Source: Deltaproteobacteria bacterium | GTDB lineage: Bacteria > Desulfobacterota > BSN033 > WVXP01 | DNA length: 64,000 nucleotides | Reading direction: 5' to 3' | NCBI GenBank assembly: GCA_019308905.1 | Contig: JAFDHF010000002.1 | Location: 75,854 to 139,853 of the forward strand | In this document: positions 1 through 64,000 of the stretch, in pieces | Position numbering within the stretch: position 1 is the first letter of the stretch | How the letters are laid out: each line of letters starts with the position of its first letter | Notes under the pieces: generated by a model | The model's input: only the letters and a program-made list of their open reading frames with translations | What the model was told of the DNA's origin: nothing | Databases searched by the model: none | Position numbers and translations under genes: made by a program

Positions 1-132
1 AACGACCGTCAAGAACCGGCCTGTGCAGTATGGCCGTGCCAATTCCTCCCCCGGGGAAAACGCTCCAAGCTCACCAAAAGACTCAAAACGAGACTTGACC
101 CCTTCGTGGACCCCTTCGTGATGATATTTTTC

Positions 133-161
133 TTGACATGATACATTAAACAGAATACACT
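133..161 (+). promoter_or_regulatory. sigma70-like promoter (TTGACA, 17 nt spacer, TACACT) upstream of the GntR gene; a TGTACA palindrome just downstream is a possible operator
   Basis: Read directly from the sequence: TTGACA at 133-138 and TACACT at 156-161. An alternative -10 TACAAT lies at 165-170. Confidence 0.4.
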
Positions 162-245
162 CTGTACAATCATGGCTCCTGAGAGTTCTAGGTCGGGGCA
201 CATCCGAATCCTAATTCCAGAATTCTTACAGGGAGAGACATCAAG

Positions 246-950
246 GTGTACTCTTACAGACAGATCTGGGAAACCATCGCCAGGGACGTTCAGGAAGATA
301 TCCTCAATGGTCGCTACAAACCGGGAGACCGGCTGAAGGAGAACGAACTGGCCACGAAATACTCGGTAAGCAACACCCCGGTCAGAGAGGCATTGAGGTA
401 CCTGGAGCGGATCGGCTTCGTCGAGATCATCCCCCGTACCATGGCCCGTGTGAGAAACATCAGCAAGAAAGAGCTTGAGAATCTGTTTACGATTCAGAGC
501 GTCTTGGAAGAACTGGCGGTTCAGCAAGCGGTCCCGAACCTCAGGGAGAGCGACTATCGAGACCTTGAGCAGTGCTTGCGTCTCATCGCCAAGTTCTATC
601 GTGAGGGGAACTACCCTGAATATGAGAAGGCCCATGTTCGCTTTCATTCCAGCATATGGAAGGCTTCCGACAACAAGGAGCTCGTCGAGCTTCTTCAAAA
701 CATCTACGATCGGGTCCGGAGGTTCAGGGCCGTGACACGCCGCCATCCCGACAGGTCGAAGGATGTGGCTGGACCTCACCGGGAGATATTGGACGCTGTT
801 GTCCAGAGGGATAGCAAAAGGGCGGGAAAACTGGTCCGCGCCCATCTGGAGAGATTCGTCAAAGAGATCGTTGCCATCTTGGAAAAGGAAGAAGAACCAT
901 CCCGTCTTCAGACCGGGGAGAAAGACCGGGCTGCTTCCACGGGCAGATGA
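246..950 (+). CDS. GntR-family transcriptional regulator with FadR/FCD-type C-terminal domain
   Basis: N-terminal winged-HTH signature (RLKENELATKYSVSNTPVREALRYLE) followed by a helical FCD-like domain. GTG start. Confidence 0.8.
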   Translation: MYSYRQIWETIARDVQEDILNGRYKPGDRLKENELATKYSVSNTPVREALRYLERIGFVEIIPRTMARVRNISKKELENLFTIQSVLEELAVQQAVPNLRESDYRDLEQCLRLIAKFYREGNYPEYEKAHVRFHSSIWKASDNKELVELLQNIYDRVRRFRAVTRRHPDRSKDVAGPHREILDAVVQRDSKRAGKLVRAHLERFVKEIVAILEKEEEPSRLQTGEKDRAASTGR

Positions 951-1151
951 CCCAGGCATAGCTTTCTGTTGTTGTAGGGCACAGGAGGAGAGTGTTTTGG
1001 TACACGACTCGAGAGAAAAGGGACCAACGGGCTCGATCTTGAAGTTGCCTTCCATGCCGGCCTGCCTTTCGCCAACGGCAGGCCGGCAGTACTCCGGCAC
1101 GGCTTTACGCGGGGTTCAATCAAGAATATTGCGTAGAAAGGAGGACTCCAA

Positions 1152-2675
1152 ATGAACAAGAAGGGCGTTCTAATAGTCTCTGTGCTTTTTCTCGCTCTCA
1201 TGGTAGTACCGTTGAGCACTTCCGGTGCGAATCCGAGGTACGGGGGCACGCTCAGAGCCAGCGTCTACCATGAAATAGTCACCGGCGACCCTCACAGGTC
1301 GAGCAGCTACGTCGATCGCCAGCTCTTGCAAAACCTCTACAACACCCTTGTCACCTATGACAAAGACCTGAATATAGTCCCGGAGCTTGCCGAATCGTGG
1401 AAGACCCCTGATCCAAAGACCTATATATTCAAGCTCCGGAAAGGTATCAAATTCCACGATGGAACAGAGTTCAATGCGGAGGCCGTGAAGTTCAACCTGG
1501 AACGGGTGCTCGATCCCAAGACGAAGTCACGCGCCAGGGGCGAGATATCTGCAATCAAATCCGTTGAAGTACTGGATGCCTACACGGTCAAGCTTAACCT
1601 CGCGTATCCCTTCAGCCCCTTGCTTGCAGGATTGACCGACAGGGCGGGGTTCATGATCTCCCCGACCGCTTTCAAGAAGATGGGGCCCGACGAGTTCGGC
1701 CGGCATCCTGTGGGAACCGGTCCTTTTGAGTTCGCCGAATGGGTGAGGGATGACCATCTGACCCTGAAGAGGTTCGAAGGATACTGGGAGAAGGGACTCC
1801 CTTACCTGGACAGGGTCGTATTCAAGCCCATTCCGGACCAGGCAGTAAAGCTCACCAACTTGAAGAGCGGCGCTCTCGACGTAATCGACGATGTCCTACC
1901 CAAGGATGTGAAGGGGGTCAAGAGAAGCAAGGACCTGCTCTTGTATGAGGTCCCCAGCTTCGGTTTCAACGCGTTGCGCCTCAACTGCACAAAACCGCCC
2001 TTCAACAACAAGGCCCTCCGCCAGGCTGTCGCCTATGCCGTAGACAGGGAGGCGATCTGGGAGCACCTCTTCTACAAGACGGGCATCGTGGGACATGGCC
2101 CGATCGCCCCGGTTTCATGGGCCTACGACCCGAACGACTTCAGGTACACCTGCGACCTGAACAAGGCGAGGGAGAAACTGCGAGAGGGAGGGAAGCCAAA
2201 AGGGTTCAAGTTCACGATGTACACGAAGATCTCGCCTATCGATGTCCAGGTTGCTCAGGTCATGCAGGCGCAGCTCAAGAGGGTCGGGATCGAAACCAAG
2301 ATCGTCCAGCTCGAAGGTGCCCTCCATCTGAAAGTGATGCTGGAGAAGACCTACGAGGGAAACTACGGCCTCTGGTCAGGCTATCCCGAGCCCGATACGA
2401 ACCTGTACAGGCAGTTTCACCCCAAGGGTTCGGCCAATTGGACCGGCTATGCCGACCCGAGGGTGACGGAGCTTCTGGACAAGGCCAGGGAATCGCTGAA
2501 CCACGCTGAACGCAAGAGGTATTACAGCGAAGCCCTGGACATCATTATCCGAGATGCGCCCCAGATATTCGTCTACTACTATCCTCGCCGGGCAGGCGTC
2601 AGCGCGAAGGTGCAGAACTTTGTCCTCTACCCGGATGGAAAGCTGCGGTTCAAGACGGTCTGGCTCAGCAGGTAA
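1152..2675 (+). CDS. ABC transporter substrate-binding protein, family 5 (DppA/OppA-like, peptide/opine/nickel type)
   Basis: AAAGGAGG ribosome-binding site, signal peptide, and the length and motifs typical of SBP_bac_5 proteins. Confidence 0.9.
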   Translation: MNKKGVLIVSVLFLALMVVPLSTSGANPRYGGTLRASVYHEIVTGDPHRSSSYVDRQLLQNLYNTLVTYDKDLNIVPELAESWKTPDPKTYIFKLRKGIKFHDGTEFNAEAVKFNLERVLDPKTKSRARGEISAIKSVEVLDAYTVKLNLAYPFSPLLAGLTDRAGFMISPTAFKKMGPDEFGRHPVGTGPFEFAEWVRDDHLTLKRFEGYWEKGLPYLDRVVFKPIPDQAVKLTNLKSGALDVIDDVLPKDVKGVKRSKDLLLYEVPSFGFNALRLNCTKPPFNNKALRQAVAYAVDREAIWEHLFYKTGIVGHGPIAPVSWAYDPNDFRYTCDLNKAREKLREGGKPKGFKFTMYTKISPIDVQVAQVMQAQLKRVGIETKIVQLEGALHLKVMLEKTYEGNYGLWSGYPEPDTNLYRQFHPKGSANWTGYADPRVTELLDKARESLNHAERKRYYSEALDIIIRDAPQIFVYYYPRRAGVSAKVQNFVLYPDGKLRFKTVWLSR

Positions 2676-2710
2676 GGCCTGACATTCATGCACTCGGTCC
2701 AGAAAGGCGC

Positions 2711-2746
2711 AAGGGCCGTCAAGGACACCTATTGACGACGGCCCTT
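2711..2746 (+). other. perfect 10-bp GC-rich stem-loop (aagggccgtc / gacggccctt, 16-nt loop) between the substrate-binding-protein gene and the permease genes
   Basis: Inverted repeat read directly from the sequence. There is no U-tract after it. Confidence 0.4.
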
Positions 2747-2844
2747 ACCCATGTTCTCCCTTCCCCTCTCGCACCAGCCAGAAGGGGAGGGAGAACGGAT
2801 GCCCGGTCGGAGACCGGCCCAAGGAGCCTGGAGAGTTCTATGCC

Positions 2845-3789
2845 ATGCTGAATTACATCATCCGCCGCCTCTTTGTAGCAGTCCCGGTTCTGCTGCTCAT
2901 CAGCATCATCGTCTTCCTGCTCGTCCACCTCCTCCCCGGTGACCCGGCCACGGTGATGCTGGGAGAGGAGAGCACCCCTGAGATGATCCAGGCCTTGAGG
3001 GCCGAACTAGGCCTCGACCAACCTCTCCACAAGCAGTACCTCCAATGGCTGACCCGATGTCTCTCCGGAGACTTCGGCCGTTCCATTCAGACCAGACAGC
3101 CCGTGAGCGAGGCATTGGTCCAGCGGCTCCCTGTAACGATCGAGCTGACCCTGCTCGGCTTCTGCGTCTCGATCATGATAGCTCTGCCCATTGCCGTTGC
3201 CAGCGCAGTGCGCCCCAATTCCTGGATAGATGTTATGGGCAGCGCGTTTGCCACAATCGGTATCTCAATGCCTTCCTTCTGGCTGGGAATCTTGCTGATC
3301 TATGCCTTTGCCGTCAGCCTCCATCTACTACCGGCATCGGGCTATGTTCCCCTCAGGGAGAGCGTGGTCCAGAATCTCCTGCACATGGTTCTGCCGGCTT
3401 TCACCCTCGGTATGTGGCTCAGTGCGTCGGCAATGCGCATGATCAGGGCCGGAATGATCGACGTGCTCGAACGCCCTTACATCCGCACGGCTAGAGCCAA
3501 GGGCCTTTCCGAGAGAAGGGTTCTATGGCATCACGCCCTCAAGAATGCGTTTATCCCTGTTGTCACTATTCTCGGCCTCCAGTTGGGGCGCCTGATGGGT
3601 GGCGCCGTGGTGACAGAAACGATCTTTGCCCAGCCGGGCGTCGGCCAATTGGCGGTCAAATCGATCTTCATGCGCGATTTCCCCCCGGTACAGGCGATCG
3701 TTCTGGTTATGGCGATCTCTATGCTTTTGAGTAGCCTGGTCGTCGATATCCTTTACTCGTTCTTGGATCCAAGGATAAGGCTCAGATAG
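2845..3789 (+). CDS. ABC transporter permease (DppB/OppB-like)
   Basis: Multi-pass membrane protein with the binding-protein-dependent transport EAA-loop region. TAG stop. Confidence 0.85.
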   Translation: MLNYIIRRLFVAVPVLLLISIIVFLLVHLLPGDPATVMLGEESTPEMIQALRAELGLDQPLHKQYLQWLTRCLSGDFGRSIQTRQPVSEALVQRLPVTIELTLLGFCVSIMIALPIAVASAVRPNSWIDVMGSAFATIGISMPSFWLGILLIYAFAVSLHLLPASGYVPLRESVVQNLLHMVLPAFTLGMWLSASAMRMIRAGMIDVLERPYIRTARAKGLSERRVLWHHALKNAFIPVVTILGLQLGRLMGGAVVTETIFAQPGVGQLAVKSIFMRDFPPVQAIVLVMAISMLLSSLVVDILYSFLDPRIRLR

Positions 3790-3797
3790 GACCCGCG

Positions 3798-4679
3798 ATG
3801 GAAGCAGTGACCATGATCACCGAGAGAGTCGGGAAGCTGTTCGGGTGGAGGACAAACGTTCTCCCCCTTTTCAGGCGTTTTCCCCTGCTGGTTTGCGGGA
3901 TAGCGGTTCTTGTGGTGGTAACCGTCGCCGCCATCGCGGCACCCCTGCTCTCCCCTTACGATCCCCTCGGCGTCGATCTCTCTGCAATGCTGGAGCCCCC
4001 GAATACCCGCCATCTTTTGGGAACCGACGATCTCGGTCGAGACCTCCTGAGCCGGATCATCTACGGCGGGAGGATCTCGCTGAGCGTTTCGGTCGGGTCC
4101 GTATCGATCTCCCTCGGCGTGGGACTCCTGATCGGACTCATAACAGGTTACTGGGGCGGATGGATCGACACGGTACTGATGCGGCTGATGGACGCCATCC
4201 TGGCCTTTCCCTCCCTGGTACTAGCCCTCGCCATAGCCGCAGCTCTGGGGGCGAAACTCGTCAACACGGCCATCGCCATCGGAATCGTCTACATCCCTCA
4301 GTTCGCCCGATTGGCACGAGGACAGGTGCTGGCGGTCCGCGGGCTCGAGTACATCCAGGCTTCAAGGGGTCTCGGTGCTTCCAATACCAGGATCATCTTG
4401 AGTCATATTCTCCCTAACATCGCGATGCCTCTTATCGTCCAGGTAACGCTTTCTCTGGGATACGCCATCCTCGCCGAAGCCGCTCTCAGTTTCCTCGGTG
4501 TCGGGGTTCAGCCACCCCAGGCCGCATGGGGCACCATGCTCAGGATGGGCTATCCATACCTGGACACGGCACCCTGGCTCGCCATCGTGCCGGGAGCCGC
4601 GATATTCGTCGTCGTAATGGCCTTCACCTTCGTGGGAGATGGAATAGGCAATCTCCTTGGAGGCGGGTCAAGGAGATAA
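3798..4679 (+). CDS. ABC transporter permease (DppC/OppC-like)
   Basis: Membrane permease paralog immediately downstream of the first permease. Confidence 0.85.
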   Translation: MEAVTMITERVGKLFGWRTNVLPLFRRFPLLVCGIAVLVVVTVAAIAAPLLSPYDPLGVDLSAMLEPPNTRHLLGTDDLGRDLLSRIIYGGRISLSVSVGSVSISLGVGLLIGLITGYWGGWIDTVLMRLMDAILAFPSLVLALAIAAALGAKLVNTAIAIGIVYIPQFARLARGQVLAVRGLEYIQASRGLGASNTRIILSHILPNIAMPLIVQVTLSLGYAILAEAALSFLGVGVQPPQAAWGTMLRMGYPYLDTAPWLAIVPGAAIFVVVMAFTFVGDGIGNLLGGGSRR

Positions 4680-4694
4680 GGATACGAGGAGATT

Positions 4695-5597
4695 ATGATG
4701 CTGAGACTGCCGAGGTTCGATTATGAGCGGCCGACGAGGTTGGACGACGCCATCGGATTGCTGGCCGACAGGGACGGAGATTCAAGGATTCTCGCTGGAG
4801 GAACCGACCTGATTGTGCAGATGAAGAAGGGCGTCTTGAACGCGGATCTCATCGTGGACATAAAGTCGATCCCTCAACTCGCGGAGATCTCTCTGGATCC
4901 GAAGGGAAACCTGGCCATAGGAGCCAACGTGACCCTTTCGGCACTCGAGGGTTGGATCACGACGGAAAGCAAATGGGCAGGCCTGCTGATGGCTGTGCGG
5001 ACCATCGGTTCCGAGCAGGTGCGCAACCGTGCCACCGTTGCCGGGAACATCTGCAGGGCCTCTCCTTCTGGAGACATGGCTCCCATGCTGATGGTCATGG
5101 ACGCGAAGGTGAAGATCAAGGGCCCCAATGGGTATCGAGCTCTTCCCCTGGATGGGTTTTTCGCGGGCCCCGGCCAAACCGTGCTCTCCCCCGGGGAGAT
5201 CGTAACGTCCATCCTGGTCCCCAAGCCTTCAGGGCGTTTCTCGGCCGTGTATCTGAAGCATGGAACCCGCCGCGCCATGGATCTCGCCATAGTCGGCACA
5301 GCCGTGAGTATCAGCATGGATGATAGCGGGAAGAACGTCCTCCAGGCGAGGATTGCCCTGGGGGCCGTGGCTCCCACACCCATAAGGGTTCCGGACGGGG
5401 AGAGGCTCCTCGTTCAAGAGGGATTCTCGGAGAGTGTCGTCCGGGAGATTGCTTCGATGGCGGCAGACCGCTCCCGGCCGATTACCGATATGAGGTCCAC
5501 GGACAGTTATAGGTACGAGATGGTGAAGGTCAATGTCAGAAGGGCGCTCGGGCAGGCTTGGGCCGGAGCAGCAAGCAGAGGGGAGAGGACTTCATGA
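4695..5597 (+). CDS. xanthine dehydrogenase / CO dehydrogenase family, FAD-binding medium subunit
   Basis: FAD-binding PCMH-type N-terminus (ILAGGTDLIVQMKKG) and a CO-dehydrogenase flavoprotein C-terminal domain. Confidence 0.85.
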   Translation: MMLRLPRFDYERPTRLDDAIGLLADRDGDSRILAGGTDLIVQMKKGVLNADLIVDIKSIPQLAEISLDPKGNLAIGANVTLSALEGWITTESKWAGLLMAVRTIGSEQVRNRATVAGNICRASPSGDMAPMLMVMDAKVKIKGPNGYRALPLDGFFAGPGQTVLSPGEIVTSILVPKPSGRFSAVYLKHGTRRAMDLAIVGTAVSISMDDSGKNVLQARIALGAVAPTPIRVPDGERLLVQEGFSESVVREIASMAADRSRPITDMRSTDSYRYEMVKVNVRRALGQAWAGAASRGERTS

Positions 5598-6067
5598 AAC
5601 CCATCGCTTTCCACTTGAACGGAGAGAAAGTCAGCATAGCCGTGGAACCCCATTGGACCCTCTTGCAGGTTCTAAGAGACGTCCTGCATCTGACCGGTAC
5701 CCATCGGGGATGTGAAACAGGGGACTGCGGCGCATGCACGGTGATCCTGGACGGCCTGGCCGTAAACTCCTGTCTGATTCTCGCAGTCGAGGTCGAAGGT
5801 AGGTCTGTAGTGACAATCGAAGGCCTTGCGAGAGAGGGGGAGTTGGACCCGGTTCAAAAGGCATTCGTGGACAGGGGGGCCATCCAGTGTGGATTCTGCA
5901 CCCCAGGGATGGTCATGGCTTCAAAGGCATTGCTCCAGAAAAACCCCTCGCCTACCAGGGAGGAAATCTCCTTCAGACTCGCGGGGAACATCTGTCGTTG
6001 CACGGGTTATACAAAAATCATCGAAGCCGTGATTGCGGCGTCCAAGACGGGGAATAGCCAGAAATGA
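5594..6067 (+). CDS. xanthine dehydrogenase family (2Fe-2S)-binding small subunit
   Basis: Plant-type ferredoxin cysteines (CETGDCGACTV) plus a second [2Fe-2S] motif (CGFCTPG, CRCTGY). Its ATG overlaps the upstream TGA. Confidence 0.85.
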   Translation: MKPIAFHLNGEKVSIAVEPHWTLLQVLRDVLHLTGTHRGCETGDCGACTVILDGLAVNSCLILAVEVEGRSVVTIEGLAREGELDPVQKAFVDRGAIQCGFCTPGMVMASKALLQKNPSPTREEISFRLAGNICRCTGYTKIIEAVIAASKTGNSQK

Positions 6068-8391
6068 AAGAGAATGTGACAGGGTATCACGTCGTCGGGA
6101 AGAGCGTGACGAGACTCGATGCTGTGGAAAAGGTGACCGGCCATGGAGAATACATCCCTGACCTCCATCGCCCAAACATGCTGCATGGTGCGATGCTGAG
6201 GAGCCCCATTCCCCACGGCAGGATCCTCGATGTCGACACGGCCCGGGCAAAACGCCTCCCCGGCGTGAAAGCCGTCATTACCGGGAGAGACATCCCGGAC
6301 ACCTTCCTGGGGTTCCAGATCGCGCAGGCGAACAAGCGGCCCCTGTGTCTGGACAAGGTCCGTTACGTGGGAGATGAGATAGCCGCCGTTGCCGCCGAAA
6401 GCGAAGAAACAGCCAGGGAGGCCTGTTCCCTGATCAGAGTTCAGTTCGAACCCCTTCCCGCTGTCTTCGATCCAGAATCCTCATTGGAACCCGAGGCGCC
6501 GCTCGTTCATGAGGACAAGCCAAGAAACATCTCCGGAGAGGTTCACAAGGTTTTCGGAGACGTCGAAGAGGGCTTTGCAAGGGCCTTCCGTGTTTTTGAG
6601 TCGACTTTCAGGACAACAGGTGTTGCCCACTGCTGTATGGAGACACGGGGCGCCTTGGCTGAGTTCGACATGCAAGGGCGGGTCACACTCTGGTCTACGA
6701 CCCAGTTTCCCCATGTTCTCCGGGATATCATGTCTCGGGTGCTCGACATGCCTGTCGGAAAGATTCGCGTGCGCAAGGCTTTCATCGGCGGAGGATTCGG
6801 GAGCCGCCAGTCGATGGATTCGGTGGATCCGGTCTGTGTCTTGCTGGCCCAGAAAACCGGGAGACCCGTCAGGATCGTCAAGACCAGACCAGAGGAGCTG
6901 GTATCGGACCGGATCCGCTATCCAATGATAATCAAGCTCAAGACCGGCGTCAAAGAAACGGGAGAACTCCTGGCCAGAAAGGTGGAAATCCTTACGGACG
7001 GCGGCGCTTACAATGATCAGGGACTCGCCGTGACAACCAGCGCGGGCTCGAAGATCACCGGTCTCTATCGTGTCCCAAACGTGGAGATCGACGGCATGGT
7101 GGTGTTCACCAATAAGGTCTGGGGCGGGGCTTTCCGCGGTTACGGCAATCCCCAAATCACCTTTGCCATCGAATCGCAGATGGATGAAATCGCAGAAGAG
7201 CTGGGGATGGGGAAACTCGAGCTCCGGCTCCTCAACGCCAACAGGCAGGGTGATGTGACCGTTGCAGGAGCGAGATACGTGAGCTGCGGCTTTACCGAAT
7301 GCCTCGAAAAGAGCACGGCCGCGGCAGGCTGGAAGGACGGGGAAAAAACAAAGCACGAAGTCGGGAAGGGCCCGAAGCTCCGCGGGATGGGAATGGCAGG
7401 GATGATCCATACAGGGGGCGGGGGTATCAGCGCCCACGGCGGCAATTTCTCGTCGGCCTTCATCAAGGTCGAGGAAGACGGGTCCGTGGATCTGCTGACC
7501 GGCGTTCCGGATGTCGGGCAGGGCTCTGACACTGTCCTCGCACAGATCGCCGCAGAGGAAATTGGCGTCTCCATGGAGGCCATGAGAATCCACGCAGGGG
7601 ACACGGCCATCACCCCCTCGACCCAGGGCGTTCGGGGATCACGGGAGACATTCGTGGCCGGCAACGCCGTCAGAATCGCCGCGAGGAAGGCGAAAGACGA
7701 ACTCCTGAAAAGGGGTTCTTCCATGCTGGGAGTGGGAAAAGAAGAACTCGAGGTGGCAGATGGGAGAATCTACGTGAGATCGAATCCCGGCAGATACGTC
7801 ACCGTTGCCCAGGCCGCCGCGTTGCCCATGTTTGACCGGGCCTCCGCCTTTCCCATGGGGGTGCCCGTCGTAGCAAGCAGCTGCTATGTGGACCCGGTGA
7901 GCAAGCCCTCTGACCGTGAAACCGGGTACGGGAACATCTGCCCCACCTGGGTGTTCGGGGCCCAGGTAGCAGAGGTCGAAGTCGATCGTGAAACAGGACA
8001 GGTGACCGTCATACGGGTGATTGCGGCTCACGATGTGGGAAAAGCGATAAATCCCTGTGCCGTCGAGGGGCAGTTCGAAGGGGCGATCGTTCAGGGCATA
8101 GGAATGGCTCTCTCTGAGAGGATCATCTGGCAGGATGGAGCGGTGGCGAACCGGTACCTCGGGGACTACAAGCTCCCCACTACTATGGACACTCCTGGTA
8201 TAGAGACCATTCTTGTCGAGACGAATGACCCTTACGGGCCGTTCGGGGCCAAGGGTGTGGGAGAGGCGGCCATAGTTCCCACGGCCGCTGCCATAGCGAA
8301 CGCCGTTTACGACGCAACTGGTGTCAGGATCAGGGAACTGCCGATAACAGCCGAAAAAGTGCTAGCGGCTCTGAAGCAGAAAGGAGGCTGA
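6064..8391 (+). CDS. xanthine dehydrogenase / aldehyde oxidase family molybdopterin-binding large subunit
   Basis: 775 aa. Aldehyde-oxidase/xanthine-dehydrogenase a/b hammerhead domain and molybdopterin-binding domain. ATGA overlap with the FeS subunit. Confidence 0.9.
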   Translation: MKENVTGYHVVGKSVTRLDAVEKVTGHGEYIPDLHRPNMLHGAMLRSPIPHGRILDVDTARAKRLPGVKAVITGRDIPDTFLGFQIAQANKRPLCLDKVRYVGDEIAAVAAESEETAREACSLIRVQFEPLPAVFDPESSLEPEAPLVHEDKPRNISGEVHKVFGDVEEGFARAFRVFESTFRTTGVAHCCMETRGALAEFDMQGRVTLWSTTQFPHVLRDIMSRVLDMPVGKIRVRKAFIGGGFGSRQSMDSVDPVCVLLAQKTGRPVRIVKTRPEELVSDRIRYPMIIKLKTGVKETGELLARKVEILTDGGAYNDQGLAVTTSAGSKITGLYRVPNVEIDGMVVFTNKVWGGAFRGYGNPQITFAIESQMDEIAEELGMGKLELRLLNANRQGDVTVAGARYVSCGFTECLEKSTAAAGWKDGEKTKHEVGKGPKLRGMGMAGMIHTGGGGISAHGGNFSSAFIKVEEDGSVDLLTGVPDVGQGSDTVLAQIAAEEIGVSMEAMRIHAGDTAITPSTQGVRGSRETFVAGNAVRIAARKAKDELLKRGSSMLGVGKEELEVADGRIYVRSNPGRYVTVAQAAALPMFDRASAFPMGVPVVASSCYVDPVSKPSDRETGYGNICPTWVFGAQVAEVEVDRETGQVTVIRVIAAHDVGKAINPCAVEGQFEGAIVQGIGMALSERIIWQDGAVANRYLGDYKLPTTMDTPGIETILVETNDPYGPFGAKGVGEAAIVPTAAAIANAVYDATGVRIRELPITAEKVLAALKQKGG

Positions 8392-8397
8392 GAGGCT

Positions 8398-9129
8398 GTG
8401 GAAGCACGTCTTTGTCGAAAATTGCAGGATACGCTCTGCCTTGAGAAAAAACCCGTGGTCGTTGCCCTCTCCGACCGCTCTCCCGAGGGGGTGGAAAGAT
8501 TCAAAGGCGAGCAAAAGGCCTGCGAGTTTATCGATACGGTCCGTGAGGAGGATCGCCCCTTTTACACGACCCTGGAAAACCAGTCTTGCAGAAACGGCAA
8601 CTACTATCTCGGGTTGGCTCCACCCTTCGAAGGGTTGATCACCGGTGAGCACAACGCCGGTGAAAACGGCCGCGGACTGGTCGGGTCCCCCGGAGCCTTC
8701 AGACGCCTCCTTTCGGGGTATGAGATCGTACCCACCGGTACTGTTTCCGTAATCACCTATGCTCCGTTGGATAGGGTTCCATTCTCGGACCGGTTCGGCG
8801 GGCAGGTGGTGGTCGTCAGCTGCCTGCCCAGACAGGCACTGCTGTTGTTGAGGGGTGCCAACTTCAGGACCGGCCACACCGTCCCCGGCTTGACGGGCCC
8901 ATCCACGTGCTCCAGCGTCATTGCGGCCCCCTTGCTCCGCGGTCAGGTCCACTACTCCCTGGGATGCTTTGGACTCAGGCTCTTCACCAAGATTCGAGAC
9001 GAAGAACTCGTTGTCGGCATCCCCCGGGAAGAGCTGGTGGAGGTGGTGGAAGGGTTGGAGCGGTTTCTCGAGGGGAGACCGGACTTGGGTGTCCAAGAAA
9101 AACAGAATAGGGAGACGGAACACGGCTGA
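8398..9129 (+). CDS. DUF169-family protein (uncharacterised archaeal-cluster-related protein, COG2043-like)
   Basis: About 240 aa, with a C-terminal SLGCFGLR motif resembling the conserved SLGCxGCR motif of DUF169. GTG start 6 nt after the molybdo-subunit stop. Confidence 0.5.
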   Translation: MEARLCRKLQDTLCLEKKPVVVALSDRSPEGVERFKGEQKACEFIDTVREEDRPFYTTLENQSCRNGNYYLGLAPPFEGLITGEHNAGENGRGLVGSPGAFRRLLSGYEIVPTGTVSVITYAPLDRVPFSDRFGGQVVVVSCLPRQALLLLRGANFRTGHTVPGLTGPSTCSSVIAAPLLRGQVHYSLGCFGLRLFTKIRDEELVVGIPREELVEVVEGLERFLEGRPDLGVQEKQNRETEHG

Positions 9130-9278
9130 TTGGAAAACGATGCGGCAGGACCGGTGAAATTCCATCACTTGTGGTTTCATGCACGGGATTCCGGCGTCTT
9201 TCCTGCGATTCGCCCCAGGTTGCATTTCTGGCTCTGTCCCTTGCTCCGACCGGGGGCGGGGATTTCTACTCCTAAGTC

Positions 9279-10259
9279 ATGGCCGAACTGCTAAGGATCA
9301 GCGAACTGAAAACCTATTTCTTCACGGACAAGGGTGTCATAAGGGCCGTGGACGGGGCGAGTCTCTCCCTCGACAAGGGAGATACCCTAGGTATTGTAGG
9401 TGAGTCCGGATGCGGGAAATCCGTGACTGCCCTGTCGGTCTTGAGACTGATTCCAAAGCCCGGGAGGCAGGTGGGGGGCACCATTGTTTTTGAAGGTGAG
9501 GATCTGGCGAAATTGGACGAATTGGAGATGCGCAGGATCAGGGGGAACAAGATATCCATGATCTTTCAGGAGCCCATGGCATCGCTCAATCCCGTCATCA
9601 AGGTGGGAGACCAAGTTGCCGAGGTGATCCAGCTCCACCAGCACCTATCCAAGAGGGACGCCCTCGAAAAAACCGTCCAGATGTTTCGCCTCGTGGGTAT
9701 TCCGGCACCTGAAGCCCGATTGAAGAACTATCCCCACCAGATGAGCGGCGGGATGCAGCAGAGGGTCATGATCGCAATGGCCCTTTCGTGCAATCCCCAC
9801 TTGATGATCGCCGACGAGCCCACGACGGCCTTGGATGTGACCATTCAGGCGCAGATTCTGGCCCTCATCAACACCCTCAAAGAACAGATCGGCATGTCTG
9901 TCATACTGATCACTCACGACTTGGGGATCGTGGCCGAAACGGCGCAGCACGTGGCGGTCATGTATGCGGGGAACGTGGTTGAGTACTGTGACGTCGTCTC
10001 CCTTTTCGAAGACCCATTGCACCCGTATACACGCGGTCTGCTGAACTCTATTCCCATGTCCACAAAGGGGCAGGGGCGCAAACAGAAACTCAGGGCGATT
10101 CCCGGTGTTGTACCGAACCTGCTGGAATTGCCGACCGGATGCAGGTTTCAGGATCGTTGCCTCTTGCGTTCAAGGCAGTGTCTTGAAAGCGAGCCGGAAT
10201 TGGTCGAACACAAACCAGGGCATCTTGTCAGATGTTGGAGGGCATCGGCCGATCGATGA
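9279..10259 (+). CDS. ABC transporter ATP-binding protein (DppD/OppD-like)
   Basis: Walker A (GESGCGKS), ABC signature (LSGGMQQR), Walker B, and an oligopeptide-type C-terminal extension. Confidence 0.9.
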
Positions 10260-11236
10260 AGGAACGGGAAGAAACCAGCCTGGTAGTCTTGAGGGACCTG
10301 AGAAAGCATTACCCGGTCCAGCACGGCCTTTTTTCGAGGACCCGGGCCGCGGTCAAGGCCGTCGACGGGGTCTCCCTTTCAATAATGAGAGGCGAAACAC
10401 TGGGGCTCGTCGGTGAAAGCGGATGCGGCAAATCCACCCTGGGGAGACTCATTCTGAGGTTTGAAGAACCTACAACAGGGAGTATCTACTTTGAAGGCCG
10501 GAACATCCTGGAGTTCGGCAGGAAGCAGATGAGGCATCTCAGGCGGGAAATGCAGATCATCTTTCAAGACCCCTTTTCATCCCTTGATCCGAGAAAGAAA
10601 GTCTCCAGTATACTGGCGGAGCCCTTCATTGTCCACAAGCTGGTCGCCAACAAAAGGGAGAGACAAGAGAAGGTTCTGAAACTGATGGAACTGGTGGGGC
10701 TGAGACCGGACCAGTCGAACCGCTATCCCCAGGAGTTCAGCGGCGGCCAGAGGCAGAGAATCGGAATAGCAAGGGCCCTGGCCCTGAATCCCAAACTGAT
10801 AATCGCCGATGAACCCATCTCCTCACTCGATCTTTCTATCCAAGCACAAGTCGTCAATCTGCTTGTGGATCTTCAGTTGAGGCTCGGGCTGACATATCTC
10901 TTTATCTCCCATGACCTGAGAGTGGTCCACCACGTAAGCGACAGGGTTGCGGTGATGTACCTCGGCAAGATCGTTGAATTGGCCGATGGAGAGACCCTGT
11001 ACAACGATCCTGTCCATCCATATTCGGAAGCACTCGTGGGATCCGCTCCTATTCCCAACCCGAAAGTGAAAAGGAAAAAGATCCTTCTTGAAGGAGACGT
11101 TCCGAGCCCGATCAACCCGCCTTCGGGATGCCGTTTCCACACGAGATGCCCCATACGAAAGGATCTCTGCTCAAGAGAGGACCCCCCCCTCGAACCGAGG
11201 GCAAACGGATCCATTGTGGCTTGCCATTTCAGATGA
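10232..11236 (+). CDS. ABC transporter ATP-binding protein (DppF/OppF-like)
   Basis: Walker A (GESGCGKST), signature (FSGGQRQR), and a cysteine-rich C-terminal region. Confidence 0.9.
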
Positions 11237-11277
11237 CTTCACTGGGGCGTGCCTAGGGAATGTCCCCAAGAAAATTG

Positions 11278-11306
11278 TTGACAAGAGAGTCCGCCCAGTA
11301 TATGAT
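11278..11306 (+). promoter_or_regulatory. sigma70-like promoter (TTGACA, 17 nt spacer, TATGAT) driving the riboswitch-btuB transcript
   Basis: Hexamers read directly from the sequence: TTGACA 11278-11283 and TATGAT 11301-11306. Confidence 0.5.
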
Positions 11307-11319
11307 ATGGGTGTGACAA

Positions 11320-11480
11320 GGTAAGCGGATGCTTTGGGTGTAGGGAAGACGGTTGGAAGCCGTCGCGGACCCGCCGCTGTGAGTGGGGACGAAAGCCACA
11401 CAGAGTGCCACTGTTCCGCGTGAGCGGAGCGGGAAGGCGTGGTGAGTAGGACGATCCACGAGCCAGAAAACCTGCCCAAG
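11320..11480 (+). ncRNA. cobalamin (adenosylcobalamin) riboswitch aptamer
   Basis: Contains GGGAAG...GGTTGGAAGCCG...CCCGCCGCTGTGAG...GCCACTG and the B12 box AGCCAGAAAACCTGCC (11461-11476). It lies upstream of a TonB-dependent receptor gene. Confidence 0.75.
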
Positions 11481-11533
11481 GCGTTTCTCCATGAAGATTC
11501 CTCGAGGAGTGGGAAAATGGAGTGGGCCAACAG

Positions 11534-11576
11534 AGAAAGCCTGATCTTCGTCGGGGATCAGGCTTTCTTTTTCTGA
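11534..11576 (+). terminator. intrinsic terminator / riboswitch expression-platform attenuator (agaaagcctgatc ... gatcaggctttct followed by a TTTTCT tract)
   Basis: 13-bp inverted repeat followed by a T-tract, between the aptamer and the btuB-like start codon. Confidence 0.6.
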
Positions 11577-11726
11577 AATCGCCGCCAACTCTCTCCTGTT
11601 GTCAAACTCCTCTGCCCGAATCTTCGACCGGTCGTACCCAGCCGGATGGTTCATCCGCCCTCAGTGGGAGGAATCTCTCCGGCTCCGTGCAGGACAGTGT
11701 AAAACTCGAAAAAGGAGGAACAGAAC

Positions 11727-13838
11727 ATGAAGCCATCGCACAACCCCACACGTCCGCCGAAATCGACGGCCCGACCCGCCCACCCTTCACGGCACGGCAG
11801 GAGTCCGAAATCCCTTGCAAGGGGCCTCCTGGCACTCGCCTGTGCAGGGAGCCTCGCGCTGGCCCTGGATTCCACACCCTCTCCGGCCCAGGAGCCCGAT
11901 GAGAAGTCGGAGGTCCCCGTACTTCGCGAGGTTGTCGTAACGGCGACGAGACGGCAGGAAGAGATCCGGAAGGTCCCGGGCAACGTCACCGTCATCACCG
12001 AGAAGGACATAGAGAACTGGGAGACGATGACCGTGGCCGATCTGCTCCGGTCACAGGAAGGGATCGTGGTGAGAGATCTCCTGGGAAACGGAAAGGCCGC
12101 CCAGGTGGACCTCCGTGGATTCGGGGAGACAGCGCCCTTCAACACCCTCGTCCTGGTTGACGGGAGACGGGTCAACGAGATCGATCTGAGCGGTGTCGAT
12201 TGGACCCAGATCCCTCTGGATCAGGTGGAGCGCTTGGAGATCGTCCGGGGCACCGGAAGCGTCCTGTACGGGGACAACGCGGTTGGTGGAGTGATCAATA
12301 TCATCACCAAATCCCCTGAGGGAAAACCTTCGGCCATGATCGGCGGCGTCGGCGGAAGTTACGGGCGCAACGGGGCCAAAGCCTCTGTCGGCGGCGGGAC
12401 CGAGAAAATCGCGGCCTCTTTGACCGGCAGCTATGACGCAACAAGCGGATACAGGGACAACGAAGACTTCCGGAGAGGGGATGTCGGAGGAAAGGTCATC
12501 TACGATGTGACCGACGCTATCAGCCTCAACCTTACCGGATCCTATCACCGTGACGAATACGGTCTGCCGGGCCCACTCACGGAAGCAGAAGTCGAGGTGG
12601 ACAGGCGGTCCACCAGCAGGCCCCTCGACAATGCCAGAACCAGGGACGGGTACCTGAAGCTCGGCACGGATTGGGATCTGGGAGAGTACGGGCGAATCGT
12701 GGCGGACCTCTCGTACAGGGACCGGAACAACAGGGACGAGTTCGTCAGCTATTCGTCGGCTTCGGATCGGGATACCGCAACCTGGGCCTTCACCCCTCGA
12801 TACATCTGGGACGGAGAGATCACGGACCGCCCAAACACCCTCACCGCAGGAATCGATATCTATGCATCCGACCTGGACGCGGATTTTTTCTTTGGAACGC
12901 CCCTTGCTCCCTCGGGCTTTTCCAGGATCGAAAAGGATTCCTACGGGTTTTATGCGAGCGATGAATTTTCCCTGTCCGACAACCTCATCCTTTCCCTGGG
13001 TGCCCGGCACGAAGAGGTCAAGTACGATCTCGAACAGGAGGATTTCCTCTTCGGCCTCGTCCCCCTGGATGAAACAGTGAAAGACTCTGCAAATGCATAC
13101 ACCGCAGGACTCACCCTCCTCTACGGCAAAGGATCCTCCGCCTTTGTCCGAGTCAACCAGAGTTTTCGATTTCCCCTCACGGATGAACTCGTCGTCTTTG
13201 ATTTCGTGAATACGGGAAGCATTCGGATAAATTCCGACATCAAGCCTCAGATCGGCCATCACCTCGATATAGGGGTGAGACACTTCTTCACCCCCGACGT
13301 GCAAGCCAACGTCACCCTCTTCCACGCGGAGATCGAGGACGAGATCTTTTTCAATCCGCTGACCTACACCAACGAGAACTATCCGGAAACCCTGCACCAG
13401 GGCATCGAGGTCGGAGCGAGGGCGCAACTGCTCAAGAAGATTACGGTTTTCGGAAACTATACCTACGAGAAGGCGACCTTCGAGAAGGGTTCCTTCAGCG
13501 GCAACGACATACCCGCCGTACCGAGACACAAGGCAAACCTCGGACTCAAGATCAGTGATTTCGCCCCTGGACTTACCTTCGCTGCCGACTACAACTACGT
13601 GGGCTCGAGCTACCTCATCAGCGACGTCGCCAACGATTCGTCCAAGCTCGATGCTTATTTCACGGTCAATGCCAGGCTCACCTACAACTGGAAATGGCTC
13701 AGGGCCTATGCCGGCGTGAACAACGCGACAGACGAAAAGTACTCCGAATACGGCGTGGTCTCAGGTTTCTCTCAGACCTCTTACTTCTATCCCGCCCCTG
13801 GAAGGAACTGGGTGGCGGGCATCGAGGCCAGCTTTTAA
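11727..13838 (+). CDS. btuB: TonB-dependent outer-membrane receptor, BtuB-like (probable corrinoid transporter)
   Basis: Signal peptide, TonB box (EVVVTAT), plug domain, 22-strand barrel ending in a C-terminal aromatic residue (…GIEASF), and a cobalamin riboswitch upstream. Confidence 0.85.
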   Translation: MKPSHNPTRPPKSTARPAHPSRHGRSPKSLARGLLALACAGSLALALDSTPSPAQEPDEKSEVPVLREVVVTATRRQEEIRKVPGNVTVITEKDIENWETMTVADLLRSQEGIVVRDLLGNGKAAQVDLRGFGETAPFNTLVLVDGRRVNEIDLSGVDWTQIPLDQVERLEIVRGTGSVLYGDNAVGGVINIITKSPEGKPSAMIGGVGGSYGRNGAKASVGGGTEKIAASLTGSYDATSGYRDNEDFRRGDVGGKVIYDVTDAISLNLTGSYHRDEYGLPGPLTEAEVEVDRRSTSRPLDNARTRDGYLKLGTDWDLGEYGRIVADLSYRDRNNRDEFVSYSSASDRDTATWAFTPRYIWDGEITDRPNTLTAGIDIYASDLDADFFFGTPLAPSGFSRIEKDSYGFYASDEFSLSDNLILSLGARHEEVKYDLEQEDFLFGLVPLDETVKDSANAYTAGLTLLYGKGSSAFVRVNQSFRFPLTDELVVFDFVNTGSIRINSDIKPQIGHHLDIGVRHFFTPDVQANVTLFHAEIEDEIFFNPLTYTNENYPETLHQGIEVGARAQLLKKITVFGNYTYEKATFEKGSFSGNDIPAVPRHKANLGLKISDFAPGLTFAADYNYVGSSYLISDVANDSSKLDAYFTVNARLTYNWKWLRAYAGVNNATDEKYSEYGVVSGFSQTSYFYPAPGRNWVAGIEASF

Positions 13839-13866
13839 CACCTCCAGTCCATGAAAGGGAAAAAAC

Positions 13867-14190
13867 ATGCCTGACACAGATCGAGAGGGAATCGAGGAAG
13901 TATTCGTCATCAAGACCGAGGAGATCGATTTTTTCGGTGCCCTGGTCAGGGAGAAAGGAGGGAAGTCGGCTGTCAGCGGCAGGGTCTGGTTCCGTGGCGG
14001 CACCAGGTGGTACTTCGCTTCACGGGGGGGCGAGCGGGGCGATCTGAGAGAGAGGCTGGCAGGGCTGTCCGAGAACGTGGCATCCCTTTACGGCACGCAC
14101 GTCTTCTGCCTGAAGTTCAGCCGGACCATGGACTACCGGGGATTCATCCGTCGATTGCGAGAAGCCAAACAGGCAATGGCCCGCGCATAG
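13867..14190 (+). CDS. small hypothetical protein (107 aa) co-transcribed with the btuB-like gene
   Basis: Good ribosome-binding site 28 nt after the btuB-like stop. No recognisable family and no transmembrane segment. Confidence 0.4.
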   Translation: MPDTDREGIEEVFVIKTEEIDFFGALVREKGGKSAVSGRVWFRGGTRWYFASRGGERGDLRERLAGLSENVASLYGTHVFCLKFSRTMDYRGFIRRLREAKQAMARA

Positions 14191-14198
14191 AAAAGGAC

Positions 14199-14939
14199 TC
14201 ACGGGTTCAAGGCAACCACAAGGCCGAGGGAAAGGACCTCGGACAGCTCATCCGCTGCTCCCAGGACGTCGCCCGTGATGCCTCCCAGTCTGTGGTGGAA
14301 GTAGAGACGAATCCCACGGCTCAACAGTACGTTGGCTGCCAGAACCGCCACTCCCTTAAGGCCGAACAGCCCCACCGCGGCTGCCAGGGCGGAAAAGGTG
14401 GAAACCACGATCTCTCTTCTGCCCACTCCCAGGGCAAAGGGGCGGGCGAGTCCTCCTTCTGGCCGAGCATAGGAGGAACCATGGATTACCTGGACCATGG
14501 ACCACCGGCCGAGGGTGGCCATCAGGATCAAGGAGCGGTCCAGGATCGACCAGGGAGTCTCTGCAATAAGGGTGAGCTTGAGGAGGAGAATGCACACCAG
14601 GCCCACGGCTCCAAAGGCCCCTACCCGGCTGTCCCGCATGATCCTGAGTCTCTCTTGCCTGGTCCTGCCGCTTCTCAGACCGTCGATCGTGTCCGAGAGG
14701 CCGTCCAGATGCAGCGCCCCCGTGACCAGCACAAGAGCCACCACCAGGAGCACCGCCACGACCCTCTGGGGGAAGAAGAGAAGGAACAGGTGCCTGGAAG
14801 CGACCAAAATCAGCCCGATGCAAAAGCCCACAAGGGGATAGTAGGCCATGGACCGCGCCATCTCCAGGTCGGAGAAGCCGGTGCGTCCCGGAACGGGGAT
14901 AACGGTAAGGAATCGGACTGCAGCCACGAATTCTCTCAT
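14199..14939 (-). CDS. cobS: adenosylcobinamide-GDP ribazoletransferase (cobalamin 5'-phosphate synthase)
   Basis: The MREFVAAVRFLTVIPVP N-terminus is typical of CobS, and the protein is polytopic. The true start is the internal ATG at 14937-14939, not the longer ORF listed in the track. Confidence 0.8.
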   Translation of the reverse strand: MREFVAAVRFLTVIPVPGRTGFSDLEMARSMAYYPLVGFCIGLILVASRHLFLLFFPQRVVAVLLVVALVLVTGALHLDGLSDTIDGLRSGRTRQERLRIMRDSRVGAFGAVGLVCILLLKLTLIAETPWSILDRSLILMATLGRWSMVQVIHGSSYARPEGGLARPFALGVGRREIVVSTFSALAAAVGLFGLKGVAVLAANVLLSRGIRLYFHHRLGGITGDVLGAADELSEVLSLGLVVALNP

Positions 14940-15475
14940 CCCTTGTCCTTTACGACCAAGGGGATCCCTGCAACCATCAGGACAACCCTGTCGGCCGCTT
15001 GGGCGACTCTCTGATTGAGCCTCCCTGCCAAGTCCCTGAAAGAACGGGCCAGCGGATTCTCGGGTACGACTCCCCACCCCACCTCGTTGGAAACCAAAAC
15101 TACGGGGATCTTTGTGGTCTTCAAAGACCCGACCAAGCCCTCGAGCCTCTCTTCCATGCCGTCCTTGTCCTCGCGGTAGGTCATCAGCAGGTTGGAAACC
15201 CATAGGGTGAGGCAGTCGATCAGGACCACGCTGTACCTGTCCTGAGCCTCGGAGAGGACCCTTGCGATCTCCAGCGGCTCTTCCCTGGTCTCCCACAGAT
15301 CTCCACGCTCACGCCTGTGATTCTCGATTCTTTCTGCCATCTCACGGTCGAGGGCCTGGGCCGTGGCGACGAAGAGTCTCTTCCCCTGAAAGGCCTCTCC
15401 TATCTCCCGGGCATACAGGCTCTTGCCGCTCCGGGCGGCCCCCAGTACGAGAATGACCCGAGGGGTGCCTCCCAT
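14936..15475 (-). CDS. cobU: bifunctional adenosylcobinamide kinase / adenosylcobinamide-phosphate guanylyltransferase
   Basis: P-loop (GAARSGKS) and CobU/CobP length. Its stop overlaps the cobS start (ATGA). A GGAGG ribosome-binding site precedes the ATG at 15475. Confidence 0.85.
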   Translation of the reverse strand: MGGTPRVILVLGAARSGKSLYAREIGEAFQGKRLFVATAQALDREMAERIENHRRERGDLWETREEPLEIARVLSEAQDRYSVVLIDCLTLWVSNLLMTYREDKDGMEERLEGLVGSLKTTKIPVVLVSNEVGWGVVPENPLARSFRDLAGRLNQRVAQAADRVVLMVAGIPLVVKDKG

Positions 15476-15513
15476 GGGGTCGCCTCCGGCTCTCCTGTCG
15501 TCTCCCATCTCCG

Positions 15514-16218
15514 CTACCTCTTCCACCCACCGAAGCGGGCCGCTCTCCCGCGGGAATCCCGGCCTCCCGGTGATTTATCTTCGCCCAGACGCGACCGAAT
15601 CCCGCTGGTAACCGCCTGTCTTACCGCTTGACCGATCAACGAGCCTATGGGAGTATGTTTCCCCGCATATCTCTCACCCCTTCTCCTCCATGGAGAAGCC
15701 ACTGCGATGCAGTCCGTACCCGTTCCCGTGGCGGGTCTTCCACTGACTCGACTCTTGAGGAGTGAATCCATGAAAGCGGCGGTTCGCGCCTCGGCCGCGA
15801 GGGAGACGACCTCAACCATGGCCCCCCTGGAGAGAGGCACGGAGACATGACACAAGAGATTGACGGTTCCGACTACCCCTCCTGTGCCGGGGGGATCCCC
15901 CACGGCAAGAGCGTTCGAGAGGCCAACCGTGGCGATACAGCCCACCGTCAGTGACCCGTCAGACCTTCTTACGTCCTGATATCCCTTCAGGTCGGTGCCG
16001 GTCATCATGCCCACGCCACAGGAAAGACGCGCCTCCTTGAGGCGCCTCCTCAGCAGACGAACCGGATCCACGTCCGGTCCCAGTTCCCCTTCTTTCACCT
16101 GCAGCCAGGCCAAGCTCCTGCTCTTTCTAAACCCGCCGCCCACGACGGCCCAGCTCAAGATCCGCATCTCCTCTCCGAACCGGACGACCAGGAACCGACC
16201 TCTTTTCTCGACAACCAT
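15514..16218 (-). CDS. cbiZ: probable adenosylcobinamide amidohydrolase (CbiZ family)
   Basis: About 230 aa, lying between cobD and cobU in a cobinamide salvage operon. The assignment rests on size, context and weak motif similarity. Confidence 0.5.
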   Translation of the reverse strand: MVVEKRGRFLVVRFGEEMRILSWAVVGGGFRKSRSLAWLQVKEGELGPDVDPVRLLRRRLKEARLSCGVGMMTGTDLKGYQDVRRSDGSLTVGCIATVGLSNALAVGDPPGTGGVVGTVNLLCHVSVPLSRGAMVEVVSLAAEARTAAFMDSLLKSRVSGRPATGTGTDCIAVASPWRRRGERYAGKHTPIGSLIGQAVRQAVTSGIRSRLGEDKSPGGRDSRGRAARFGGWKR

Positions 16219-16302
16219 AGAGCCGACCCCCTCTCGGCTTGACGATCCTGATCGGTCTGCCCCCGGGAACCGGAACAGGCCGGCAAGACCCTGGAGGATC
16301 CG

Positions 16303-17259
16303 TCAAGACAGAGCCGAAACCAACATAAGTGTCACCGCCACGGCCGCTACCATTGCCAGCGAAACACCGAACATGATTCCGATGCTTTCCCCGGCCCTCT
16401 GAACAGAGACGGGCTCAAAGGCCTTCCCGATGTAGGGTTTCTGAAGGACCTCCCCGAAATACACGGACGGCCCCCCGAGTCGAATCCCGAGTGCCCCTGC
16501 CACGGCTGCCTCGGGAAAGCCGGCGTTGGGACTCTCATGGTTCCTTCCTTCTCTCCAGGCGGTTTCCAGTGCCTTCTTCCAGTCTCTCCCGAGAACAAAG
16601 GAGACCCACACTATCAGAAGGGCCGTGATCCTGGAAGGCAGGAAGTTGGCCGCGTCGTCCAGCCTGGCCGAGGCCCATCCGAAATCGAGGTACCTGGAGT
16701 TGCGATACCCCACCATCGAATCGAGGGTGTTCACCGCCTTGTAGGCCAGGGCCAGAGCCGGCCCGCCTATTCCGAGGTAGAAAAGGGGAGCCACGATACC
16801 GTCGGAGGTATTCTCTGCAACCGTCTCCACAACCGCACGACAGATCTCCGAATCATCGAGATGCCGCGTGTCCCGGCTCACCAGCCCTGCCAGGCGCTTC
16901 CTGGCTCCCGTCGTGTCACCGGCCCCCAGGCGCTCGACCACACTCGAAGCCTCTCTGCCCAGGCTTCGCGTGGCGAGAGTAGTGTAAGCCAAAAAGATGG
17001 AGACCGCCACTCCCAATCTCCAGTCATAGCACCGTGCGAGCCTCAATGAACCTTCTGCAAGAACCCAGGTTCCACCCACGACCAGGCCTACCAGCACACA
17101 GCCCGCCCATTTCTTGCCTCTCTCGGTCAAACCCGGGCGCAAGAGCAGTCTCTCCGACAAAGCGATCCCCTTCCCCATCATCACGACCGGGTGGGGCAAC
17201 CACCTGGGATCACCGAAGATCAGATCGGCGAGGTAGGCGATAATGATCTGGCCGGTCAT
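16303..17259 (-). CDS. cobD: adenosylcobinamide-phosphate synthase (CobD/CbiB)
   Basis: Integral membrane CobD/CbiB signature (LIFGDPRWLPHPV...). ATGA overlap with the cobT stop. Confidence 0.85.
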   Translation of the reverse strand: MTGQIIIAYLADLIFGDPRWLPHPVVMMGKGIALSERLLLRPGLTERGKKWAGCVLVGLVVGGTWVLAEGSLRLARCYDWRLGVAVSIFLAYTTLATRSLGREASSVVERLGAGDTTGARKRLAGLVSRDTRHLDDSEICRAVVETVAENTSDGIVAPLFYLGIGGPALALAYKAVNTLDSMVGYRNSRYLDFGWASARLDDAANFLPSRITALLIVWVSFVLGRDWKKALETAWREGRNHESPNAGFPEAAVAGALGIRLGGPSVYFGEVLQKPYIGKAFEPVSVQRAGESIGIMFGVSLAMVAAVAVTLMLVSALS

Positions 17260-18323
17260 CCCTTCTTCCCGCTCACGCCCGCCTCCTCGAAGGTGGCCAT
17301 CTCGTTGTAAAGCCTCAGGGCCGCATCCACCAATTGGATGCCGAGAGCAGCCCCGGTTCCCTCGCCCAGCCGCATGGAGAGATCCAGCACCGGGCGGATG
17401 CCTATCCGGTCGAGCATGACCCTGTGGCCGATCTCGGCCGAACTGTGAGAAGCGAAAATGTAAGCCTTGATCCTGGGGTTCATCTCAGTGGCGATAAGAA
17501 TCCCGGCCGTGGAGATCAGCCCGTCGGCGACGACCGGAATGCGATTGGCGGAAGCCCCGATGGCGACACCCGTGATACCCGCGATCTCGAATCCCCCCAG
17601 TTTGGCCAAGACATCCAGAGGATCCCGAGGATCAGGCCTGTTCACACTGAGAGCCCTCTCCACGACCTCGATCTTCTTCTCCAATCCTCGGTCGTCGACA
17701 CCCGTACCCCTGCCCGTCACCTCTCTCGCGGGAAGACCGGCTACGGCGGCTATGATCGCACTGCTCGGCGTCGTATTGCCGATTCCCATATCGCCCACGC
17801 CGATGATGTCCACCCCTTCCCTTTTCACCTCTTCGACGATCTCGATTCCCGCCAGTACCGCCTCGAGGGCCTGCCTGGCTGTCATGGCCGGCCCCTTGGT
17901 GATGTTCGCCGTCCCCCTTGCCACCCTTCTTATGACCAGACCCTCGACAGGCTCGAAATCATGGTCTACACCCATATCAACCACGTAGAGACGGGCCCCG
18001 ATGAATCGGGCCAGAACACTTATGGCCGCCCCCTTGTGGAGAAAATTACGAACCATCTGGGAGGTCACCTCCTTGGGATAGAGGCTCACCTCCTCCTCGG
18101 CCACCCCATGATCCCCCGCGAGGATGAGGATGGTCTTGCGGTTGATCGCAGGTCGAAGCTCCTGCTTGACGGCCACGTAGTGCCTCACGAATTCCTCCAG
18201 GCGGCCAAGGCTCCCCCGGGGTTTTGTGAGACTGTCCAGGCGCTTCTGTGCTTCTTCCAGGAATTCATCCTTCAGGGGCTCGACCCGTGCCAGATACTCT
18301 TCTATTTTTTCCCGCAGTTCCAC
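17256..18323 (-). CDS. cobT: nicotinate-nucleotide--dimethylbenzimidazole phosphoribosyltransferase
   Basis: The CobT fold shows clear homology across its length (e.g. GDMGIGNTT). GTG start with an AAGGAG ribosome-binding site. Confidence 0.85.
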   Translation of the reverse strand: MELREKIEEYLARVEPLKDEFLEEAQKRLDSLTKPRGSLGRLEEFVRHYVAVKQELRPAINRKTILILAGDHGVAEEEVSLYPKEVTSQMVRNFLHKGAAISVLARFIGARLYVVDMGVDHDFEPVEGLVIRRVARGTANITKGPAMTARQALEAVLAGIEIVEEVKREGVDIIGVGDMGIGNTTPSSAIIAAVAGLPAREVTGRGTGVDDRGLEKKIEVVERALSVNRPDPRDPLDVLAKLGGFEIAGITGVAIGASANRIPVVADGLISTAGILIATEMNPRIKAYIFASHSSAEIGHRVMLDRIGIRPVLDLSMRLGEGTGAALGIQLVDAALRLYNEMATFEEAGVSGKKG

Positions 18324-18376
18324 TTCCTGCTCCTTTCCCCCGAAGAACTCCCAGGGAAGCGTCGCCTAACAGAGTG

Positions 18377-18428
18377 GACAAAAGATAAGGGCTTCGACGG
18401 ACTATCAAGCATCCCCGTCGGAGCCCTT
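18377..18428 (-). terminator. putative attenuator hairpin in the expression platform of the second cobalamin riboswitch
   Basis: On the minus-strand RNA: GGGCTCCGACGG...CCGTCGAAGCCC (one mismatch) followed by a TTATCTTTTGT tract, lying between the aptamer and the cobT start. Confidence 0.4.
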
Positions 18429-18439
18429 TGCCATCGAGT

Positions 18440-18622
18440 CCCGATCGACATCCCTCTGCAGCAGGTCTTCTGGCTCTCGGATCTTCCTTTGGGCTGCGGC
18501 CTTCCCGTCAGGGTGAACCCTGGCAGTGACGCGAGACGGGCGATCGCCCGGCAGCCTTCAGTCCCCGATCACAGCGGCGGGACCGCCGCGGATTTCCACC
18601 GCGTTCCGGGATGCTGCAAGGG
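18440..18622 (-). ncRNA. cobalamin riboswitch aptamer (second copy, minus strand) leading the cobT-cobD-cbiZ-cobU-cobS operon
   Basis: The minus-strand RNA carries GGTGGAAATCCGCGG...CCCGCCGCTGTGA...GTCACTGCC and the B12 box AGCCAGAAGACCTGC. The core resembles riboswitch 1 (shared CCCGCCGCTGTGA...GGGGAC). Confidence 0.7.
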
Positions 18623-18630
18623 AAATTCAT

Positions 18631-18658
18631 CTTATGATGCTTTCCCGCTCCTTGTCAA
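18631..18658 (-). promoter_or_regulatory. candidate sigma70 promoter for the riboswitch-cob operon (TTGACA, 16-17 nt spacer, CATAAG/ATAAGA)
   Basis: Hexamers read on the minus strand. They overlap the 3' end of the convergent aldehyde dehydrogenase gene. Confidence 0.35.
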
Positions 18659-18659
18659 G

Positions 18660-20153
18660 TCAAAGCACCTTCTCTATGTCGATGGCGCAGGTCTTGAGAT
18701 GGGTCACGTCATCCAGGGTGTATCGGCCGCCGAGTCGCCCGTATCCGCTCTTTGTACCGCCCCCGCCGCCAAAAGGCTCATGGGCCTCCCAGTAGTCCGT
18801 GGTGTCGTTGAATACGATATTGCCCGTCCGGAGCCGCGAAGCGTAGAAGAAACACCTCTTGATCGAGGAGGTAAACACCGACATCTGCAACCCGTACCCG
18901 CTCTCATTGGCTATTTGCACGGCTTCCTCATCGTTCTGGAAGGTGATCACAGGTGCCACGGGGCCGAAGGTCTCCTCCTTGTTCAGAAGGCTGTCCCGAG
19001 AAACCCCGTCGATAACAGTGGCGGGAAAATAGAGATCAGTGCGCCATCCGCTTTGCACCCTGCCGCCGAGCAGAATCCTTGCCCCTTTTGCCACCGCGTC
19101 CTCCAGGTGCGTCTTGGTCTTTGCAACGGTAGGCTCGTTGTTGAGAGGCCCCATACAGGTCTCCTCCTCCATGGGATCCCCGAGTCTCCAGGTCTCTGCC
19201 TCCTTCACGAGCAGTCCAAGGAACTCATCGTGAACCTTCCTGTCAACCAGGATCCTCTCCGTGGCACAGCAGACCTGACCTGCATTGAAGAAGCACCCGA
19301 AGGCCGCAGCCCTTGCCGCCTCTTCTATGTTGGCGTCGGAACAGACGATCTGCGGACCGTTGCCTCCCAGTTCCATAAGGGTTCTCTTGATACCCGCCCG
19401 TGAACAGATCGAAGTTCCGGTGAGGGTTTCCCCTGTGAACCCGATCATGTCCACCCCGGGATGGCCGACCAGATAGTCTCCCACCTTTCCTCCGGGGCCT
19501 GTGATGAGATTGAAGACACCCTTCGGATATCCTAAATCGTCCAAAGCATCTTGGATGCAGCGGCCCACGAGTATCATGGAAAGAGGAGTATAGGAGGCGG
19601 GCTTCATTATGATAGTATTCCCCGCCGCAAGAGAGGGTCCGAGATACTCGGAAGGTATCACCGTGGGAAAGTTCCAGGGCGTGATCACCGCCATCGTACC
19701 GACAGCCTCACGAAAGGTGAAGACACGCTTGTTCGGGTCCTCCATGGGAATGACGGGCGTTTCCAGGCGAACGATATCCTCTGCGGCAATCTGGAAATTC
19801 CTGGCCGTCTCCCGGACCTCAGGAAGGGCTTCCCTGAAATAGGACTTCCCCTGCTCCATGGTGAGCACCCTGCCTATAATCTCCGCCCTGGCAGAAATCA
19901 GCTCCGAAATCCTTCGGACCAGAGCCGAACGCTCGAAAACCGGTGTGAGCCTGAACGGTTCCCAGGCCTTTCGGGCGGCTTCGACGGCTCTGTCCACATC
20001 ACTCGGGTCGCACAGGGGCACCCTGCCGAGCACCTCACCGGTTACCGGGCTCTTCACCTCAAAGGTCTTCCCGGATCCGGCACCGCGCCAGACCCCGGCT
20101 ACGAGATTGGTGTTCTCCTTCAGTTCTTCGGGCAGTTCGAATTTCTCAGCCAT
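18660..20153 (-). CDS. NAD(P)-dependent aldehyde dehydrogenase family protein
   Basis: ALDH catalytic motifs (ELGGNGP and a catalytic Cys in FNAGQVCCA). The start was refined to the ATG at 20151-20153, which has a GGAGG ribosome-binding site. Confidence 0.85.
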   Translation of the reverse strand: MAEKFELPEELKENTNLVAGVWRGAGSGKTFEVKSPVTGEVLGRVPLCDPSDVDRAVEAARKAWEPFRLTPVFERSALVRRISELISARAEIIGRVLTMEQGKSYFREALPEVRETARNFQIAAEDIVRLETPVIPMEDPNKRVFTFREAVGTMAVITPWNFPTVIPSEYLGPSLAAGNTIIMKPASYTPLSMILVGRCIQDALDDLGYPKGVFNLITGPGGKVGDYLVGHPGVDMIGFTGETLTGTSICSRAGIKRTLMELGGNGPQIVCSDANIEEAARAAAFGCFFNAGQVCCATERILVDRKVHDEFLGLLVKEAETWRLGDPMEEETCMGPLNNEPTVAKTKTHLEDAVAKGARILLGGRVQSGWRTDLYFPATVIDGVSRDSLLNKEETFGPVAPVITFQNDEEAVQIANESGYGLQMSVFTSSIKRCFFYASRLRTGNIVFNDTTDYWEAHEPFGGGGGTKSGYGRLGGRYTLDDVTHLKTCAIDIEKVL

Positions 20154-20164
20154 TTCATGCCTCC

Positions 20165-22162
20165 TTACCCGCATCCAAGATCTTCCATGAGGTCCTGGAG
20201 CATTTCCGCGAGTTCCCCCGCTGCTTCTCCCGTAACAAAGTCCGGGGGCCTGGGCTCGCCGTCGGTCTTCCTGTAAGCGTCTCGAAGCTGGCCGCACGCC
20301 TCTTCGATATCGCCCTCCTCTATCAGGTCGCCTGCCGACTCGATCATGTTCCTCAGGGCGCGGAGCCTCTTTTCAGCCGAATTACCCGGGCCACTTCCGA
20401 TAAGCGTACCATTTTCGACCGACTCGTCGAAGAATTCAAGGATCTCGGCTACCTGTTCTCCAGGCGGTATCTCCGTCTCTAACCCGGTTCCGCTCAAGGT
20501 TACCACCACTGTCGGCTCGCCAGAATCATCGCTCTTGATCTCAAGGTGAGCAGACGAAGTCCCGAGGCTTGACGGCGTGTACATGACCTCCACGTAAAGG
20601 GTCTCACCGGGAGGCACTTCGGTCGGAGCACCCGGACCCGAGGCAATCGAGAAATCGCTGCTGCTGCCATCCTGAAAGGCGATACTGTCCACGGACAGCC
20701 CTATGCTTCCCAGATTCGAGATGCCGACCAGAACCGTAGCCGAGGAGCCCAGTTCTACATTACCAAAATCATAGCCGAGAGGTGAAACCTCGATGTGGGG
20801 GCCACAAACGACAGAAACCTCAGCAGAGGAGCCCCCTACTGCGATGAGGGGACTGAGAGGGGCGGCAGGTGAGCTGGCCCCTGGGGCAGTGGTCACTTGA
20901 TCCACACCTGGTGTATCGAAAACCCGGGCCTCGCTCGTGCCCACAGCCTGGCAATAGGGGATCTCCCCATAGCTATCGAGTTTCATTACCAGGAGATCGC
21001 CGGCATACCCGGTACCGCCGCCCACAATGTATCCCCTGTCTGCGGTCTGTTCGACAGAACAACCCCTGCCGGAGCCGTACCCCACGTAGGCCTTCTGCCA
21101 GGATATGTTTCCGACTTTATCCAGCTTCAATATCAACCAGTGATAATCCCCGAAGGACCAAGTCTTACCTGCCACGATGTATCCGCCATCTTCGGTCTGG
21201 CAGATAGAGTGCGCCCTGTCGTCACCCTCTCCTCCACAGCTCTTCTGCCACATGATCCCCCCTGTTGGGTCGAGTTTCAGGACCCAAAAATCCGATTCCG
21301 GAGGGCCGCCTGCGCCAAAGGTGGTGGTCCCGCCGGCTACGATATACCCGCCATCCGTGGTCTGCCGTATAGACCTGGCATACTCGTAATTGTCCCCTCC
21401 GTAGCTCTTCTGCCACGCCACCGTTCCATCGGGGTTGAGCTTTATGACCCAGACCCCCTCGGCCCCCGGGCCAAAAGAGTTGGTCTCGCCGGCCACGACG
21501 TACCCGTCGGATGCTCCGGTACTGTCGAATGTCTCCCGAACACAAGAGGCATAGTCGTCCCTAGCCCCCCCAAAGGTCCTCTGCCAGACAATCTGCCCAT
21601 CGGAGTCGAGCTTCAACACCCATGAGTCTGATCTTTCTGCTCCAAAAGAGAAAGTCAGCCCGCCCACCATGTATCCGCCGTCTGTCGTCTGTTGGATGGA
21701 AAATGCTTCGTCCGTATTCTCCCCTCCATAGGTTTTCTGCCAGACAACGTTTCCATCCAGATCGAGTCTCAGCACCCAGAGGTCGACCCCCGTCCCCTCC
21801 TCCGGCGACGATCCTCTTTGACCCGCGACAACGTATCCATTGGGGCTCCCACTCTCGTCAAAGGTCTCTTCCACGGAGTAGGCCATGTCATAATAGATGT
21901 CCCCGTATGTCTTCTGCCAGACGATCTCTCCCTCCTGGTCGAGTTTCAAGACCCAGACATCGGATGATCCGCTTGCCCCAAAAGAGAGTGTCTGCCCAGC
22001 CACGATGTATCCACCATCGGTCGTCTGGTGGATCGAATAGGCCTGATCATGTTGACTCCCACCATAGGTCTTGGCCCACTGAGCATAGGAGGGCGAAGGT
22101 ACGTTGAACCCTACGGCAAGACAAACCAACACCAAAAGAACCGGAATCGACTTTTTTCCCAT
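20165..22162 (-). CDS. secreted repeat protein: seven roughly 52-aa W-x-K-T-Y-G-G ... DGGY-V-AG ... W-V-L-K-L-D blades (predicted 7-bladed beta-propeller), a choice-of-anchor-D / ASH-like Ig domain and an acidic helical C-terminal tail
   Basis: Signal peptide (MGKKSIPVLLVLVCLAVGF...AQ). Seven clear tandem protein repeats. Ig-like domain (FGNVELGSSATVLVGISNLGSIGLSVDSIAF...HLEIKSDDSGEP). The start was refined to the ATG at 22160-22162, which has a GGAGG ribosome-binding site. Confidence 0.7.
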   Translation of the reverse strand: MGKKSIPVLLVLVCLAVGFNVPSPSYAQWAKTYGGSQHDQAYSIHQTTDGGYIVAGQTLSFGASGSSDVWVLKLDQEGEIVWQKTYGDIYYDMAYSVEETFDESGSPNGYVVAGQRGSSPEEGTGVDLWVLRLDLDGNVVWQKTYGGENTDEAFSIQQTTDGGYMVGGLTFSFGAERSDSWVLKLDSDGQIVWQRTFGGARDDYASCVRETFDSTGASDGYVVAGETNSFGPGAEGVWVIKLNPDGTVAWQKSYGGDNYEYARSIRQTTDGGYIVAGGTTTFGAGGPPESDFWVLKLDPTGGIMWQKSCGGEGDDRAHSICQTEDGGYIVAGKTWSFGDYHWLILKLDKVGNISWQKAYVGYGSGRGCSVEQTADRGYIVGGGTGYAGDLLVMKLDSYGEIPYCQAVGTSEARVFDTPGVDQVTTAPGASSPAAPLSPLIAVGGSSAEVSVVCGPHIEVSPLGYDFGNVELGSSATVLVGISNLGSIGLSVDSIAFQDGSSSDFSIASGPGAPTEVPPGETLYVEVMYTPSSLGTSSAHLEIKSDDSGEPTVVVTLSGTGLETEIPPGEQVAEILEFFDESVENGTLIGSGPGNSAEKRLRALRNMIESAGDLIEEGDIEEACGQLRDAYRKTDGEPRPPDFVTGEAAGELAEMLQDLMEDLGCG
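20860..22010 (-). repeat. seven divergent tandem repeats of about 156 bp inside the propeller gene (recurring ...TCTTCTGCCAGAC... blocks on the plus strand)
   Basis: Periodic DNA and protein repeat seen directly in the sequence. Confidence 0.5.
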
Positions 22163-22318
22163 AGCCTCAATCCTCCTAAAGATGCCGAATACCTGCCGTT
22201 CAGCCTCCATTTTCCGGCAGCGACCGAATCTTCCATCTCCCTTGGATTGCCCACAGGGCGACCGTACAGAAACGGGCACGCCCCATCCCCCGAGTCTCTT
22301 TTCGAAAGGATCCGAGTC

Positions 22319-23572
22319 CTAGGGGCTCAAGCCGTCGAGGTTCAGCTCAACGCCGAGTTGGGCCAGGCCGAAGATGACCTCCTCGGGTGCAAACTCGCAA
22401 TGCCCGTACTGGTTGAAAAGACTCGGGTAGGCCCTCAAAAACCGGGATCGACCCTTGAGTGCCACCCTGGCCATGTAAATCAACTCGTGCCTGTACGGAA
22501 CGATCGGATCCTTCAGATTGTGGAGCGATACCACCGGGACCTCCAACTCGCCGGTCGGCCGGTAGAAATCCGCCACGTACCTCCTAGCCTCCGGGTCGGA
22601 CGAGACCCTTTCAACACCGGCATTCAGCTCCTTGTCGTCCCACCAGGAGCCGGTGCCCCTATACCATCTGAACCGGTTCCCATAGGGCATTCCACCGGCC
22701 TTGTCTACCAGGTCGACGGACCCGCAGATGCTGTACTTCAGAATGCCGATTGCTGCCTCCACGTCCTGGTCTGGCCACATGCCCCGTGCTGCCCTGGTGA
22801 CGTCGAAGAGATCATCGGTCTTCTCTCCGCCGCCCAGGAGAGCCGCGGTGATCCCTTCAACGAGGTAAGGGTCGAAATTGCCGCAGGCGGTGTTGTAAGC
22901 GTATTCGAATTCCCCTGGGCCGTATTTGTCGGGATCGACGTACAGGGGGGTGGCCGGATCGTCGGGATGCCGGAAAACGCCTGGGAAGAAATAGTCGAAC
23001 ACGACTCGGAAATCGGCGAGGTACCTGACCTGAAAGGGCATCCCTCCTATGGGCCCACACATGGTCAGTGCACCGCCGTTGAATACTTCCGGGTGTTTCT
23101 CCACCATCATCGTAGCGATCAGGCCTCCCTCCGAAGCCCCCACGACGAATACCTTGGAGGCGGAACCGGCCTGGTCTTCCACCTGATCCACCAAGTCGAG
23201 TATGTCTCCTTCTGCCTCTTCCACCGCGTCTCCCGCCGTGCTGTAACTAGTCGTGGCAAAGGCATAACCACTCGAGACAACGAGCTCGACCAGGTCCGGG
23301 AACCTCGAGAGTTCATCCCACGGCAGCACCGGATCCGGTGGGAACTGGTATCCGTGGGCATAGACGATCAGCTCCCCGTTCCAATCAGAGGGGACACAGA
23401 TGAGTGTGTCGGCTTGGTCCGGCAAACCGTGTGAAATCCGACACCCTAGTGGAAGGGAAAAGGCGAATGGGCCCTCGGCAAAGGCCGGCCTCCCGGAGGC
23501 GAATGCACAGACAAGGAGACCGATTCCAAGAAGCGCCAGGACTCTGTTTGTTTTCTTGTCTCTTCTCCTCAT
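22319..23572 (-). CDS. secreted alpha/beta-hydrolase (esterase/lipase-like) with a GASEG nucleophile motif
   Basis: Signal peptide, GxSxG motif (VVGASEGG), AAGGAGG ribosome-binding site, and an AT-rich promoter region upstream (23600-23720). Confidence 0.65.
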   Translation of the reverse strand: MRRRDKKTNRVLALLGIGLLVCAFASGRPAFAEGPFAFSLPLGCRISHGLPDQADTLICVPSDWNGELIVYAHGYQFPPDPVLPWDELSRFPDLVELVVSSGYAFATTSYSTAGDAVEEAEGDILDLVDQVEDQAGSASKVFVVGASEGGLIATMMVEKHPEVFNGGALTMCGPIGGMPFQVRYLADFRVVFDYFFPGVFRHPDDPATPLYVDPDKYGPGEFEYAYNTACGNFDPYLVEGITAALLGGGEKTDDLFDVTRAARGMWPDQDVEAAIGILKYSICGSVDLVDKAGGMPYGNRFRWYRGTGSWWDDKELNAGVERVSSDPEARRYVADFYRPTGELEVPVVSLHNLKDPIVPYRHELIYMARVALKGRSRFLRAYPSLFNQYGHCEFAPEEVIFGLAQLGVELNLDGLSP

Positions 23573-23919
23573 GATTTCCTCCTTTCCTGGATACCATGTG
23601 TGAAAAACAGTACCGCTATTGGGAAGAAAACTTCACACAAGATATTGAAATTACAAGAGAAATCTACGGAGAATATAGCAGATTAAGAAGATATGTCAAG
23701 AAGAAAATCCCTTGAGTCTCCTCCCTTTCGGAGAAGACCCTTATGCCTGAGCGACATCAGGGAAGCGGTGGGGCGGGCTTGCAAGGGCCGGAAAAACTCC
23801 TCCACAGAGAAAAACGGCCGTTTCCCCGTGAAAGGAGCGCGGTGCGAGTGGTGGACATGAGGTCGGGCCCTGGACATCCAACCGAGCCTGAGTTGGAACC
23901 CGGGAAAGGGCCCGGCACC

Positions 23920-25476
23920 TCAATGGACCTTTTTTTCGTAACCCTCCCAATAAGCATCTCTGATAAGCTTTTTGTGGATCTTTCCAGAACCGGTCTTGGG
24001 AAGGGAATCGACCAAATCGACGGATTTCGGGCTCTTGTAGTGGGCGAGATTCTCCTTGCAAAAGGCCACTATCTCCCCCTCGGTGGCGGTTTGTCCTTCC
24101 TTGAGCACGACGACCGCCTTGACCGCCTCGCCCCACTTCTCGTCGGGAACCCCGACAACCGCCGCCTCCAAAACCGCAGGGTGCTGGTAGAGGACATGCT
24201 CCACCTCGGTTGAGTAGACGTTCTCTCCGCCCGTGACAATCATGTCTTTCTTACGATCCACGATCGTGACGTAGCCCTCCTCGTCGATCACGGCCATGTC
24301 CCCGGTGTAGAGCCACCCGTCCCGGATAGCCTTCCGGGTCTCTTCCGGTTGTTTCCAGTACCCGCAGGTGACTATCTCCCCCCGCACGATGATCTCCCCC
24401 ACCTCTTTCTCATCGGGGTTTACCTCGGTGCCGTCCTCCCTCACCACCTTGAGCTCCACGCCGATAAATTCACGGCCGGTTTTGGACTTGTACTTCAACT
24501 GTTCCTCGTATGGGAGCCTCTTCAGGTGGTCCTTCAAGATCGAGAGGGTAAGATAGGGGCTGGTCTCCGTCATGCCGTAAGTCTGGATATAGTCGCACCC
24601 GAAGGTCTCTATGATCCTCCGAACCACATGCGGAGCGATCGGGGCGCCTCCGCTCAAAAGGACTCTCAAGCTACTGCAGTCGTACCGGCCCACGGAGGGA
24701 TCGTTTATCAGGAGGTTGAGGGTGGTGGGTATCATATTGGTGATCGTGACCCTTTCCCTTTCGATGGTCTCGAGAACCCGCCTGGCCTCAAAATGGGGGA
24801 TCATCACGTGGGTCGCCCCCACCCACGTGACCGCCCACGTGGCCCATGCATCGGCGAGATGAAACATGGGAGCCACGTGAATCCAGACATCACTGTCCGT
24901 GAGGTGAAGTTCCCCAATGGTCCCCAGGGCATGGCTCGCCACGTTCCTGTGGCTCAGCATCACCCCCTTGGGCCTGCCCGTGGTCCCGCTGGTGTAATAG
25001 ATCTGTGCCAGATCGTCTCCTTCCAGAGAAACCGGAGGAGGCGGTTCTCCTCCGGAATCGGAAAGGAATTCCTCGTACGACCCCCCCGCTCCGCTGAAAA
25101 GAACCCTCCAGCCCCCAGGCCTTCCGGCCTGGACTTGCTCCACGATCTCGCCGAATTCGGGGGACGCGATGAGAAGCTGGCTCTCGGAGTCATCGAGTAT
25201 GAACGCCACCTCCCTGGGAGAGAGACGATAGTTGACGGGGACCAGCACTGCTCCCGTAATCGCCGTGCCGAAATAGGACTCCAAGAAGACATGACAGTTG
25301 GGGTGGAGGATTGCGACCTTCCCCCCCTTGCCGATACCCAGACGGCCGAGACCGCCCGCGAAACGGTACACCCGGTCTATGAACTCGCCATAGGTAAACC
25401 GCTCTTCCCCACAGACGATCGCCTCCTTCCTGTGGAAGAGCCGCGCCGCCTTGGACAGGGGTTCTCTCAAAACCAT
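23920..25476 (-). CDS. AMP-dependent synthetase/ligase (acyl-CoA synthetase family)
   Basis: AMP-binding motif YTSGTTGRPKGV and a C-terminal GEIxxRG…K motif. 518 aa. Confidence 0.85.
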   Translation of the reverse strand: MVLREPLSKAARLFHRKEAIVCGEERFTYGEFIDRVYRFAGGLGRLGIGKGGKVAILHPNCHVFLESYFGTAITGAVLVPVNYRLSPREVAFILDDSESQLLIASPEFGEIVEQVQAGRPGGWRVLFSGAGGSYEEFLSDSGGEPPPPVSLEGDDLAQIYYTSGTTGRPKGVMLSHRNVASHALGTIGELHLTDSDVWIHVAPMFHLADAWATWAVTWVGATHVMIPHFEARRVLETIERERVTITNMIPTTLNLLINDPSVGRYDCSSLRVLLSGGAPIAPHVVRRIIETFGCDYIQTYGMTETSPYLTLSILKDHLKRLPYEEQLKYKSKTGREFIGVELKVVREDGTEVNPDEKEVGEIIVRGEIVTCGYWKQPEETRKAIRDGWLYTGDMAVIDEEGYVTIVDRKKDMIVTGGENVYSTEVEHVLYQHPAVLEAAVVGVPDEKWGEAVKAVVVLKEGQTATEGEIVAFCKENLAHYKSPKSVDLVDSLPKTGSGKIHKKLIRDAYWEGYEKKVH

Positions 25477-25568
25477 GGACCTCTCCCCTTCAGGAACTCA
25501 CTCCAGGCACGGTGCGCCTGCTCGGACTCCATGGAACACGGGAGACCGCCACAACCGCCGGGAAGCCG

Positions 25569-26867
25569 TCACCCGATCTCTCCGAGCGATTCCTCAAGGA
25601 TTGCAAGTCCACGGTCGAGCTCGTCGTCGGAGATAACCAGGGGCATAAGGGCCCGCATTATGTTCCCGTGGGTTCCCGCGGAGATGGTAATCAATCCCTT
25701 CTCGTAACATTTCTTCACCAACTGGCCCGTCTCCTCCTTTGCCGGCTCCCTGGTGACCCGGTCCCTGACCAGTTCCATGGCCACCATCGCCCCCACCCCT
25801 CGGACATCCCCGATGAGCTCGTAAGTCTCCTCCATTTCCTTGAAACGATCCATCACCTTTCGGCCGACCGTCTCGGCCCGGCCGAGGAGGTCCTCAGCTT
25901 CAAAGGTCTCTATCACCGCAAGCCCGGCACGGCAGGCCAGGGGATTCCCCCCGAAGGTCCCCCCGAGGCCTCCGACATGGGGAGCCTCCATGATCTCGGC
26001 CCTCCCGGTGACCCCGGCGATGGGAAGCCCTCCCCCCAGGGATTTTGCCGTGGTTATGATATCGGGCTCCACCCCGAAATGCTCTATGGCAAACATCCTC
26101 GCGGTCCGGCCGAACCCTGTCTGGACCTCGTCGTCGATATAGAGGATCCCGTTCTGCTCGCAGATCTCCTTGACCTTTCGGTGCCATCCCGCTGGTGGGA
26201 CCACGAACCCGCCTTCCCCGAGAACCGGCTCTGCCAGGACCGCGGCCACATTCTCGGCCGAGATATGGGTGTTGAAGACCTCTTTCAGATAGTCGGCGCA
26301 CCGGAGCTCGCAGGAGGGATACTCGAGGCCGAAAGCGCACCTGTAGCAGTAGGCATAGGGAATCCGATAGACATCAGGCGCATATGGTCCGAACCCGAAC
26401 TTGTACGGCTTGACCTTGCTCGTCAGGGTCATGGCCAGAAGGGTCCGGCCGTGGAAGGCGTCCTCAAAAACGACAATACCGGGCCGCCCGGTTGCATAAC
26501 GGGCGATCTTGACCGCATTCTCCACCGCTTCGGCCCCGCTGTTGACAAACATCGTCTTCTTCGGAAACGCGCCGGGAGTGATCTGGTTCATCTTTCTGGC
26601 AAGTTCCACGTAGGACTCGTACATCACCACATGGAAGCAGGTATGGGTGAATTTCTCGGCTTGATCCTTGACCGCCTCTACCACCCGGGGAGCACAGTGG
26701 CCCACGTTCATCACCCCGATGCCACCTGCAAAATCGATGAATTCCCGACCCTCCACGTCCCTGATGGTCGCGCCCTTTGCCCCGGCCGCAAAGTAAGGCG
26801 TCACGTTGAATGGTCCCCGGGGAACATTCTCCTCCCGCGCTTTCAAGAGATCTTCCGTCTTTGACAT
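25569..26867 (-). CDS. class III (omega-) aminotransferase, GABA / 5-aminovalerate-aminotransferase-like
   Basis: PLP fold type I class III signature (DEVQTGFGRTARMFA). The start was refined to the ATG at 26865-26867, which has a GGAGG ribosome-binding site. Confidence 0.85.
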   Translation of the reverse strand: MSKTEDLLKAREENVPRGPFNVTPYFAAGAKGATIRDVEGREFIDFAGGIGVMNVGHCAPRVVEAVKDQAEKFTHTCFHVVMYESYVELARKMNQITPGAFPKKTMFVNSGAEAVENAVKIARYATGRPGIVVFEDAFHGRTLLAMTLTSKVKPYKFGFGPYAPDVYRIPYAYCYRCAFGLEYPSCELRCADYLKEVFNTHISAENVAAVLAEPVLGEGGFVVPPAGWHRKVKEICEQNGILYIDDEVQTGFGRTARMFAIEHFGVEPDIITTAKSLGGGLPIAGVTGRAEIMEAPHVGGLGGTFGGNPLACRAGLAVIETFEAEDLLGRAETVGRKVMDRFKEMEETYELIGDVRGVGAMVAMELVRDRVTREPAKEETGQLVKKCYEKGLITISAGTHGNIMRALMPLVISDDELDRGLAILEESLGEIG

Positions 26868-26947
26868 GTCTTCCTCCTTCTGTTCATTTGTCGGGGCGGT
26901 GCTGTCTGGGGGGACAACCCCAAGAGACTCCTGATCATTCCAAAACC

Positions 26948-28696
26948 TCAAGGCGGCACTCCCTCTTCGTCCCAACCCCTCAGTTGATAGTACTCTGCCA
27001 GAAGCCGATCAAAATCCTCTCTCTTGAAAATCCTTCCCTCTTCGATGGGCTCCTCAAAGAAACGCCTCGGCAGGGTATCGTCCTCCCGGGTGAGTCCCTC
27101 CCGGATATTGAAAGCCCGCGTCGCGTCGGCGATGTTGCAGGCGATCCTGCGGAGCTCTTCCTCTTTGAGGTCGAGACCCGTGGTGGCCATGATCACCTCT
27201 CTGAGATCATCCCAAAGGTAGAGATCCCGGAAAAACCGGCAGAAGATCATGGTATCGAAGATATTGAGCCGGTCCTCGTAGTCGACAAAGATCCTTGCCT
27301 TGCCCTCCATCCGATCAGGGGGGCTGATTCCTGCCAGTTCCGGCTTGTAGAAAGTGGTGCGCAGGTGGCATGCGCCGCGGTCCGATGTTGCAAACGCAAG
27401 CCCCATACCCTTGAGAGATCGGGGATCGTATCCTGCCGGTTCCATCCCCTTTACATGAATCGCGAGATCCTCGAGTCCCCACTCTCGACTGGCAAAGCGG
27501 ATTCCTTCGGCCAGAGCCGCGCCGATTCCATCCCGGTTCACAATTCCGTCGAGAAGCCGGGCCACGCCGTCAACATCGCCGTAATCGAGTCTGTCCGGAA
27601 TCCTTCCCCTCAGCGAGGCCTCGATGGCAAAGGCCGCCAGATTTCCCGCGGTGATCGTATCCAGGCCGAGGTTGTCGCAGAGATCGTTGAGATAGGCGAT
27701 CTCTTCGATACGATCGATCATGCAGAGTCCGCCGAAGGCATAGATGGTCTCGTATTCAGGCCCCTCGATCTTGAGTCCCTTGTGGCGCCCCTCCCGGACC
27801 TCAGAGAGCTTTCCGCAGGCCATAAAGCACTTGCTGCATGCCCTGGGCCTGGTGCTGAGTCTCTCCTTCATGGTCTCGGCGGCCAGTCTCTCCCAGTGCT
27901 CGCATCTGCCCTGGCTCCAGTACCGGGACGGAAAGGACGCCACAGGTGTGAGAAGGGCCACCATCATGGGAGTCCCCAGGTTCCTGTAGGCCGCAACACC
28001 CGGGTTGTCCTTTGCCTTGGCCAGTGTCTTCCTGCGGAACTCCTCCACGAGATCTCCATGGGCCAGCTCTCTCTTTGCCTCGCCGTAGAAGACGATCCCC
28101 TTAACCTTCTTGGATCCCATGACAGCCCCCACCCCTGTCCGACCGGCACACCGCCAGTGGTCGTTACCGATGAGGGCGAACCGCACGAGGCTCTCTCCTG
28201 CGGGTCCTATGACAACGGCCTTGGCTCCTCTGGCATCGACTGCCTTCAGGAGAGCATCCTCGGTCTCGTAGGTCCCCTTTCCCCAGAGACCCGAAGCATC
28301 GTGGAACCCCACACCCCTGTCGCTGATCTCCAAGAAGACCGGTTCGGTACTCTTCCCGTAAAGGACAATCGCATCGTAGCCCGCCCTGCTCATGGGCTCC
28401 GCCGTCTTCCCCCCTGAATAGGACTCCGAGTAGAACCCCGTCAGGGGCGACTTGGTAAATACACCGTACCTGCTCGAACCATGAACAGGGGTGTCTGTCA
28501 CGGGTCCCAAGGCAAAGATCAGATTGTTCTCCTCAGAAAAGGGATCCACACCGGGCGGATTCCCCTCGAGGAGCAGGTGGGTGGCAAGCCCCTTGCCCCC
28601 CAGATAACGTGACAAGACCGAATCATCCACGGCATCAGACCTGTAGGTCCGCCGGGAGAGGTCGATATAGAGTATCCTGCCAAAAAAACCCTTCAT
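26948..28696 (-). CDS. tungsten-type aldehyde:ferredoxin oxidoreductase (AOR family)
   Basis: AOR N-terminal domain (MKGFFGRILYIDLS...) and C-terminal domains. Start refined to the ATG at 28694-28696. Confidence 0.85.
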   Translation of the reverse strand: MKGFFGRILYIDLSRRTYRSDAVDDSVLSRYLGGKGLATHLLLEGNPPGVDPFSEENNLIFALGPVTDTPVHGSSRYGVFTKSPLTGFYSESYSGGKTAEPMSRAGYDAIVLYGKSTEPVFLEISDRGVGFHDASGLWGKGTYETEDALLKAVDARGAKAVVIGPAGESLVRFALIGNDHWRCAGRTGVGAVMGSKKVKGIVFYGEAKRELAHGDLVEEFRRKTLAKAKDNPGVAAYRNLGTPMMVALLTPVASFPSRYWSQGRCEHWERLAAETMKERLSTRPRACSKCFMACGKLSEVREGRHKGLKIEGPEYETIYAFGGLCMIDRIEEIAYLNDLCDNLGLDTITAGNLAAFAIEASLRGRIPDRLDYGDVDGVARLLDGIVNRDGIGAALAEGIRFASREWGLEDLAIHVKGMEPAGYDPRSLKGMGLAFATSDRGACHLRTTFYKPELAGISPPDRMEGKARIFVDYEDRLNIFDTMIFCRFFRDLYLWDDLREVIMATTGLDLKEEELRRIACNIADATRAFNIREGLTREDDTLPRRFFEEPIEEGRIFKREDFDRLLAEYYQLRGWDEEGVPP

Positions 28697-29354
28697 CCCC
28701 GACACCTCCATCCTCGCTGCAATCGCCTCCACTTCAGAAACCGGGAACCCAGTCTATCACAGAGGCGGGTTCTTTTCCAGGTGGGGAGCGATCCAGCAGA
28801 GGTCTCTCCCCCTCCGGCTAGGCGCACGACTCCCCTCCCATGGAGCTACCGTACTTACGAACTGGACCATTCTTATCTCGCACAGGACATGAAGTCAACG
28901 GGAGAAAAGACGGATCTTCCCGGTTCCGGTCACTCCCAACGACTCCCAGTAGAATCCGCCGACTGATAGACCACCCGTTCAAATACGGGTTCAAAGCCCG
29001 ACAATACCGGATTGGAACCACCCTCATGGGACGGGCTGAACATGCCTAATGACCTTCAGCCTCCTGTTTCCAAGACCGCCCACAAGGCAAACCATGATAA
29101 AGAAAGAGACAGCCGATTGCAATGGATTTCTGCTTGCAACCGAAGCGCCGGATATGGTAATTTGCTCTTTGTGACGGCCGCCTGTTCTCCTTGCACAGCA
29201 CGTTTCGACTGTATCGTCTCCTGCACAGGGATCTTTTCCTTCAGAGACAACATGTATCGGATCCTATAAGGATACCCCAAGGCTAGGGGATTCTGCCTTC
29301 GAGGGCCGGAGAAATTGAAACGAAAACCGTGAGTGACTGTTACGAGATCCTGCC

Positions 29355-29885
29355 ATGCGAAAGAAAACAGGAAAAAGACTCGACAAGATCGATTCCAAGA
29401 TCATCGGTCTTTTACAGAAGAACGGGAGACTTCCGAATACACAGATCGCCAAGGAACTCGGCATATCCGAGACTACGGTCAGGAAGCGCCTGGACCGCCT
29501 GATCGAAGAGGAGTTCATACAGGTTGTCGCCGTAGGTAACCCTTTCAAACTGGGATTCGGAATCGTAGGAACGATCAAGATCAGCATAGACATCAAGGAA
29601 GTCGAGAACGTCATAAGAGAGTTACAAAAGCTGCACGAAGTGTGGTACATAGCTGTAACAACAGGGGCCACCGATATCGATATCGAATTCAACACCCGTT
29701 CTCTCGAGGATCTCCATGACCTGGTCTACGAAAAAATCAACAAGATTGACGGTATCATTCGGACAGAAACAATGTTGATCATAAGGTACGCCAAGAGGCG
29801 CTACGACTGGGGTACCGCCTTGGACTACCCGAGGTCTTCGCTATCGAACATGGAGGAAAAGCAAGGAGAGATCCAGATTCCTTGA
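29355..29885 (+). CDS. Lrp/AsnC-family transcriptional regulator
   Basis: HTH_AsnC N-terminus (IDSKIIGLLQKNGRLPNTQIAKELGISETTVRKRL) plus a RAM domain. Confidence 0.85.
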   Translation: MRKKTGKRLDKIDSKIIGLLQKNGRLPNTQIAKELGISETTVRKRLDRLIEEEFIQVVAVGNPFKLGFGIVGTIKISIDIKEVENVIRELQKLHEVWYIAVTTGATDIDIEFNTRSLEDLHDLVYEKINKIDGIIRTETMLIIRYAKRRYDWGTALDYPRSSLSNMEEKQGEIQIP

Positions 29886-29898
29886 CCCGTCGAACCGC

Positions 29899-31974
29899 TC
29901 ACCCGGGCTGGCCAACGGCTTCCATGACGTAGTACCCCTCTTCCTGGAGGGAAATCTCGAAGCGACCAGGAACGAGGATGGTCGTATCCGGCAGGACCAG
30001 TATCGCCGGTCCTGCAACCTTCATACCTGCCATAAGCTTATCGGCGTCATAACAGAGAGTCTCCACGAAATCCTCCTCTCCCTCAAAATAGGCCTGCTGC
30101 CTGCCGATCAAGGCGTCGGACGGAACGCCACCTCCACTGGACCGCCCCTGCAAGGCGATCCTCGGCGTGAGGCTTCTGGCCAGACTTCTCCACATGACAA
30201 ACTCCACATTGGACTGCGGATCGGCCGTCTTGTATCTTGCCAGATGGGCCCTGTGGAAATCTTCGGCCAGGCGAGCCACGACCTCAGGTGTCGCCCTGCT
30301 ACCCTCCAGGGCAACCTCGAGTTCGATGACCTGCATGGGATACCTGGCGGCCGAGTAATACTCGAAAACCCGGGTCTCAGGCGGCGCCCCGAGCCGGTCG
30401 AGGAACGCTCTTCCCTTCTCTTCGAGCTCTCCCAGGATTCTGTTAACCCCCTCGTAGTCGAAATCTCTGCTGGTGGTGTACCTGCTGGCGACGCTGCTCA
30501 AGGCTATATCCGCATTGAGTCCGCCAAAGGCACAGAGCACCGCTGTCTCCTTGGGGATGATAACCCGCTTGACCCCCATCTCCCTGGCAAGACCTGCAGC
30601 AAAAAGCCCTGTCGCGCCTCCACCTGAAACAATAACAAACTCCCTGGGATCGATACCTCGCCTTACCGTCATATCCAGAATGCCGCCCACCATCTTCTCT
30701 CTGGCCACCTGGTAGATGCCCATGGCCGCCTGCCTGACACTCAGACCGAGAGGTGAGGCTATTTTTTCTTCCACCGCCTTCTCTGCCGACTCGGGAGATA
30801 TCGCCATCCTTCCGCCCAGGAAATAACCGGGAATGATGTACCCGAGGGCGACACAGGCATCGGTGACCGTGGGCTCCGTGCCCCCCCTCATGTAGCATGC
30901 AGGACCGGGCACCGCACCGGCGCTCTGCGGACCGACATTGAGTCTGCCTGCCGGGTCCACCCATGCAATACTTCCGCCTCCGGCCCCGAGGGTCAATATT
31001 TCCGTAGCGGATACACCTGTTGGGTAGTTGAGAATCCTTCCATCTCTCGTCGTTGTTATCCGCCCTTCGATCACCGTGCTCACATCGAAGCTTGTCCCCC
31101 CCATATCGATCACGAGGCAATTCTGTTCCTTGTTTTGTTCTGCAAAGTACAGCCCTGCCACAGGCCCCATGGAGGGCCCGGAAAAAAGCATGAACACGGG
31201 TTTTTCCATGATCTCTTCGATCGGCACCAGTCCCCCGCTCGACACAACGATCAGAGGATCCCCTCTGAAGCCCTTTTCGGATAAGGTATCCCGAAGCCTC
31301 TTCAAATACTCCGTGACGACGGGTTGAACCATACAGTTGAGAACAGTGCAGGACATGCGGTGGTATTCGCGGATAATCGGCTGGACCTCGCAGCTGAGGC
31401 TGTAGGACACGCTCGGCCACTCTTCCCGGATTATCTCACCGATCCGTCGTTCGTGCCGGGGATTGACTATGGACCACAACAGGCAGACTGCTATGGTTTT
31501 CACATCCCACTTCTTGAACTGAGCTACAGCCCGTCTGACCTCATCCTCACTAAGAGGAACGAGTACCTTCCCCTCTTTGTTCATCCTTTCGGTCACTTCC
31601 AGGCAGAGATACGGCCGGACCAGAGGCTCGGGAGGGGAAACCTTGTAATCGAATATGTTCAGGCGACGGCCCTCTCCACGCCAGAGAACGTATTTGGTTC
31701 CCCTACTACAGATGACCCCGCACTTGACGCCCTTCCTCTCGAGAATGGCATTGGTCGCCGTGGTGGAGCCGTGGATGAACACATCGGTTTTGCTTAGGAG
31801 ACCTTCGAGGCCGACCCCCAACCCCTTGCCGGCCAGTGTCAAGCAGTCCAGGACTCCCCGGGTGAGATCCTCCGGAGTGGTCGGTGCCTTATGCCTTCCC
31901 AACAAGACCTCGTCATCCGCTACCGCGAGATCGGTGAAAGTCCCGCCCACATCCACACTGATTCTATATCCCAC
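29899..31974 (-). CDS. hyuA: hydantoinase/oxoprolinase family protein, A (beta) subunit
   Basis: Hydantoinase_A N-terminus (RISVDVGGTFTDLAV) and ASKHA-fold ATPase. GTG start. Confidence 0.85.
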   Translation of the reverse strand: MGYRISVDVGGTFTDLAVADDEVLLGRHKAPTTPEDLTRGVLDCLTLAGKGLGVGLEGLLSKTDVFIHGSTTATNAILERKGVKCGVICSRGTKYVLWRGEGRRLNIFDYKVSPPEPLVRPYLCLEVTERMNKEGKVLVPLSEDEVRRAVAQFKKWDVKTIAVCLLWSIVNPRHERRIGEIIREEWPSVSYSLSCEVQPIIREYHRMSCTVLNCMVQPVVTEYLKRLRDTLSEKGFRGDPLIVVSSGGLVPIEEIMEKPVFMLFSGPSMGPVAGLYFAEQNKEQNCLVIDMGGTSFDVSTVIEGRITTTRDGRILNYPTGVSATEILTLGAGGGSIAWVDPAGRLNVGPQSAGAVPGPACYMRGGTEPTVTDACVALGYIIPGYFLGGRMAISPESAEKAVEEKIASPLGLSVRQAAMGIYQVAREKMVGGILDMTVRRGIDPREFVIVSGGGATGLFAAGLAREMGVKRVIIPKETAVLCAFGGLNADIALSSVASRYTTSRDFDYEGVNRILGELEEKGRAFLDRLGAPPETRVFEYYSAARYPMQVIELEVALEGSRATPEVVARLAEDFHRAHLARYKTADPQSNVEFVMWRSLARSLTPRIALQGRSSGGGVPSDALIGRQQAYFEGEEDFVETLCYDADKLMAGMKVAGPAILVLPDTTILVPGRFEISLQEEGYYVMEAVGQPG

Positions 31975-31977
31975 CTC

Positions 31978-33861
31978 TCATTTCCCCTCGGCTTCTCTCT
32001 TGGCCTGTTCCCGGAGTTTCTCGGTGGCCGCGTAGTCGACCTCGAACAACTCTGGCTCTGTATTGATGACCACCTTGTAGATGTCCCTCGCGGCCTCAAG
32101 GGAGACGAAGCCGTCTCTCACATCGGCCCGGACCGCCTCCGGGTCCCGCTCCGCGGGATCGCCGTAACCGCCCCCCCCGCTGGTCACGGCCACCCACTCC
32201 TCATCAGGGCCGACAGTCGCGTTGCCTGCGCTGGAAAGATGCCTCAACCTTTTCCCGGTGTGATGGTCGACGATCCAATGATCATCCGAAGAACCGGCAA
32301 GGCCCCCGTAAAGCCCGAAGGGCCTGTTCGTGTACCCGGTCGCGGCATATATGAGGAGCATCTCGTGGTTCACCGGTTGAATCCTCTGGCCCACAGACAC
32401 CCCGCCCCTCCATTTGCCTGGGCCCCCGGAGTCCCTTGCGGCACTGATCTCCCAGACTATGTTCGGTACCGCCAGCTCAAAGGTCTCTATGAATTCATAC
32501 CCCATATTGCCCATAATACACGGGGCAAACATGTGGGGCAGCCCGTCGAAGCCCTCTGTTGCCCCGCCCGCGGCAGCCGCCAGATAGTACTGATGTCCAT
32601 AAGGCTCACCGGTCGACGGATCGACTCCAGAGGCATCGAGATTGGCGACGGAAAACTCGCCCATACCGGCAATGGCACGGTCCGGCAGGATCTTTGACCA
32701 CGTCTTGAACACGAGATTCGTGATGGTGTCGCAAAAACCGGTGGTGGCTATACTGGTTGCGGCCGGCCATCGCGGTATCCCTGCTATCGAACCTTCTCTC
32801 AGCAGGACCTCTATGTGATCCATGACCCCGTCATTGAGGGGGAGGCTGGGATCGAGTACGGGAAGCGTACCTTGAATGGCCGAACACCTCGCCGTCGCAT
32901 AGGTCAAGTTATAGGAACACTCAAGCTGATCGGGCATCTCTCTGTAGTCAAAAGTGATCACACCCCTGTCCGGGTCAATGGATAGTTTCATTCTAAGGTT
33001 GACCCCTTCCGGGCAGAACTCCTCGATTTTCTCACTGATCATCTCTTCTTCCACGGTCACCTTGGGAAATTTCCTGATTTCCTCCCTCATCTTCCTGTCG
33101 CCGTACCTCAGGGTCTCTTCGAAACACCCTTTCACGGTATCGTAGCCGAACCGGTCGCAGAGTTCTATGACCCTGTTCTCGGCGACCCACAGAGACCCGG
33201 TCTGGGCAAGGAAATCTCCGTACCACTGTCTTGAATACCGGAAGTTGTAACCGATAAAGCGAATCAGGTCCGGAATTATCTCATGGTTGCGGCACAGTCT
33301 CACACCAGGGAAATGCATCCCCTCTTGGTAGATCTCCTTGGCATAGACATCGCCTGTCGTGGGCAACGGGCACCCTATGTCGATCAGGTGGCACTTGTTG
33401 ACCGCCCAGACAACGAATTTTCCCTTGTAGAAGATAGGAGCAAACATCGTCCAATCGCCGACGTGTGCATTGCCGGCAAAAGAGGCGTTATTGACGAAAA
33501 CATCCCCCTCATGAATGTCGTCTCCAAAAGACCTTATGACCCATCTCAAGGCGGGACTCAGGGTTCCCACGTGCACGGGGAGGCAGTCGAACATGAACAG
33601 GACCTTTGCCCTTGCATTCAGTAAAGTGCACGTAAAATCCTTCGCGCCGTAGAGAATCGGATTCCGCGCAGTAGCGAGAATCGTCTCGGTCATCTCGCTC
33701 ATGATCCCTTCGGCTCTTGCCACGACCACCGAAAAGGTGATCGGGTCGACCTCCGCATCTCCGGTCTCCAGCGCACCGGGTATGCCTTGTATCTCCCCTT
33801 CTTCGATCTCGCTGGTTATCTTTTCGACAGCATACGGCGGAAAATCTATGGTCTGTTGCAT
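31978..33861 (-). CDS. hyuB: hydantoinase B / oxoprolinase family protein (alpha subunit)
   Basis: Hydantoinase_B homology over the full length. Its stop lies 3 nt from the hyuA start, forming an operon. Confidence 0.85.
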   Translation of the reverse strand: MQQTIDFPPYAVEKITSEIEEGEIQGIPGALETGDAEVDPITFSVVVARAEGIMSEMTETILATARNPILYGAKDFTCTLLNARAKVLFMFDCLPVHVGTLSPALRWVIRSFGDDIHEGDVFVNNASFAGNAHVGDWTMFAPIFYKGKFVVWAVNKCHLIDIGCPLPTTGDVYAKEIYQEGMHFPGVRLCRNHEIIPDLIRFIGYNFRYSRQWYGDFLAQTGSLWVAENRVIELCDRFGYDTVKGCFEETLRYGDRKMREEIRKFPKVTVEEEMISEKIEEFCPEGVNLRMKLSIDPDRGVITFDYREMPDQLECSYNLTYATARCSAIQGTLPVLDPSLPLNDGVMDHIEVLLREGSIAGIPRWPAATSIATTGFCDTITNLVFKTWSKILPDRAIAGMGEFSVANLDASGVDPSTGEPYGHQYYLAAAAGGATEGFDGLPHMFAPCIMGNMGYEFIETFELAVPNIVWEISAARDSGGPGKWRGGVSVGQRIQPVNHEMLLIYAATGYTNRPFGLYGGLAGSSDDHWIVDHHTGKRLRHLSSAGNATVGPDEEWVAVTSGGGGYGDPAERDPEAVRADVRDGFVSLEAARDIYKVVINTEPELFEVDYAATEKLREQAKREAEGK

Positions 33862-34041
33862 TCCCCCTGCCCCTATGAATCCAACGGAATCTCAGGCCTC
33901 CTCTGTCCGGTGCAAAGCTCGTCAGGATTACAGCTCTTCCTCCTGGCAAATCCTCCCGTCAGGTCGCAGAATTGAGCCACTCGATACGGAACTGCAACGG
34001 GAAAGCCGTATCGCGACGGCAATTGACCAGACTCCCGGTGA

Positions 34042-35229
34042 CTAGGTGAGATCCTCCTTCTTGGTGGCCTGGACCTTCATCTCCCTCTTTGCCAGTTCTC
34101 GGAAAAAGTACTTTGGGTCGATTGCTCCTTCCGGGCCCCACACGCCCGGTCGGACCCTTCCTTCCGATTGCATCCGGGCCGTGATGGAAGGCGGTACACC
34201 CGTTGACACTTCTCCGCAAGAAAAACCCCATCGGCTGTGGGTTCTGATGATGCAGTCGATCACGTATTCCGTCCTTTTCCCGTCCTTGTTGCCGATCACC
34301 TGGGCCCGAAGACACTCCATATCGTTGAGTGCAAGCTCCACACCCGCCATCTTCTCTTTGACATGCCTGTCGACCACGGCAGCCAGCACCTCGATGGGAG
34401 TCACCTTGGCACCGCCCACCTCGACCGGCTCCTTGCTCGCGAAACCGAGGGAGGCCAGGAACTGGGCCTTCTGTTCGAATTCAGCCGGGAGGCTCAACCG
34501 CCAGGTAACCTCCTTGATCCCTTTGTCTCCAAATGAAGCGGGGATAGTGGCCGGCTCGGAGTGAAGGGTATGGATGCAGGTCCGCCGTCCGATGGGCTCC
34601 GGGAAGTCGATCTCCATGGCCCCGGACATGGGTGGAAGTGTCCTGTACTCCCCGTCGATGAACTCCACGCAGTCATCGGAGTACTCCTCCATGATCGTCC
34701 TGATCGAGTACGGCGGTACAAAGGCTTCCACTCCTTTGGTGTCGGTCATATCGATACTCGCGTCGCTCAGGCGGACGATTTCCACCGTATCGAGCTGGTC
34801 GTAGCCGTACCGGGCCAGAACGTTGGTGATCCCCGGAGCTCCTCCGATCCCCAGAACGGCCGTGAGCCCGGCCTTCTCGAAATCGTCGAAAAGCTCCAGC
34901 TGCCGCCGTGTTGTATGGAACATCCCTCCGAGATCGTTGTAATGGCAGCCACCCTTGAGGCAGGCCTTCATGACGTTCAGGTTGACATAGTACTGGGCTG
35001 CATTGATCACGGCGTCATATCCCTTGAGCAGTTCCGCCGTTTCGTCGACTCTGTACGCATCGACGAAGGCTCCCTTGATACGGGAATCCCCCATCGAGGC
35101 CGCTGCCTCTTCCGCCTTTTGACCCTGATAATCCGCAAGGAGAATCTCCTCTACCCCGGCATTCTCGCTCAGATCCCTCACTATGGTCCGTGCCATGGCT
35201 CCTGCCCCGCCAACGACTGCGACTCTCAT
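34042..35229 (-). CDS. saccharopine dehydrogenase family NAD(P)-binding protein
   Basis: Rossmann N-terminus (MRVAVVGGAGAMARTIV) and a saccharopine-dehydrogenase C-terminal domain. Start at the ATG 35227-35229, which has a GGAGG ribosome-binding site. Confidence 0.8.
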   Translation of the reverse strand: MRVAVVGGAGAMARTIVRDLSENAGVEEILLADYQGQKAEEAAASMGDSRIKGAFVDAYRVDETAELLKGYDAVINAAQYYVNLNVMKACLKGGCHYNDLGGMFHTTRRQLELFDDFEKAGLTAVLGIGGAPGITNVLARYGYDQLDTVEIVRLSDASIDMTDTKGVEAFVPPYSIRTIMEEYSDDCVEFIDGEYRTLPPMSGAMEIDFPEPIGRRTCIHTLHSEPATIPASFGDKGIKEVTWRLSLPAEFEQKAQFLASLGFASKEPVEVGGAKVTPIEVLAAVVDRHVKEKMAGVELALNDMECLRAQVIGNKDGKRTEYVIDCIIRTHSRWGFSCGEVSTGVPPSITARMQSEGRVRPGVWGPEGAIDPKYFFRELAKREMKVQATKKEDLT

Positions 35230-35312
35230 CTTTCTCCTCCCATCGTCCATCCATCAGAACTGGGTGTTTGGAAACATACGACCCGTCCCGAGCCTCCACA
35301 ACAAGCAGGGGA

Positions 35313-37181
35313 CTATCTTACCGGCTTCCCGTGCTTCAGGTCCGGATATCCATGGATGTCCCTGACAATCTCCTCGAGCCCGAGAGATCTCAATTTATCC
35401 GGAACCGGCCTCCCTTCATCATCCCATTGCCTCAGCTCGTAGTACCGCTCGAGCATCTCTTGAAGCGGAACGACCTGGCCCCGACAGGGCCCATCGGGCA
35501 GAGGGGTTTTCAGGAATCGATCAGGGAGAGTATCGTCCTTGGACGTGATTCCCTCCCTGACATCGAAAGCCCGTTCGACGGCGACTATCCTCTCTCCGAT
35601 CCTCAAGAGCTGGGGGAAGCTCATCCTCTTCCCGGTTACTGCATTCACCAGTTTCGTAAGGAATCGATCGTAGTAACCGCCTATGTCGCTGAGAAAATGA
35701 CAGACACCAAGGCTGTCTTCGACCGCCCGCAACTCCTCCATGTATTTGACCAAATCGGCTTTGCCTTCCACCCTTGTCCTCTCTTCGATCCCGGCATAGG
35801 GTTCCATGTAGACACCCACCTTGTTATGGGCCCCTCCAACGGTTGAAACCGCCGTGCCGAGAGCCCATGCATTGAGGCCTCTCAACTCGACCATGACGAG
35901 TTCAAGACCCTTGACGTGCATTGCGAAATTCCTGGTCTCTTCGCCCCACTCCTCGGAGAGTCTCTTTGTCCCCCTTGATAGAAGATCGCCGATCCCTTGC
36001 CGGCGGGCGACTCTCCCTATCAGGGAAAGAACCGCCTCTTCGTCGCCCCAGGTCAGATCAATCTCCTCCACATCCTGCTTTTGGAGGATTCCTTTCTCGT
36101 GGCATTCCATGACAAAGGAGAGGGTGGCTCCGAGGGATATCTCATCGAGACCGTATCTGTTGCACTCCGTGTGAATCTTCAACATTGCTGCCGGGTCCGG
36201 AATGTCGAGACCGGATCCGAACTGACCGGTCACGGTGAGCTGAGGAGCCTCGCCGAAGGAGTTTCTGTACCTCCCTTTTCTGACCACGAAAGAATGGCTG
36301 CAGGCCGTCATGCAGGTGCCGCAGGCTTTGCTCTTGATCCAGTTCTGTCTTTCGAAGATCTCACCTCTCAATCTGTGGACCTTCCTGTATACTCCTGTTT
36401 GGAAATTCTTTGTCTCCAATACACCGGCCCTGCTGTAGTTCTCCGTCTCACCGATCGTCCCTTTTCTCAGGAGGCTCTCGAGGTAGTCGGTCCGTGAGAA
36501 AAGATTCTCCGCCCGCCGAACGAGGTCGAGAAGTCTGCCGTGATTCGCCACATGGACCGACCGTCCGCTTCGCACTGCAACGGCCTTCAACCCCTTGGAA
36601 CCCATGACTGCTCCAAGGCCTCCACGACCGGCCGCCCTGTTCATGTCACCTATTATGTTGGCGTAGCTCACCAGATTCTCGCCCGCTTGGCCGATCGCCG
36701 CTATTCGAACATAGGGATCCCCCAATTCCGTCCGGATGATATTGTTCGTCTCCCATACGTCCTTTCCCCAAAGATGCCCCGCCTCCCTCAATTCGATACA
36801 CCCGTCACTGATATGCAAATACACGGGTTCCTTCGAAGCGCCCTTGAGAACGAGTAGATCGACCCCGGCTCTTCGCAGCTCTATCCCAAAAAAGCCCTTT
36901 GCCGTCCCCAGGGCGATGATTCCGGTGAGGGGAGATTTCGATCCCACGTTCCAAACGCACGAACTCGGCACCAGGGTGCCGACAAGCGGGCCTACTCCGA
37001 AAGCGAGCACGTTGCCAGGCGCGAGGGGATCGATTTCGGGACCTACGAGGCGATAGAGGGTGTGGGAGATCAATCCACGACCCCCCAGGAATCTCTCCAT
37101 TGAACCCTCGGGAAGGGATGTCCTGCTGATCTGTGAGGCCCCGAGATCGACTGTGACCTGAGTTCCCGTCCATCGGGCCAT
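35313..37181 (-). CDS. tungsten-type aldehyde:ferredoxin oxidoreductase (second AOR paralog)
   Basis: AOR N-terminal and C-terminal domains. Start refined to the ATG at 37179-37181. Confidence 0.85.
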   Translation of the reverse strand: MARWTGTQVTVDLGASQISRTSLPEGSMERFLGGRGLISHTLYRLVGPEIDPLAPGNVLAFGVGPLVGTLVPSSCVWNVGSKSPLTGIIALGTAKGFFGIELRRAGVDLLVLKGASKEPVYLHISDGCIELREAGHLWGKDVWETNNIIRTELGDPYVRIAAIGQAGENLVSYANIIGDMNRAAGRGGLGAVMGSKGLKAVAVRSGRSVHVANHGRLLDLVRRAENLFSRTDYLESLLRKGTIGETENYSRAGVLETKNFQTGVYRKVHRLRGEIFERQNWIKSKACGTCMTACSHSFVVRKGRYRNSFGEAPQLTVTGQFGSGLDIPDPAAMLKIHTECNRYGLDEISLGATLSFVMECHEKGILQKQDVEEIDLTWGDEEAVLSLIGRVARRQGIGDLLSRGTKRLSEEWGEETRNFAMHVKGLELVMVELRGLNAWALGTAVSTVGGAHNKVGVYMEPYAGIEERTRVEGKADLVKYMEELRAVEDSLGVCHFLSDIGGYYDRFLTKLVNAVTGKRMSFPQLLRIGERIVAVERAFDVREGITSKDDTLPDRFLKTPLPDGPCRGQVVPLQEMLERYYELRQWDDEGRPVPDKLRSLGLEEIVRDIHGYPDLKHGKPVR

Positions 37182-37201
37182 GATTGGATGTCTCTTTCCC
37201 G

Positions 37202-37525
37202 CTAGAGTTTTGTCTTTCCACCAACGAGAGGAGCCGTGATCACACCCAGCCCCCTCTCCTTTAGACACACCCCTGCCTCACCCACGTCCATGAACTCGAT
37301 CGCACGGGCAGGACAGAGGCGAGTGCATTCGCCGCAGGCATTGCAGCCGACCTTGATCACCGGTATGTTGACGTCGAGCTTTTCGTCACTGAGAATGAGT
37401 ATGAATGCATCCTCTCTTTCGAGATTTTTCACGGCAGAGCAAACGATCTCGCAGACCCGGCACCCACTGCATCGATCCAAGTGGACCAAAAGCGTCTTGT
37501 CCTGGATGAGTACATTCCTGTTCAT
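37202..37525 (-). CDS. 2x[4Fe-4S] ferredoxin (AOR-associated electron carrier)
   Basis: Two CxxCxxCxxxCP clusters (CSGCRVCEIVC and CNACGECTRLCP). It lies directly upstream of the AOR gene. Confidence 0.8.
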   Translation of the reverse strand: MNRNVLIQDKTLLVHLDRCSGCRVCEIVCSAVKNLEREDAFILILSDEKLDVNIPVIKVGCNACGECTRLCPARAIEFMDVGEAGVCLKERGLGVITAPLVGGKTKL

Positions 37526-37986
37526 GACTTCAATTCGTACAAATAGGTAGGCTCTGTACTGATTTTCGTCATTCTAGGACGGAATTCGCCGAATGTCAAT
37601 ATTTTATATCGCGCATTTTTCACAGTCCGAAGGCCAACCGGGGAATCATGCGTCCCTGTATCTGCGGGCCTGCCCCGACCCGGTTCCGCTCCTGAAAGGG
37701 GTGAAGCCACCCTCAAGCGCACCGTATCGGAGTGCTCAACCAGCCAGATGGGAAAGCCATGCGGGCAAACCTCTCAGAACTCGGTCTTGTTGGAAGTAGA
37801 GCTTCCTAGGTTCAAGAATTTCTTATGTTTTCCTACCGATACGGAGCGGGGCACCTGAGGCTGCGAGCCCGGCGAAGCGTATCGGGGCTTTTGCCCAATT
37901 GCAGCAGTTTTTCGTCGCAATTGGCCTTAAAGTTCGTAACTTTCGTCGTATTCAGGCCCAAATATTCTGTTTGTCGAATTTCGTGC

Positions 37987-38015
37987 TTGACATCCGAGCA
38001 GGATGAATGTATCTT
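37987..38015 (+). promoter_or_regulatory. candidate sigma70 promoter (TTGACA, 17 nt spacer, TATCTT) for the liv-type operon
   Basis: TTGACA at 37987-37992. It lies in a 565-nt divergent intergenic region. Confidence 0.3.
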
Positions 38016-38090
38016 GGTCTTTTGATCATCGGGCTGGGTGGCTGCCCGTGCATTTTGCCTGGTGAAAGACCAGAAAGGAGGGGCGAGACG

Positions 38091-39314
38091 ATGAGGAAGG
38101 GAATCTGCCTTATCACAGGATTGGTTTGGTGCCTTGGGACCGTTCTCATGGGGAATGTACCTCTCGGTGCGGCAGAGGTGATCAAAGTGGGGGCTCTTGT
38201 TCCTTACACCGGCGCTTACTCGAGCGATGGTGACGATATGCTGAAGGGTATCACCATGGGGGTTGACGAGATCAACGCCAGGGGAGGGATCCTGGGAAAG
38301 AAGATCAAGATCATCATCGGCGACACAGGGGAACTCGAACCGGACAAGATCGTTACAGCGGTGGAAAAGCTCGTGAACCGCGACAAGGTGAACGCCATAT
38401 TCACGGGTTACGCGGACACCGGATCGGACGTTACGGCTGTCGGAAAGTACGATATCCCCTATTTTCATGCCGACACAACCCACATTTCCCTGGATCTCGT
38501 GAAGGAGAATATCGACAAGTACTGGAATGTCTTCATGGTGGACGATGACGAAGGCATCTACGGCCCCTGGGTCTATGAGGCGGTCACCAAGACACTGGGA
38601 ATCGAGTTCCGAAACAAGAAAGTGGCAATAATCACCAACGACTACTCGTTCACCAAGTGGATTTCAGATGACTTCAGAAAAGCCCTGAAAGGAGGCGGAT
38701 GGGAGATCGTTGTCGACGAGTTCGTCCCCTTTGGGACGAGTGAGTGGGGATCCACTCTCGGGAAGATAAGGTCCAAAGATCCGTCCTGGATTCTTTTCAT
38801 CGATATGATGCCTGCCGAAGAGGCGAGCTTTATCCGGCAATTCACAGAGAAACCAATCAACGCTCACGTCTACATGATGTACGGTCCTTCGATTCCGGAA
38901 TTCTTGGAGCTAGCCGGGGAAGCGGCAAACGGGATTTTCTGGTGTACCCAGATAGCACCTCTTGTCCACACGGAAAAGGGTAAGAACTGGGCCAAGAGGT
39001 TTGAGAAAAAGTACGGCCGCTCTCCCGGATTCAGCACCTCTGCATTCACCTACGACGAGGTCTACATCTGGGCGCAAGCAGTCCAAAAGGTCGGAAACGA
39101 GAAGGACTACAGGGCTGTATGCAAAGCCGTTCTGGACGCCCCTTACGAGGGTATATGTGGAAAATATGTCTTTGATCCCAAGGACCAGCACGCCATGATT
39201 GCCGACGACAAGATTCCGGTCCATCTCTATCAGGTCCGGAACAGGCACCATGTGTTGACCGTCCTGGGTGATAGGGTGATGTCGCCCTACGTGACACCTC
39301 CTTGGTTCAAGTGA
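38091..39314 (+). CDS. ABC transporter substrate-binding protein, LivK / branched-chain-amino-acid (periplasmic binding protein type I) family
   Basis: Signal peptide, Peripla_BP_6-like architecture, and an AAAGGAGG ribosome-binding site. Start refined to the ATG at 38091. Confidence 0.85.
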   Translation: MRKGICLITGLVWCLGTVLMGNVPLGAAEVIKVGALVPYTGAYSSDGDDMLKGITMGVDEINARGGILGKKIKIIIGDTGELEPDKIVTAVEKLVNRDKVNAIFTGYADTGSDVTAVGKYDIPYFHADTTHISLDLVKENIDKYWNVFMVDDDEGIYGPWVYEAVTKTLGIEFRNKKVAIITNDYSFTKWISDDFRKALKGGGWEIVVDEFVPFGTSEWGSTLGKIRSKDPSWILFIDMMPAEEASFIRQFTEKPINAHVYMMYGPSIPEFLELAGEAANGIFWCTQIAPLVHTEKGKNWAKRFEKKYGRSPGFSTSAFTYDEVYIWAQAVQKVGNEKDYRAVCKAVLDAPYEGICGKYVFDPKDQHAMIADDKIPVHLYQVRNRHHVLTVLGDRVMSPYVTPPWFK

Positions 39315-39368
39315 GTTTCTGCCAAGCAGCAGGAGACGAGATTCTTCTTTGGGATCGGTTGTTGGCTG

Positions 39369-39407
39369 TTTTGCCCCGCCGGCGCTTGCTGCGCCGGCGG
39401 GGCAAAA
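39369..39407. other. 17-bp perfect GC-rich hairpin (ttttgccccgccggcgc-ttgct-gcgccggcggggcaaaa) after the LivK-like gene, with a T-tract on the 5' side and an A-tract on the 3' side
   Basis: Inverted repeat read directly from the sequence. It has no 3' U-tract in either orientation, so it is likely an mRNA-stabilising or processing hairpin rather than a canonical terminator. Confidence 0.5.
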
Positions 39408-39514
39408 AAACCACCCGGAAAGGATGAAATCCTGTTCTTCGTGACAGGGGCTCCGCTTCGGAAGATCCGAAGACACGGCCCACATAACCGGACAGCGTAT
39501 TTCATTGAACGGAG

Positions 39515-40231
39515 ATGTTGCTTTCAGCCAGAAACCTGAGTATGAGATTCGGGAACCTCCTCGCCCTGAACTCGGTCAGTTTCGACGTGGCCGAGGGTGA
39601 GGTGTTCGGAATCGCAGGGCCCAACGGTGCGGGCAAGACAACCCTTTTCAACGTCATCACAGGATTCTATCGAGGGACGGGCAAGATTCTCTTCGGCGGC
39701 GGGGAAATTCAGGGCCTTCAACCTCACCAGATCTGTCACCGCGGCATAGCGAGAACCTTTCAGCTTCCCAACATCTTCGCAAGCCTTACCGTCTATCAAA
39801 ACATCAGATTCGGAGCACACTTCGGCAACCCGGGAAGCCCGACCAAGGACAAGGAGATCGAGGAGATACTCGAGCTGACCGAGCTGGAAGAGAAGAGGGA
39901 TCTGCGTACGAGAAGCATCGATCTGTTCGCCAAGAAAAAAACAATGCTTGCCAGCGCCGTTGCGACAAAGCCGAAACTCCTTCTCCTGGATGAGCCGATC
40001 GGAGGGCTCAACCCTGACGAAATCGATCATTTTCTGAATCTGATTGGAAGAGTGAGAGTCGAACTCGGTGTTACCTTCATGATCATCGAGCATCTGATGG
40101 AGTACCTCATGGAGCTCTCCGATCGTCTGATGATCTTGGATTTTGGTGAAAAAATCTGTATCGGTACCCCTTCGACGGTTGCCAGAGACAAAAGAGTCGT
40201 GGAGGTCTATCTCGGGGAAGGGTCGGCCTGA
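39515..40231 (+). CDS. ABC transporter ATP-binding protein (LivG-like)
   Basis: Walker A (GPNGAGKTT), signature and Walker B motifs. Confidence 0.85.
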   Translation: MLLSARNLSMRFGNLLALNSVSFDVAEGEVFGIAGPNGAGKTTLFNVITGFYRGTGKILFGGGEIQGLQPHQICHRGIARTFQLPNIFASLTVYQNIRFGAHFGNPGSPTKDKEIEEILELTELEEKRDLRTRSIDLFAKKKTMLASAVATKPKLLLLDEPIGGLNPDEIDHFLNLIGRVRVELGVTFMIIEHLMEYLMELSDRLMILDFGEKICIGTPSTVARDKRVVEVYLGEGSA

Positions 40232-40944
40232 TGCTGCAGGTGACAAGGATAGACACCTACTATGATGAATTCAGGGTCCTCAAAGAGATTTCTCTATCTG
40301 TTTCGGAGGGAGATCTTGTTCTTGTGTTCGGCCCCAACGGCCACGGGAAGAGTACACTGCTGAAAACCATCTCGGGACTGATAAAGCCGTCAACCGGAAC
40401 GATCGAGTTCGATGGAAGAGAAATCCACCACCTCCCTATCGACCGGATCGTCGCGATGGGATTGGTCTATATTCCGGAAGAGAGACACCTGTTCACCGAA
40501 ATGACCGTGCTGGAAAACCTCAAACTCGGGGCATACAACCCGTCGGCCTGGCCGAAGCTGCAACAGAGTCTTGAATTCGTTTTCAACCTGTTCCCGAGGC
40601 TCGAAGAGAGGAAAAAGCAGATCGTCTCGACCCTGAGTGGAGGGGAATTGAGGATGCTTGCCATAGGCCGAGGGCTCATGGCGGGAGCCAAGTTTCTGGC
40701 GATAGACGAGCCGTCTCTGGGATTATCGCCGATCCTCACAAGAGAGGTCTTCCGCAAAATCGAAGAAATCAACAGGAACAACATCACCATCCTCCTGGTA
40801 GAGCAAAACATAAAGGAGACCGCTTACATGGCCCGCCGTGTCTATCTCATGGAGGACGGCCGCATTACTTTTGGCGGCACCAAGGAGGAGGCTCTTCTGA
40901 ATTCTAGAGTCAGGCAGGCGTTTTTGGGGAGAAAGAAGGCATAA
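40231..40944 (+). CDS. ABC transporter ATP-binding protein (LivF-like)
   Basis: Walker A (GPNGHGKST), LSGGE signature, and a 1-nt overlap with the upstream gene. Confidence 0.85.
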   Translation: MLQVTRIDTYYDEFRVLKEISLSVSEGDLVLVFGPNGHGKSTLLKTISGLIKPSTGTIEFDGREIHHLPIDRIVAMGLVYIPEERHLFTEMTVLENLKLGAYNPSAWPKLQQSLEFVFNLFPRLEERKKQIVSTLSGGELRMLAIGRGLMAGAKFLAIDEPSLGLSPILTREVFRKIEEINRNNITILLVEQNIKETAYMARRVYLMEDGRITFGGTKEEALLNSRVRQAFLGRKKA

Positions 40945-40946
40945 AA

Positions 40947-41816
40947 GTGACCAGTCTCTTCGTTGAATCTCTCATAAGCGGCATTACCCTCGGAGCCGTC
41001 TATGCCGTAATTGCCATGGGGCTTTGCCTCGTCTACGGAGTGTCGAAAATCTTCAATTTCTGCCACGGAACGATGTTCACCCTGGGCGCCTATTTCGCGT
41101 GGCTCTGCATCAACAGGTTCCATCTCAACTATGGACTGACCTTCCTCATCGTCCTTCCCGTGATGTTCGGAATCGGTCTGGCCCTTGAGCGAATCGTGAT
41201 CCATCCTCTCCGATGGAAATCCGACTGGCAATTCACGACCATTGTGGCGACCCTAGGAGTGGCCATTCTCTTGGAAAACATGATCCAGATAGTCTTTAAC
41301 CCGAGAACCAAGATGCTCCCCCCGATTCTCGAAGGGACGGCTGGAATCGGCGGGTATGTGATCAGCAGGCACGAAGTGATCATCTTTTTCGTGGCCATTT
41401 TGACCATCGTCCTGACACAGTTCTATCTCACCAAGGCCAAGACGGGAATGGCGGTTCGAGCTGTCTCGCAGGACACCGAAGGGGCACAGATCGTCGGAAT
41501 AAGGGTGGACCGTCTCTTCTCTTACACATTCGGCATTTCTGTGGTCATGGCGGCCATCGGCGGCATCCTGATGGCCCCAAAATTCTATATCACCCCCTCG
41601 GGAGGATGGGTACCACTGATCAAGGGATTCATCATCGTGTGTTTCGGAGGGCTTGGAAGCATCCCGGGAACCCTATACGCCGCATTCATATTGGGGATCT
41701 TCGAGGCCATGGTTTCGCTCTACATTGGACCTCTCTGGGTCTTTCCCTTTTGGACCCTTCTTTTCATTCTGATCCTCTCCTTCAAGCCGCGAGGGCTTTT
41801 GGGTGCATGGGGCTGA
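40947..41816 (+). CDS. branched-chain-amino-acid-type ABC permease (LivH-like)
   Basis: BPD_transp_2 membrane protein. GTG start. Confidence 0.85.
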   Translation: MTSLFVESLISGITLGAVYAVIAMGLCLVYGVSKIFNFCHGTMFTLGAYFAWLCINRFHLNYGLTFLIVLPVMFGIGLALERIVIHPLRWKSDWQFTTIVATLGVAILLENMIQIVFNPRTKMLPPILEGTAGIGGYVISRHEVIIFFVAILTIVLTQFYLTKAKTGMAVRAVSQDTEGAQIVGIRVDRLFSYTFGISVVMAAIGGILMAPKFYITPSGGWVPLIKGFIIVCFGGLGSIPGTLYAAFILGIFEAMVSLYIGPLWVFPFWTLLFILILSFKPRGLLGAWG

Positions 41817-42810
41817 GTTCATGACCGACCGCAAGAAGTACATCGCACCACTCTTTTTGCTGTTCTTCCTGCTGTTCCCCCTCTTCGTCCGGGACCGCTA
41901 TATCATTCATATCGTCATTCTGTGTTTCATATGGGGTGCGGTAGCCGAGTCATGGAATCTGATCATGGGATACGCGGGCATCTTTTCCCTCGGCCAAATC
42001 GGTTTTTTCGTGATCGGGGGCTATACCTCGGCCATGCTCTCCAAAGCCCTCGGCTTGTCCCCATGGCTGGGAATGCCGTCCGGCGGACTGCTGGCTGTCG
42101 CCGCAGGCCTGATAATCGGCCTCCCATGCCTCAGGCTCAAGGGTGTCTATATCGCCTTGCTCACACTGGCCTTTGCGGACTCTATTCCATACCTCATCAT
42201 TCTGACGGAGGGAATCGGGAGTGGAGGGTCGAGCGGTTTGCCGGGCATCCCTTCCCTGTCTCTCGGGGGCTTCGATTACGGGTTCGAAAAAATACCTTAC
42301 TACTACACGGCCCTCGTTCTATCCGGAATCTGTCTCTTGGTCATATACAAGGTGATCCGCTCGAACATCGGGCTGGGCTTCATGGGGCTCCGGGACTCGG
42401 AGGATTTTGCCAAGAGCCTGGGAATCAACGAGTATAAGTACAAGCTCCTCGTATTCGGAATCTCTGCTTTTCTAACGGGCATAATGGGGGCGTTCTACGG
42501 TCATTACGTTTCGTCCCTGGGTCCCAAGCTCCTTGGGCTAGATCTGTTTCTAACCGTTATCATGATGGTCGAGTTCGGTGGAACCGGACGCTTTCCAGGG
42601 GCCCTCCTCGGGGCGTTCATCATCACTCTGCTCAATGAATTCTTGAGGGCGTTCGGACTATACCGGCTCGTCATCTTGGGGGTCGTGGTTGTTTCATCCA
42701 TTATCTTCATGCCCGAAGGAGTGATCGGGTACGTCGACTACATCGGTCGAATCCGTGTTCTGGCCGGAGCAGGCAGAGCAAGACAGAAGGGCGACACGGA
42801 TAAGCTTTGA
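41803..42810 (+). CDS. branched-chain-amino-acid-type ABC permease (LivM-like)
   Basis: BPD_transp_2 membrane protein. An alternative start lies at 41821. Confidence 0.8.
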   Translation: MHGAEFMTDRKKYIAPLFLLFFLLFPLFVRDRYIIHIVILCFIWGAVAESWNLIMGYAGIFSLGQIGFFVIGGYTSAMLSKALGLSPWLGMPSGGLLAVAAGLIIGLPCLRLKGVYIALLTLAFADSIPYLIILTEGIGSGGSSGLPGIPSLSLGGFDYGFEKIPYYYTALVLSGICLLVIYKVIRSNIGLGFMGLRDSEDFAKSLGINEYKYKLLVFGISAFLTGIMGAFYGHYVSSLGPKLLGLDLFLTVIMMVEFGGTGRFPGALLGAFIITLLNEFLRAFGLYRLVILGVVVVSSIIFMPEGVIGYVDYIGRIRVLAGAGRARQKGDTDKL

Positions 42811-42859
42811 AGTGCCTCGTTTCCAGGCACCTGAAAGAGTATCGAACTCCGGGAGCCCT

Positions 42860-43714
42860 ATGGATACTTTCAAGTGGCCACAAGGTTACAATAGCGCCGC
42901 CACTTTCAGCTTCGATGTGGACGCCTCTGCCGAGGAGATGCTCCATCACGGAACCGTTTCCGGGGCCTACTCGGCCGGAAACTACGGCCCCAGGGCCGGT
43001 CTCCCCCGCATTCTCGACTTACTCGACGGGCTCGGTGTAAAGGCAACTTTCCATGTACCCGGCTGGGTCGCGGAAGTCTTCCCGAGGGAAATCAAGGAGG
43101 CCCACCAGAGGGGACATGAAATTGCAGCACACGGATACCTTCACGAGAATATCAGCCTTCTTGATTCCGACACAGAGAGGGAAATCCACAGGAAATCCCA
43201 CGGAATACTCGGCGATTTGACCGGTACCCCCCCTAGAGGCTTCAGAACACCCGGAGGTCCTTTGACTCCGAGGACCATCGAGATGCTCCTCGAGTTGGGT
43301 TATGATTATGACAGCAGCTCGTGCAGCGACTATTTCCCGTCATTGCTCACGGTGGGAGAGCACAGAGTCCGAATGGCTGAACTCCCCTGGTCATGGCTCC
43401 TCGACGATTTTCCCTTTTTCTGGGGAGGGGTGGACAGCGGCAATTTCGCTCCTATCAGCCTTCCAGACGATGCTCTGGAATACTGGATCGCCGAGTTCGA
43501 CAGTATCCACGAAATCGGCGGTCTCTGCGTGCTTGTCAATCATCCCCGCTGTATCGGCAGACCTTCGAGAATCCGTATCCTGAAGGAGTTCATCAATCAC
43601 GTCAAGGACACCCCCGGTGTCTGGCTCACCACCCAGGAAAGGGTCGCGGACTGGGTTTTGGGAAAGCATGAAACCGGTGACAAGCCCCTTGGAAGTCCGG
43701 GGAGTCGGCAATGA
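42860..43714 (+). CDS. polysaccharide deacetylase (NodB-homology / PuuE-allantoinase-like) family protein
   Basis: NodB motifs (TFSFDVD...HVPGW...HGYLHE). Start refined to the ATG at 42860. Confidence 0.75.
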   Translation: MDTFKWPQGYNSAATFSFDVDASAEEMLHHGTVSGAYSAGNYGPRAGLPRILDLLDGLGVKATFHVPGWVAEVFPREIKEAHQRGHEIAAHGYLHENISLLDSDTEREIHRKSHGILGDLTGTPPRGFRTPGGPLTPRTIEMLLELGYDYDSSSCSDYFPSLLTVGEHRVRMAELPWSWLLDDFPFFWGGVDSGNFAPISLPDDALEYWIAEFDSIHEIGGLCVLVNHPRCIGRPSRIRILKEFINHVKDTPGVWLTTQERVADWVLGKHETGDKPLGSPGSRQ

Positions 43715-44535
43715 GGTTTTCATGGCCAAAAGGGGAAACCTGTGCCGTTTTGCTGAGCTTCGAGTTTGATGCTGAAAGCGTGGAATGGGGATATAAGAGG
43801 ACCATTTCAGGGGCGGACGACATCGGCGGGTTTTCTCCGAAGTTCGGCATACCCCGAATCCTGGAAGTCCTCAACAAATACCGGATCAAGGCGACCTTCT
43901 TTGTTCCCGGGTGGGATGCCGAACGGTATCCCCGAAGTGTCCGAGAAATCGTAGAGGAAGGCCACGAGGTGGCGGCGCACGGCTACGTCCACGAGGACCT
44001 CTCCCGACTCGACGCGGGTGAAGAAACAGAAGTCTTTCGAAAAACCCATGACCTTCTGAGAGAAATAGCCGGAACCCCGCCTTGCGGGTTCAGGGCCGGA
44101 GCATACAACACGCCTCTGTCCCCCCATACACTTGCTATTCTGCAGAACCTCGATTATCTCTACGATAGCAGCTTCCTCGACCATGACCTGCCGTACCGTA
44201 TCTCTCTGGATGGCAAGACCACGAAACTGATTGAAATTCCTTGGAGTTGGCCCCTCAACGACATCGTTTTCGCCTCTCCCCCTATCTCCTGTGGCCTCGG
44301 GTATGTGCTTCCGCCCAGGACTCCCGGATGGATTCTCGAGTACTGGAAAGAAGAATTCGAAAGCCTTTTCACAGAAGTAGGGTTTTTCCACCTGGTAATG
44401 CATCCAAGAGACATGGGGAGAGGTTCTCGTATCCCTATTCTGGACGGGCTCCTTGATTTCATGAGGGGCCGGAGTATCTGGTTCGCCACCTGCAGGGAGC
44501 TTGCCGAGTGGTGCTCAGGGCAGTTGGAGACGTGA
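43711..44535 (+). CDS. polysaccharide deacetylase family protein, tandem paralog of the upstream gene
   Basis: Same motif set (LSFEFDAE...FFVPGW...HGYVHE). ATGA overlap with the upstream paralog. Confidence 0.75.
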   Translation: MRFSWPKGETCAVLLSFEFDAESVEWGYKRTISGADDIGGFSPKFGIPRILEVLNKYRIKATFFVPGWDAERYPRSVREIVEEGHEVAAHGYVHEDLSRLDAGEETEVFRKTHDLLREIAGTPPCGFRAGAYNTPLSPHTLAILQNLDYLYDSSFLDHDLPYRISLDGKTTKLIEIPWSWPLNDIVFASPPISCGLGYVLPPRTPGWILEYWKEEFESLFTEVGFFHLVMHPRDMGRGSRIPILDGLLDFMRGRSIWFATCRELAEWCSGQLET

Positions 44536-44684
44536 CAGCTAACCCTGGATGCGGCCCTGTGGCCTGTATCCCATGGGAGGCGGTGCCTCAGCGATTCAGA
44601 GAGACCCTCTCTCTTCACATTTCCCTTTTCCGGTGCTATACTGCACCCTGTTCCTGCCTGACGGAGTCACCGAAGGGGGAGGCC

Positions 44685-45977
44685 ATGCTTTCCGAAAAAG
44701 AGAAGAGTCTCCTGGGCCTCATCGACGAGAACAGGGACGGGATTGTTCGATATCTTAGAAAGCTCCTCGCCTTCAGGACAGTGACACCAGCACAGGGTCA
44801 AAGAGCCGAAACCGGCGACTTTCTGGAACATCAGCGGGTCGTCTCCGAGACACTGGAAGAAAGCGGATTCCGAGTCGAGACGTGGGAAATCGAACCCTCG
44901 AAACTCGAGCCGTTTCCGGGGGTATACATCGATCCAGAGAGAGATCTCAGCAACATGCCCGTTCTGGTGGGAAGGCTCCGTGGACAGGGAGGGGGCAGAT
45001 CCCTGATACTGAACGGCCATTACGACGTGGTACCCCCCGGTATCGTCGAAAACTGGAAGCATGACCCCTTTGGAGCGGAGATAGAAGACAACAGGATCTT
45101 CGGCCGCGGGTCCAGCGACATGAAAGGCGGCATCGCCGCCATGGTCCAGGCCCTGCGAATTATCCACACGTCGGGGATAAGACTAAATGGGGATGTCACC
45201 GTGGAGATCGTCCCGGACGAAGAGGCGACCAGCATGGGGACCCTGGCATGCTGCCAGAAGGGTTACAATGCCGACGGAGCCGTGATCCCCGAGCCTACGG
45301 ACATGAACGTGCTCATTGCCGTGCGCGGCAACCTGAGCGGTACCATCACGGTCTTCGGCAGGGCCGGCCATGCCGATATCAACCAGCCCCACTGGAAGGA
45401 AGGAGGGGCCGTCAACGCCATTTCAAAAGCCGCCAAGATCGTCCTCGCCCTCGAGGACCTCACGCGGGAGTGGAGAGACAGACCCGACAAGAGGCATCCC
45501 TACCTCGACCCGGATATCATCGTCCCCACGACAATCAGCGGCGGCAAGTGGGTTGTCTCTTATCCTGAGGAGGTCAAGATAGGATTCACCGCAGACTTCA
45601 ACTCGCCGGCCGCCAACCTCAGAGAAGAAATAGAGGCACAACTCAAGAGGGTGGCAGCAGCCGATTCCTGGATGAGGGAGCATCCGCCCCTCCTTGAGGC
45701 AGATCTCATGTACGGAGCGGAGATCGACAGAAACGAACCGATCGCAATGGCGGCCTTCACGACCCTCGAGGAACTCGGTTTCCAACCGCGGTTCTGCGGT
45801 TGGGGCACACTGACCGATGCCATCCACCTTGTGAACTATTCCAAGATCCCCACCGTCTCCATCGGGCCTGATGGAAGGACGGCCCATGAGACCGATGAAT
45901 ACCTCGACATAGAACAACTCACGGCTACGGCCAAGGCGCTGGCTCTTCTCATTCTGAGGTGGTGCGGATCGGAGTAA
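44685..45977 (+). CDS. M20-family metallo-amidohydrolase (ArgE/DapE/succinyl-diaminopimelate-desuccinylase-like)
   Basis: M20 metal-binding motifs (LNGHYDVVP, GRGSSDMKGG). Start refined to the ATG at 44685. Confidence 0.8.
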   Translation: MLSEKEKSLLGLIDENRDGIVRYLRKLLAFRTVTPAQGQRAETGDFLEHQRVVSETLEESGFRVETWEIEPSKLEPFPGVYIDPERDLSNMPVLVGRLRGQGGGRSLILNGHYDVVPPGIVENWKHDPFGAEIEDNRIFGRGSSDMKGGIAAMVQALRIIHTSGIRLNGDVTVEIVPDEEATSMGTLACCQKGYNADGAVIPEPTDMNVLIAVRGNLSGTITVFGRAGHADINQPHWKEGGAVNAISKAAKIVLALEDLTREWRDRPDKRHPYLDPDIIVPTTISGGKWVVSYPEEVKIGFTADFNSPAANLREEIEAQLKRVAAADSWMREHPPLLEADLMYGAEIDRNEPIAMAAFTTLEELGFQPRFCGWGTLTDAIHLVNYSKIPTVSIGPDGRTAHETDEYLDIEQLTATAKALALLILRWCGSE

Positions 45978-46002
45978 ACAGAGCCCGTGCGGGAGAAGGA
46001 CG

Positions 46003-47247
46003 ATGAAAAAGGGCTTACGATATCGAACCAGGGAACTCTACCACCCGGAAAGGATCTCCATCTTCCCCATCGAAGAGTACACAAGCAGGATGACCAAGGT
46101 GAGGGAGGCCATGGCACGAGACAGGATAGATCTGTTGTACTGCTCCGCCCCCGAAAGCCTCTTCTACCTCACAGGTTACGAGAGCAGTTGGTATAGATCC
46201 GGAAGCCCCCGGGAGTGGCCGCCCCTGAGCGGGCTGGTCATCAAGCAGGATGTCGACGACCCGATCTTCTTCGAAATGGCGGAAGAGGAGGTTCTCGTGC
46301 GGACCACCTCCATAGTTGCCGATGTACGTATGCTGGATTTTGAATCCGCGGAGTACATAATCGACTTCGTGCTCAAGAGCCTCGACCACCAAGGGTGGCT
46401 CAGGGGAACGGTCGGTTTTGAGAAGTTGAGCTATCGCCCCCACCCTTACGCGAGCGGGCTCTTTCAGTCTGCCCTGGAAGAGCGGGGCCTGAGAGTCGTT
46501 GACGCCTCCCATATCGTCAGAGAGATACGGGCCGTCAAGTCCCCTCTCGAGATGGCCTACGTGCGGGTGGCCTCGAGAATCGCCGACATAGGCCTGAAGG
46601 CCGCTCTTGACCACGTATGCCCGGGCATGACCGAGATCGAGCTCCGCGCCGAGATCGACTATGCCTGTGCCAACGCGGGAGGAGAGAACCCCGGGCTTGC
46701 TACTTACGTCCACGGGGGACCAAAGAGCGCCGCCAACCACATGCTCGCCTCCCGGCGGATCATCAAGCCGGGCGACGTGGTGTACATCGATCTTTGCGGG
46801 GTCTATCACCGCTACCATGCGGACGTGGCACGGACCCTATGCCTGGGGGAACCAGACTCCGCAGTGGCCAGACAGGTCGAACTCTCTGCAAAGGCCTGGC
46901 CTCTCCTATTGGAAACCATAAGGCCGAACCTGCCATTTGCCGAGCTGACCAAGACCATGCGGGCCTATTATGAAGAGGCCGGAATCTGGGAAGACCGATG
47001 GTGGGTCGGCGGCTATGACCTCGGCATTGCCTTTCCACCGGACTGGGTGGGCGTCTTTTCATACGATCCGGAAACAGATCCCGGTGAGTGGGCCATGGTC
47101 CCGGGCACCGTGGTCAACTACGAGTCGGACTTCTACCTGCCCAAAGGTGCGGGCATGTCGGCCATCATGGATACCATAGCCGTCGGAGAGGACAAGGCGG
47201 AGATACTGAGCACGATCCCCCAGGAGCTCATCGTCGTGGAAGAATGA
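46003..47247 (+). CDS. M24-family metallopeptidase with creatinase/prolidase N-terminal domain (Xaa-Pro aminopeptidase / creatinase-like)
   Basis: Creatinase_N-like N-terminus followed by the M24 pita-bread fold (HGGPKSAANH...). Confidence 0.8.
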   Translation: MKKGLRYRTRELYHPERISIFPIEEYTSRMTKVREAMARDRIDLLYCSAPESLFYLTGYESSWYRSGSPREWPPLSGLVIKQDVDDPIFFEMAEEEVLVRTTSIVADVRMLDFESAEYIIDFVLKSLDHQGWLRGTVGFEKLSYRPHPYASGLFQSALEERGLRVVDASHIVREIRAVKSPLEMAYVRVASRIADIGLKAALDHVCPGMTEIELRAEIDYACANAGGENPGLATYVHGGPKSAANHMLASRRIIKPGDVVYIDLCGVYHRYHADVARTLCLGEPDSAVARQVELSAKAWPLLLETIRPNLPFAELTKTMRAYYEEAGIWEDRWWVGGYDLGIAFPPDWVGVFSYDPETDPGEWAMVPGTVVNYESDFYLPKGAGMSAIMDTIAVGEDKAEILSTIPQELIVVEE

Positions 47248-47262
47248 AAGGAATCCCAGGTC

Positions 47263-48567
47263 ATGGCAAAGGCAGCCTGGAGCAGTGGTTTCTATCCTTT
47301 CCCTTTTTGGGCCATGGACCAGAAGATCTGGTACAGGTACGTCCAGGCCCTGCGGGGAGATGACCGCAGGAATCTGTCGAGTTATCCTTTCAAGTGGGCC
47401 TATGTGCCACCTGACAGTCCGGAAGAGGCGGTGGAATTCCTCAACGATACGGGAACGGAAATAGATCTGGTGAGTGCAGACTCGGTCCTCGGCAAGCTGG
47501 AGAACATGCTCGATTTCGAAGGGATGAGGCGCCAGGGGCTGGTGGAATGGAGAGATGCGAGGACCGGCGAGGAGCCGGCAGACGGTTTTCGAATGATCGC
47601 GGAATGGGAACCCATGGCCGGTGTGCTTCTCAACTGGCCGATCTTCTACCCCCCTCTCTGGGATACTTTCCATCAGATTATCGCCGCCCTGGACCACACA
47701 ACAACCTTCCTCAGGATCCCCGAGGGTTACCTGGGAGCGGCCGTGCTGGCCTGGCTCGAAGCAAAAGGAATCGACCTCGACCGTGTCCGTCCCATCCCCG
47801 GTCCGGTGGGCGACATCTGGGCGAGGGACTACTCGCCGATATACGGGGTGAGCGGTTACAGCGGCAGGGGGGTCGCCCACAAGTTCTCCTTTGCCGCATT
47901 CTATCCGGACTACAGGATCACCTGCCGCCCGATCGTGGAGATAGATGACAGATTCGCCTGGACAGGGGGATTCACCCTCCGTCGCTCGACGATCCTGCTC
48001 GATGGGGGGAGCCTCATCACGAACGGACAGGGAACTTACGTGGTCACCCGAAGGGTACTGAAGGACAACTCGGCACTCCCGAATCTCCTGGCCCAGCTCG
48101 AGCACTGGCTGGGTGCGCGGCGGATGATCGTCATCGATGAAGAGCCCGGGGACCAGATCGGGCACATAAACTCTCTCAAGTTCATCGGTCCGAGCACGAT
48201 CCTCGTGGGAAGGCCCGACAGGGAGAACTCTCCGATTTCAAAATACTACGCCGCTGTTGCCGGCCTCCTCGAACGGGAAGGTTTTGAAATCGTAGACATC
48301 CCCTATCCGGCCGGTCTGTCCCGTCCCCTGCCCGATGGGGAAAAGAGCGCCCACGGCCTTTACGCGAACTGTCTCATGATAAACCGCCGCCTCCTGGTGG
48401 CCCGGTTCGGAAGCGACGACTATGACGCCCGGGCTCTCGAGGTGTACCGCAAGGCCCTGCCCGACTACGAGATATTCGACATCGACTGCTCGGTTCTCGC
48501 AAATGGCGGTGGCGCCATAAACTGCAGTACCAAAGAGATCCCCGATGCATCGAAGGCGAGTCGATAG
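47263..48567 (+). CDS. agmatine deiminase / Porphyromonas-type peptidyl-arginine deiminase family protein with an N-terminal extension of about 110 aa
   Basis: Guanidino-group-modifying motifs (AEWEP...WP, GDIWARDYSP, LDGGS...GQGT, GHINSL, C-terminal GGGAINCSTKEIP with the catalytic Cys). Confidence 0.7.
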   Translation: MAKAAWSSGFYPFPFWAMDQKIWYRYVQALRGDDRRNLSSYPFKWAYVPPDSPEEAVEFLNDTGTEIDLVSADSVLGKLENMLDFEGMRRQGLVEWRDARTGEEPADGFRMIAEWEPMAGVLLNWPIFYPPLWDTFHQIIAALDHTTTFLRIPEGYLGAAVLAWLEAKGIDLDRVRPIPGPVGDIWARDYSPIYGVSGYSGRGVAHKFSFAAFYPDYRITCRPIVEIDDRFAWTGGFTLRRSTILLDGGSLITNGQGTYVVTRRVLKDNSALPNLLAQLEHWLGARRMIVIDEEPGDQIGHINSLKFIGPSTILVGRPDRENSPISKYYAAVAGLLEREGFEIVDIPYPAGLSRPLPDGEKSAHGLYANCLMINRRLLVARFGSDDYDARALEVYRKALPDYEIFDIDCSVLANGGGAINCSTKEIPDASKASR

Positions 48568-48679
48568 GAGATGCAGCTGAGGCCGATGAGTGTTCTTCTG
48601 CGAGAAAGACGCGGCCGTAAGGTCGACAAGTTCCGGGAATCCTTGACCGAGAACCTGGAAAACCAGGGTCTCTTTTGTC

Positions 48680-48708
48680 TTGACAAAAGACATCCCCTAT
48701 CTTATAAG
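48680..48708 (+). promoter_or_regulatory. strong sigma70-like promoter (TTGACA, 17 nt spacer, TATAAG) followed by a leader of about 190 nt before the APC permease gene
   Basis: Hexamers read directly from the sequence: TTGACA 48680-48685 and TATAAG 48703-48708. Confidence 0.5.
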
Positions 48709-48896
48709 CTTTACTCTGTCTCATGTGGTATTTTGAAAGAATGCATGGGTTTCAAAAGAGGGTATCTGCTGGAACCCAACAAGGGGTTGTGAGGGCAGTC
48801 AAATCACAAAAGGGAAAGGAGGTGGAATCTCTAGGGATCTGACCCTTGTCGGTAGAGATATCCAAAAAGGGAAAAACAGAGGAAGGAGGGAAAGAA

Positions 48897-50504
48897 ATGG
48901 CGAAAGAAGGAGTGGTATTTGCAAGAAAGGCCAGTGGGTTGACAAGAGAAGCGGGGCTTCTCGATACCACCTACTTCGGCATAATGAACAATGCCGTTCC
49001 TATCAGCATATGGTTTGTCCTGATGGCGTTCTACTGGCTTCCCGGGGCGAGTCTCACCCTTGCATGCCTGCTCGCCCTCGCAATGGTCGTCTTCGGTTTC
49101 GCCTCGGTCTGGGGTATCCTCGGGGGTTCCATGCCGCGAAGCGGAGGCAGCTACGTCTACAACTCGCGGATCATCCATCCGGTCATCGGCCTCGGCGTCA
49201 GTTTTGCCAATGCCGGCTTCGTCATGCTCTCCTGGATATGGGTGCTCGCTCCATGGGTGGGGGAGGTCGGCTTCCCCATCATGGCGGGCTGCCTGGGGAT
49301 CCCCCTCGAGTCCGTTGAACCCTTTACCTCCGGGTGGGGTCTCTACGCGGTGGCGACTATTGTCAATGTCACAGCCTTTGTTGTGGTCATGTCCGGGATG
49401 AGGACCTACTTCAGAATCCAGAAGATCTTTGTCACCTGGTCTCTCATCGGGGCTGCCATTGCAGGTATCATAATTACGGCTACCTCCAACAAGGAGTTCG
49501 TGCAGGTCTGGAATAACCTTGCGGCCAAGATGGGATCGCTGGATTGGAATACCACCGTGGCTGCCGCCACAAAGGAGATCGGGGAGATACCGGATACCTG
49601 GAATTGGAAATCGACGATCGGGATGATGCTGCCGGTGAGCTGGGTAGCCATATACGGCTATATCATCACCTTCATCGGCGGCGAGATCAAAAGCCCCAGG
49701 AAGAACATCTTCACGGCCCAGATCCTCAATGCCGTCATCTGTATCGGTTTTCTCCTCTGGGTTGGGCTGGCTTTCAAGAGCATGACCGGCTGGAAGGGAC
49801 TCCATGCGATCTCGTTCCTGAGCGACACGGAGAACACATTGAACGGGTACACGTTCCCGTTTCACACGACCTATATCAACGTGGCCTCCATGCTTGTGAA
49901 CTTCAATGTCGTGCTTGGGATCATCATGGCCGGCGCCTTCATGGTGGCTGACTGGCTCTGGATCGCTTTCTCCTACATCGCCTGGAGCCGGGCGGCCTTT
50001 GCGTGGGGCATGGACGGGCTCGGACCTAAATGGTTCACCGACATCTCTCCCAAGTACGGCCAGCCGGTGAAGCTGCTGCTCGCCATGTTCATCGCGGCCC
50101 AGATAGCCCTGACAGAGTACGCCTTCAACCCCGAGGTTCTCGCCTCCATCTCAGTGGAGGTAGTCCAGCTCGGATCGGTCTTCGGCGTGACCTGTCTCGC
50201 CTGTCTGATATTCCCCTATGTGGGGAAGACTTCCCACATCTGGAACGCATCGCCTTACAAGAACTGGCGCATTGCAGGTATCCCCTATGCAACCATCGCC
50301 GGCATCATCGGGTTGGCTCTGGTGGTGATGATGGTGTACGCTTACTATATCACCGAGGAGTTCGCCTTCATGCACAACATCTGGACACTGATCTACGGGA
50401 TCGTGTGGGCCATAGGGATCACATGGTATTTCGTCTGGAAGAACAAGAGGGCTAAAGAGGGCATCGACGTGACCCTCGCCTTCACCGAGATACCGCCTGA
50501 GTAA
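48897..50504 (+). CDS. APC-superfamily amino acid/polyamine/organocation permease
   Basis: About 12 transmembrane segments and an APC-type N-terminal region. Start refined to the ATG at 48897, which has a GGAAGGAGGG ribosome-binding site. Confidence 0.85.
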   Translation: MAKEGVVFARKASGLTREAGLLDTTYFGIMNNAVPISIWFVLMAFYWLPGASLTLACLLALAMVVFGFASVWGILGGSMPRSGGSYVYNSRIIHPVIGLGVSFANAGFVMLSWIWVLAPWVGEVGFPIMAGCLGIPLESVEPFTSGWGLYAVATIVNVTAFVVVMSGMRTYFRIQKIFVTWSLIGAAIAGIIITATSNKEFVQVWNNLAAKMGSLDWNTTVAAATKEIGEIPDTWNWKSTIGMMLPVSWVAIYGYIITFIGGEIKSPRKNIFTAQILNAVICIGFLLWVGLAFKSMTGWKGLHAISFLSDTENTLNGYTFPFHTTYINVASMLVNFNVVLGIIMAGAFMVADWLWIAFSYIAWSRAAFAWGMDGLGPKWFTDISPKYGQPVKLLLAMFIAAQIALTEYAFNPEVLASISVEVVQLGSVFGVTCLACLIFPYVGKTSHIWNASPYKNWRIAGIPYATIAGIIGLALVVMMVYAYYITEEFAFMHNIWTLIYGIVWAIGITWYFVWKNKRAKEGIDVTLAFTEIPPE

Positions 50505-50527
50505 AGCAAGCCCTCAGGGTCTTTCGG

Positions 50528-50566
50528 CTTTTCCAGCGGACTTGAAATCCGGTCCGCTGGAAAAGC
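50528..50566 (+). terminator. putative terminator hairpin after the APC permease (cttttccagcggac ... gtccgctggaaaag), lacking a clear 3' U-tract
   Basis: 14-bp inverted repeat read directly from the sequence. Confidence 0.4.
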
Positions 50567-50598
50567 AAAACCTAAACGAGACAGGAAGGAGCCGGTTT

Positions 50599-51582
50599 GT
50601 GAAGATACTCTTTTCCACTGACGTTCATGGATCCGATGTCTGCTTCAGGAAATTCCTCAACGCCCTCAAGATCTACAAGGTCGACGTGGGTATACTCCTG
50701 GGCGACCTCTGCGGCAAGATGATAAACCCCATCATCAAACAGCCGGATGGAACGTATATCGTCCATCTCCTCGGAGAAAGGCGGCAGCTCAAGACCGAAG
50801 AGGAGCTCCAAACCGCACAGAAAGAACTCGCTGCCATGGGCAACTACTACATCCTGACCGATCCCGAAGAGGTGGAGGTTCTCAAGGCCGAGGGAAAGAC
50901 CGTTGCCGGAAGGATCGATGAGCGGGCCACTCAGATCTCACTTAGTGCGGGAAAGGTCGAGACCCTGTTCAAGAAACTCGCCCTGGAAAGGCTCGAGAGC
51001 TGGATGAGACTCGCCGAGGAGAGACTGGAAGGCAGCAACATCGAGATGTTCATGGCCCCTGGAAACGACGATATCTTCGAGATGGACGAGGTCCTGGACC
51101 GGTCGACGTACGTAGTGAATGCGGATAATCGAAAAGTGGACGTCAAGGGCCACGAGATGATCACCCTTTCCTGGTCGAATCCCACGCCCTGGGACACACC
51201 GAGGGAGTGCTCAGAGGAGGAACTGGAAGAGAAGATCGAGAAGCTCGTCTCCCAGGTGCAGGACATGGAGACCGCCATCTTCAACTTCCATGCCCCTCCT
51301 CATGGAACCATGCTCGATGAATGCGCCAAGCTGTCCGAGGACCTCGTCCCATCCACGGAGGAGAGTATTTCAGCCGGGAGCGTGGCGGTCCTGAATGCCA
51401 TAAAGAAGTACCAGCCTCTCCTGGGACTCCATGGACACATCCACGAATCCCGGGCCGTGCAAAAAATCGGAAGGACCACCTGTATAAACCCTGGCAGTGA
51501 ATATACAGAAGCAATCTTGAGGGCCGTACTGATCACCCTCGAGAAGAACAAGGTGAAAAACTACATGTTTGTGGGTGGATGA
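50599..51582 (+). CDS. calcineurin-like metallophosphoesterase
   Basis: Metallophosphoesterase motifs (STDVHG, GDL, GNDD, GHIHE). GTG start placed after the hairpin. Confidence 0.7.
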   Translation: MKILFSTDVHGSDVCFRKFLNALKIYKVDVGILLGDLCGKMINPIIKQPDGTYIVHLLGERRQLKTEEELQTAQKELAAMGNYYILTDPEEVEVLKAEGKTVAGRIDERATQISLSAGKVETLFKKLALERLESWMRLAEERLEGSNIEMFMAPGNDDIFEMDEVLDRSTYVVNADNRKVDVKGHEMITLSWSNPTPWDTPRECSEEELEEKIEKLVSQVQDMETAIFNFHAPPHGTMLDECAKLSEDLVPSTEESISAGSVAVLNAIKKYQPLLGLHGHIHESRAVQKIGRTTCINPGSEYTEAILRAVLITLEKNKVKNYMFVGG

Positions 51583-51600
51583 GCGGGGAGAGGACAAGAA

Positions 51601-52443
51601 ATGGAGACATTCAGACTCCCTTCCGAGATTCCGGAAGAAGAGTGGCCTGACCCATCTGTCTTCATCGAGGAGGCAAAGGCCTGCGTCCAGGAGGCCCAGG
51701 AAAAAGGAATAGTCATCAGGATCATGGGCGGTATGGCGATATACCTCCATTCCCAGGAGCATGAAGAACTCTGGAAAAGGCTCGGAAGACTCGGAAAGAA
51801 GGTGTTCACCGACATCGACTACGTCAGTTACGGCAAGTACCGAGCCAAGCTGCTCAAGTTTTTCGAGACCAGAGGATTCACCATAAACCAGAGAATGCTC
51901 TACCTCTACGGGAAGGCCCGGCATATCTACTATGGAAGCAGGATCCCCATGGTGGAGGTCTTCTATGACAAGCTGGAGATGAATCACACCATCCTCTATG
52001 CGGGAAGGCTTGAGGCCGATTCCCCTACCCTGCCCCTTGCCGAGTTGCTGCTCCAGAAGATTCAGATGGTGCACATGAACGAAAAGGACGTCAAGGATAC
52101 CATCGTGCTCCTCCGGGCCCACGAGGTCGGGGATGACGACGATGACAGGATAAACCGCAAGGCGGTGGGTGAGAGGCTTCTCTCCGATTGGGGGTTTTAC
52201 TACACCGCAACAAGCAATCTCAAGAAGGTGAGAGAATCTCTCACCGGCTACGACGCCTTGGATGAACAGGACGTTTCAGTGGTCGACAAGAGACTGGGCG
52301 AGCTCCTCAAGTACCTGGAAGAGGGCCCCAAGAGCGTAAGATGGAAGTTGAGAGCGAAGCTGGGAACAAAGGTGAAATGGTACAACGTCATCGACGACTG
52401 GGATGTCATCAGCAAGGAATCCTCTGAAACCGAGAAAGAGTGA
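51601..52443 (+). CDS. hypothetical protein (280 aa, acidic, no recognisable family)
   Basis: Good ribosome-binding site and codon usage. It contains an acidic DDDDD tract. Confidence 0.5.
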   Translation: METFRLPSEIPEEEWPDPSVFIEEAKACVQEAQEKGIVIRIMGGMAIYLHSQEHEELWKRLGRLGKKVFTDIDYVSYGKYRAKLLKFFETRGFTINQRMLYLYGKARHIYYGSRIPMVEVFYDKLEMNHTILYAGRLEADSPTLPLAELLLQKIQMVHMNEKDVKDTIVLLRAHEVGDDDDDRINRKAVGERLLSDWGFYYTATSNLKKVRESLTGYDALDEQDVSVVDKRLGELLKYLEEGPKSVRWKLRAKLGTKVKWYNVIDDWDVISKESSETEKE

Positions 52444-52483
52444 TAGAGGGGCTTGAATCCGGGTACAAGAGGTCCAGGCCGTT

Positions 52484-53155
52484 ATGTTTCGATCAAAGAG
52501 GGCCCGACAAGACAGGACACCATCGAAACTGGAGCACCTCTGCTATCTGGTTGTACAGCTCGACTCGATCAGGGCCTTCAAGAGGATCGCACTAACGGAG
52601 ATCGAACGATCCTTCCAGGAGATCCACCAGAGCAAGCTCTGGGAGGAGATCCGGCCCGACGTGGAGAAAATCGTCTATTTCCCTTCCACAATCCCTCGCG
52701 CCCTGAAACTCATGCAGGTCTCCGCCCTGCTCAGGCGGCTGTTCCCGATCTGCCTCTTCTCGGTGATTCTCTTTGTGCTCGATCAGGCTGGAATCGTATC
52801 GTTGCCCACTTCACCTGCGGCTTCTTTTGTCTTCATCATTCTCCCCATCGCCATCTTGATCGCTTTCGTCTACGCCGACCTCCTCACGAGGCGCACGATA
52901 ATCCAATACGAACGCAGGCACCCGAATATGCAGACCAAGCAGAAGGAACACATCAAGACCGCCATTGAAAGGCTCATCCAGGAACTGAACAGAGAGATTC
53001 AGGCCGTGGGGAGGAAGCCCGGCAACTACAAGATGGAAGTCTTCTTTACAGATTACAGAGGAATAAACATCGTGAGGGAGAACAGGGCAAGGCTGTCGAG
53101 AAGGAAGTATCCCGTCTATCTCGCCATACCCGCCCCGACGGGGGCGGCCGAATAG
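52484..53155 (+). CDS. hypothetical membrane protein (2 predicted transmembrane helices)
   Basis: Two hydrophobic helices (LFPICLFSVILFVL and FVFIILPIAILIAFVY). No recognisable homology. Confidence 0.45.
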   Translation: MFRSKRARQDRTPSKLEHLCYLVVQLDSIRAFKRIALTEIERSFQEIHQSKLWEEIRPDVEKIVYFPSTIPRALKLMQVSALLRRLFPICLFSVILFVLDQAGIVSLPTSPAASFVFIILPIAILIAFVYADLLTRRTIIQYERRHPNMQTKQKEHIKTAIERLIQELNREIQAVGRKPGNYKMEVFFTDYRGINIVRENRARLSRRKYPVYLAIPAPTGAAE

Positions 53156-53416
53156 TCGAGACCCGGCCCTTTAGACCAGAGTCCAACCATGACCCAACTC
53201 AAAGCCATACGGATGGAGACTCAAGGCGTTGCCGGGGCCGTCTCCACGGCTCTTTGTGTCTCCTCCCTTACCGAATCTCTCTTTCACCGAGTCCCACCGC
53301 ACGCCCAACAGACTGGAAGGCCCAGAGGGTACCAGAGAAAGTCCCGAGGAAACCCTGTGCCCATCTTTCTGTTGTGTCGTCATAACACCAAACCCAAGAA
53401 GGAGGTATGAAAGGTT

Positions 53417-54718
53417 ATGGAGAGTGGCAAGAAAAGCCGGGAAATGCTGAACAGAGCCCAACAGGTCATCCCCTTGGGGGTTAACTCGAACTTCAGGTAC
53501 TGGGGTGACGACAAGACCCTGATCATCAAAAGGGGCCAGGGAGCCTATATCTGGGACCAGGATGACAGGAGGTACATCGACTACCGCCTCGGTTTCGGCC
53601 CCACCATCCTAGGGCATGGGTATCCCTCGGTCGTCGAGCGGGTAAAGGAGGCCCTGGAGATGGGGAACGTCTTTGCCATGACGAACGAATACGAGATCTC
53701 AGCCGCGGAGAAGATCAAGAAGCTCACAGGAGTAGACCTGGTGAGATACGCGAACTCGGGGACAGAGGCCACCATGCACGCCATCCGGATCGCCCGGGCG
53801 TATACGGGCAGGGACAAGGTGCTCAAATTCGAGGGATGCTACCACGGCTTCCACGACTACACGCTCTGGAACTGCCAACCTCCCATTCCCGGCGCCGGCT
53901 ATAGAAGATCACCGGTGCTCGTGGCACAGGGCTCGGGAATCCCACAGGTCATCGCCCAATTGGTCTATTCCATTCCCTTCAACGACGAGGAACTCCTTGA
54001 GAAAAAGGTGAGAGAGAGCTGGGGAGATATCGCCTGCATCATCATCGAGCCTCTCATGGGAAACACGGCTTCCATCATGCCCAAGAAAGGCTTTCTCGAA
54101 CTCGTCCGAAGCCTCTGCGATCAGTACGGAATCGTCATGATCATGGACGAAGTCAAGACGGGTTTCAGGATCGCAAAAGGCGGGGCCCAGGAATACTTCA
54201 ACATCAAGGCCGACCTCGTGACCTATGCCAAGGCCCTGGGAAACGGCTTCCCCATAGCGGCCATCGGCGGCAAGAAGGAGATCATGGGCGAGATCGGCTG
54301 GCAGAAGATTCCCCACGGCGGAACCTATTGTGCCAATGCCGTGGCCGTCGCTGCCGCCGATGCGACCCTCGACGCCATCGCAGGAGGGGCTCTTGAAAAG
54401 GTCGATGCCCACGGCAGGATCCTGGCCGAGGGGCTCAAGAACGTCTTGAAAGAGAGAGGCGTTCCCGGAATAGTCCAAGGCCCTCCATCCATGCCGGGGG
54501 TGGTCTTCACGGAAAAGGAGGAGGTCCGCGAGTATCGGGACTGGGCCGATTCCGACCACGACACATACGAGGAGGTCATCCTGAAGCTCTTCGAGAAGGG
54601 CGTGATGCCGGACAAGGACTCCAGAGAGCCATGGTTCATCTCGGCCTCCCACAGCGACAGCGATGCGGACCAGGCAATCGGGGCCTTTGACGAAGCCGTG
54701 AAGGAAGTGTTCGGCTGA
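53417..54718 (+). CDS. class III aminotransferase, glutamate-1-semialdehyde-aminomutase-like
   Basis: PLP class III features (GTEATMHAIRIARAYTG and DEVKTGFR with the catalytic Lys). Confidence 0.85.
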   Translation: MESGKKSREMLNRAQQVIPLGVNSNFRYWGDDKTLIIKRGQGAYIWDQDDRRYIDYRLGFGPTILGHGYPSVVERVKEALEMGNVFAMTNEYEISAAEKIKKLTGVDLVRYANSGTEATMHAIRIARAYTGRDKVLKFEGCYHGFHDYTLWNCQPPIPGAGYRRSPVLVAQGSGIPQVIAQLVYSIPFNDEELLEKKVRESWGDIACIIIEPLMGNTASIMPKKGFLELVRSLCDQYGIVMIMDEVKTGFRIAKGGAQEYFNIKADLVTYAKALGNGFPIAAIGGKKEIMGEIGWQKIPHGGTYCANAVAVAAADATLDAIAGGALEKVDAHGRILAEGLKNVLKERGVPGIVQGPPSMPGVVFTEKEEVREYRDWADSDHDTYEEVILKLFEKGVMPDKDSREPWFISASHSDSDADQAIGAFDEAVKEVFG

Positions 54719-54742
54719 AATCCGGAGAAAGGAGGTGAACTC

Positions 54743-56197
54743 ATGCGGAAAGGTCCAGTAGCAGGCACCGAGATGTCGACAGGCTGGGGCCTGAAGACCC
54801 TCACACAGGACGGCCTCGAGAAGATCCATGCGGCCACGCTCGATGTCATGCAGACCACGGGGATCTCGGTGGGGAGCGATGAGGCCCTCGACATCCTGGA
54901 CAAAGGCGGGTGCTGGGTCAACAGGAAAACCCAGGTGGTGAGATTCCCCCCCCACATAGTGAAGGAAGCCCTTTCCACCTGTCCTGGCCGCATCCTGCTT
55001 GCCGGCCGTGATCCGGCCGACGATTTCATGATGGGCGGGCGGGAAGTCGGGTTTACGACCTTTGGAACAGGCGTCCTTGTGGTAGATCCCGAGACAGGAG
55101 AGGTCAGGCCTTCGACAAAACACGACATGGGGATGACAGCCCTTCTGGCAGACGCCATGGAGAACGTGGACGTACTCACAACTCCTGTAGCAGCCAGGGA
55201 CAAGCCCGATTCATCCTACGATCTCCACATGGCCGAGGCGAGTTTTGTCAACTGCTCCAAGCACCTTCACAGCGATGCCGAGGACGGCCAGAGGGCGATA
55301 AAGATCATAGAAATGGCCTCGGCCATCGTGGGAGGCGAGGAACAACTCAAGGCGAGACCGATCGTCTCCTTGGCCATCTGCCCCACGAGCCCTTTACAGC
55401 TCATCGAGCCCATGGCGGAGGTGATCATCGAGGCTGCCAGACACTGGATTCCCATCGACGTCCTCAGCATGGCCATGGCCGGCGCTTCAAGCCCCATCTC
55501 GCTCTCGGGGGCCATGGTCACCCACAACGCAGAGGTCCTTTCGGGTATCGTCCTGGCTCAACTGACCAGCCCCGGCGCCCCGGTGATCTATGGCAGTTCC
55601 ACCACGACCTTTGATATGAAAAGGGGAACCGCGGTCGTGGGGGCGCCGGAACTCGGGATGATAAGCGCCCTGGTGGCGGAGCTTGCCAACTACTACAACC
55701 TTCCGAGCTATGTCGCCGGCGGGTAGGCTGATTCGAAGATATCCGATGCCCAGGCAGGCCACGAGAAGACCGTTACGGCTCTGCTGCCGGCCCTGGCAGG
55801 GGCCAATCTCATCTACGGTCTGGGCATGCTCGAGATGGGCATGACCTTCAGCTTCGGCCAACTGGTCATCGACGATGAGATCGCGGCGATGGTCAAGAGA
55901 GTGGTTGCAGGGGTTTCTGTCGAGGACGAGCCGATGGGTGTGGATCTGATCAAGCAGGTGGGCATAGGGGGTAACTTCCTGACCCAGAGGCACAGCCTCA
56001 GGCACGTGGCCACGGAGCAATCTCAGGTGAGGATCTTCGATCGTCGCATGCGAGGAGCATGGGAGAAGAGAGGATCCAAGGATCTGCTTCAAGTGGCAAA
56101 CGAGAGAGCCCTGGAGTTGCTGAAAACCCACAAGCCCCTTCCGCTACCCGACGGAGTCGAGGAACAGCTAGAAAGGATCGTGGCCAGTGCGGAATAA
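54743..56197 (+). CDS. mttB: trimethylamine:corrinoid methyltransferase (MttB) homolog with an in-frame amber codon (TAG at 55724-55726) at the conserved pyrrolysine position. The predicted full product is 484 aa with Pyl near residue 328.
   Basis: The ORFs 54743..55726 and 55826..56197 are in the same frame and separated by a single TAG with no other stop. Both halves are MttB-family sequence. The TAG position corresponds to Pyl334 of methanogen MttB. Confidence 0.75.
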
Positions 56198-56254
56198 ATC
56201 GCATGAAGGAATCTGTGGTCCGAAGAGAAAGGATTCTCCATCGAGGAGGGAGAA

Positions 56255-57664
56255 ATGACGACCAATATCTTGACCAGGATGGGCGACGGGGAGAGGGTCT
56301 CCATGTTGCCCGACCAAGTCAAAGAGGACCTCTGGGCAGGGACCAGGGATGCGGCCCAGAGGGGTGGAATTCCGGAACTTTCCCAGGAGGAGGTGGAGCA
56401 GCTCTTCGATATTTTTGCCGACACCAACCGCATCGTCAGTGTCCGTCCAGGCCACGAGGTTGTCATGACGGACGATGGCGGTGCCATGTTGCTTGTCTGC
56501 GAGCAGAGCGATGGAGGGGTGGGGATTCCCATGAGCCGGCTCCAGTCGATTCTAACCTATGAGCGGGGTTGCGCGGCCGACACTGCATCGCTCGGACACC
56601 ACGATTACAGCTACAAGGCCGTGAAGCCCCTGGTCTTCTATGAGATGCAGGAGTATTACGCCGCATCTCAGGTAACCACTATCCCCCTCTTTTACGGTTC
56701 GCAGCCCAATCTGGGCCTGTATTACCAGCCTGACGGCCCCTTTCCCAATCCAGCGGATCTTCTCCCCCAGGGCAAGATCAGGGAAGCCAGAGAGACCCAG
56801 GAAAAGGCGGCCGACCGCCTCAGGAAGGACATGGTCTATATCGGCACCAAACTCTACGAGGTCGGCTGCGAGGGCATCAACTTCGATACCGCGGCCTCAG
56901 CCGGGGACGCGGATTTTTGGGCGACCCTGGAGGCCGTGGCCGAACTCAAGGGTGCGGCCCCACACATGGCCGTGGAAGTGGGGATGTCCAGTGAGTTCGT
57001 CCTGGGCATGCACGGCGAGATCAAGTTCGACGGCAAGCGGCTCGCAGGTATGTATCCCCACGAACAGGTAAAGGTCGCGGAGGCTGCAGGGGCGGATATC
57101 TTCGGTCCAGCCGTGAACGTAAACACCACGAAATCGATGCCGTGGAACCTCGCCAGGGCTGTGACCTTTGTCAAGGAGACCGTTCGAGCTGCCAGAATTC
57201 CCGTCCACGTCAACGCAGGCATGGGGGTGGGAGGAGTCCCCATGTTTGAGATCCCTCCTATTGACTGTGTGACCAGGGCATCCAAGGCATTGGTCGAAAT
57301 CGGGAAGGCAGACGGGTTGTAGGTGGGCACGGGGGATCCTTTCGGCATGCCTATGGCCCACATAATGGCTGCGGGTATGGGTGGCATGAGGACCGCCGGA
57401 GATCTGGTGGCCTGGATGCAGATGACCCGGAAGATGAAAATAGGCGAAGCCAAACATTATGTGGCAGAGAGATTGGGCCTGAGACCGGTGGACCTGTCAG
57501 ACGAGGAGGTCATGCGCCGGGTTAGGGAGGAGCTCGGCATAGGCGTGATCACGGCGGTGGCAGGGGATGCTAAAGGAATAGCGGCCAAACTCAAGATCGC
57601 CGAACTGCTCGATATTCGGATCAATTCGGTCGATCTGTTCAAATCCAGGATCGGCTACCCGTGA
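56255..57664 (+). CDS. mtbB: dimethylamine:corrinoid methyltransferase (MtbB, Dimeth_PyL family) homolog with an in-frame amber codon (TAG at 57320-57322) at the conserved pyrrolysine position. The predicted product is 469 aa with Pyl at residue 356.
   Basis: ORFs 56255..57322 and 57323..57664 are contiguous and in the same frame. Strong MtbB-like motifs lie on both sides of the TAG ([29 protein letters not shown]...TAG...[29 protein letters not shown]). Confidence 0.75.
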
Positions 57665-57746
57665 ATTGAGTCCAGAGCGGCGAGATCACTTTTCGTGATT
57701 CAAGGTCACCCGGTGAGAAGAGCTGTTCCAGGGAGGGATTCGCAAC

Positions 57747-58427
57747 ATGAACGAAGAACTCATGGCTGAGGCCAGAAAGTCCATTACGGAAGGCGATAAG
57801 AACAAGGCCGGAGAAATTGCAAGGAAAGGTCTTTCACAAGGACTCGACCCCATGGCGCTTCTTGAGGATGGCTTTATTCCGGCGATAACAGAGGTGGGAA
57901 GACTCTTTGAGCAGGAGGAGATCTTCCTGCCAGAGCTGATGTTGGCCGCCGAGGCGATGAAGACTGCCGCCGCGATCTGTAACGGGGCCCTGCCCAAGGA
58001 AAGGGTGAAGCAGATAGGTCGAGTGGTCATAGGAACAGTCGAGGGCGATATCCACGACATCGGGAAGAGCATCGTTGAATCCTTTCTCTCTGCCCACGGC
58101 TTCGAGGTCCACGATCTTGGCAGGGAGGTACCCACCGATGAGTTCATCAAGAGGGCCGTTGAGCTGAAAGCCGACGTCATCGCCACCAGCGCCATGCTGA
58201 CAACCACCATGGGGGCACAGCAGGACCTGGAGGATGAGCTGAGGAAGAGGTTTCTCCGCGACAGGTTCAAGACGATCATCGGAGGAGCACCTGTGGACCA
58301 GCAGTGGGCGGATACAATCGGTGCTGACGCCTATGCAGAGGATGCCTCTGAGGCCGTGCAGAAGATCAGGGAACTCCTCGGATCCCAGGCCTCCGCGGCC
58401 CCTGAGAAAGGTCGAAAGAATCGGTAA
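57747..58427 (+). CDS. cobalamin-binding corrinoid protein (MtbC/MttC/MtgC-like)
   Basis: N-terminal helical cap plus a B12-binding Rossmann domain with the DxHxxG motif (GDIHDIGK). Confidence 0.85.
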   Translation: MNEELMAEARKSITEGDKNKAGEIARKGLSQGLDPMALLEDGFIPAITEVGRLFEQEEIFLPELMLAAEAMKTAAAICNGALPKERVKQIGRVVIGTVEGDIHDIGKSIVESFLSAHGFEVHDLGREVPTDEFIKRAVELKADVIATSAMLTTTMGAQQDLEDELRKRFLRDRFKTIIGGAPVDQQWADTIGADAYAEDASEAVQKIRELLGSQASAAPEKGRKNR

Positions 58428-58468
58428 AAGGGGTTCAGGCGGCCAAGACCGGAGGGGGGAACTAATTC

Positions 58469-59953
58469 ATGGACACATGGCGAGAGAGGGCCAGAAGCGG
58501 CATAACCCCCATTGTGGTCAGACCTGGGATGAGAATTGAGCTTCTCAGTGGCAGAGAGCTCGAAAGGGTTCACCAGGCTACGCTGACGGTTCTCGGGCAA
58601 AGTGGCGTGAGATTTCCCTATGAAAGGGGTCTCAAGATCTTTGCGGAAGCAGGCGCAAAGGTCGATTTCGAAAGTAAGATCGTCCGGATCCCGGCTGATC
58701 TGCTGATGAGAAGCCTCGCCAACGCGCCGAGAACCATCGCCATGGCTTCCAGAGGCCCCGAGGATCTCGATCTCTATCTGGATGGAACCAGGAGTTACTG
58801 CGGGACCGAGGGGACTGGGCTGGCCGTAGTCGATCTGGAGACTCGCAAGCGAAGGCCTTCTACAAAAAGAGACGTGGCCATGATGGCCCAGATCTGCGAC
58901 TATCTTCCTTCCATCGGCTTTTACTGGCCCATGGTGAGTGCCCGTGACGTCCCTCCGGGGGTGATCTCACTCCACGAACTCGAGGCATCCTTTACCCACA
59001 CGGAAAAACACGTCCATATCATCAGCTGCACAGAGGCGAAGACCGCAGGTTATGCCGTTGAGATGGCCAGAGCCGTTGCAGGCGACAGCGAATCGCTGAG
59101 AAAACGCCCTCCCCTTTCCCTGCTGGTCTGTGCAACTTCTCCACTGACACAGGACAAAGGCTCACTGGAGGCGGCCCTGAGATTCGCCGAGGCGGGACTC
59201 CCTGTATGCTTCTGCACCATGCCGGTCGTGGGCTCCACCGGCCCGGGTTCCATGGCAGGGACCATGATCATGGGAAATGCGGAGATCCTGAGCGCCCTCT
59301 GCCTCATTCAACTGGTCTATCCCGGAGCGCCGGTCTGTTACGCTTTTTTCCACGACATGATAAACCCCTTCACCGGTCAATGCTGGGCCTCGGCGCCCCA
59401 GAAGGCGGGATTTCATACGGCGGTCGTACAACTCGGGCACTACTACAATCTCCCGGTAATGAGCGGCTATGGAGGCACCGACGCTCGCAAGCCGGAAAGT
59501 TGGCAGACAGGGAAAGACAACGCCATCGATGCCCTGTTCTCCTTTCTCACAGGCCCTGACCTTATGCCTTCTCTGGGGCTTCTCGAGGCCTACACTCTTC
59601 TGTACCCGGAGAAGATCCTCTTGGACACCGAGATTTTCAACTCCGTCAAGACCATGACAGAGGGAGTCAGAATCGATGAGGGGGCACTTGCCCTGGATGA
59701 GATCATGGCTGTTGGTCCTGGTGGCCACTTCCTCGACAGGGATTATACCTGCGAGAATCTCCGCAAGCTCTGGCAGCCCGGTGTCGCCAACCAGTGGTCT
59801 CCCCAAGCTGGAGGCTTTCTCGATCCACAGGAGGCTGCAATAGAAAAGATCAGGTGGATTCTTGCCAACCATCACCCGAACCCCCTTGAGGAGAAGGTGG
59901 AGAAAGAGCTCGCGAGGATCATCAGGACAGCCGAGAGAGAACTGCTGGGCTAG
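58469..59953 (+). CDS. MttB-superfamily methyltransferase without an amber codon (non-pyrrolysine paralog, quaternary-amine/glycine-betaine-type MtgB-like)
   Basis: Full-length uninterrupted 494-aa MttB-family protein. It has G at the position aligned to Pyl of the upstream paralog. TAG stop. Confidence 0.85.
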   Translation: MDTWRERARSGITPIVVRPGMRIELLSGRELERVHQATLTVLGQSGVRFPYERGLKIFAEAGAKVDFESKIVRIPADLLMRSLANAPRTIAMASRGPEDLDLYLDGTRSYCGTEGTGLAVVDLETRKRRPSTKRDVAMMAQICDYLPSIGFYWPMVSARDVPPGVISLHELEASFTHTEKHVHIISCTEAKTAGYAVEMARAVAGDSESLRKRPPLSLLVCATSPLTQDKGSLEAALRFAEAGLPVCFCTMPVVGSTGPGSMAGTMIMGNAEILSALCLIQLVYPGAPVCYAFFHDMINPFTGQCWASAPQKAGFHTAVVQLGHYYNLPVMSGYGGTDARKPESWQTGKDNAIDALFSFLTGPDLMPSLGLLEAYTLLYPEKILLDTEIFNSVKTMTEGVRIDEGALALDEIMAVGPGGHFLDRDYTCENLRKLWQPGVANQWSPQAGGFLDPQEAAIEKIRWILANHHPNPLEEKVEKELARIIRTAERELLG

Positions 59954-60047
59954 TCTCGATGGGCGAAGAAGAACCTCCAAAGGGAAGACAAGACATGAAA
60001 AAAGAGGCAGGATTTTCCGGCCTGAGACCCGAGCAAGGAGAATCCAC

Positions 60048-60956
60048 GTGGAGGCGATCGAGATCAGCCGGGAGGCGGAAGCGGGTCTGAAGAAAAGACC
60101 CAAAAGCCTTTTTCCCTGGGAAATACCCTTCTACATGGGGCCGATCACGGTCCTGGTAGTGGTCTTTGTCTTTGCTCCCCTGGTGATCATCCTGTTTTTC
60201 AGCTTCCTGAAAGCAGGCCCTCTGGGCGAGATAGTGTACCGGTTCAACCTCGATAATTTCCGGGCCATCCTTGGAGGCGGCTATGGAAAGGTCTTTCTTT
60301 ACTCCTTTTATCTTGCTGCACAGACAAATCTGGCATGCATCGTCTTGGCCTATCCGCTGGCCTACTTTATCGCGAGGTACGGAGGCAGATGGAAGATCTT
60401 TCTCATCTTCATGGTCATCATCCCCTCCTGGGTGGCCTATCTTATCAGACTTTACGCCTTCAAGACCATAGTGGGAAAACAGGGCCTCATCAACAGCCTC
60501 CTCATCCACCTCGGGCTCATCTCAGCCCCCATCGAGATGCTCTACACACCCTTTATCGTCATGGTCGGCCTGGTTTACACGTGGTTGCCCTTTATGGTTC
60601 TCCCTCTCCATGCCTCCCTGGAAGGGCTCGATCCGGCCCTACTCGAGGCTGCCACGGATCTGGGGGCCACACCCATCCGCCGCTTCTTCAGGGTCACCCT
60701 CCCCCTCACCCGGGGGGGGCTCATCGCAGGATCGATACTCGTGTTCATCCCCACTCTGGGAGACTGGCTCGTTCCCTATCTGCTGGGTGGGTCGAAGGTT
60801 ATGATGGTTGGAAACCTGGTCGCCGAAAAGTTCATCATGCTGGGCAATATCCCGGAGGGCTCCAGCCTAGCCGTCATGCTGGCAGCCACGCTGGTCCTGA
60901 TTCTATACCTTTCCATCAAATGGGGGGGGAAGGAAGCGATGGAGAGAATTCTGTGA
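60048..60956 (+). CDS. ABC transporter permease (PotB/PotH-like)
   Basis: BPD_transp_1 membrane protein. The GTG start at 60048 has an AAGGAG ribosome-binding site. Confidence 0.75.
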   Translation: MEAIEISREAEAGLKKRPKSLFPWEIPFYMGPITVLVVVFVFAPLVIILFFSFLKAGPLGEIVYRFNLDNFRAILGGGYGKVFLYSFYLAAQTNLACIVLAYPLAYFIARYGGRWKIFLIFMVIIPSWVAYLIRLYAFKTIVGKQGLINSLLIHLGLISAPIEMLYTPFIVMVGLVYTWLPFMVLPLHASLEGLDPALLEAATDLGATPIRRFFRVTLPLTRGGLIAGSILVFIPTLGDWLVPYLLGGSKVMMVGNLVAEKFIMLGNIPEGSSLAVMLAATLVLILYLSIKWGGKEAMERIL

Positions 60957-61744
60957 ACCGAAGAAATGTCGCCTCGAAACTCCTCGGCCTGATGTCTTTC
61001 TGCATCTATTTCTTCCTATGGGCTCCGGCTCTTGTCATCATCGTCTTTTCTTTCAGCAGCAATAAGTACGGCGTAAAATGGGAAGATTTCACCACCCGCT
61101 GGTATGTTTTCCTCTTTCACAACATGGATGTGAGAGATGCCCTCTTCCGGAGCCTTGTGGTCGCATCCGTCACGGTCATCGTCTCCACAGTGATAGGAAC
61201 CATCACGGCATACGGCCTCTACAAGTTCCGTTTCAGGGGCAAACAGCTCCTGCGGACATCCATCCTTATTCCAATTGTCTTGCCCAGTGTCGTGACAGGA
61301 GCTTCGTTGCTCGTGTTTTTTACTAGGCTGATACACATCCCCCTGGGATACCCGAGTATCATCCTGGCCCACATAACCTTCAGTACGCCCCTGGCCGTAT
61401 TTGTCATCCTCGGGAGAATGCAGAGAATAGACTGGGCCTGGGAAGAGGCCGCACTCGACCTGGGAGCAAACCGGGTCCGCACTTTCCTGAGAGTGACCGG
61501 GCCCCTCTTGCTACCGGCCATCATAGCCTCGGCGGTTCTGATCTTTCCATGGTCCTTTGACGATTTCGTTATCACTTATTTTGTGGCGGGAATCGGTACC
61601 ACGACTCTACCGATCTATGTGTTCTCCCAGATTCGGTTCGGCGCCACCCCTGTCATCAATACCATCGGGACGCTCTTTGTGGCCGTGACCATAGGAGCGC
61701 TCATCGTTTTTCGGCTGGTAGAGAAGAAGGGGGAATCCATTTAG
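60953..61744 (+). CDS. ABC transporter permease (PotC/PotI-like)
   Basis: BPD_transp_1 membrane protein. Its GTG start overlaps the upstream stop. TAG stop. Confidence 0.75.
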   Translation: MNRRNVASKLLGLMSFCIYFFLWAPALVIIVFSFSSNKYGVKWEDFTTRWYVFLFHNMDVRDALFRSLVVASVTVIVSTVIGTITAYGLYKFRFRGKQLLRTSILIPIVLPSVVTGASLLVFFTRLIHIPLGYPSIILAHITFSTPLAVFVILGRMQRIDWAWEEAALDLGANRVRTFLRVTGPLLLPAIIASAVLIFPWSFDDFVITYFVAGIGTTTLPIYVFSQIRFGATPVINTIGTLFVAVTIGALIVFRLVEKKGESI

Positions 61745-61922
61745 GGAAGGCGGATCTGGGGGAGAGAGACCAGGCCTCTTAGTCCACCTTCACGAAAGGG
61801 GGTGAGAGAAGAGCTTTCGGTATGGAGACCACATGGATCAGGAGAAGATTGATTCTTGAACAAAGGCTCTGTTCCATGAAGCCCTTGCAGAAGTAAGAAC
61901 CTGCAGGAAGGAGGTCACTCAA

Positions 61923-63056
61923 ATGAAGATGAAGAATCTCGGCAAGGTTGGCATGGCTTTTTTCTTCTCGATTGTTTTCACCATGGGTGTGCTGTCCGGC
62001 GCCCTGGCCGAAGGCAAATACAAGGATTACCCGGTACCAAAGGCCTGCATGGATCAGGTCCGCAAGGAGGGGAGCAGGCTTTTCATCTACGACTGGGCCG
62101 AGTGGTGGCCCGAGGATCTGTTTGCCAATTTCACAAAGGAATTTGGCGTAAAGATCACGAGGGATCATTTTGCGGACTCAGAGGAGATGGTGACAAAGAT
62201 CAAGCTCAATCCCAAGGCCCCCTACGACCTTGTCACAGGCATAGGGCCTGAACATGTGATGCGGCTGAAGGGGTTGGGCCTGGTCCGGCAGCTCAACCAT
62301 GACTGGCTTCCCAATGTGGATGCCTATCTGGAAGACCAATACAAGAAGCTACCCTATGATCCGGGCAACCATTTTCAGATCGGCGATTCTGTCTACTTTA
62401 CGACCTACACGTACAACTCGAAATACGTGGACCCCAACGACCCCTTGATCCCCTCGTGGAAGCTGCTTTTCGAGGGCAAGAAGTACGCAGGCAAGATTAC
62501 CATGATCGACAACATGTTCGAGACTGTCGGCACGGCCTTGAAGTATCTCGGATACTCGTACAACTCTGTGAACGAGAAAGAGCTGGAAGAGGCAAGAAAG
62601 GTTCTGCTCAAGCAGAAACCAATGGTGATGGCTTACGATTCCTGGCCGAGGCGACTCCTGGTGGAAGAGGAGGCCTGGATCTCGCACCTGTGGGTCGGAG
62701 ACAGTTGGCTCCTCCATCAGGATATGCCCACTATACTGGGGGCCCTGCCGACAGAGGGGACTTTTATGGCCCTGAACACGGACTTTCTTCCCATAGGCGG
62801 TAAACATCCGGCGGCGGCACACCTGTTTCTCAATTATCTTTTCCGGACGGATGTGAACGCAAAGCTGATCCAATGGATCGGCTATCCTCCTGTCCACAAA
62901 CACGTCATGGAGCTGATGTCCGATGAGATGAAGAAATGGCCCGGCTTCATCATCAAACCGGAATATGCCAAGAAGTGTGACATCTTCGATATCAAGGCTG
63001 TTACCGGAAGGGGAAGAGAGCTGAGAGCTAAGATATGGGAGGAGCTGAAAAAATAG
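61923..63056 (+). CDS. ABC transporter substrate-binding protein, PotD/PotF (spermidine/putrescine) family
   Basis: Signal peptide, SBP_bac_1/8-like fold, and an AGGAAGGAGG ribosome-binding site. Confidence 0.8.
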   Translation: MKMKNLGKVGMAFFFSIVFTMGVLSGALAEGKYKDYPVPKACMDQVRKEGSRLFIYDWAEWWPEDLFANFTKEFGVKITRDHFADSEEMVTKIKLNPKAPYDLVTGIGPEHVMRLKGLGLVRQLNHDWLPNVDAYLEDQYKKLPYDPGNHFQIGDSVYFTTYTYNSKYVDPNDPLIPSWKLLFEGKKYAGKITMIDNMFETVGTALKYLGYSYNSVNEKELEEARKVLLKQKPMVMAYDSWPRRLLVEEEAWISHLWVGDSWLLHQDMPTILGALPTEGTFMALNTDFLPIGGKHPAAAHLFLNYLFRTDVNAKLIQWIGYPPVHKHVMELMSDEMKKWPGFIIKPEYAKKCDIFDIKAVTGRGRELRAKIWEELKK

Positions 63057-63080
63057 CTCCTCTGCCGTCTCTGATACAGT

Positions 63081-63111
63081 GGGGAGGGGGGATTTCTTTG
63101 TTCCCCCCTCC
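63081..63111 (+). other. GC hairpin (gggagggggg ... cccccctccc) between the potD-like and potA-like genes
   Basis: Inverted repeat read directly from the sequence. Confidence 0.4.
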
Positions 63112-63202
63112 CTGCTGGGGGGGCTTTGTAGTGCCTTGGGCGAGCAAGAGGAAAGCGCCGGAATCCTCTTGTTCTACTTTGCAGGACGAAGGGTCATAAG
63201 GG

Positions 63203-64000
63203 ATGAAAATTGGGAACGGCAAACCGCCAGGCGCTGGCCAAACAGGACTCGCCCTGGAGGTAAGAGACGCGGTAAAACGGTTTGGAGAAATCACGGCGGT
63301 CGACCATGTAAGCCTGGCCATCAGGGAAGGGGAGATATTCTCGCTTCTCGGCCCCAGCGGTTGCGGAAAGACCACTCTCCTCCGGATTGTGGCAGGCCTG
63401 GAAACGCCGGACGAGGGTGATGTCCTGATCGCCGGGAGGGTGGTCAACAACGTGCCTCCTTACAAGAGAGACTGCAGCATCGTATTCCAGCAGCTGGCCC
63501 TTTTCCCCCACATGTCGATCTTCGACAACATCGCCTTTGGTCTGGTCGAAAGGAGGGTGGCCAGGGAGGAAATCAGGCAGAGGGTTTTGGAGGTGCTTGC
63601 CTTTGTCAACCTGGAAGGAATGGAAACCAGGAGGCCGAGCCAGCTCAGTGGCGGCCAGCAACAGCGGGTCGCTCTGGCACGTTCTCTGGTTCTGAAGCCC
63701 AAGGTGCTGCTCCTTGACGAACCTCTCGCATCCTTGGACCGGAAGTTGAGAAAGGAGATGCAGGTCGAACTGAAGAGAATCCAGCGGGAGGTGGGAACAA
63801 CCTTTCTCTATGTTACCCATGACCAGAAGGTGGCACTCAGCCTTTCCGATAGGATCGGTGTGATGAAAGACGGAAGGGTCGTTCAGATAGGGACATCGAG
63901 CGAGATATACGAGACCCCTAAGACCACCTTTGTAGCTTCTTTCATGGGAGCAACCAACATTTTCCTGGGAGAGATGATCTCCAGGGGGAATGGAAAGATC
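63203..64000 (+). CDS. ABC transporter ATP-binding protein (PotA-like), 3'-truncated by the window end
   Basis: Walker A (GPSGCGKTT), Q-loop, signature (LSGGQQQR) and Walker B (LLLDEP). The reading frame is open to the end of the window. Confidence 0.8.

What the first reader, a model, noticed from the sequence alone, without database searches (positions are those of the whole stretch)
53417..64000. Composite methylamine/quaternary-amine demethylation locus: aminotransferase, Pyl-MttB, Pyl-MtbB, corrinoid protein, non-Pyl MttB paralog, PotBCDA-type importer
The module combines three substrate-specific methyltransferases around a single corrinoid protein. They are a trimethylamine-type enzyme with Pyl, a dimethylamine-type enzyme with Pyl, and an MttB-superfamily enzyme without Pyl (glycine-betaine, carnitine or proline-betaine type). 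It is followed directly by a Pot-type ABC importer rather than the BCCT or MttP-type carriers usually linked to such genes. Missing from the window are the partner MtbA/MtgA-type methylcorrinoid:THF or CoM methyltransferase, a RamA-type reductive activase, and pylTSBCD. The arrangement suggests stepwise demethylation of an imported quaternary amine to TMA, then DMA, and onward. The Pot-family substrate-binding protein may be specialised for a methylated amine. That gene combination is not standard.
Basis: inference. Interest (0 to 1): 0.7.

Follow-up and report, generated by a model that had tools for sequence, protein, structure and literature searches.

The report
Methylamine demethylase operon with dedicated importer
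A sulfate-reducer-type bacterium carries a recurring operon that joins three vitamin-B12-dependent amine demethylases (two needing the rare amino acid pyrrolysine) to a remodelled polyamine-type import pump and amine-degrading enzymes. This points to an unrecognised methylated amine as food for marine anaerobes.

Summary
Window 53417-64000 encodes, all on the + strand: a class-III aminotransferase, MttB and MtbB each with one in-frame TAG at the pyrrolysine position, one corrinoid protein, a non-Pyl MttB paralog, and PotB/PotC/SBP/PotA-like genes (PotA is cut by the window end).

- The importer is not a separate polyamine system. Its gene follows the non-Pyl MttB gene after 43 nt with no terminator signal.
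- The pairing of this MttB clade, this binding-protein clade and this aminotransferase recurs in dozens of MAG and metagenome contigs (Desulfobacterales, Spirochaetes and others).
- The linked binding proteins have lost PotD's key W255, D257 and D168.
- The non-Pyl enzyme lacks the Arg/His pair that anchors the acidic group in characterised betaine and phosphocholine enzymes. Its substrate is therefore unlikely to be glycine betaine, carnitine or proline betaine.
- A chain from quaternary amine to TMA to DMA is chemically possible only for tetramethylammonium, and it is unproven here.
- Agmatinase, or PAD-like plus AguB elsewhere, follows the transporter. Together with the aminotransferase this points to a cationic methylated amine of polyamine or agmatine type.

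The substrate remains unknown. I rate this a new variant of a known kind, of moderate interest.

The parts
53417..54718 (+). Class-III (HemL/GntE-like) PLP aminotransferase; a conserved core partner of the importer and the non-Pyl MttB
   Evidence: PF00202 231 bits. NCBIfam GntE 550.5 bits against cutoff 525; hemL TIGR00713 382 against 527. Best PDB matches are GSA aminomutases, 288 bits. Orthologs at 62-73% identity lie beside the MttB clade or the SBP in L009, L014, L016, L019, L029, L030, L033, L034, L037, L040, L041, L043, L046-L050 and L069-L071.
54743..56197 (+). Pyrrolysine-type trimethylamine:corrinoid methyltransferase MttB; TAG (Pyl) codon at 55724-55726
   Evidence: TIGR02369 723 bits against cutoff 525. 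48% identical to M. barkeri MttB. Keeps G108, T109, M243, Pyl328 and Y358, equivalent to G110, T111, M249, Pyl334 and Y364 (PMC9842639). TAG conserved in 14 of 14 orthologs.
55724..55823 (+). Rfam PYLIS_3 (mttB) match starting at the TAG
   Evidence: 81.7 bits against gathering score 38, E 3.7e-15.
56255..57664 (+). Pyrrolysine-type dimethylamine:corrinoid methyltransferase MtbB; TAG (Pyl) codon at 57320-57322
   Evidence: PF09505 693 bits. TIGR02368 582 bits against cutoff 369. TAG conserved in 23 of 23 homologs.
57320..57419 (+). Rfam PYLIS_2 (mtbB) match starting at the TAG
   Evidence: 82.6 bits against gathering score 36, E 1.5e-18.
57747..58427 (+). Cognate corrinoid (B12-binding) protein; the single methyl acceptor encoded in the locus
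   Evidence: PF02607 and PF02310. TIGR02370 226 bits against cutoff 215. DxHxxG motif DIHDIG at residue 101.
58469..59953 (+). Non-Pyl MttB-superfamily methyltransferase of a distinct clade that lacks the acid-group anchor of betaine-type enzymes
   Evidence: PF06253 247 bits. 28% identical to MtgB, 29% to M. barkeri MttB, 32% to the neighbouring Pyl-MttB. Has T116, M331, G336, P367 and Y375 at MtgB Y97, R312, the Pyl column, H348 and F356. The clade holds more than 120 clusters at 55-69% identity.
59997..60956 (+). PotB-like ABC permease (start uncertain: 59997, or 60048 as called by JGI)
   Evidence: PF00528. NCBIfam PotB 234.5 bits against cutoff 348. The gap to the MttB paralog is 43 nt with no terminator-like site.
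60953..61744 (+). PotC-like ABC permease; overlaps the PotB stop by 4 nt
   Evidence: PF00528. NCBIfam PotC 206.5 bits against cutoff 326.
61923..63056 (+). PotD/PotF-family periplasmic substrate-binding protein with a remodelled pocket and a signal peptide
   Evidence: PF13416 66.5 bits. NCBIfam PotD 119.5 bits against cutoff 582. Best PDB match is a putrescine-binding periplasmic protein, 7xjm, 127 bits. Pocket: W58, A59, E60, W61, E200, W257 and Y321 are kept. PotD D168 becomes N197, W255 becomes A283, D257 becomes N285 and Y85 becomes E110.
63102..63123 (+). GC-rich hairpin after the SBP gene; a possible intra-operon attenuator (weak evidence)
   Evidence: Terminator-like site. The total count of such sites is at chance level (12 found, 9.5 expected).
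63203..64000 (+). PotA-like ABC ATPase, cut by the window end. Its 380-aa form, then agmatinase, then an Fe-S protein follow on the near-identical contig L001.
   Evidence: PF00005 130 bits. NCBIfam PotA 349.5 bits on the 266-aa fragment. On L001: PotA 14734-15876, agmatinase 15949-16905 (NF002564 311 against 302; TIGR01230 204 against 174), then an ORF from 16902.
50542..53155 (+). Three genes upstream: a metallophosphoesterase-like gene and two of unknown family. They are conserved directly upstream of the aminotransferase in two other contigs. Membership in the operon is uncertain.
   Evidence: Same order in the P0003 contig and in L100. Weak Metallophos match only; no family for the other two. 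A 261-nt gap with a hairpin at 53234-53253 separates them from the aminotransferase.

Best explanation
This is one copy of a recurring operon for uptake and anaerobic use of cationic methylated amines.

Uptake. A PotABCD-derived ABC importer has a binding protein that lost the acidic and Trp residues PotD uses for the aminopropyl end of spermidine. I infer that it brings in an N-methylated amine with no carboxylate or phosphate group. The amine most likely carries a second amino or guanidino function, that is, a methylated diamine, polyamine or agmatine-type compound.

Demethylation. The non-Pyl MttB paralog removes a methyl group from the quaternary nitrogen onto the Co(I) form of the single corrinoid protein. 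The canonical Pyl-MttB and Pyl-MtbB feed methyl groups from trimethylamine and dimethylamine, or from the tertiary and secondary stages, into the same corrinoid protein.

Onward transfer. Methyl-corrinoid is passed on by a second methyltransferase. The corrinoid is kept reduced by a RamA-type activase, and UAG is decoded by pyl genes. All of these are encoded outside the window.

Carbon skeleton. The aminotransferase, together with agmatinase (or PAD-like plus AguB in other genomes) and aldehyde oxidoreductases, deals with the demethylated primary amine.

Shown: gene identities, Pyl recoding, conserved linkage, and the residue changes in the binding protein and in the MttB paralog.
Inferred: co-transcription, the substrate class and the order of reactions.
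For: Gene identities. Pyl recoding.

Linkage in the window and close relatives.
- Gene-to-gene gaps are 24-82 nt from the aminotransferase to the non-Pyl MttB, then 43 nt to PotB, with no terminator-like site there.
- The same gene order occurs in a contig whose MttB paralog is only 68% identical.

Linkage seen from the MttB side.
- The clade (52-69% identity) sits beside the SBP in 7 of 15 genome loci.
- It sits beside the aminotransferase in 6 of 15 and beside Pyl-MtbB in 9 of 15.
- The taxa span Desulfobacterales, other Thermodesulfobacteriota, Spirochaetes and others.

Linkage seen from the SBP side.
- 9 of 11 loci with an SBP of the N197/N285 type and at least 3 kb of upstream sequence carry the MttB clade upstream.
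- About 20 of 80 loci show the pair despite many short contigs.
- L064 has three SBP paralogs interleaved with MttB-family genes.

Binding-protein specialisation.
- D168N, W255A and D257N, with gains of Y/F281 and F288, occur in the linked subgroup.
- Relatives not linked to methyltransferases (L068-L071) keep Asp at the D257 position.

MttB paralog.
- MtgB R312 and H348 are replaced by Met and Pro across the clade (role of these residues from PMC13080624).
- None of 19 other MttB paralogs within 10 kb of this SBP family has Arg at that column, and 13 have Glu.

Amine and guanidine processing.
- Agmatinase follows PotA here and in the P0003 contig.
- PAD-like plus AguB follows PotA in L025, L047/L050 and L053/L054.
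- The methyltransferase-free relatives L070/L071 have SBP-PotBCA-AT with an arginase-family gene and ALDH; L071 also has AOR.
Against: - No ligand or activity was measured, and the substrate is unknown.
- I found no literature describing abundant natural trimethylated diamines or agmatines.
- Roughly half of the genome loci with the MttB clade lack the transporter within 10 kb.
- Two SBP loci with long upstream flanks (L026, L055) lack the methyltransferase.
- Residue inferences rest on sequence alignment at 28-30% identity, not on a structure.
- The Pyl enzymes look fully canonical, so they may simply use free TMA and DMA.
- Promoter and terminator scans are at chance level, so they cannot prove co-transcription.
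Confidence: 0.5

Rival explanations
1. Amine-scavenging island. The Pot-like system, aminotransferase and agmatinase form an ordinary agmatine or putrescine uptake and catabolism module. They sit next to, and are perhaps co-regulated with, an independent TMA, DMA and quaternary-amine methyltransferase module, because these amines co-occur in decaying biomass. No shared substrate is involved.
For: - Agmatinase reaches equivalog cutoffs, and AguB reaches its cutoff in L047.
- The methyltransferase-free loci L070/L071 have SBP-PotBCA-AT with an arginase-family gene and ALDH; L071 also has AOR.
- The window holds further amine and aldehyde catabolic genes upstream.
- The Pyl enzymes are canonical.
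Against: - The SBP subgroup linked to methyltransferases has lost D168, W255 and D257 of PotD, while the unlinked subgroup keeps Asp at the D257 position.
- The MttB paralog lies between the transporter and the aminotransferase in many loci, with gaps of tens of nucleotides.
- L064 pairs one SBP paralog with each MttB paralog.
- The adjacency holds across phyla.
Confidence: 0.25
2. Tetramethylammonium chain, which is the only chemically valid form of the first reader's idea. The importer takes up tetramethylammonium. The non-Pyl MttB converts it to TMA, Pyl-MttB converts TMA to DMA, and Pyl-MtbB converts DMA to methylamine. All three load the one corrinoid protein.
For: - The gene set matches the three consecutive steps, with one corrinoid protein.
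- The MttB paralog has no acid-group anchor, and the binding protein has lost the H-bonding Asp residues, as expected for a small quaternary cation.
- The same QMA to TMA to DMA logic is documented in Methanococcoides (PMC13044021).
Against: - It does not explain the conserved aminotransferase, agmatinase, or PAD-like plus AguB.
- Many loci have the MttB paralog with Pyl-MtbB but no Pyl-MttB nearby, for example L005, L006, L022 and L029.
- The only characterised tetramethylammonium enzyme is a non-Pyl MtmB homolog, not an MttB homolog.
- No MtmB gene lies in the locus.
Confidence: 0.12
3. Single-molecule pathway. A trimethylated diamine, polyamine or agmatine analogue is demethylated stepwise on the same nitrogen. 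The non-Pyl MttB acts on the quaternary stage. The Pyl-MttB paralog acts on the tertiary stage and the Pyl-MtbB paralog on the secondary stage. The resulting primary amine is then removed by the aminotransferase.
For: - This gives every conserved gene a role, including the aminotransferase and the agmatine-hydrolysing enzymes.
- The SBP keeps the W-x-E-W end of the PotD site but loses the acidic and Trp residues at the other end, as expected for an asymmetric ligand with one free and one methylated nitrogen.
- MttB paralogs near related SBPs often carry Glu where betaine enzymes carry Arg.
- Marine Deltaproteobacteria carry up to five Pyl-MttB copies per genome (PMC8318568).
Against: - The Pyl enzymes here keep all catalytic residues and score far above the equivalog cutoffs for TMA and DMA enzymes.
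- No Pyl enzyme is known to accept bulkier amines.
- Such substrates are not documented as abundant natural products.
Confidence: 0.1
4. Betaine-type system. The non-Pyl paralog is an MtgB, MtcB or MtpB-like glycine-betaine, carnitine or proline-betaine demethylase.
For: - It belongs to the MttB superfamily and lacks Pyl.
- Such paralogs in Deltaproteobacteria have been read as glycine betaine methyltransferases (PMC8318568).
Against: - The Arg312/His348 anchor is absent: Met and Pro replace them in 25 of 25 and 24 of 25 aligned clade members.
- It is only 28% identical to MtgB, no closer than to Pyl-MttB.
- Its transporter partner is of the polyamine type, not the betaine (OpuA/ProX/BCCT) type.
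Confidence: 0.03

Closest known systems
Methanosarcina-type MttB/MttC and MtbB/MtbC pyrrolysine methylamine methyltransferase systems, and their counterparts in marine Deltaproteobacteria (Kivenson et al. 2021, PMC8318568)
   Same: - In-frame UAG at the Pyl position.
- Catalytic residues G110, T111, M249 and Y364 are conserved.
- A TIGR02370 corrinoid protein is present.
- A non-Pyl MttB paralog sits in the same locus, as noted for the Deltaproteobacteria-bbl genomes.
- Pyl lies at codon 328 here, against position 327 of 485 in those genomes.
   Different: - One corrinoid protein serves three methyltransferases.
- No MttP permease, MtbA, RamA or pyl genes are adjacent.
- The locus is fused to a Pot-type ABC importer, an aminotransferase and agmatinase. 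I did not find that link in the papers I read.
Characterised non-Pyl MttB-superfamily quaternary-amine methyltransferases: MtgB (glycine betaine), MtcB (carnitine), MtpB (proline betaine), MtyB (gamma-butyrobetaine) and MthB (phosphocholine)
   Same: - Same fold family (PF06253).
- No pyrrolysine.
- Adjacent corrinoid protein.
- Presumably direct methyl transfer from a quaternary nitrogen to Co(I).
   Different: - The Arg312/His348 acid-group anchor and Tyr97 are missing (Met331, Pro367, Thr116).
- It resembles Pyl-MttB at G-T and Met249 but has Gly at the Pyl column.
- It is 28% identical to MtgB.
- Its transporter partner is PotD-like.
E. coli PotABCD (spermidine/putrescine) and PotFGHI ABC importers
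   Same: - Four-component architecture.
- The best family and PDB matches for all four proteins.
- The binding protein retains W34, E36, E171, W229 and Y293 equivalents.
   Different: - All four score below the NCBIfam equivalog cutoffs (SBP 119 against 582).
- D168 becomes N, W255 becomes A, D257 becomes N and Y85 becomes E.
- New aromatic residues appear at positions 281 and 288.
- The genes are embedded in a methyltransferase operon.
MtqB/MtqC tetramethylammonium and choline system of Methanococcoides (PMC13044021)
   Same: - It demethylates acid-free quaternary amines.
- It feeds TMA to Pyl-MttB and DMA to Pyl-MtbB, the same reaction logic as one reading of this locus.
   Different: - MtqB is a non-Pyl MtmB homolog, not an MttB homolog.
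- It is archaeal and CoM-dependent.
- The passages I read describe no ABC importer, aminotransferase or agmatinase partners, and the word 'transporter' does not occur in the main text.
Agmatine/putrescine catabolic modules: agmatinase SpeB, or AguA/AguB, with a class-III putrescine aminotransferase and an aldehyde dehydrogenase
   Same: - Agmatinase above its equivalog cutoffs.
- AguB in sister loci.
- A class-III aminotransferase.
- AOR and ALDH nearby in the window and in L071.
   Different: - The aminotransferase is HemL/GntE-like, not PatA/SpuC-like.
- The PAD-like protein is far below the AguA cutoff (64 against 483).
- The module is interleaved with corrinoid methyltransferases.

Membership tests
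Pyl-dependent trimethylamine methyltransferase MttB | Scores above the curated equivalog cutoff (TIGR02369) | tested here: met
   723.3 bits against cutoff 525, with X at the TAG.
Pyl-dependent trimethylamine methyltransferase MttB | In-frame UAG aligned with Pyl334 of M. barkeri MttB and conserved in orthologs | tested here: met
   Codon 328 aligns with Pyl334. TAG is present in 14 of 14 orthologs at 55% identity or more. PYLIS_3 scores 81.7 bits.
Pyl-dependent trimethylamine methyltransferase MttB | Catalytic environment: Gly110-Thr111, Met249 and Tyr364 | tested here: met
   G108, T109, M243 and Y358. The residue roles come from PMC9842639.
Pyl-dependent trimethylamine methyltransferase MttB | Genome encodes pylTSBCD so that UAG can be read as Pyl | not testable with these tools
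   None found in the 64-kb window.
Pyl-dependent dimethylamine methyltransferase MtbB | Above the equivalog cutoff (TIGR02368), with a conserved in-frame UAG | tested here: met
   582.3 bits against cutoff 369.1. TAG is present in 23 of 23 homologs. PYLIS_2 scores 82.6 bits.
Methyltransferase cognate corrinoid protein (MttC/MtbC/MtgC type) | B12-binding cap plus Rossmann domains, DxHxxG motif, above the TIGR02370 cutoff | tested here: met
   PF02607 and PF02310. 226 bits against cutoff 215.3. DIHDIG at residue 101. It is below the MtbC (202 against 350) and MtgC (196 against 310) equivalog cutoffs, so the subtype is open.
Betaine or phosphocholine-type non-Pyl MttB (MtgB, MtcB, MtpB, MtyB, MthB) | MttB-superfamily fold without pyrrolysine | tested here: met
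   PF06253 246.6 bits, no internal stop, and Gly336 at the Pyl column.
Betaine or phosphocholine-type non-Pyl MttB (MtgB, MtcB, MtpB, MtyB, MthB) | Basic anchor for the substrate's acidic group: Arg312, with His348 less strictly (PMC13080624) | tested here: not met
   Met331 (25 of 25 aligned clade members) and Pro367 (24 of 25) occupy these columns.
Betaine or phosphocholine-type non-Pyl MttB (MtgB, MtcB, MtpB, MtyB, MthB) | Phylogenetic grouping with a characterised member | tested here: inconclusive
   28% identity to MtgB and 29-32% to Pyl-MttBs. Sequences of MtcB, MtpB, MtyB and MthB could not be obtained with these tools.
PotD/PotF polyamine-binding protein | Scores above the NCBIfam equivalog cutoff | tested here: not met
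   PotD 119.5 against 582; PotF 78 against 636.
PotD/PotF polyamine-binding protein | Spermidine-site residues of E. coli PotD, with E171, W255 and D257 the most critical (site list from my own knowledge of the PotD literature) | tested here: not met
   W34, E36, E171, W229 and Y293 are kept. D168 becomes N, W255 becomes A, D257 becomes N, Y85 becomes E and S83 becomes G.
   Aromatics W58, W61, W257 and Y321, plus the subgroup-specific Y/F281, F288 and F/Y158, are present. Their three-dimensional arrangement was not examined.
GntE (guanitoxin biosynthesis transaminase) | Above the NCBIfam cutoff | tested here: met
   550.5 against 525.
GntE (guanitoxin biosynthesis transaminase) | Located in a gnt biosynthetic cluster of a cyanobacterium (requirement stated from my own knowledge) | tested here: not met
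   The context is a catabolic operon in a Deltaproteobacteria MAG, and no other gnt-like genes were seen. The name is best treated as an over-extension of the model.
HemL (glutamate-1-semialdehyde 2,1-aminomutase) | Above the TIGR00713 equivalog cutoff | tested here: not met
   382.2 against 527.3; the PRK00062 subfamily model gives 396.4 against 398.
Agmatinase (gene just beyond the window, L001 15949-16905) | Above the NCBIfam cutoffs | tested here: met
   NF002564 311.2 against 302; TIGR01230 203.8 against 174.3.

The most novel reading that the evidence does not exclude
The PotD-derived binding-protein clade (N197/A283/N285 type) and the Arg-less non-Pyl MttB clade together define an undescribed anaerobic pathway. 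In it, N-methylated di- or polyamines or agmatine-type cations are imported and demethylated on a corrinoid protein. Pyrrolysine MttB and MtbB paralogs may take the tertiary and secondary amine stages of the same molecule, after which a HemL/GntE-like transaminase removes the nitrogen. That would be the first acid-free substrate class for the MttB superfamily. It would also be the first indication that Pyl enzymes act on amines other than TMA, DMA and MMA.
Probability: 0.2. Interest if true: 0.8.

Novelty: new variant of a known kind. Interest (0 to 1): 0.55.

Why it matters
Thousands of non-Pyl MttB paralogs in marine anaerobes have no known substrate. All five characterised MttB-superfamily members use substrates with an acidic group. 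This locus offers three linked handles on a different substrate class:
- a transporter binding protein that can be ligand-screened;
- a methyltransferase with its own corrinoid partner next door;
- a conserved transaminase and guanidine hydrolase that constrain the substrate's skeleton.

Identifying the substrate would add a route by which sulfate reducers and spirochaetes compete with methanogens for methylated amines in sediments. It would also correct routine annotations such as 'trimethylamine methyltransferase', 'spermidine/putrescine transporter' and 'GntE'.

Tried and rejected
- Promoter and terminator consensus scans of 52900-64000 found 4 promoter-like and 12 terminator-like sites, against 3.5 and 9.5 expected. 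They neither prove nor refute co-transcription. The only relevant point is that no site lies between the MttB paralog and PotB.
- A sigma-54 motif search was at chance level: 20 matches against 20.6 expected.
- An Rfam scan found no riboswitch in front of the operon.
- A phylogeny against MtcB, MtpB, MtyB and MthB could not be made.
- I tried to extend beyond the window. The 168-kb NCBI contig was not returned, only an 18-kb JGI twin. An exact look-up of the SBP failed.
- Literature searches for MttB together with polyamine or agmatine, and for trimethylputrescine, methylagmatine and similar names, found nothing relevant.
- I rejected the GntE/guanitoxin reading of the aminotransferase, because the context is catabolic and no gnt genes are present.
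- I rejected the pseudogene reading of the split MttB and MtbB ORFs, because TAG is conserved in every ortholog and PYLIS matches are present.
- I did not run structure prediction. The tools return no coordinates, so the pocket could not have been inspected.

Full report
**1. Observation**

- Pfam and NCBIfam identify a class-III aminotransferase at 53417-54718.
- MttB lies at 54743-56197 and MtbB at 56255-57664.
- A two-domain B12-binding corrinoid protein lies at 57747-58427, followed by a second MttB-family protein at 58469-59953.
- Two BPD_transp_1 permeases are most similar to PotB and PotC (about 59997-60956 and 60953-61744).
- An SBP_bac_8 protein most similar to PotD lies at 61923-63056, and a PotA-like ATPase runs from 63203 off the window end.

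MttB and MtbB each contain one in-frame TAG, at 55724-55726 and 57320-57322. With X at that codon, they score 723 and 582 bits against the curated equivalog models; the cutoffs are 525 and 369.

The TAGs are genuine recoding sites.
- The MttB TAG aligns with Pyl334 of the M. barkeri enzyme.
- The residues around it that the structural paper calls essential are conserved: Gly110-Thr111, Met249 and Tyr364 (PMC9842639).
- Every ortholog I could align in other contigs has TAG at the same codon: 14 of 14 for MttB and 23 of 23 for MtbB.
- Rfam's PYLIS_3 and PYLIS_2 models match starting exactly at the two TAGs.

TAG is nevertheless the ordinary stop of 10 of 48 genes in the window, including the non-Pyl MttB, PotC and the binding-protein gene.

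None of the roughly 50 ORFs scanned is a URO-D or pterin-type methyltransferase, a RamA-type activase or a pyl gene, and ARAGORN finds no tRNA.

**2. Source and surroundings**

The non-Pyl MttB sequence is on record from an NCBI MAG labelled Deltaproteobacteria bacterium (168-kb contig) and from a JGI metagenome contig. The JGI twin, L001, continues past the window end. PotA is 380 aa there, followed after 72 nt by an arginase-family gene and then by an overlapping ORF. The arginase-family gene passes both agmatinase cutoffs (311 against 302; 204 against 174). In a related contig the following ORF is a 354-aa Fer4 protein.

Upstream in the window are several groups of genes.
- A LIV-type ABC system, two polysaccharide-deacetylase-family genes, an M20 deacylase and an M24 hydrolase.
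- A divergent PAD-family protein at 47263-48567 (64 bits against an AguA cutoff of 483).
- An amino-acid permease, a metallophosphoesterase-like gene and two genes without a family.

Further upstream lie aldehyde:ferredoxin oxidoreductases, an aldehyde dehydrogenase, another class-III aminotransferase, hydantoinase A/B and a cobamide salvage operon. Two cobalamin riboswitches are present.

**3. Is the importer part of the methyltransferase system?**

That test is not met. The gap between the MttB paralog and PotB is 43 nt, and no terminator-like site lies there. The consensus scans as a whole are at chance level, so they carry little weight. Comparative evidence is stronger.

*Searching from the MttB side.* The paralog belongs to a large clade, with more than 120 clusters at 55-69% identity.
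- A contig whose paralog is 68% identical has the same order: metallophosphoesterase-like, two unknowns, AT, Pyl-MttB, Pyl-MtbB, corrinoid protein, paralog, a second Pyl-MttB/MtbB pair, PotB, PotC, SBP, PotA, arginase-family, Fer4 protein.
- A Spirochaetes MAG has Pyl-MtbB, MatE, M24, another MttB, corrinoid protein, SBP, two permeases, ATPase, the paralog, a class-III aminotransferase and an aldehyde dehydrogenase.
- Among 15 genome loci, orthologs of the window's SBP, aminotransferase and Pyl-MtbB lie within 10 kb in 7, 6 and 9 loci respectively. The taxa are Desulfobacterales, other Thermodesulfobacteriota, Spirochaetes, Aminicenantes and Eubacteriales.
- One locus (L002) keeps only a PotC fragment next to the paralog.

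*Searching from the SBP side.* A metagenome scan returned 80 loci.
- About 20 show the SBP next to the same MttB clade, despite many short contigs.
- The usual orders are Pyl-MttB, Pyl-MtbB, paralog, AT, SBP, PotB, PotC, PotA, or AT, Pyl-MtbB, paralog, SBP and so on.
- L064 interleaves three SBP paralogs with four MttB-family genes.

**4. The binding protein is not an ordinary PotD**

It scores 119 bits against a PotD cutoff of 582. I aligned it to E. coli PotD. The list of spermidine-site residues comes from my own knowledge of the PotD structure and mutagenesis work.
- It keeps W34, E36, E171, W229 and Y293.
- It replaces D168 by Asn, W255 by Ala, D257 by Asn, Y85 by Glu and S83 by Gly.

Across 77 homologs the N197/A283/N285 pattern is confined to the subgroup at about 60% identity or more. 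That is the subgroup linked to the MttB clade. Of 11 such loci with at least 3 kb of upstream sequence, 9 carry the clade gene.

Relatives without methyltransferases differ. In L068-L071 the SBP keeps Asp at the D257 position. There the SBP-PotBCA-AT genes lie with an arginase-family gene and ALDH (L070, L071) and, in L071, AOR.

The linked subgroup has also gained aromatic residues next to the lost Trp and Asp: Y/F281, F288 and F/Y158. I read this as one sub-site being remodelled from an H-bonding acidic site into a roomier, less acidic and more aromatic one. That is what a methylated nitrogen would need. This is inference from alignment, not from a structure.

**5. The non-Pyl MttB is not betaine-type**

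Picking et al. 2026 (PMC13080624) show the following.
- In MtgB, Arg312 and His348 hold the carboxylate of glycine betaine, and Tyr97 and Phe356 hold the quaternary nitrogen.
- Arg312, and less strictly His348, are conserved in MtcB, MtpB, MthB and MtyB. All of their substrates carry an acidic group.

In the window protein these columns are Met331, Pro367, Thr116 and Tyr375. Met is present in 25 of 25 aligned clade members and Pro in 24 of 25.

The protein is 28% identical to MtgB and 29-32% to Pyl-MttBs. It shares the Gly-Thr and Met249 features of Pyl-MttB but has Gly at the Pyl column and Pro at Tyr364.

I also examined 19 further MttB paralogs found within 10 kb of this SBP family. None has Arg at the Arg312 column, and 13 have Glu. 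The associated methyltransferases therefore appear adapted to substrates without an acidic group, and some perhaps to substrates with a second positive charge.

The only characterised enzyme for acid-free quaternary amines (tetramethylammonium and choline) is MtqB, a non-Pyl MtmB homolog (PMC13044021).

**6. The aminotransferase and the guanidine hydrolases**

The aminotransferase is HemL-like. Its best PDB matches are GSA aminomutases. It just passes NCBIfam's GntE model, 550 against 525. PGAP already names some homologs GntE, but the context is catabolic.

It is a core partner. Orthologs at 62-73% identity sit beside the paralog or the SBP in many loci. They also sit beside the transporter in methyltransferase-free loci, with ALDH and, in L071, AOR. 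Elsewhere one ortholog sits next to a sodium:solute symporter and a saccharopine/carboxyspermidine-dehydrogenase-family gene.

Downstream of PotA two non-homologous arrangements occur.
- Agmatinase follows PotA in the window's twin and in the P0003 contig.
- A PAD-like gene plus a bona fide N-carbamoylputrescine amidase (444 against 410) follows it in L025, L047/L050 and L053/L054. The same pair lies upstream in L009.

These are two routes for the agmatine-to-putrescine step. This suggests that an amine carrying a guanidino or amino group is handled in the same operon.

**7. Best explanation and rivals**

I commit to a coupled system.
- The remodelled Pot-type importer brings in a cationic, acid-free methylated amine, probably carrying a second amino or guanidino group.
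- The non-Pyl paralog takes a methyl group from the quaternary nitrogen to the shared corrinoid protein.
- Pyl-MttB and Pyl-MtbB add methyl groups from TMA and DMA.
- The aminotransferase and agmatinase process the skeleton.
- The second methyltransferase, the activase and the pyl genes lie elsewhere. URO-D-type genes occur near the operon in L003, L029 and L100.

I give the statement as a whole a confidence of about 0.5.

The rivals are listed below with my estimated probability for each.
- Independent agmatine/putrescine and methylamine modules that merely sit side by side (0.25). The residue changes specific to the linked SBP subgroup weaken this reading.
- A tetramethylammonium to TMA to DMA chain (0.12).
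- A single-molecule stepwise demethylation that uses the Pyl enzymes on bulkier amines (0.1).
- A betaine-type enzyme (0.03).

**8. Comparison with what is known, and novelty**

Pyl-MttB, Pyl-MtbB and non-Pyl paralogs in marine Deltaproteobacteria are already described (PMC8318568). Each protein family here is known.

I could not find two things described. The first is the conserved coupling of an Arg-less MttB clade to a PotD-derived importer, a HemL/GntE-like transaminase and agmatine-hydrolysing enzymes. The second is the matching residue changes in the binding protein.

I class this as a new variant of a known kind. Its interest is moderate (0.55), and higher if the substrate proves to be a new class.

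Noticed in passing
window 11319-11493 (+) and 18443-18633 (-): Two cobalamin riboswitches (99 and 67 bits). One lies upstream of a TonB-dependent receptor (11727-13838). The other lies upstream of a cobamide salvage and lower-ligand operon, cobT-cobD-cbiZ-cobU-cobS (14199-18323, minus strand). Corrinoid supply genes therefore sit about 35-40 kb from a corrinoid-dependent operon.
   Followed up: partly
window 50542-53155: A metallophosphoesterase-like gene and two genes with no Pfam or NCBIfam family lie directly upstream of the aminotransferase. The same trio, in the same order, precedes the aminotransferase in the P0003 contig and in L100. Their function is unknown.
   Followed up: partly
window 58469-59953, 60953-61744, 61923-63056 and seven other genes: TAG is the normal stop codon of 10 of 48 genes in the window, including three genes of the operon itself. 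UAG must therefore be read both as stop and as Pyl in the same transcript. Read-through of the non-Pyl MttB stop would add only about 14 residues before a TGA.
   Followed up: partly
window 53417-54718 and homologs P0184, P0223: NCBI's pipeline names homologs of this aminotransferase 'guanitoxin biosynthesis transaminase GntE' in Spirochaetaceae and Desulfobacterales MAGs. The contexts seen here are catabolic amine operons without other gnt genes, so the name looks like an over-extension of the model cutoff.
   Followed up: partly
L064 (Ga0209978_10000153), 1-20759: One contig carries three paralogs of the PotD-like binding protein interleaved with four MttB-family genes, two corrinoid proteins and one set of permease and ATPase genes. 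It looks as if each methyltransferase had its own binding protein sharing one translocator.
   Followed up: partly
L002 11448-11828: A fragment of a PotC-like gene (residues 89-215, 77% identical) lies directly after the MttB paralog, with no other transporter genes nearby. It looks like the remnant of a deleted importer.
   Followed up: no
window 42755-48567: This run of hydrolase genes comprises two polysaccharide-deacetylase-family genes, an ArgE/DapE-family M20 deacylase, an M24 protein and a divergent PAD-family protein. The M24 protein's best NCBIfam match is ectoine hydrolase DoeA (161 bits, far below cutoff). All sit downstream of a LIV-type ABC system. It may be a separate pathway for an N-acylated or guanidino compound.
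   Followed up: no
window 18660-37268 (minus strand): A further nitrogen-compound catabolic block on the opposite strand. It holds an aldehyde dehydrogenase, an acyl-CoA synthetase-like AMP-binding enzyme, a class-III aminotransferase and two aldehyde:ferredoxin oxidoreductases. It also holds hydantoinase/oxoprolinase A and B subunits and a saccharopine-dehydrogenase-family gene. An AsnC-type regulator (29355-29885, + strand) lies within the block.
   Followed up: no
L100 2233-3141; L029 19613-20833; L003 19995-21011: URO-D-family (MtbA/MtaA-like) genes lie within about 10 kb of the operon in three other contigs. They are candidates for the missing second methyltransferase. None is present in the window.
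   Followed up: partly
loci within 10 kb of the SBP family (e.g. L023, L025, L029, L044, L053, L091): Other MttB-superfamily paralogs near this binding-protein family often carry Glu where betaine-type enzymes carry the carboxylate-binding Arg312 (13 of 19). This hints at substrates with a second positive charge.
   Followed up: partly

Follow-up and report, generated by a model that had tools for sequence, protein, structure and literature searches.

Pyrrolysine methyltransferases described in archaea and bacteria

In the trimethylamine:corrinoid methyltransferase MttB of Methanosarcina barkeri (PDB 7XCL/7XCN), pyrrolysine (Pyl) occupies residue 334, which is entered as X in chain 7xcl_A, and the key residues are Gly110-Thr111 (a cis peptide), Met249 and Tyr364 (PMC9842639). 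Among bacteria, the delta-1 symbiont of Olavius algarvensis was described in 2007 as carrying multiple Pyl-mttB and Pyl-mtbB genes together with a split pylS, pylBCD and pylT, with no mtmB reported (PMC1976440). In 2021, Pyl-MttB and Pyl-MtbB were found to be cosmopolitan in marine Deltaproteobacteria, accompanied by non-Pyl paralogs and nearby corrinoid proteins (PMC8318568). The non-Pyl MttB superfamily includes the glycine betaine methyltransferase MtgB (PDB 2QNE/9YCE).

We analyzed a 64-kb stretch of DNA (the window) from an uncultured deltaproteobacterial MAG, in which positions 54743-56197 are best read as one intact mttB for a Pyl-dependent trimethylamine:corrinoid methyltransferase whose UAG at codon 328 is decoded as pyrrolysine. 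We give this reading a probability of roughly 0.92. The gene product belongs to the same family as M. barkeri MttB, has its UAG in the same column, retains the catalytic residues and is likewise paired with a corrinoid protein bearing the DxHxxG motif. However, this gene comes from a bacterial host, of the Deltaproteobacteria/Thermodesulfobacteriota type, in which PylSn and PylSc form a split pyrrolysyl-tRNA synthetase encoded on another contig, and its putative operon extends to an aminotransferase gene, a non-Pyl paralog and Pot-type importer genes. The downstream methyl acceptor is presumably not coenzyme M.

With the delta-1 symbiont and the marine Desulfobacterales MAGs the organism shares a Gram-negative, sulfate-reducer-type character, multiple UAG-bearing mttB and mtbB genes, split pylSn/pylSc, pylBCD, pylT, corrinoid proteins and non-Pyl paralogs. 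It differs from these published cases in lineage, the closest GTDB species representative being an uncultured Thermodesulfobacteriota MAG that carries a syntenic locus and has 81% MttB identity. GC content also differs, at 57% as opposed to 41% in the published bbl MAGs (PMC8318568), and the mttB-mtbB cluster and the pyl genes are on separate contigs. Fold and corrinoid-dependent methyl transfer are held in common with MtgB, yet the window MttB contains a Pyl codon and its match to 2qne/9yce is much weaker (E = 3e-70). A paralog within the window, at 58469-59953, belongs instead with this non-Pyl superfamily.

The mttB reading frame and the position of its UAG codon

The mttB gene (54743..56197, + strand) starts with the ATG at 54743, with AGGAGGTG ahead of it. 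Its frame contains one TAG, at 55724-55726, and is otherwise open until the TAA at 56195-56197, so that 327 codons, the TAG as codon 328 and a further 156 codons make up a conceptual product of 484 aa. A preliminary description of this DNA had reported two open reading frames in a common frame (54743..55726 and 55826..56197) split by this TAG. Sequence, translation and ORF list all agree with that account, and the peptide it quoted around the TAG is exact.

Both flanks had also been assigned to the MttB family, and this holds for each half taken separately. The N-terminal half matches Pfam MTTB (PF06253) with E = 4e-61 over profile positions 32-337 and the C-terminal half with E = 1e-31 over positions 341-493, while NCBIfam TIGR02369 is matched by the two halves at positions 1-313 and 315-469. 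These matches are far above chance, and since the halves cover TIGR02369 on either side of position 314, it is this position that the TAG takes. TIGR02369 ('trimeth_pyl') is the equivalog model of Pyl-type MttB and has a curated cutoff of 525 bits. Read through with X at residue 328, the window protein scores 723.3 bits against it over profile positions 1-469.

A sequence search of the PDB matched the read-through product to M. barkeri MttB (7xcl_A) with E = 2.6e-133. Codon 328 is aligned to X334 (Pyl334), and the alignment with Methanosarcina MttB that had been proposed as a check of the TAG column thus places it on the pyrrolysine. Identity to the M. barkeri enzyme amounts to 232 of 479 aligned residues (48%), being 48.1% before the Pyl position and 48.7% after it. 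Residues G108-T109, M243 and Y358 of the window MttB correspond to G110-T111, M249 and Y364 of M. barkeri, and all are conserved.

An in-frame ATG at 55826 could allow the gene to be split, with the 327-aa N-terminal part and a C-terminal part from this ATG translated apart and assembling without pyrrolysine. However, such a split would skip the 33 codons that separate the TAG from this ATG, the first one downstream, and nowhere in the protein is conservation higher, with 24 of the 33 identical to M. barkeri. The skipped segment holds the catalytic tyrosine (Y358), and a 41-gene alignment displays codon-periodic conservation right through the segment after the TAG. No ribosome-binding site was noted in the sequence ahead of 55826. 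We regard a split gene as very improbable.

Still less credit, to the point of being negligible, can be given to the TAG being an assembly or sequencing error. The same TAG-bearing mttB is found in two independent assemblies, on a 168-kb contig and on the 18-kb JGI contig Ga0366833_1022706. An identical 327-aa N-terminal product was deposited from two assemblies/MAGs (MBW2056169.1 and MBW2120951.1) and is again encoded by Ga0366833_1022706, and the TAG is conserved across species.

Conservation of the TAG and selection on mttB

Scanning one genome per species yielded 43 related mttB loci, and the frame was read in 42 of them. Exactly one in-frame stop, always TAG and always in the same column, is present in 39 of the 42 relatives (45-81% identity), where the context of the column is ...PS[YFW]VAGG*[AG]DSK.... 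Of the best 120 protein-database matches, 98 comprise just the N-terminal part (311-352 aa) and finish with ...PSYVAGG or a close variant, stopping at this same codon.

In a comparison with the syntenic ortholog of a related locus (L003), synonymous sites were close to saturated and pN was 0.122 ahead of the TAG and 0.098 behind it, so constraint downstream is no weaker than upstream. Other mttB pairs have a similar pattern of pN. Values of pN and pS are given for mttB because synonymous saturation in most pairs precludes a proper dN/dS. Both halves are under purifying selection and contain no further disabling mutation, stop or frameshift.

These results bear on whether the locus is a pseudogene, that is, a former mttB with a nonsense mutation from which at most a non-functional 327-aa fragment is made. 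The GenBank and IMG gene callers give a 327-aa protein plus a leftover fragment, and the 64-kb window is without pyl genes or tRNA-Pyl, both of which would fit such decay. Nevertheless, the stop falls exactly in the Pyl column and recurs as TAG in nearly all relatives, additional stops and frameshifts are lacking, and the 156 downstream codons are constrained at least as strongly as those upstream. The adjoining mtbB has a like pattern at its own Pyl site and a full pyl gene set is found in the same MAG, as described below. A pseudogene was accordingly rejected as a most unlikely explanation. The preliminary description had favored a Pyl-containing MttB over a pseudogene and had named a lack of pyl genes combined with additional disabling mutations in the two halves as grounds for abandoning that view. 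No such mutations were found, and its preference is upheld by the conservation of the TAG, by purifying selection and by the pyl genes of the MAG.

RNA structure, stop codon usage and promoters

The Rfam model PYLIS_3 (RF02510) matches positions 55724-55823 with 81.7 bits, its gathering score being 38. PYLIS_3 and PYLIS_2 (RF02509) match the 100 nt from each of the mttB and mtbB TAG codons, with 82 and 83 bits and in exact register. A PYLIS RNA structure was not supported, however. The fold of the 100 nt after the TAG is no more stable than that of shuffled sequences (z = +0.22 for mttB and -1.27 for mtbB), RNAalifold with 41 bacterial homologs found 0 consensus pairs in the post-TAG mttB segment, and conservation in this segment is codon-periodic. 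With only about 8 base pairs in the PYLIS_3 model, and neither a stable nor a consensus fold apparent, the scores come from the conserved coding sequence. The PYLIS matches confirm the identity of the gene and its register, not a cis element.

The stop codons of the 45 genes in the window comprise 26 TGA, 10 TAG and 9 TAA. With 10 of 45 genes ending in TAG, this codon is not avoided, and decoding at codon 328 would compete with release factor 1. Some truncated 327-aa MttB product is expected alongside the read-through protein.

A third candidate read-through gene, at 22319-23572 on the minus strand and followed by 717 in-frame codons, was considered and rejected. The ORF downstream carries its own signal peptide, starting about 56 codons past the TAG. 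This is also where a 99%-identical homolog in the database starts, and for many further homologs the match sets in near this point, not upstream of it.

The preliminary description had set the gene in a Gram-negative-type context, pointing to a TonB receptor and sigma70 promoters. The TonB-dependent receptor is real and lies at 11727-13838. The promoters did not stand, consensus sigma-70 sites in the region being at chance level (4 found versus 3.5 expected from shuffles).

Genes surrounding mttB and a putative operon

Downstream of mttB lies mtbB (56255..57664, + strand; TIGR02368), which encodes a dimethylamine:corrinoid methyltransferase of 469 aa with a TAG at 57320-57322 (codon 356). This second Pyl-TAG gene had been missed by the preliminary description. 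The halves of MtbB match TIGR02368 at profile positions 1-355 and 357-465, with the UAG at position 356, and the full-length protein scores 582.3 bits where the cutoff is 369.1. In 14 mtbB copies of related loci the TAG is found in the DGL*VGxGDP column. With neighbouring mttB and mtbB each 'broken' once, and each at its own Pyl site, regarding the two as pseudogenes is not reasonable.

The following gene (57747..58427, + strand) encodes the cognate corrinoid (B12-binding) protein of the MttC/MtbC type, which matches Pfam B12-binding and B12-binding_2 as well as TIGR02370 (pyl_corrinoid; 226 bits, cutoff 215). Its His-ligand motif (DxHxxG) reads DIHDIG at residue 101. Next is the non-Pyl MttB-superfamily paralog (58469..59953, + strand; 494 aa; Pfam MTTB E = 4e-73). 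It reaches 379 bits on TIGR02369, which is under the cutoff of 525, has 32% identity to the Pyl MttB and places a threonine in the Pyl column. Searched against the PDB, it matches MttB (7xcl) about as well as glycine betaine methyltransferase (9yce/2qne), and by sequence it is a probable quaternary-amine methyltransferase.

Upstream, a class-III (HemL/GntE-like) aminotransferase is encoded at 53417..54718 on the plus strand, identified by Pfam Aminotran_3 and NCBIfam GntE (550 bits, cutoff 525). The PDB entries closest to it are GSA aminomutases. This gene ends 24 nt before mttB begins, in the same orientation; the two are probably co-transcribed, and the aminotransferase is linked to the mttB-mtbB cluster in seven related loci (L003, L010-L013, L015 and L021). 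At the other end of the cluster, PotB-, PotC- and PotD-like ABC importer genes occupy 60048..63056 (+ strand), as identified by Pfam and NCBIfam matches and by the JGI gene calls on locus L001. These consist of Pot-like permeases at 60048-60956 and 60953-61744 and a PotD-like binding protein at 61923-63056, all on the plus strand, with the importer ATPase gene just past the window end. Synteny of Pot-like genes with the methyltransferase cluster also holds in L010, L011, L012 and L021.

All genes from 53417 to 61744 are co-oriented with gaps of at most 94 nt, and most have clear Shine-Dalgarno-like sequences; the gap before potD is a further 178 nt. Co-orientation and short gaps suggest one operon consisting of the aminotransferase gene, mttB, mtbB, the corrinoid protein gene, the non-Pyl mttB paralog, potB, potC and potD. 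Neither mtmB nor a RamA-type activase was seen within the window. Genes of the agmatine-deiminase family and for an amino-acid permease are located upstream in the window, and an arginase-family gene is located just past its end.

The composition of this cluster allows another reading of its substrate, in which the Pyl enzyme is genuine but the cluster demethylates an imported, substituted methylated amine stepwise, as opposed to free trimethylamine (TMA). The substrate would be taken up by the Pot-type importer and the non-Pyl paralog, Pyl-MttB, Pyl-MtbB and the corrinoid protein would carry out the sequence R-N(CH3)3+ -> R-N(CH3)2 -> R-NHCH3 -> R-NH2, followed by transamination through the class-III aminotransferase. 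Several Desulfobacterales MAGs (L010-L013, L015 and L021) keep the linkage of Pyl-mttB, Pyl-mtbB, paralog, aminotransferase and PotDBC-like genes, and the agmatine- or polyamine-type genes around the cluster would also agree with such a substrate. However, the window MttB scores 200 bits over the cutoff of the TMA-methyltransferase equivalog and keeps all of the named active-site residues, and gene linkage does not by itself define a substrate. Additionally, Kivenson et al. read similar loci as TMA use together with a betaine-type non-Pyl paralog (PMC8318568). We therefore consider a substituted amine unlikely, if less so than a pseudogene or a split gene. Were it the true substrate, the compounds used by these Pyl enzymes would differ from free TMA and dimethylamine (DMA).

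Pyrrolysine machinery in the same MAG

Pfam scans of all large ORFs in the window found no pylS, pylB, pylC or pylD, and ARAGORN found no tRNA-Pyl or any other tRNA in it. The negative ARAGORN result is meaningful, as the program detects tRNA-Pyl(CUA) in eight related loci. Rfam was set aside as a pylT detector, as it gave no tRNA at the known pylT of locus L031 even at E <= 0.1. That locus contains a complete set in the order PylSc-corrinoid-PylB-PylC-PylD-pylT-PylSn, and its PylSc was used as protein-database query to trace the machinery belonging to the window.

A first PylSc candidate (P0205) was rejected, being from a different organism. Two GenBank proteins in another cluster (P0164), both from 'Deltaproteobacteria bacterium' MAGs, have accession numbers about 2,700-2,800 above those of the window MttB in two MAGs, which is suggestive of linkage but not decisive for it. 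P0164 is carried by the JGI contig Ga0366834_1003687 (30,744 bp; L051/L052). This contig encodes mtbB(TAG), PylSc, a corrinoid protein, PylB, PylC and PylD, with PylSc, PylB, PylC and PylD all over their NCBIfam cutoffs. Some 9 kb beyond these genes on the contig are tRNA-Pyl(CUA), PylSn and a URO-D/MtbA-family methyltransferase, the gene of which adjoins pylSn, as well as two further mtbB(TAG) and a second mttB(TAG). The two contigs of this MAG hold at least 2 mttB and at least 4 mtbB copies with TAG.

Two hypothetical proteins of the window are deposited in GenBank as JRJ26_01580 and JRJ26_01585, on a contig of 168,130 bp, and the PylSn of the pyl contig is MBW2058872.1, 'hypothetical protein JRJ26_15395'. 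The shared prefix JRJ26 places the pyl contig and the window in one MAG. The pyl genes for which the preliminary description had proposed a search are thus present (pylT, pylSn, pylSc, pylB, pylC and pylD in JRJ26). A sister MAG, JRH07 (GCA_019309355.1), from a sister metagenome, has the identical mttB locus (JRH07_03795, JRH07_03800) and a syntenic contig with tRNA-Pyl and PylSn (JRH07_01330). GC content of the pyl contig is 57.2% and its tetranucleotide correlation with the window is 0.97; pieces of the window correlate with the rest of the window at 0.93-0.96, and every other locus is at 0.88 or below. The link between pyl contig and window rests on metagenomic binning, and on it two independent bins and sequence composition agree.

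Proposed mechanism and significance

The mechanism proposed here follows what is already established about the system (PMC9842639, PMC1976440, PMC8318568). Pyrrolysine would be made from lysine by PylB, PylC and PylD, and an amber-suppressor tRNA-Pyl (anticodon CUA) would be charged with it by the split pyrrolysyl-tRNA synthetase, PylSn plus PylSc. This tRNA would decode UAG328 in competition with the release factor, and read-through would yield an MttB of about 53 kDa whose active site holds Pyl328 beside G108-T109, M243 and Y358. By analogy with M. barkeri, the Pyl imine would bind trimethylamine and offer one of its methyls to the Co(I) corrinoid carried by the 57747-58427 protein, and the neighbouring Pyl-dependent MtbB may perform the equivalent reaction on dimethylamine. 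A C1 carrier would next accept the methyl groups, ahead of their oxidation.

Earlier publications have reported Pyl-MttB and Pyl-MtbB in Deltaproteobacteria (PMC1976440, PMC8318568). As enzyme family, codon position, machinery and deltaproteobacterial occurrence have all been described, the locus presents no conceptual novelty. It is of practical value for annotation. GenBank lists the mttB product as a 327-aa 'trimethylamine methyltransferase family protein' (MBW2056169.1) with its C-terminal part uncalled, and labels PylSn a hypothetical protein, so that the trait is hidden by automated annotation. In an uncultured Thermodesulfobacteriota/Deltaproteobacteria lineage, the locus represents a well-supported case of a naturally expanded genetic code (UAG as pyrrolysine), and it lends further support to the view that bacteria of this kind can be competitors of methanogens for methylamines in anoxic sediments.

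Further pyrrolysine genes and their annotation

The window contains a second pyrrolysine gene, absent from the preliminary description: an mtbB gene for a dimethylamine methyltransferase at 56255-57664 (+). Its in-frame TAG (57320-57322) corresponds to profile position 356 of the NCBIfam MtbB model TIGR02368, and a match to the Rfam pyrrolysine insertion sequence model PYLIS_2 begins at this same codon. The pyl contig Ga0366834_1003687 (L051 1-12572 and L052 1-20354), which is assigned to the same MAG, JRJ26, carries three additional copies of mtbB, each with an in-frame TAG, as well as a second TAG-containing mttB with 53% identity to the mttB of the window. Because of these copies, the JRJ26 genome bin holds at least six Pyl-encoding genes. 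A URO-D/MtbA-family methyltransferase gene adjoins pylSn on the pyl contig.

In the public record, MttB is entered as a truncated 327-aa protein (GenBank MBW2056169.1, window 54743-55726), the C-terminal parts of both mttB and mtbB are without annotation, and PylSn (GenBank MBW2058872.1, L052 10001-10354) is named 'hypothetical protein JRJ26_15395'. At L031, a related locus with a complete pyl set, ARAGORN identified a tRNA-Pyl gene at 5636-5708, where the Rfam tRNA model gave no match at E <= 0.1. A negative Rfam scan is therefore not sufficient by itself to exclude pylT.

TAG as an ordinary terminator

The 45 annotated genes of the window end in TGA (26), TAG (10) or TAA (9). TAG terminators are thus not depleted, despite predicted Pyl decoding of TAG in at least six genes of the genome. 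One further read-through candidate was considered and rejected. Past the TAG of a hydrolase-like ORF at 22319-23572 (-), 717 further in-frame codons reach the next ORF downstream (20165-22279, -). However, the protein of this second ORF carries a separate signal peptide (MGKKSIPVLLVLVCLAVG...), and its database homologs start at that point, which indicates that the in-frame arrangement of the two is due to chance.

Relatives and gene neighbours of mttB

In around 20 full-length close homologs (41-62% identity), the VAGG-x-DSK motif is retained but the Pyl column is occupied by a sense residue, mostly Trp and otherwise Val, Ala, Gln, Leu or Ser. These homologs, which include database proteins P0005, P0006, P0009, P0011, P0020, P0024, P0037, P0044 and P0051 and loci L039 and L040, seem to form a 'Pyl-replaced' clade among the relatives of MttB. 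The window itself encodes a non-Pyl MttB-superfamily paralog (58469-59953, +) with Thr at the Pyl column, which in PDB matches is about as distant from MttB as from glycine betaine methyltransferase. In the window, the Pyl-mttB/mtbB/non-Pyl-mttB cluster is flanked by a class-III aminotransferase gene (53417-54718) and PotDBC-like importer genes (60048-63056), and this synteny recurs in several Desulfobacterales MAGs (loci L010, L011, L012, L013, L015 and L021). The aminotransferase scores 550 bits on the NCBIfam model 'GntE guanitoxin transaminase', above the cutoff of 525, but its closest solved structures are HemL-type GSA aminomutases.

Corrinoid supply

Two cobalamin riboswitches are present in the window. 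The first (11319-11493, +) lies upstream of a TonB-dependent receptor gene (11727-13838), and the second (18443-18633, -) upstream of a cobT-cobD-cbiZ-cobU cluster for the salvage and remodelling of corrinoids (18323-14936, -). Both riboswitches, together with their genes, are consistent with a high corrinoid demand.

Follow-up and report, generated by a model that had tools for sequence, protein, structure and literature searches.

The 64-kb stretch of DNA analyzed here (the window, 64,000 nucleotides in all) contains a gene resembling mtbB whose reading frame is interrupted by a TAG and resumes at the very next codon, a GTG, with an inverted repeat directly behind the TAG. Pyrrolysine is the active-site residue of methylamine methyltransferases, and the locus raises two questions: whether its UAG is translated or is a true stop, and whether an RNA structure in the coding sequence behind it takes part in its decoding. 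A sequence-only reading of the DNA had proposed a relative of archaeal MtbB with pyrrolysine at residue 356, and a hairpin immediately 3' of the UAG reminiscent of the PYLIS-like recoding context described for mtmB. Our analysis supports the first proposal, and it places the conserved RNA feature elsewhere in the same Rfam family than the hairpin that was claimed.

Results

Identity of the gene

The frame opens with an ATG that follows a Shine-Dalgarno sequence, GGAGG, by 5 nt. The first ORF (56255-57322) has 355 codons and ends at the TAG at 57320-57322, the GTG at 57323 lies in the same frame, and the closing TGA is found at 57662-57664. The proposed geometry, a TAG as codon 356 of 469 with a same-frame GTG at 57323, was thus reproduced exactly.

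56255..57664, + strand: mtbB, dimethylamine:corrinoid methyltransferase, 469 codons including one in-frame UAG, matching TIGR02368
57320..57322, + strand: in-frame UAG, codon 356, the pyrrolysine position, at a one-column gap in PF09505; TAG in 81/81 loci

With the TAG translated as X, the protein scored 582.3 bits (cut-off, 369.1) against the NCBIfam equivalog TIGR02368, named [dimethylamine--corrinoid protein] Co-methyltransferase, over positions 1-465 of 466, and this family model crosses the TAG junction without a gap. Pfam PF09505 (Dimeth_Pyl; profile length, 463) matched the two halves separately, at profile positions 4-353 before the TAG (510.6 bits) and 355-462 after it (163.1 bits), so that the TAG takes the place of the single missing column, position 354. 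The assignment to the Dimeth_PyL-family MtbB proteins is borne out by these matches, and the TAG does fall on the pyrrolysine column, in a gap-free alignment to the UAG of archaeal mtbB. Pyrrolysine-containing MtbB is established in Deltaproteobacteria and has been known there since 2007 (PMC1976440, PMC8318568); the protein of the window belongs to the same family (TIGR02368/PF09505) as those of the Olavius algarvensis delta-1 symbiont (Zhang & Gladyshev 2007, PMC1976440) and of marine members of the group (Kivenson et al. 2021, PMC8318568), and its UAG stands at the same column as theirs and as that of archaeal Methanosarcina MtbB. The nearest species-representative genome, an uncultured Thermodesulfobacteriota MAG, reached a maximum protein identity of 83%, and the same sequence is also present in JGI sample 3300033141 and in NCBI MAG GCA_019309355.1. 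A search of the PDB by sequence returned no relative of solved structure.

Conservation of the UAG codon

To these data we added 80 related mtbB loci drawn from species-representative genomes with at least eight phylum-level labels, most of them Desulfobacterales and others from Gemmatimonadota, Aminicenantes, Planctomycetota, Dehalococcoidia, Myxococcota, and Peptococcaceae; several mtbB paralogs per genome occur in these relatives. Desulfocicer vacuolatum DSM 3385 (L073) is a cultured relative that has mtbB. Codon 356 was TAG in 80/80 of the loci (81/81 with L001), and in 77 of the 80 the frame past it runs into the conserved C-terminal domain, the other three being two loci at a contig edge (L002 and L042) and one frameshifted locus (L034). 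Where dS was unsaturated, dN/dS after the TAG was 0.08-0.14 between the window and its closest relatives, and the one computable value before the TAG was 0.10. Purifying selection behind the TAG therefore implies read-through in this lineage. A database search retrieved 2,822 homologs, and since nearly all of the best 120 were exactly 355 aa long, gene callers evidently stop at this same TAG throughout the family.

The opposite reading, that the TAG is a true stop and the gene a pseudogene, or else one split in two with translation of its C-terminal 113 residues restarting at GTG 57323, draws on the GTG directly following the TAG, on the division of mtbB in two by gene callers, and on the frequency of TAG as a stop in the window. 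It has to contend with a codon 357 that is ATT, ATA, ATC, CTG, or CTT in most relatives, so that GTG 57323 is not a conserved restart while the TAG before it is kept in 80/80 loci, with a dN/dS that is equal on either side of the TAG, with the lack of a Shine-Dalgarno sequence before 57323, and with a family model that spans the junction gap-free. Internal starts at this GTG and at an SD-like GGAG with a GUG at +88 were both rejected, the codons not being conserved as starts. A chance nonsense mutation, which the sequence-only reading had called very unlikely, and a split gene are excluded by the TAG kept in 80/80 loci, the continuing frame, the dN/dS values, and the tRNA-Pyl of relatives (below), and we consider that the TAG is almost certainly not a stop in this gene.

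Depletion of TAG as a stop codon, which had been put forward as a check, is not what the window shows: TAG ends 9/41 annotated genes and is not avoided. Frequent TAG stops have likewise been reported for other bacteria that use pyrrolysine (PMC1976440), and read-through at the TAG-terminated genes of the window would have to be tolerated or regulated.

Neighboring genes and pyrrolysine machinery

The expectation that two Pyl-type genes lie side by side was confirmed, as a mttB with its own in-frame TAG is situated directly upstream of mtbB.

54743..56197, + strand: mttB, trimethylamine methyltransferase, with an in-frame UAG at 55724-55726 (codon 328); TIGR02369, 723 bits (cut-off, 525)
57747..58427, + strand: cognate corrinoid (B12-binding) protein; TIGR02370, 226 bits (cut-off, 215); Pfam B12-binding and B12-binding_2
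58469..59953, + strand: MttB-superfamily member of the non-Pyl type, with no in-frame UAG and ending in TAG; PF06253 at full length

The corrinoid protein scored below the MtbC-specific equivalog NF041607 (202 bits vs. 350), and the non-Pyl MttB homolog scored 379 bits on TIGR02369, under the cut-off of 525. ABC-transporter genes follow downstream of the latter. The remainder of the window, with further ABC transporters, a TonB-dependent receptor, cobamide salvage, aldehyde:ferredoxin oxidoreductases, and hydantoinases, fits a diderm anaerobe. In its clustering with a Pyl-type mttB and a corrinoid protein the gene is like the known Pyl-MtbB genes, from which it shows no material difference; no pyl operon adjoins it inside the 64-kb window. 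There was no tRNA gene, hence no pylT, anywhere in the window, and a protein family search of the same 64 kb found none of pylS, pylB, pylC, and pylD. Among the related loci, ARAGORN placed a tRNA-Pyl(CUA) at most 10 kb from mtbB in 17/80, and NCBIfam models identified pylSc, pylB, and pylC beside the tRNA-Pyl of one of them (L030) and pylSc in another (L027). The organism is a probable methylamine-using pyrrolysine decoder and, as judged from sequence, the locus is a genuine mtbB in a methylamine-utilization cluster. The type of gene is known and catalogued: this is an ordinary bacterial mtbB with a pyrrolysine UAG.

Structure immediately downstream of the UAG

The region behind the UAG matches an Rfam family end to end, and two hairpins within it were evaluated.

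57320..57419, + strand: match to Rfam RF02509, PYLIS_2 (pyrrolysine insertion sequence, mtbB), 82.6 bits, model positions 1-100 of 100
57323..57361, + strand: proximal hairpin of the sequence-only reading, a window-specific inverted repeat neither conserved nor predicted in context
57390..57412, + strand: distal hairpin, GGACCGCCGG-AGAU-CUGGUGGCC, with core stem 57393-57399/57404-57410 and loop 57400-57403

The proximal hairpin was the element for which a recoding role had been claimed. Its inverted repeat (gtgggc...gcccac, with an inner stem) is indeed present at 57323-57361 and folds in isolation at -18.8 kcal/mol (z = -2.0), but this is not beyond chance, as 5 of 200 shuffled sequences were as stable, and the structure does not survive in its native surroundings. 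With 81 or 121 nt of context the minimum-energy fold was no longer this hairpin, and its 13 pairs averaged a probability of 0.0008 when folded within 300 nt of native sequence. All 13 pairs were possible in 1/79 distinct sequences, the window's own only, and the outer stem was intact in 3/79; across the same 79 sequences the 42-nt segment had a mean folding z-score of -0.75. In a 76-sequence alignment, 69.6% of cells were paired, and covariation was 0.104 vs. 0.096 in shuffles, with 31 of 500 shuffles reaching the observed value and one slid control equaling it. Folding of the region around the mttB UAG likewise revealed no equivalent structure. The hairpin was accordingly rejected as a conserved element on context folding, 1/79 conservation, and the lack of covariation.

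The published model fares little better at this position. The PYLIS_2 structure derives from Have et al. 2013 (PMC3639795, Additional file 2), whose alignment of 16 archaeal and 2 bacterial sequences has its proximal stem at 7-38 and its distal one at 73-92, and who cautioned that their own consensus structures were approximations (PMC3639795). The match in the window exceeds the gathering score of 36 (E = 1.3e-19) and includes three non-canonical pairs, all in the proximal stem, where they make up 3 of 11 pairs; the context probability of this stem is ~0. In 76 bacterial sequences, 73.6% of its cells were paired, a level reached by 338 of 500 shuffles, and there was no covariation (0.139 vs. 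a shuffled mean of 0.149). The proximal PYLIS_2 stem was thus rejected as a structure maintained in bacteria. The hairpin of the sequence-only reading overlaps this stem one register off. No match to the mtmB PYLIS (RF01982) was obtained at E ≤ 10 between 54500 and 60200. No SECIS-like conserved stem-loop was found within ~10-20 nt of the UAG, and there is no conserved local structure nearer to it than +74. Whole-gene RNAalifold also suggested that codons ~142-148 pair at long range with the surroundings of the UAG, a proposal dismissed because observed pairing (0.968) did not exceed expectation (0.969).

It follows that a PYLIS- or SECIS-like recoding signal at 57323-57361 promoting pyrrolysine insertion is very improbable. 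The stability of the hairpin in isolation and its overlap with the PYLIS_2 proximal stem speak for such a signal; its disappearance once flanks are added, its confinement to a single sequence, covariation near the mean of shuffles and matched by a slid control, the equally absent covariation of the Rfam stem, the lack of a counterpart at the neighboring mttB UAG, and published experiments in which PYLIS was dispensable (PMC2933860) all speak against it. The proximal hairpin is a lineage-specific coincidence atop the partial self-complementarity that a conserved peptide imposes, and proximal pairing in general, this hairpin included, is a by-product of that peptide, V/I-G-x-G-D-P-x-G-M...A-H. 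Much of the PYLIS_2 bit score is likewise coding-sequence conservation.

A conserved distal hairpin

The distal stem of the model (73-92), of which all pairs are canonical in the window, is the hairpin that we recovered independently. Its distance from the UAG is 70 nt on the 3' side, or 68 nt when the base of the extended stem is taken; it spans codons 379-386 and folds alone at -12.8 kcal/mol. In a 300-nt context its probability was 0.997 in the window and 0.89 on average, exceeding 0.5 in 96% of sequences. In de novo RNAalifold predictions over 120, 240, and 420 nt and over the whole gene, no other local consensus stem was convincing; all that the wider folds added were 2- to 3-bp stems upstream of the UAG. 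Pairing was seen in 91.5% of cells (at most 56% in slid controls), with covariation of 0.178 vs. 0.100 in shuffles, a value that 0 of 500 shuffles reached.

Pair 75-90 joins two third-codon positions (Thr and Val) and occurs as CG 29, UG 15, UA 10, AU 6, GC 5, and GU 1 times, with 10 non-pairs. The null was empirical and kept the phylogeny: it took from this alignment every third-position pair of comparable variability with a spacing of 6-60 nt, and among these pair 75-90 ranked 1 of 5,008 (excess pairing, +0.28; z = 5.1), and on a neighbor-joining tree it underwent at least 33 state changes, A-U, G-C, and U-A each having arisen several times. Pair 78-87 was CG in 61, UG in 12, and AU in 2 sequences. 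Codons 379-387, which underlie the hairpin, also have the lowest synonymous-codon entropy of mtbB (0.45-0.48 vs. a mean of 0.84), and the glycine codon of the loop is GGA in 76/76 bacterial sequences, its base A81 being invariant. Archaeal mtbB retains the stem, its A75-U90 and A78-U87 standing in for the C-G pairs of most bacteria, and the first base of the loop varies in archaea. Pairs 79-86 and 76-89 are invariant G.U pairs, which the complementary strand could offer only as C.A; the constraint must therefore act on the sense RNA, and a DNA palindrome or an antisense RNA is ruled out on the same grounds. Within PYLIS_2, then, only the distal stem-loop (+74 to +91) is a selected RNA structure.

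Extended lower stems at 65-71/94-100, 60-62/107-109, and 47-53/127-133 were predicted thermodynamically and were rejected because their observed pairing equaled expectation. Elsewhere in mtbB, synonymous entropy falls a second time at codons 89-99, but weakly (0.64) and over no clear motif.

A candidate hairpin in mttB

The mttB gene was analyzed in the same way on 46 sequences; the region behind its UAG, too, is covered by an Rfam match.

55724..55823, + strand: match to Rfam RF02510, PYLIS_3, in mttB, 81.7 bits (gathering score, 38)

The gene-wide synonymous minimum of mttB fell at codons 345-356, 17-28 codons past the UAG (0.50 vs. 0.81), where a hairpin, AUUGGC-AGGU-GCCAAU, at +69 to +84 had a mean pair probability of 0.73-0.80. 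Pair 69-84 was AU in 33, GC in 6, and GU in 1 sequence, with 6 mismatches (observed pairing, 0.87 vs. 0.76 expected); among published mttB sequences, A72-U81 is seen in Thermincola and U72-A81 in several from Methanosarcina, most bacteria having G-C. This stem is absent from both the structure of Have et al. and Rfam PYLIS_3, and the window's own mttB forms only 4 of its 6 pairs. An extended mttB stem, 53-60/93-100, was predicted thermodynamically and was discarded, since its observed pairing was that expected.

Discussion

We conclude with considerable confidence that this mtbB is functional, that the standard Pyl system reads its UAG as pyrrolysine, and that the adjacent hairpin gives no help in this. 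That pyrrolysine is the residue inserted in this particular organism is something that we infer, as is any role of the distal hairpin. The host is an uncultured Desulfobacterota/Thermodesulfobacteriota bacterium, in whose cluster Pyl-type mttB and mtbB genes are joined by those for a corrinoid protein, a non-Pyl MttB homolog, and an ABC transporter. Codon 356, the UAG, would specify pyrrolysine as in the published model, with Pyl-tRNA(CUA), brought to the ribosome by the ordinary elongation factor, competing with release factor; an adjacent recoding hairpin would be unnecessary for insertion. The published view is of this kind: pyrrolysine insertion is a competition between Pyl-tRNA and release factor, UAG in reporters is translated as pyrrolysine without a PYLIS element, and PYLIS is not essential, nothing resembling that of mtmB having been seen in mtbB (PMC2933860, PMC8211752). 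Manual inspection by Zhang & Gladyshev similarly found no common structure in bacterial pyrrolysine genes (PMC1976440).

What the distal hairpin is selected for is a separate matter. Since it sits ~55 nt ahead of any ribosome that is decoding the UAG, measured from the leading edge, and has no U-tract, it qualifies neither as a classical stimulator of recoding nor as a terminator. One explanation is that it serves the mtbB UAG in cis from afar, boosting its translation or cutting termination, for instance through a bound factor or an influence on ribosome traffic. Its standing as the strongest synonymous constraint in mtbB, its robust covariation, its retention in both Archaea and Bacteria with an unchanging spacing to the UAG, and the loop base A81 that never varies in the 76 bacterial sequences all speak for such a role, and the unrelated mttB, which combines a synonymous minimum of its own with a hairpin at +69 to +84 from the UAG, keeps a PYLIS-type reading alive. 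The distance from the decoding ribosome tells against it, however, and no Pyl-specific elongation factor is known (PMC2933860). Reporters, moreover, have their UAG read as pyrrolysine with no element of the distal type (PMC2933860, PMC8211752), and the fixed spacing follows simply from a conserved protein segment that tolerates no indels. On balance, we regard a cis-acting role of the hairpin in mtbB decoding as unlikely.

The mtmB PYLIS (RF01982) also counts against such a role. It, too, is a structure predicted in the first ~100 nt after a pyrrolysine UAG, but its published consensus stems (10-17/82-89 and 40-46/54-60) have a geometry unlike that of the mtbB distal hairpin, and it is experimentally non-essential with limited covariance (PMC2933860). 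Because of this difference in geometry, and because mtbB and mttB are two genes and too few for a rule, no general rule for downstream hairpins can be drawn. Bacterial SECIS elements are also stem-loops in coding sequence 3' of a recoded stop; they lie directly downstream of UGA, are required, and are bound by a dedicated factor (PMC1976440, PMC8318568). In mtbB, unlike in SECIS-dependent genes, the adjacent hairpin is unconserved, the conserved one stands 70 nt off, and there is no known dedicated factor.

The alternative is that the distal hairpin was selected for a reason other than recoding, such as pausing for co-translational folding, mRNA stability, or the shielding of a ribosome-poor stretch behind a slow codon. 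The same evidence of selection (the distal covariation, the synonymous-entropy minimum, and the rank of pair 75-90) applies here, the position of the hairpin is unsuited to direct contact with the decoding ribosome, and the missing U-tract removes termination from the list. A non-recoding role alone, however, leaves unexplained why mttB should have a similar element at a similar offset, and we consider the chances of this explanation to be about evenly balanced.

As submitted, the observation was a correct recognition of a known gene type, and its use lies in annotation, where mtbB is broken by gene callers into fragments of 355 and 105 aa. The value added here is a sorting of PYLIS_2 into a part that echoes the peptide and a part under real selection at the RNA level. 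Whether any cis signal separates pyrrolysine UAG from stop UAG in bacteria is a question that has been open since 2007 (PMC1976440), and the distal hairpin, with its possible counterpart in mttB, is a concrete candidate for such a signal. It is a tentative proposal, and one we would not expect to hold, that hairpins ~70-90 nt past the pyrrolysine UAG (in mtbB at +74 to +91, where covariation is strong, and in mttB at +69 to +84, where support is moderate) are genuine and so far underrated cis-elements of pyrrolysine decoding in bacteria where UAG is still a common stop; if true, it would contradict the prevailing view of mtbB and mttB as genes without a functional PYLIS.

A hairpin downstream of the mttB UAG

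In mttB, the trimethylamine methyltransferase gene, synonymous variation falls to its gene-wide minimum 17–28 codons past the gene's own Pyl UAG; in mtbB, the dimethylamine methyltransferase gene, such a minimum likewise follows the UAG. At +69 to +84 (nucleotides counted from the UAG), relatives carry an AUUGGC-AGGU-GCCAAU hairpin, and some covariation is evident across taxa (AU/GC at pair 69–84; GC/AU/UA at pair 72–81).

55724–55823: mttB post-UAG region, with the conserved hairpin register (+69 to +84) at 55792–55807

In this register the window's own mttB can make just 4 of the 6 pairs; what forms instead is a window-specific stem, GGCCCU/GGGGCC at 55789–55804. The +69 to +84 stem is absent from the Rfam family PYLIS_3 and does not figure in the published verdict of "no structure".

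Further features of mtbB and its relatives

Synonymous variation in mtbB dips a second time, less deeply, at codons 89–99 (56519–56551; 0.64 vs a mean of 0.84), for which no obvious motif or partner was found. Single genomes carry 4–5 mtbB paralogs, every copy of which has the UAG and the distal hairpin (+74 to +91).

MAG Tobar13.5m-G30: paralogs L033, L036, L041, L048 and L077
MAG075: paralogs L006, L023, L044 and L049

One related copy (L034:4683-4802) is frameshifted ∼20 codons past the UAG (…MGGYEPPEIW*), which marks it as a pseudogene or else reflects faulty assembly.

TAG as an ordinary stop codon

The 41 annotated window genes end in TGA (23), TAG (9) or TAA (9). Because a second in-frame stop follows within 6–15 codons of several TAG-ended genes (2845–3789, 61923–63056 and 58469–59953), the damage from read-through by Pyl-tRNA would be limited.

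Genomic surroundings

The last of these genes (58469–59953, plus strand) encodes a non-Pyl MttB-superfamily methyltransferase, whose operon includes a polyamine-type ABC transporter as well as both Pyl enzymes. This methyltransferase may act on a quaternary amine, for instance glycine betaine, and may feed the same corrinoid protein as the operon's Pyl enzymes. Three further features were annotated.

53417–54718, plus strand: class-III aminotransferase, NCBIfam equivalog GntE (guanitoxin-biosynthesis transaminase), 550.5 bits vs a curated cut-off of 525
11319–11493, plus strand: cobalamin riboswitch (RF00174, 99.3 bits), upstream of a TonB-dependent receptor (11727–13838)
18443–18633, minus strand: cobalamin riboswitch (RF00174, 67.2 bits), upstream of the minus-strand cobT-cobD-cbiZ cobamide salvage operon

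GntE is an unexpected name for a gene of a Desulfobacterota. Around the aminotransferase are an agmatine-deiminase-like gene and an amino-acid permease, with an arginase just beyond the window, and the enzyme probably has a role in the metabolism of an arginine-derived compound. The two riboswitches fit a corrinoid-dependent methyltransferase lifestyle.
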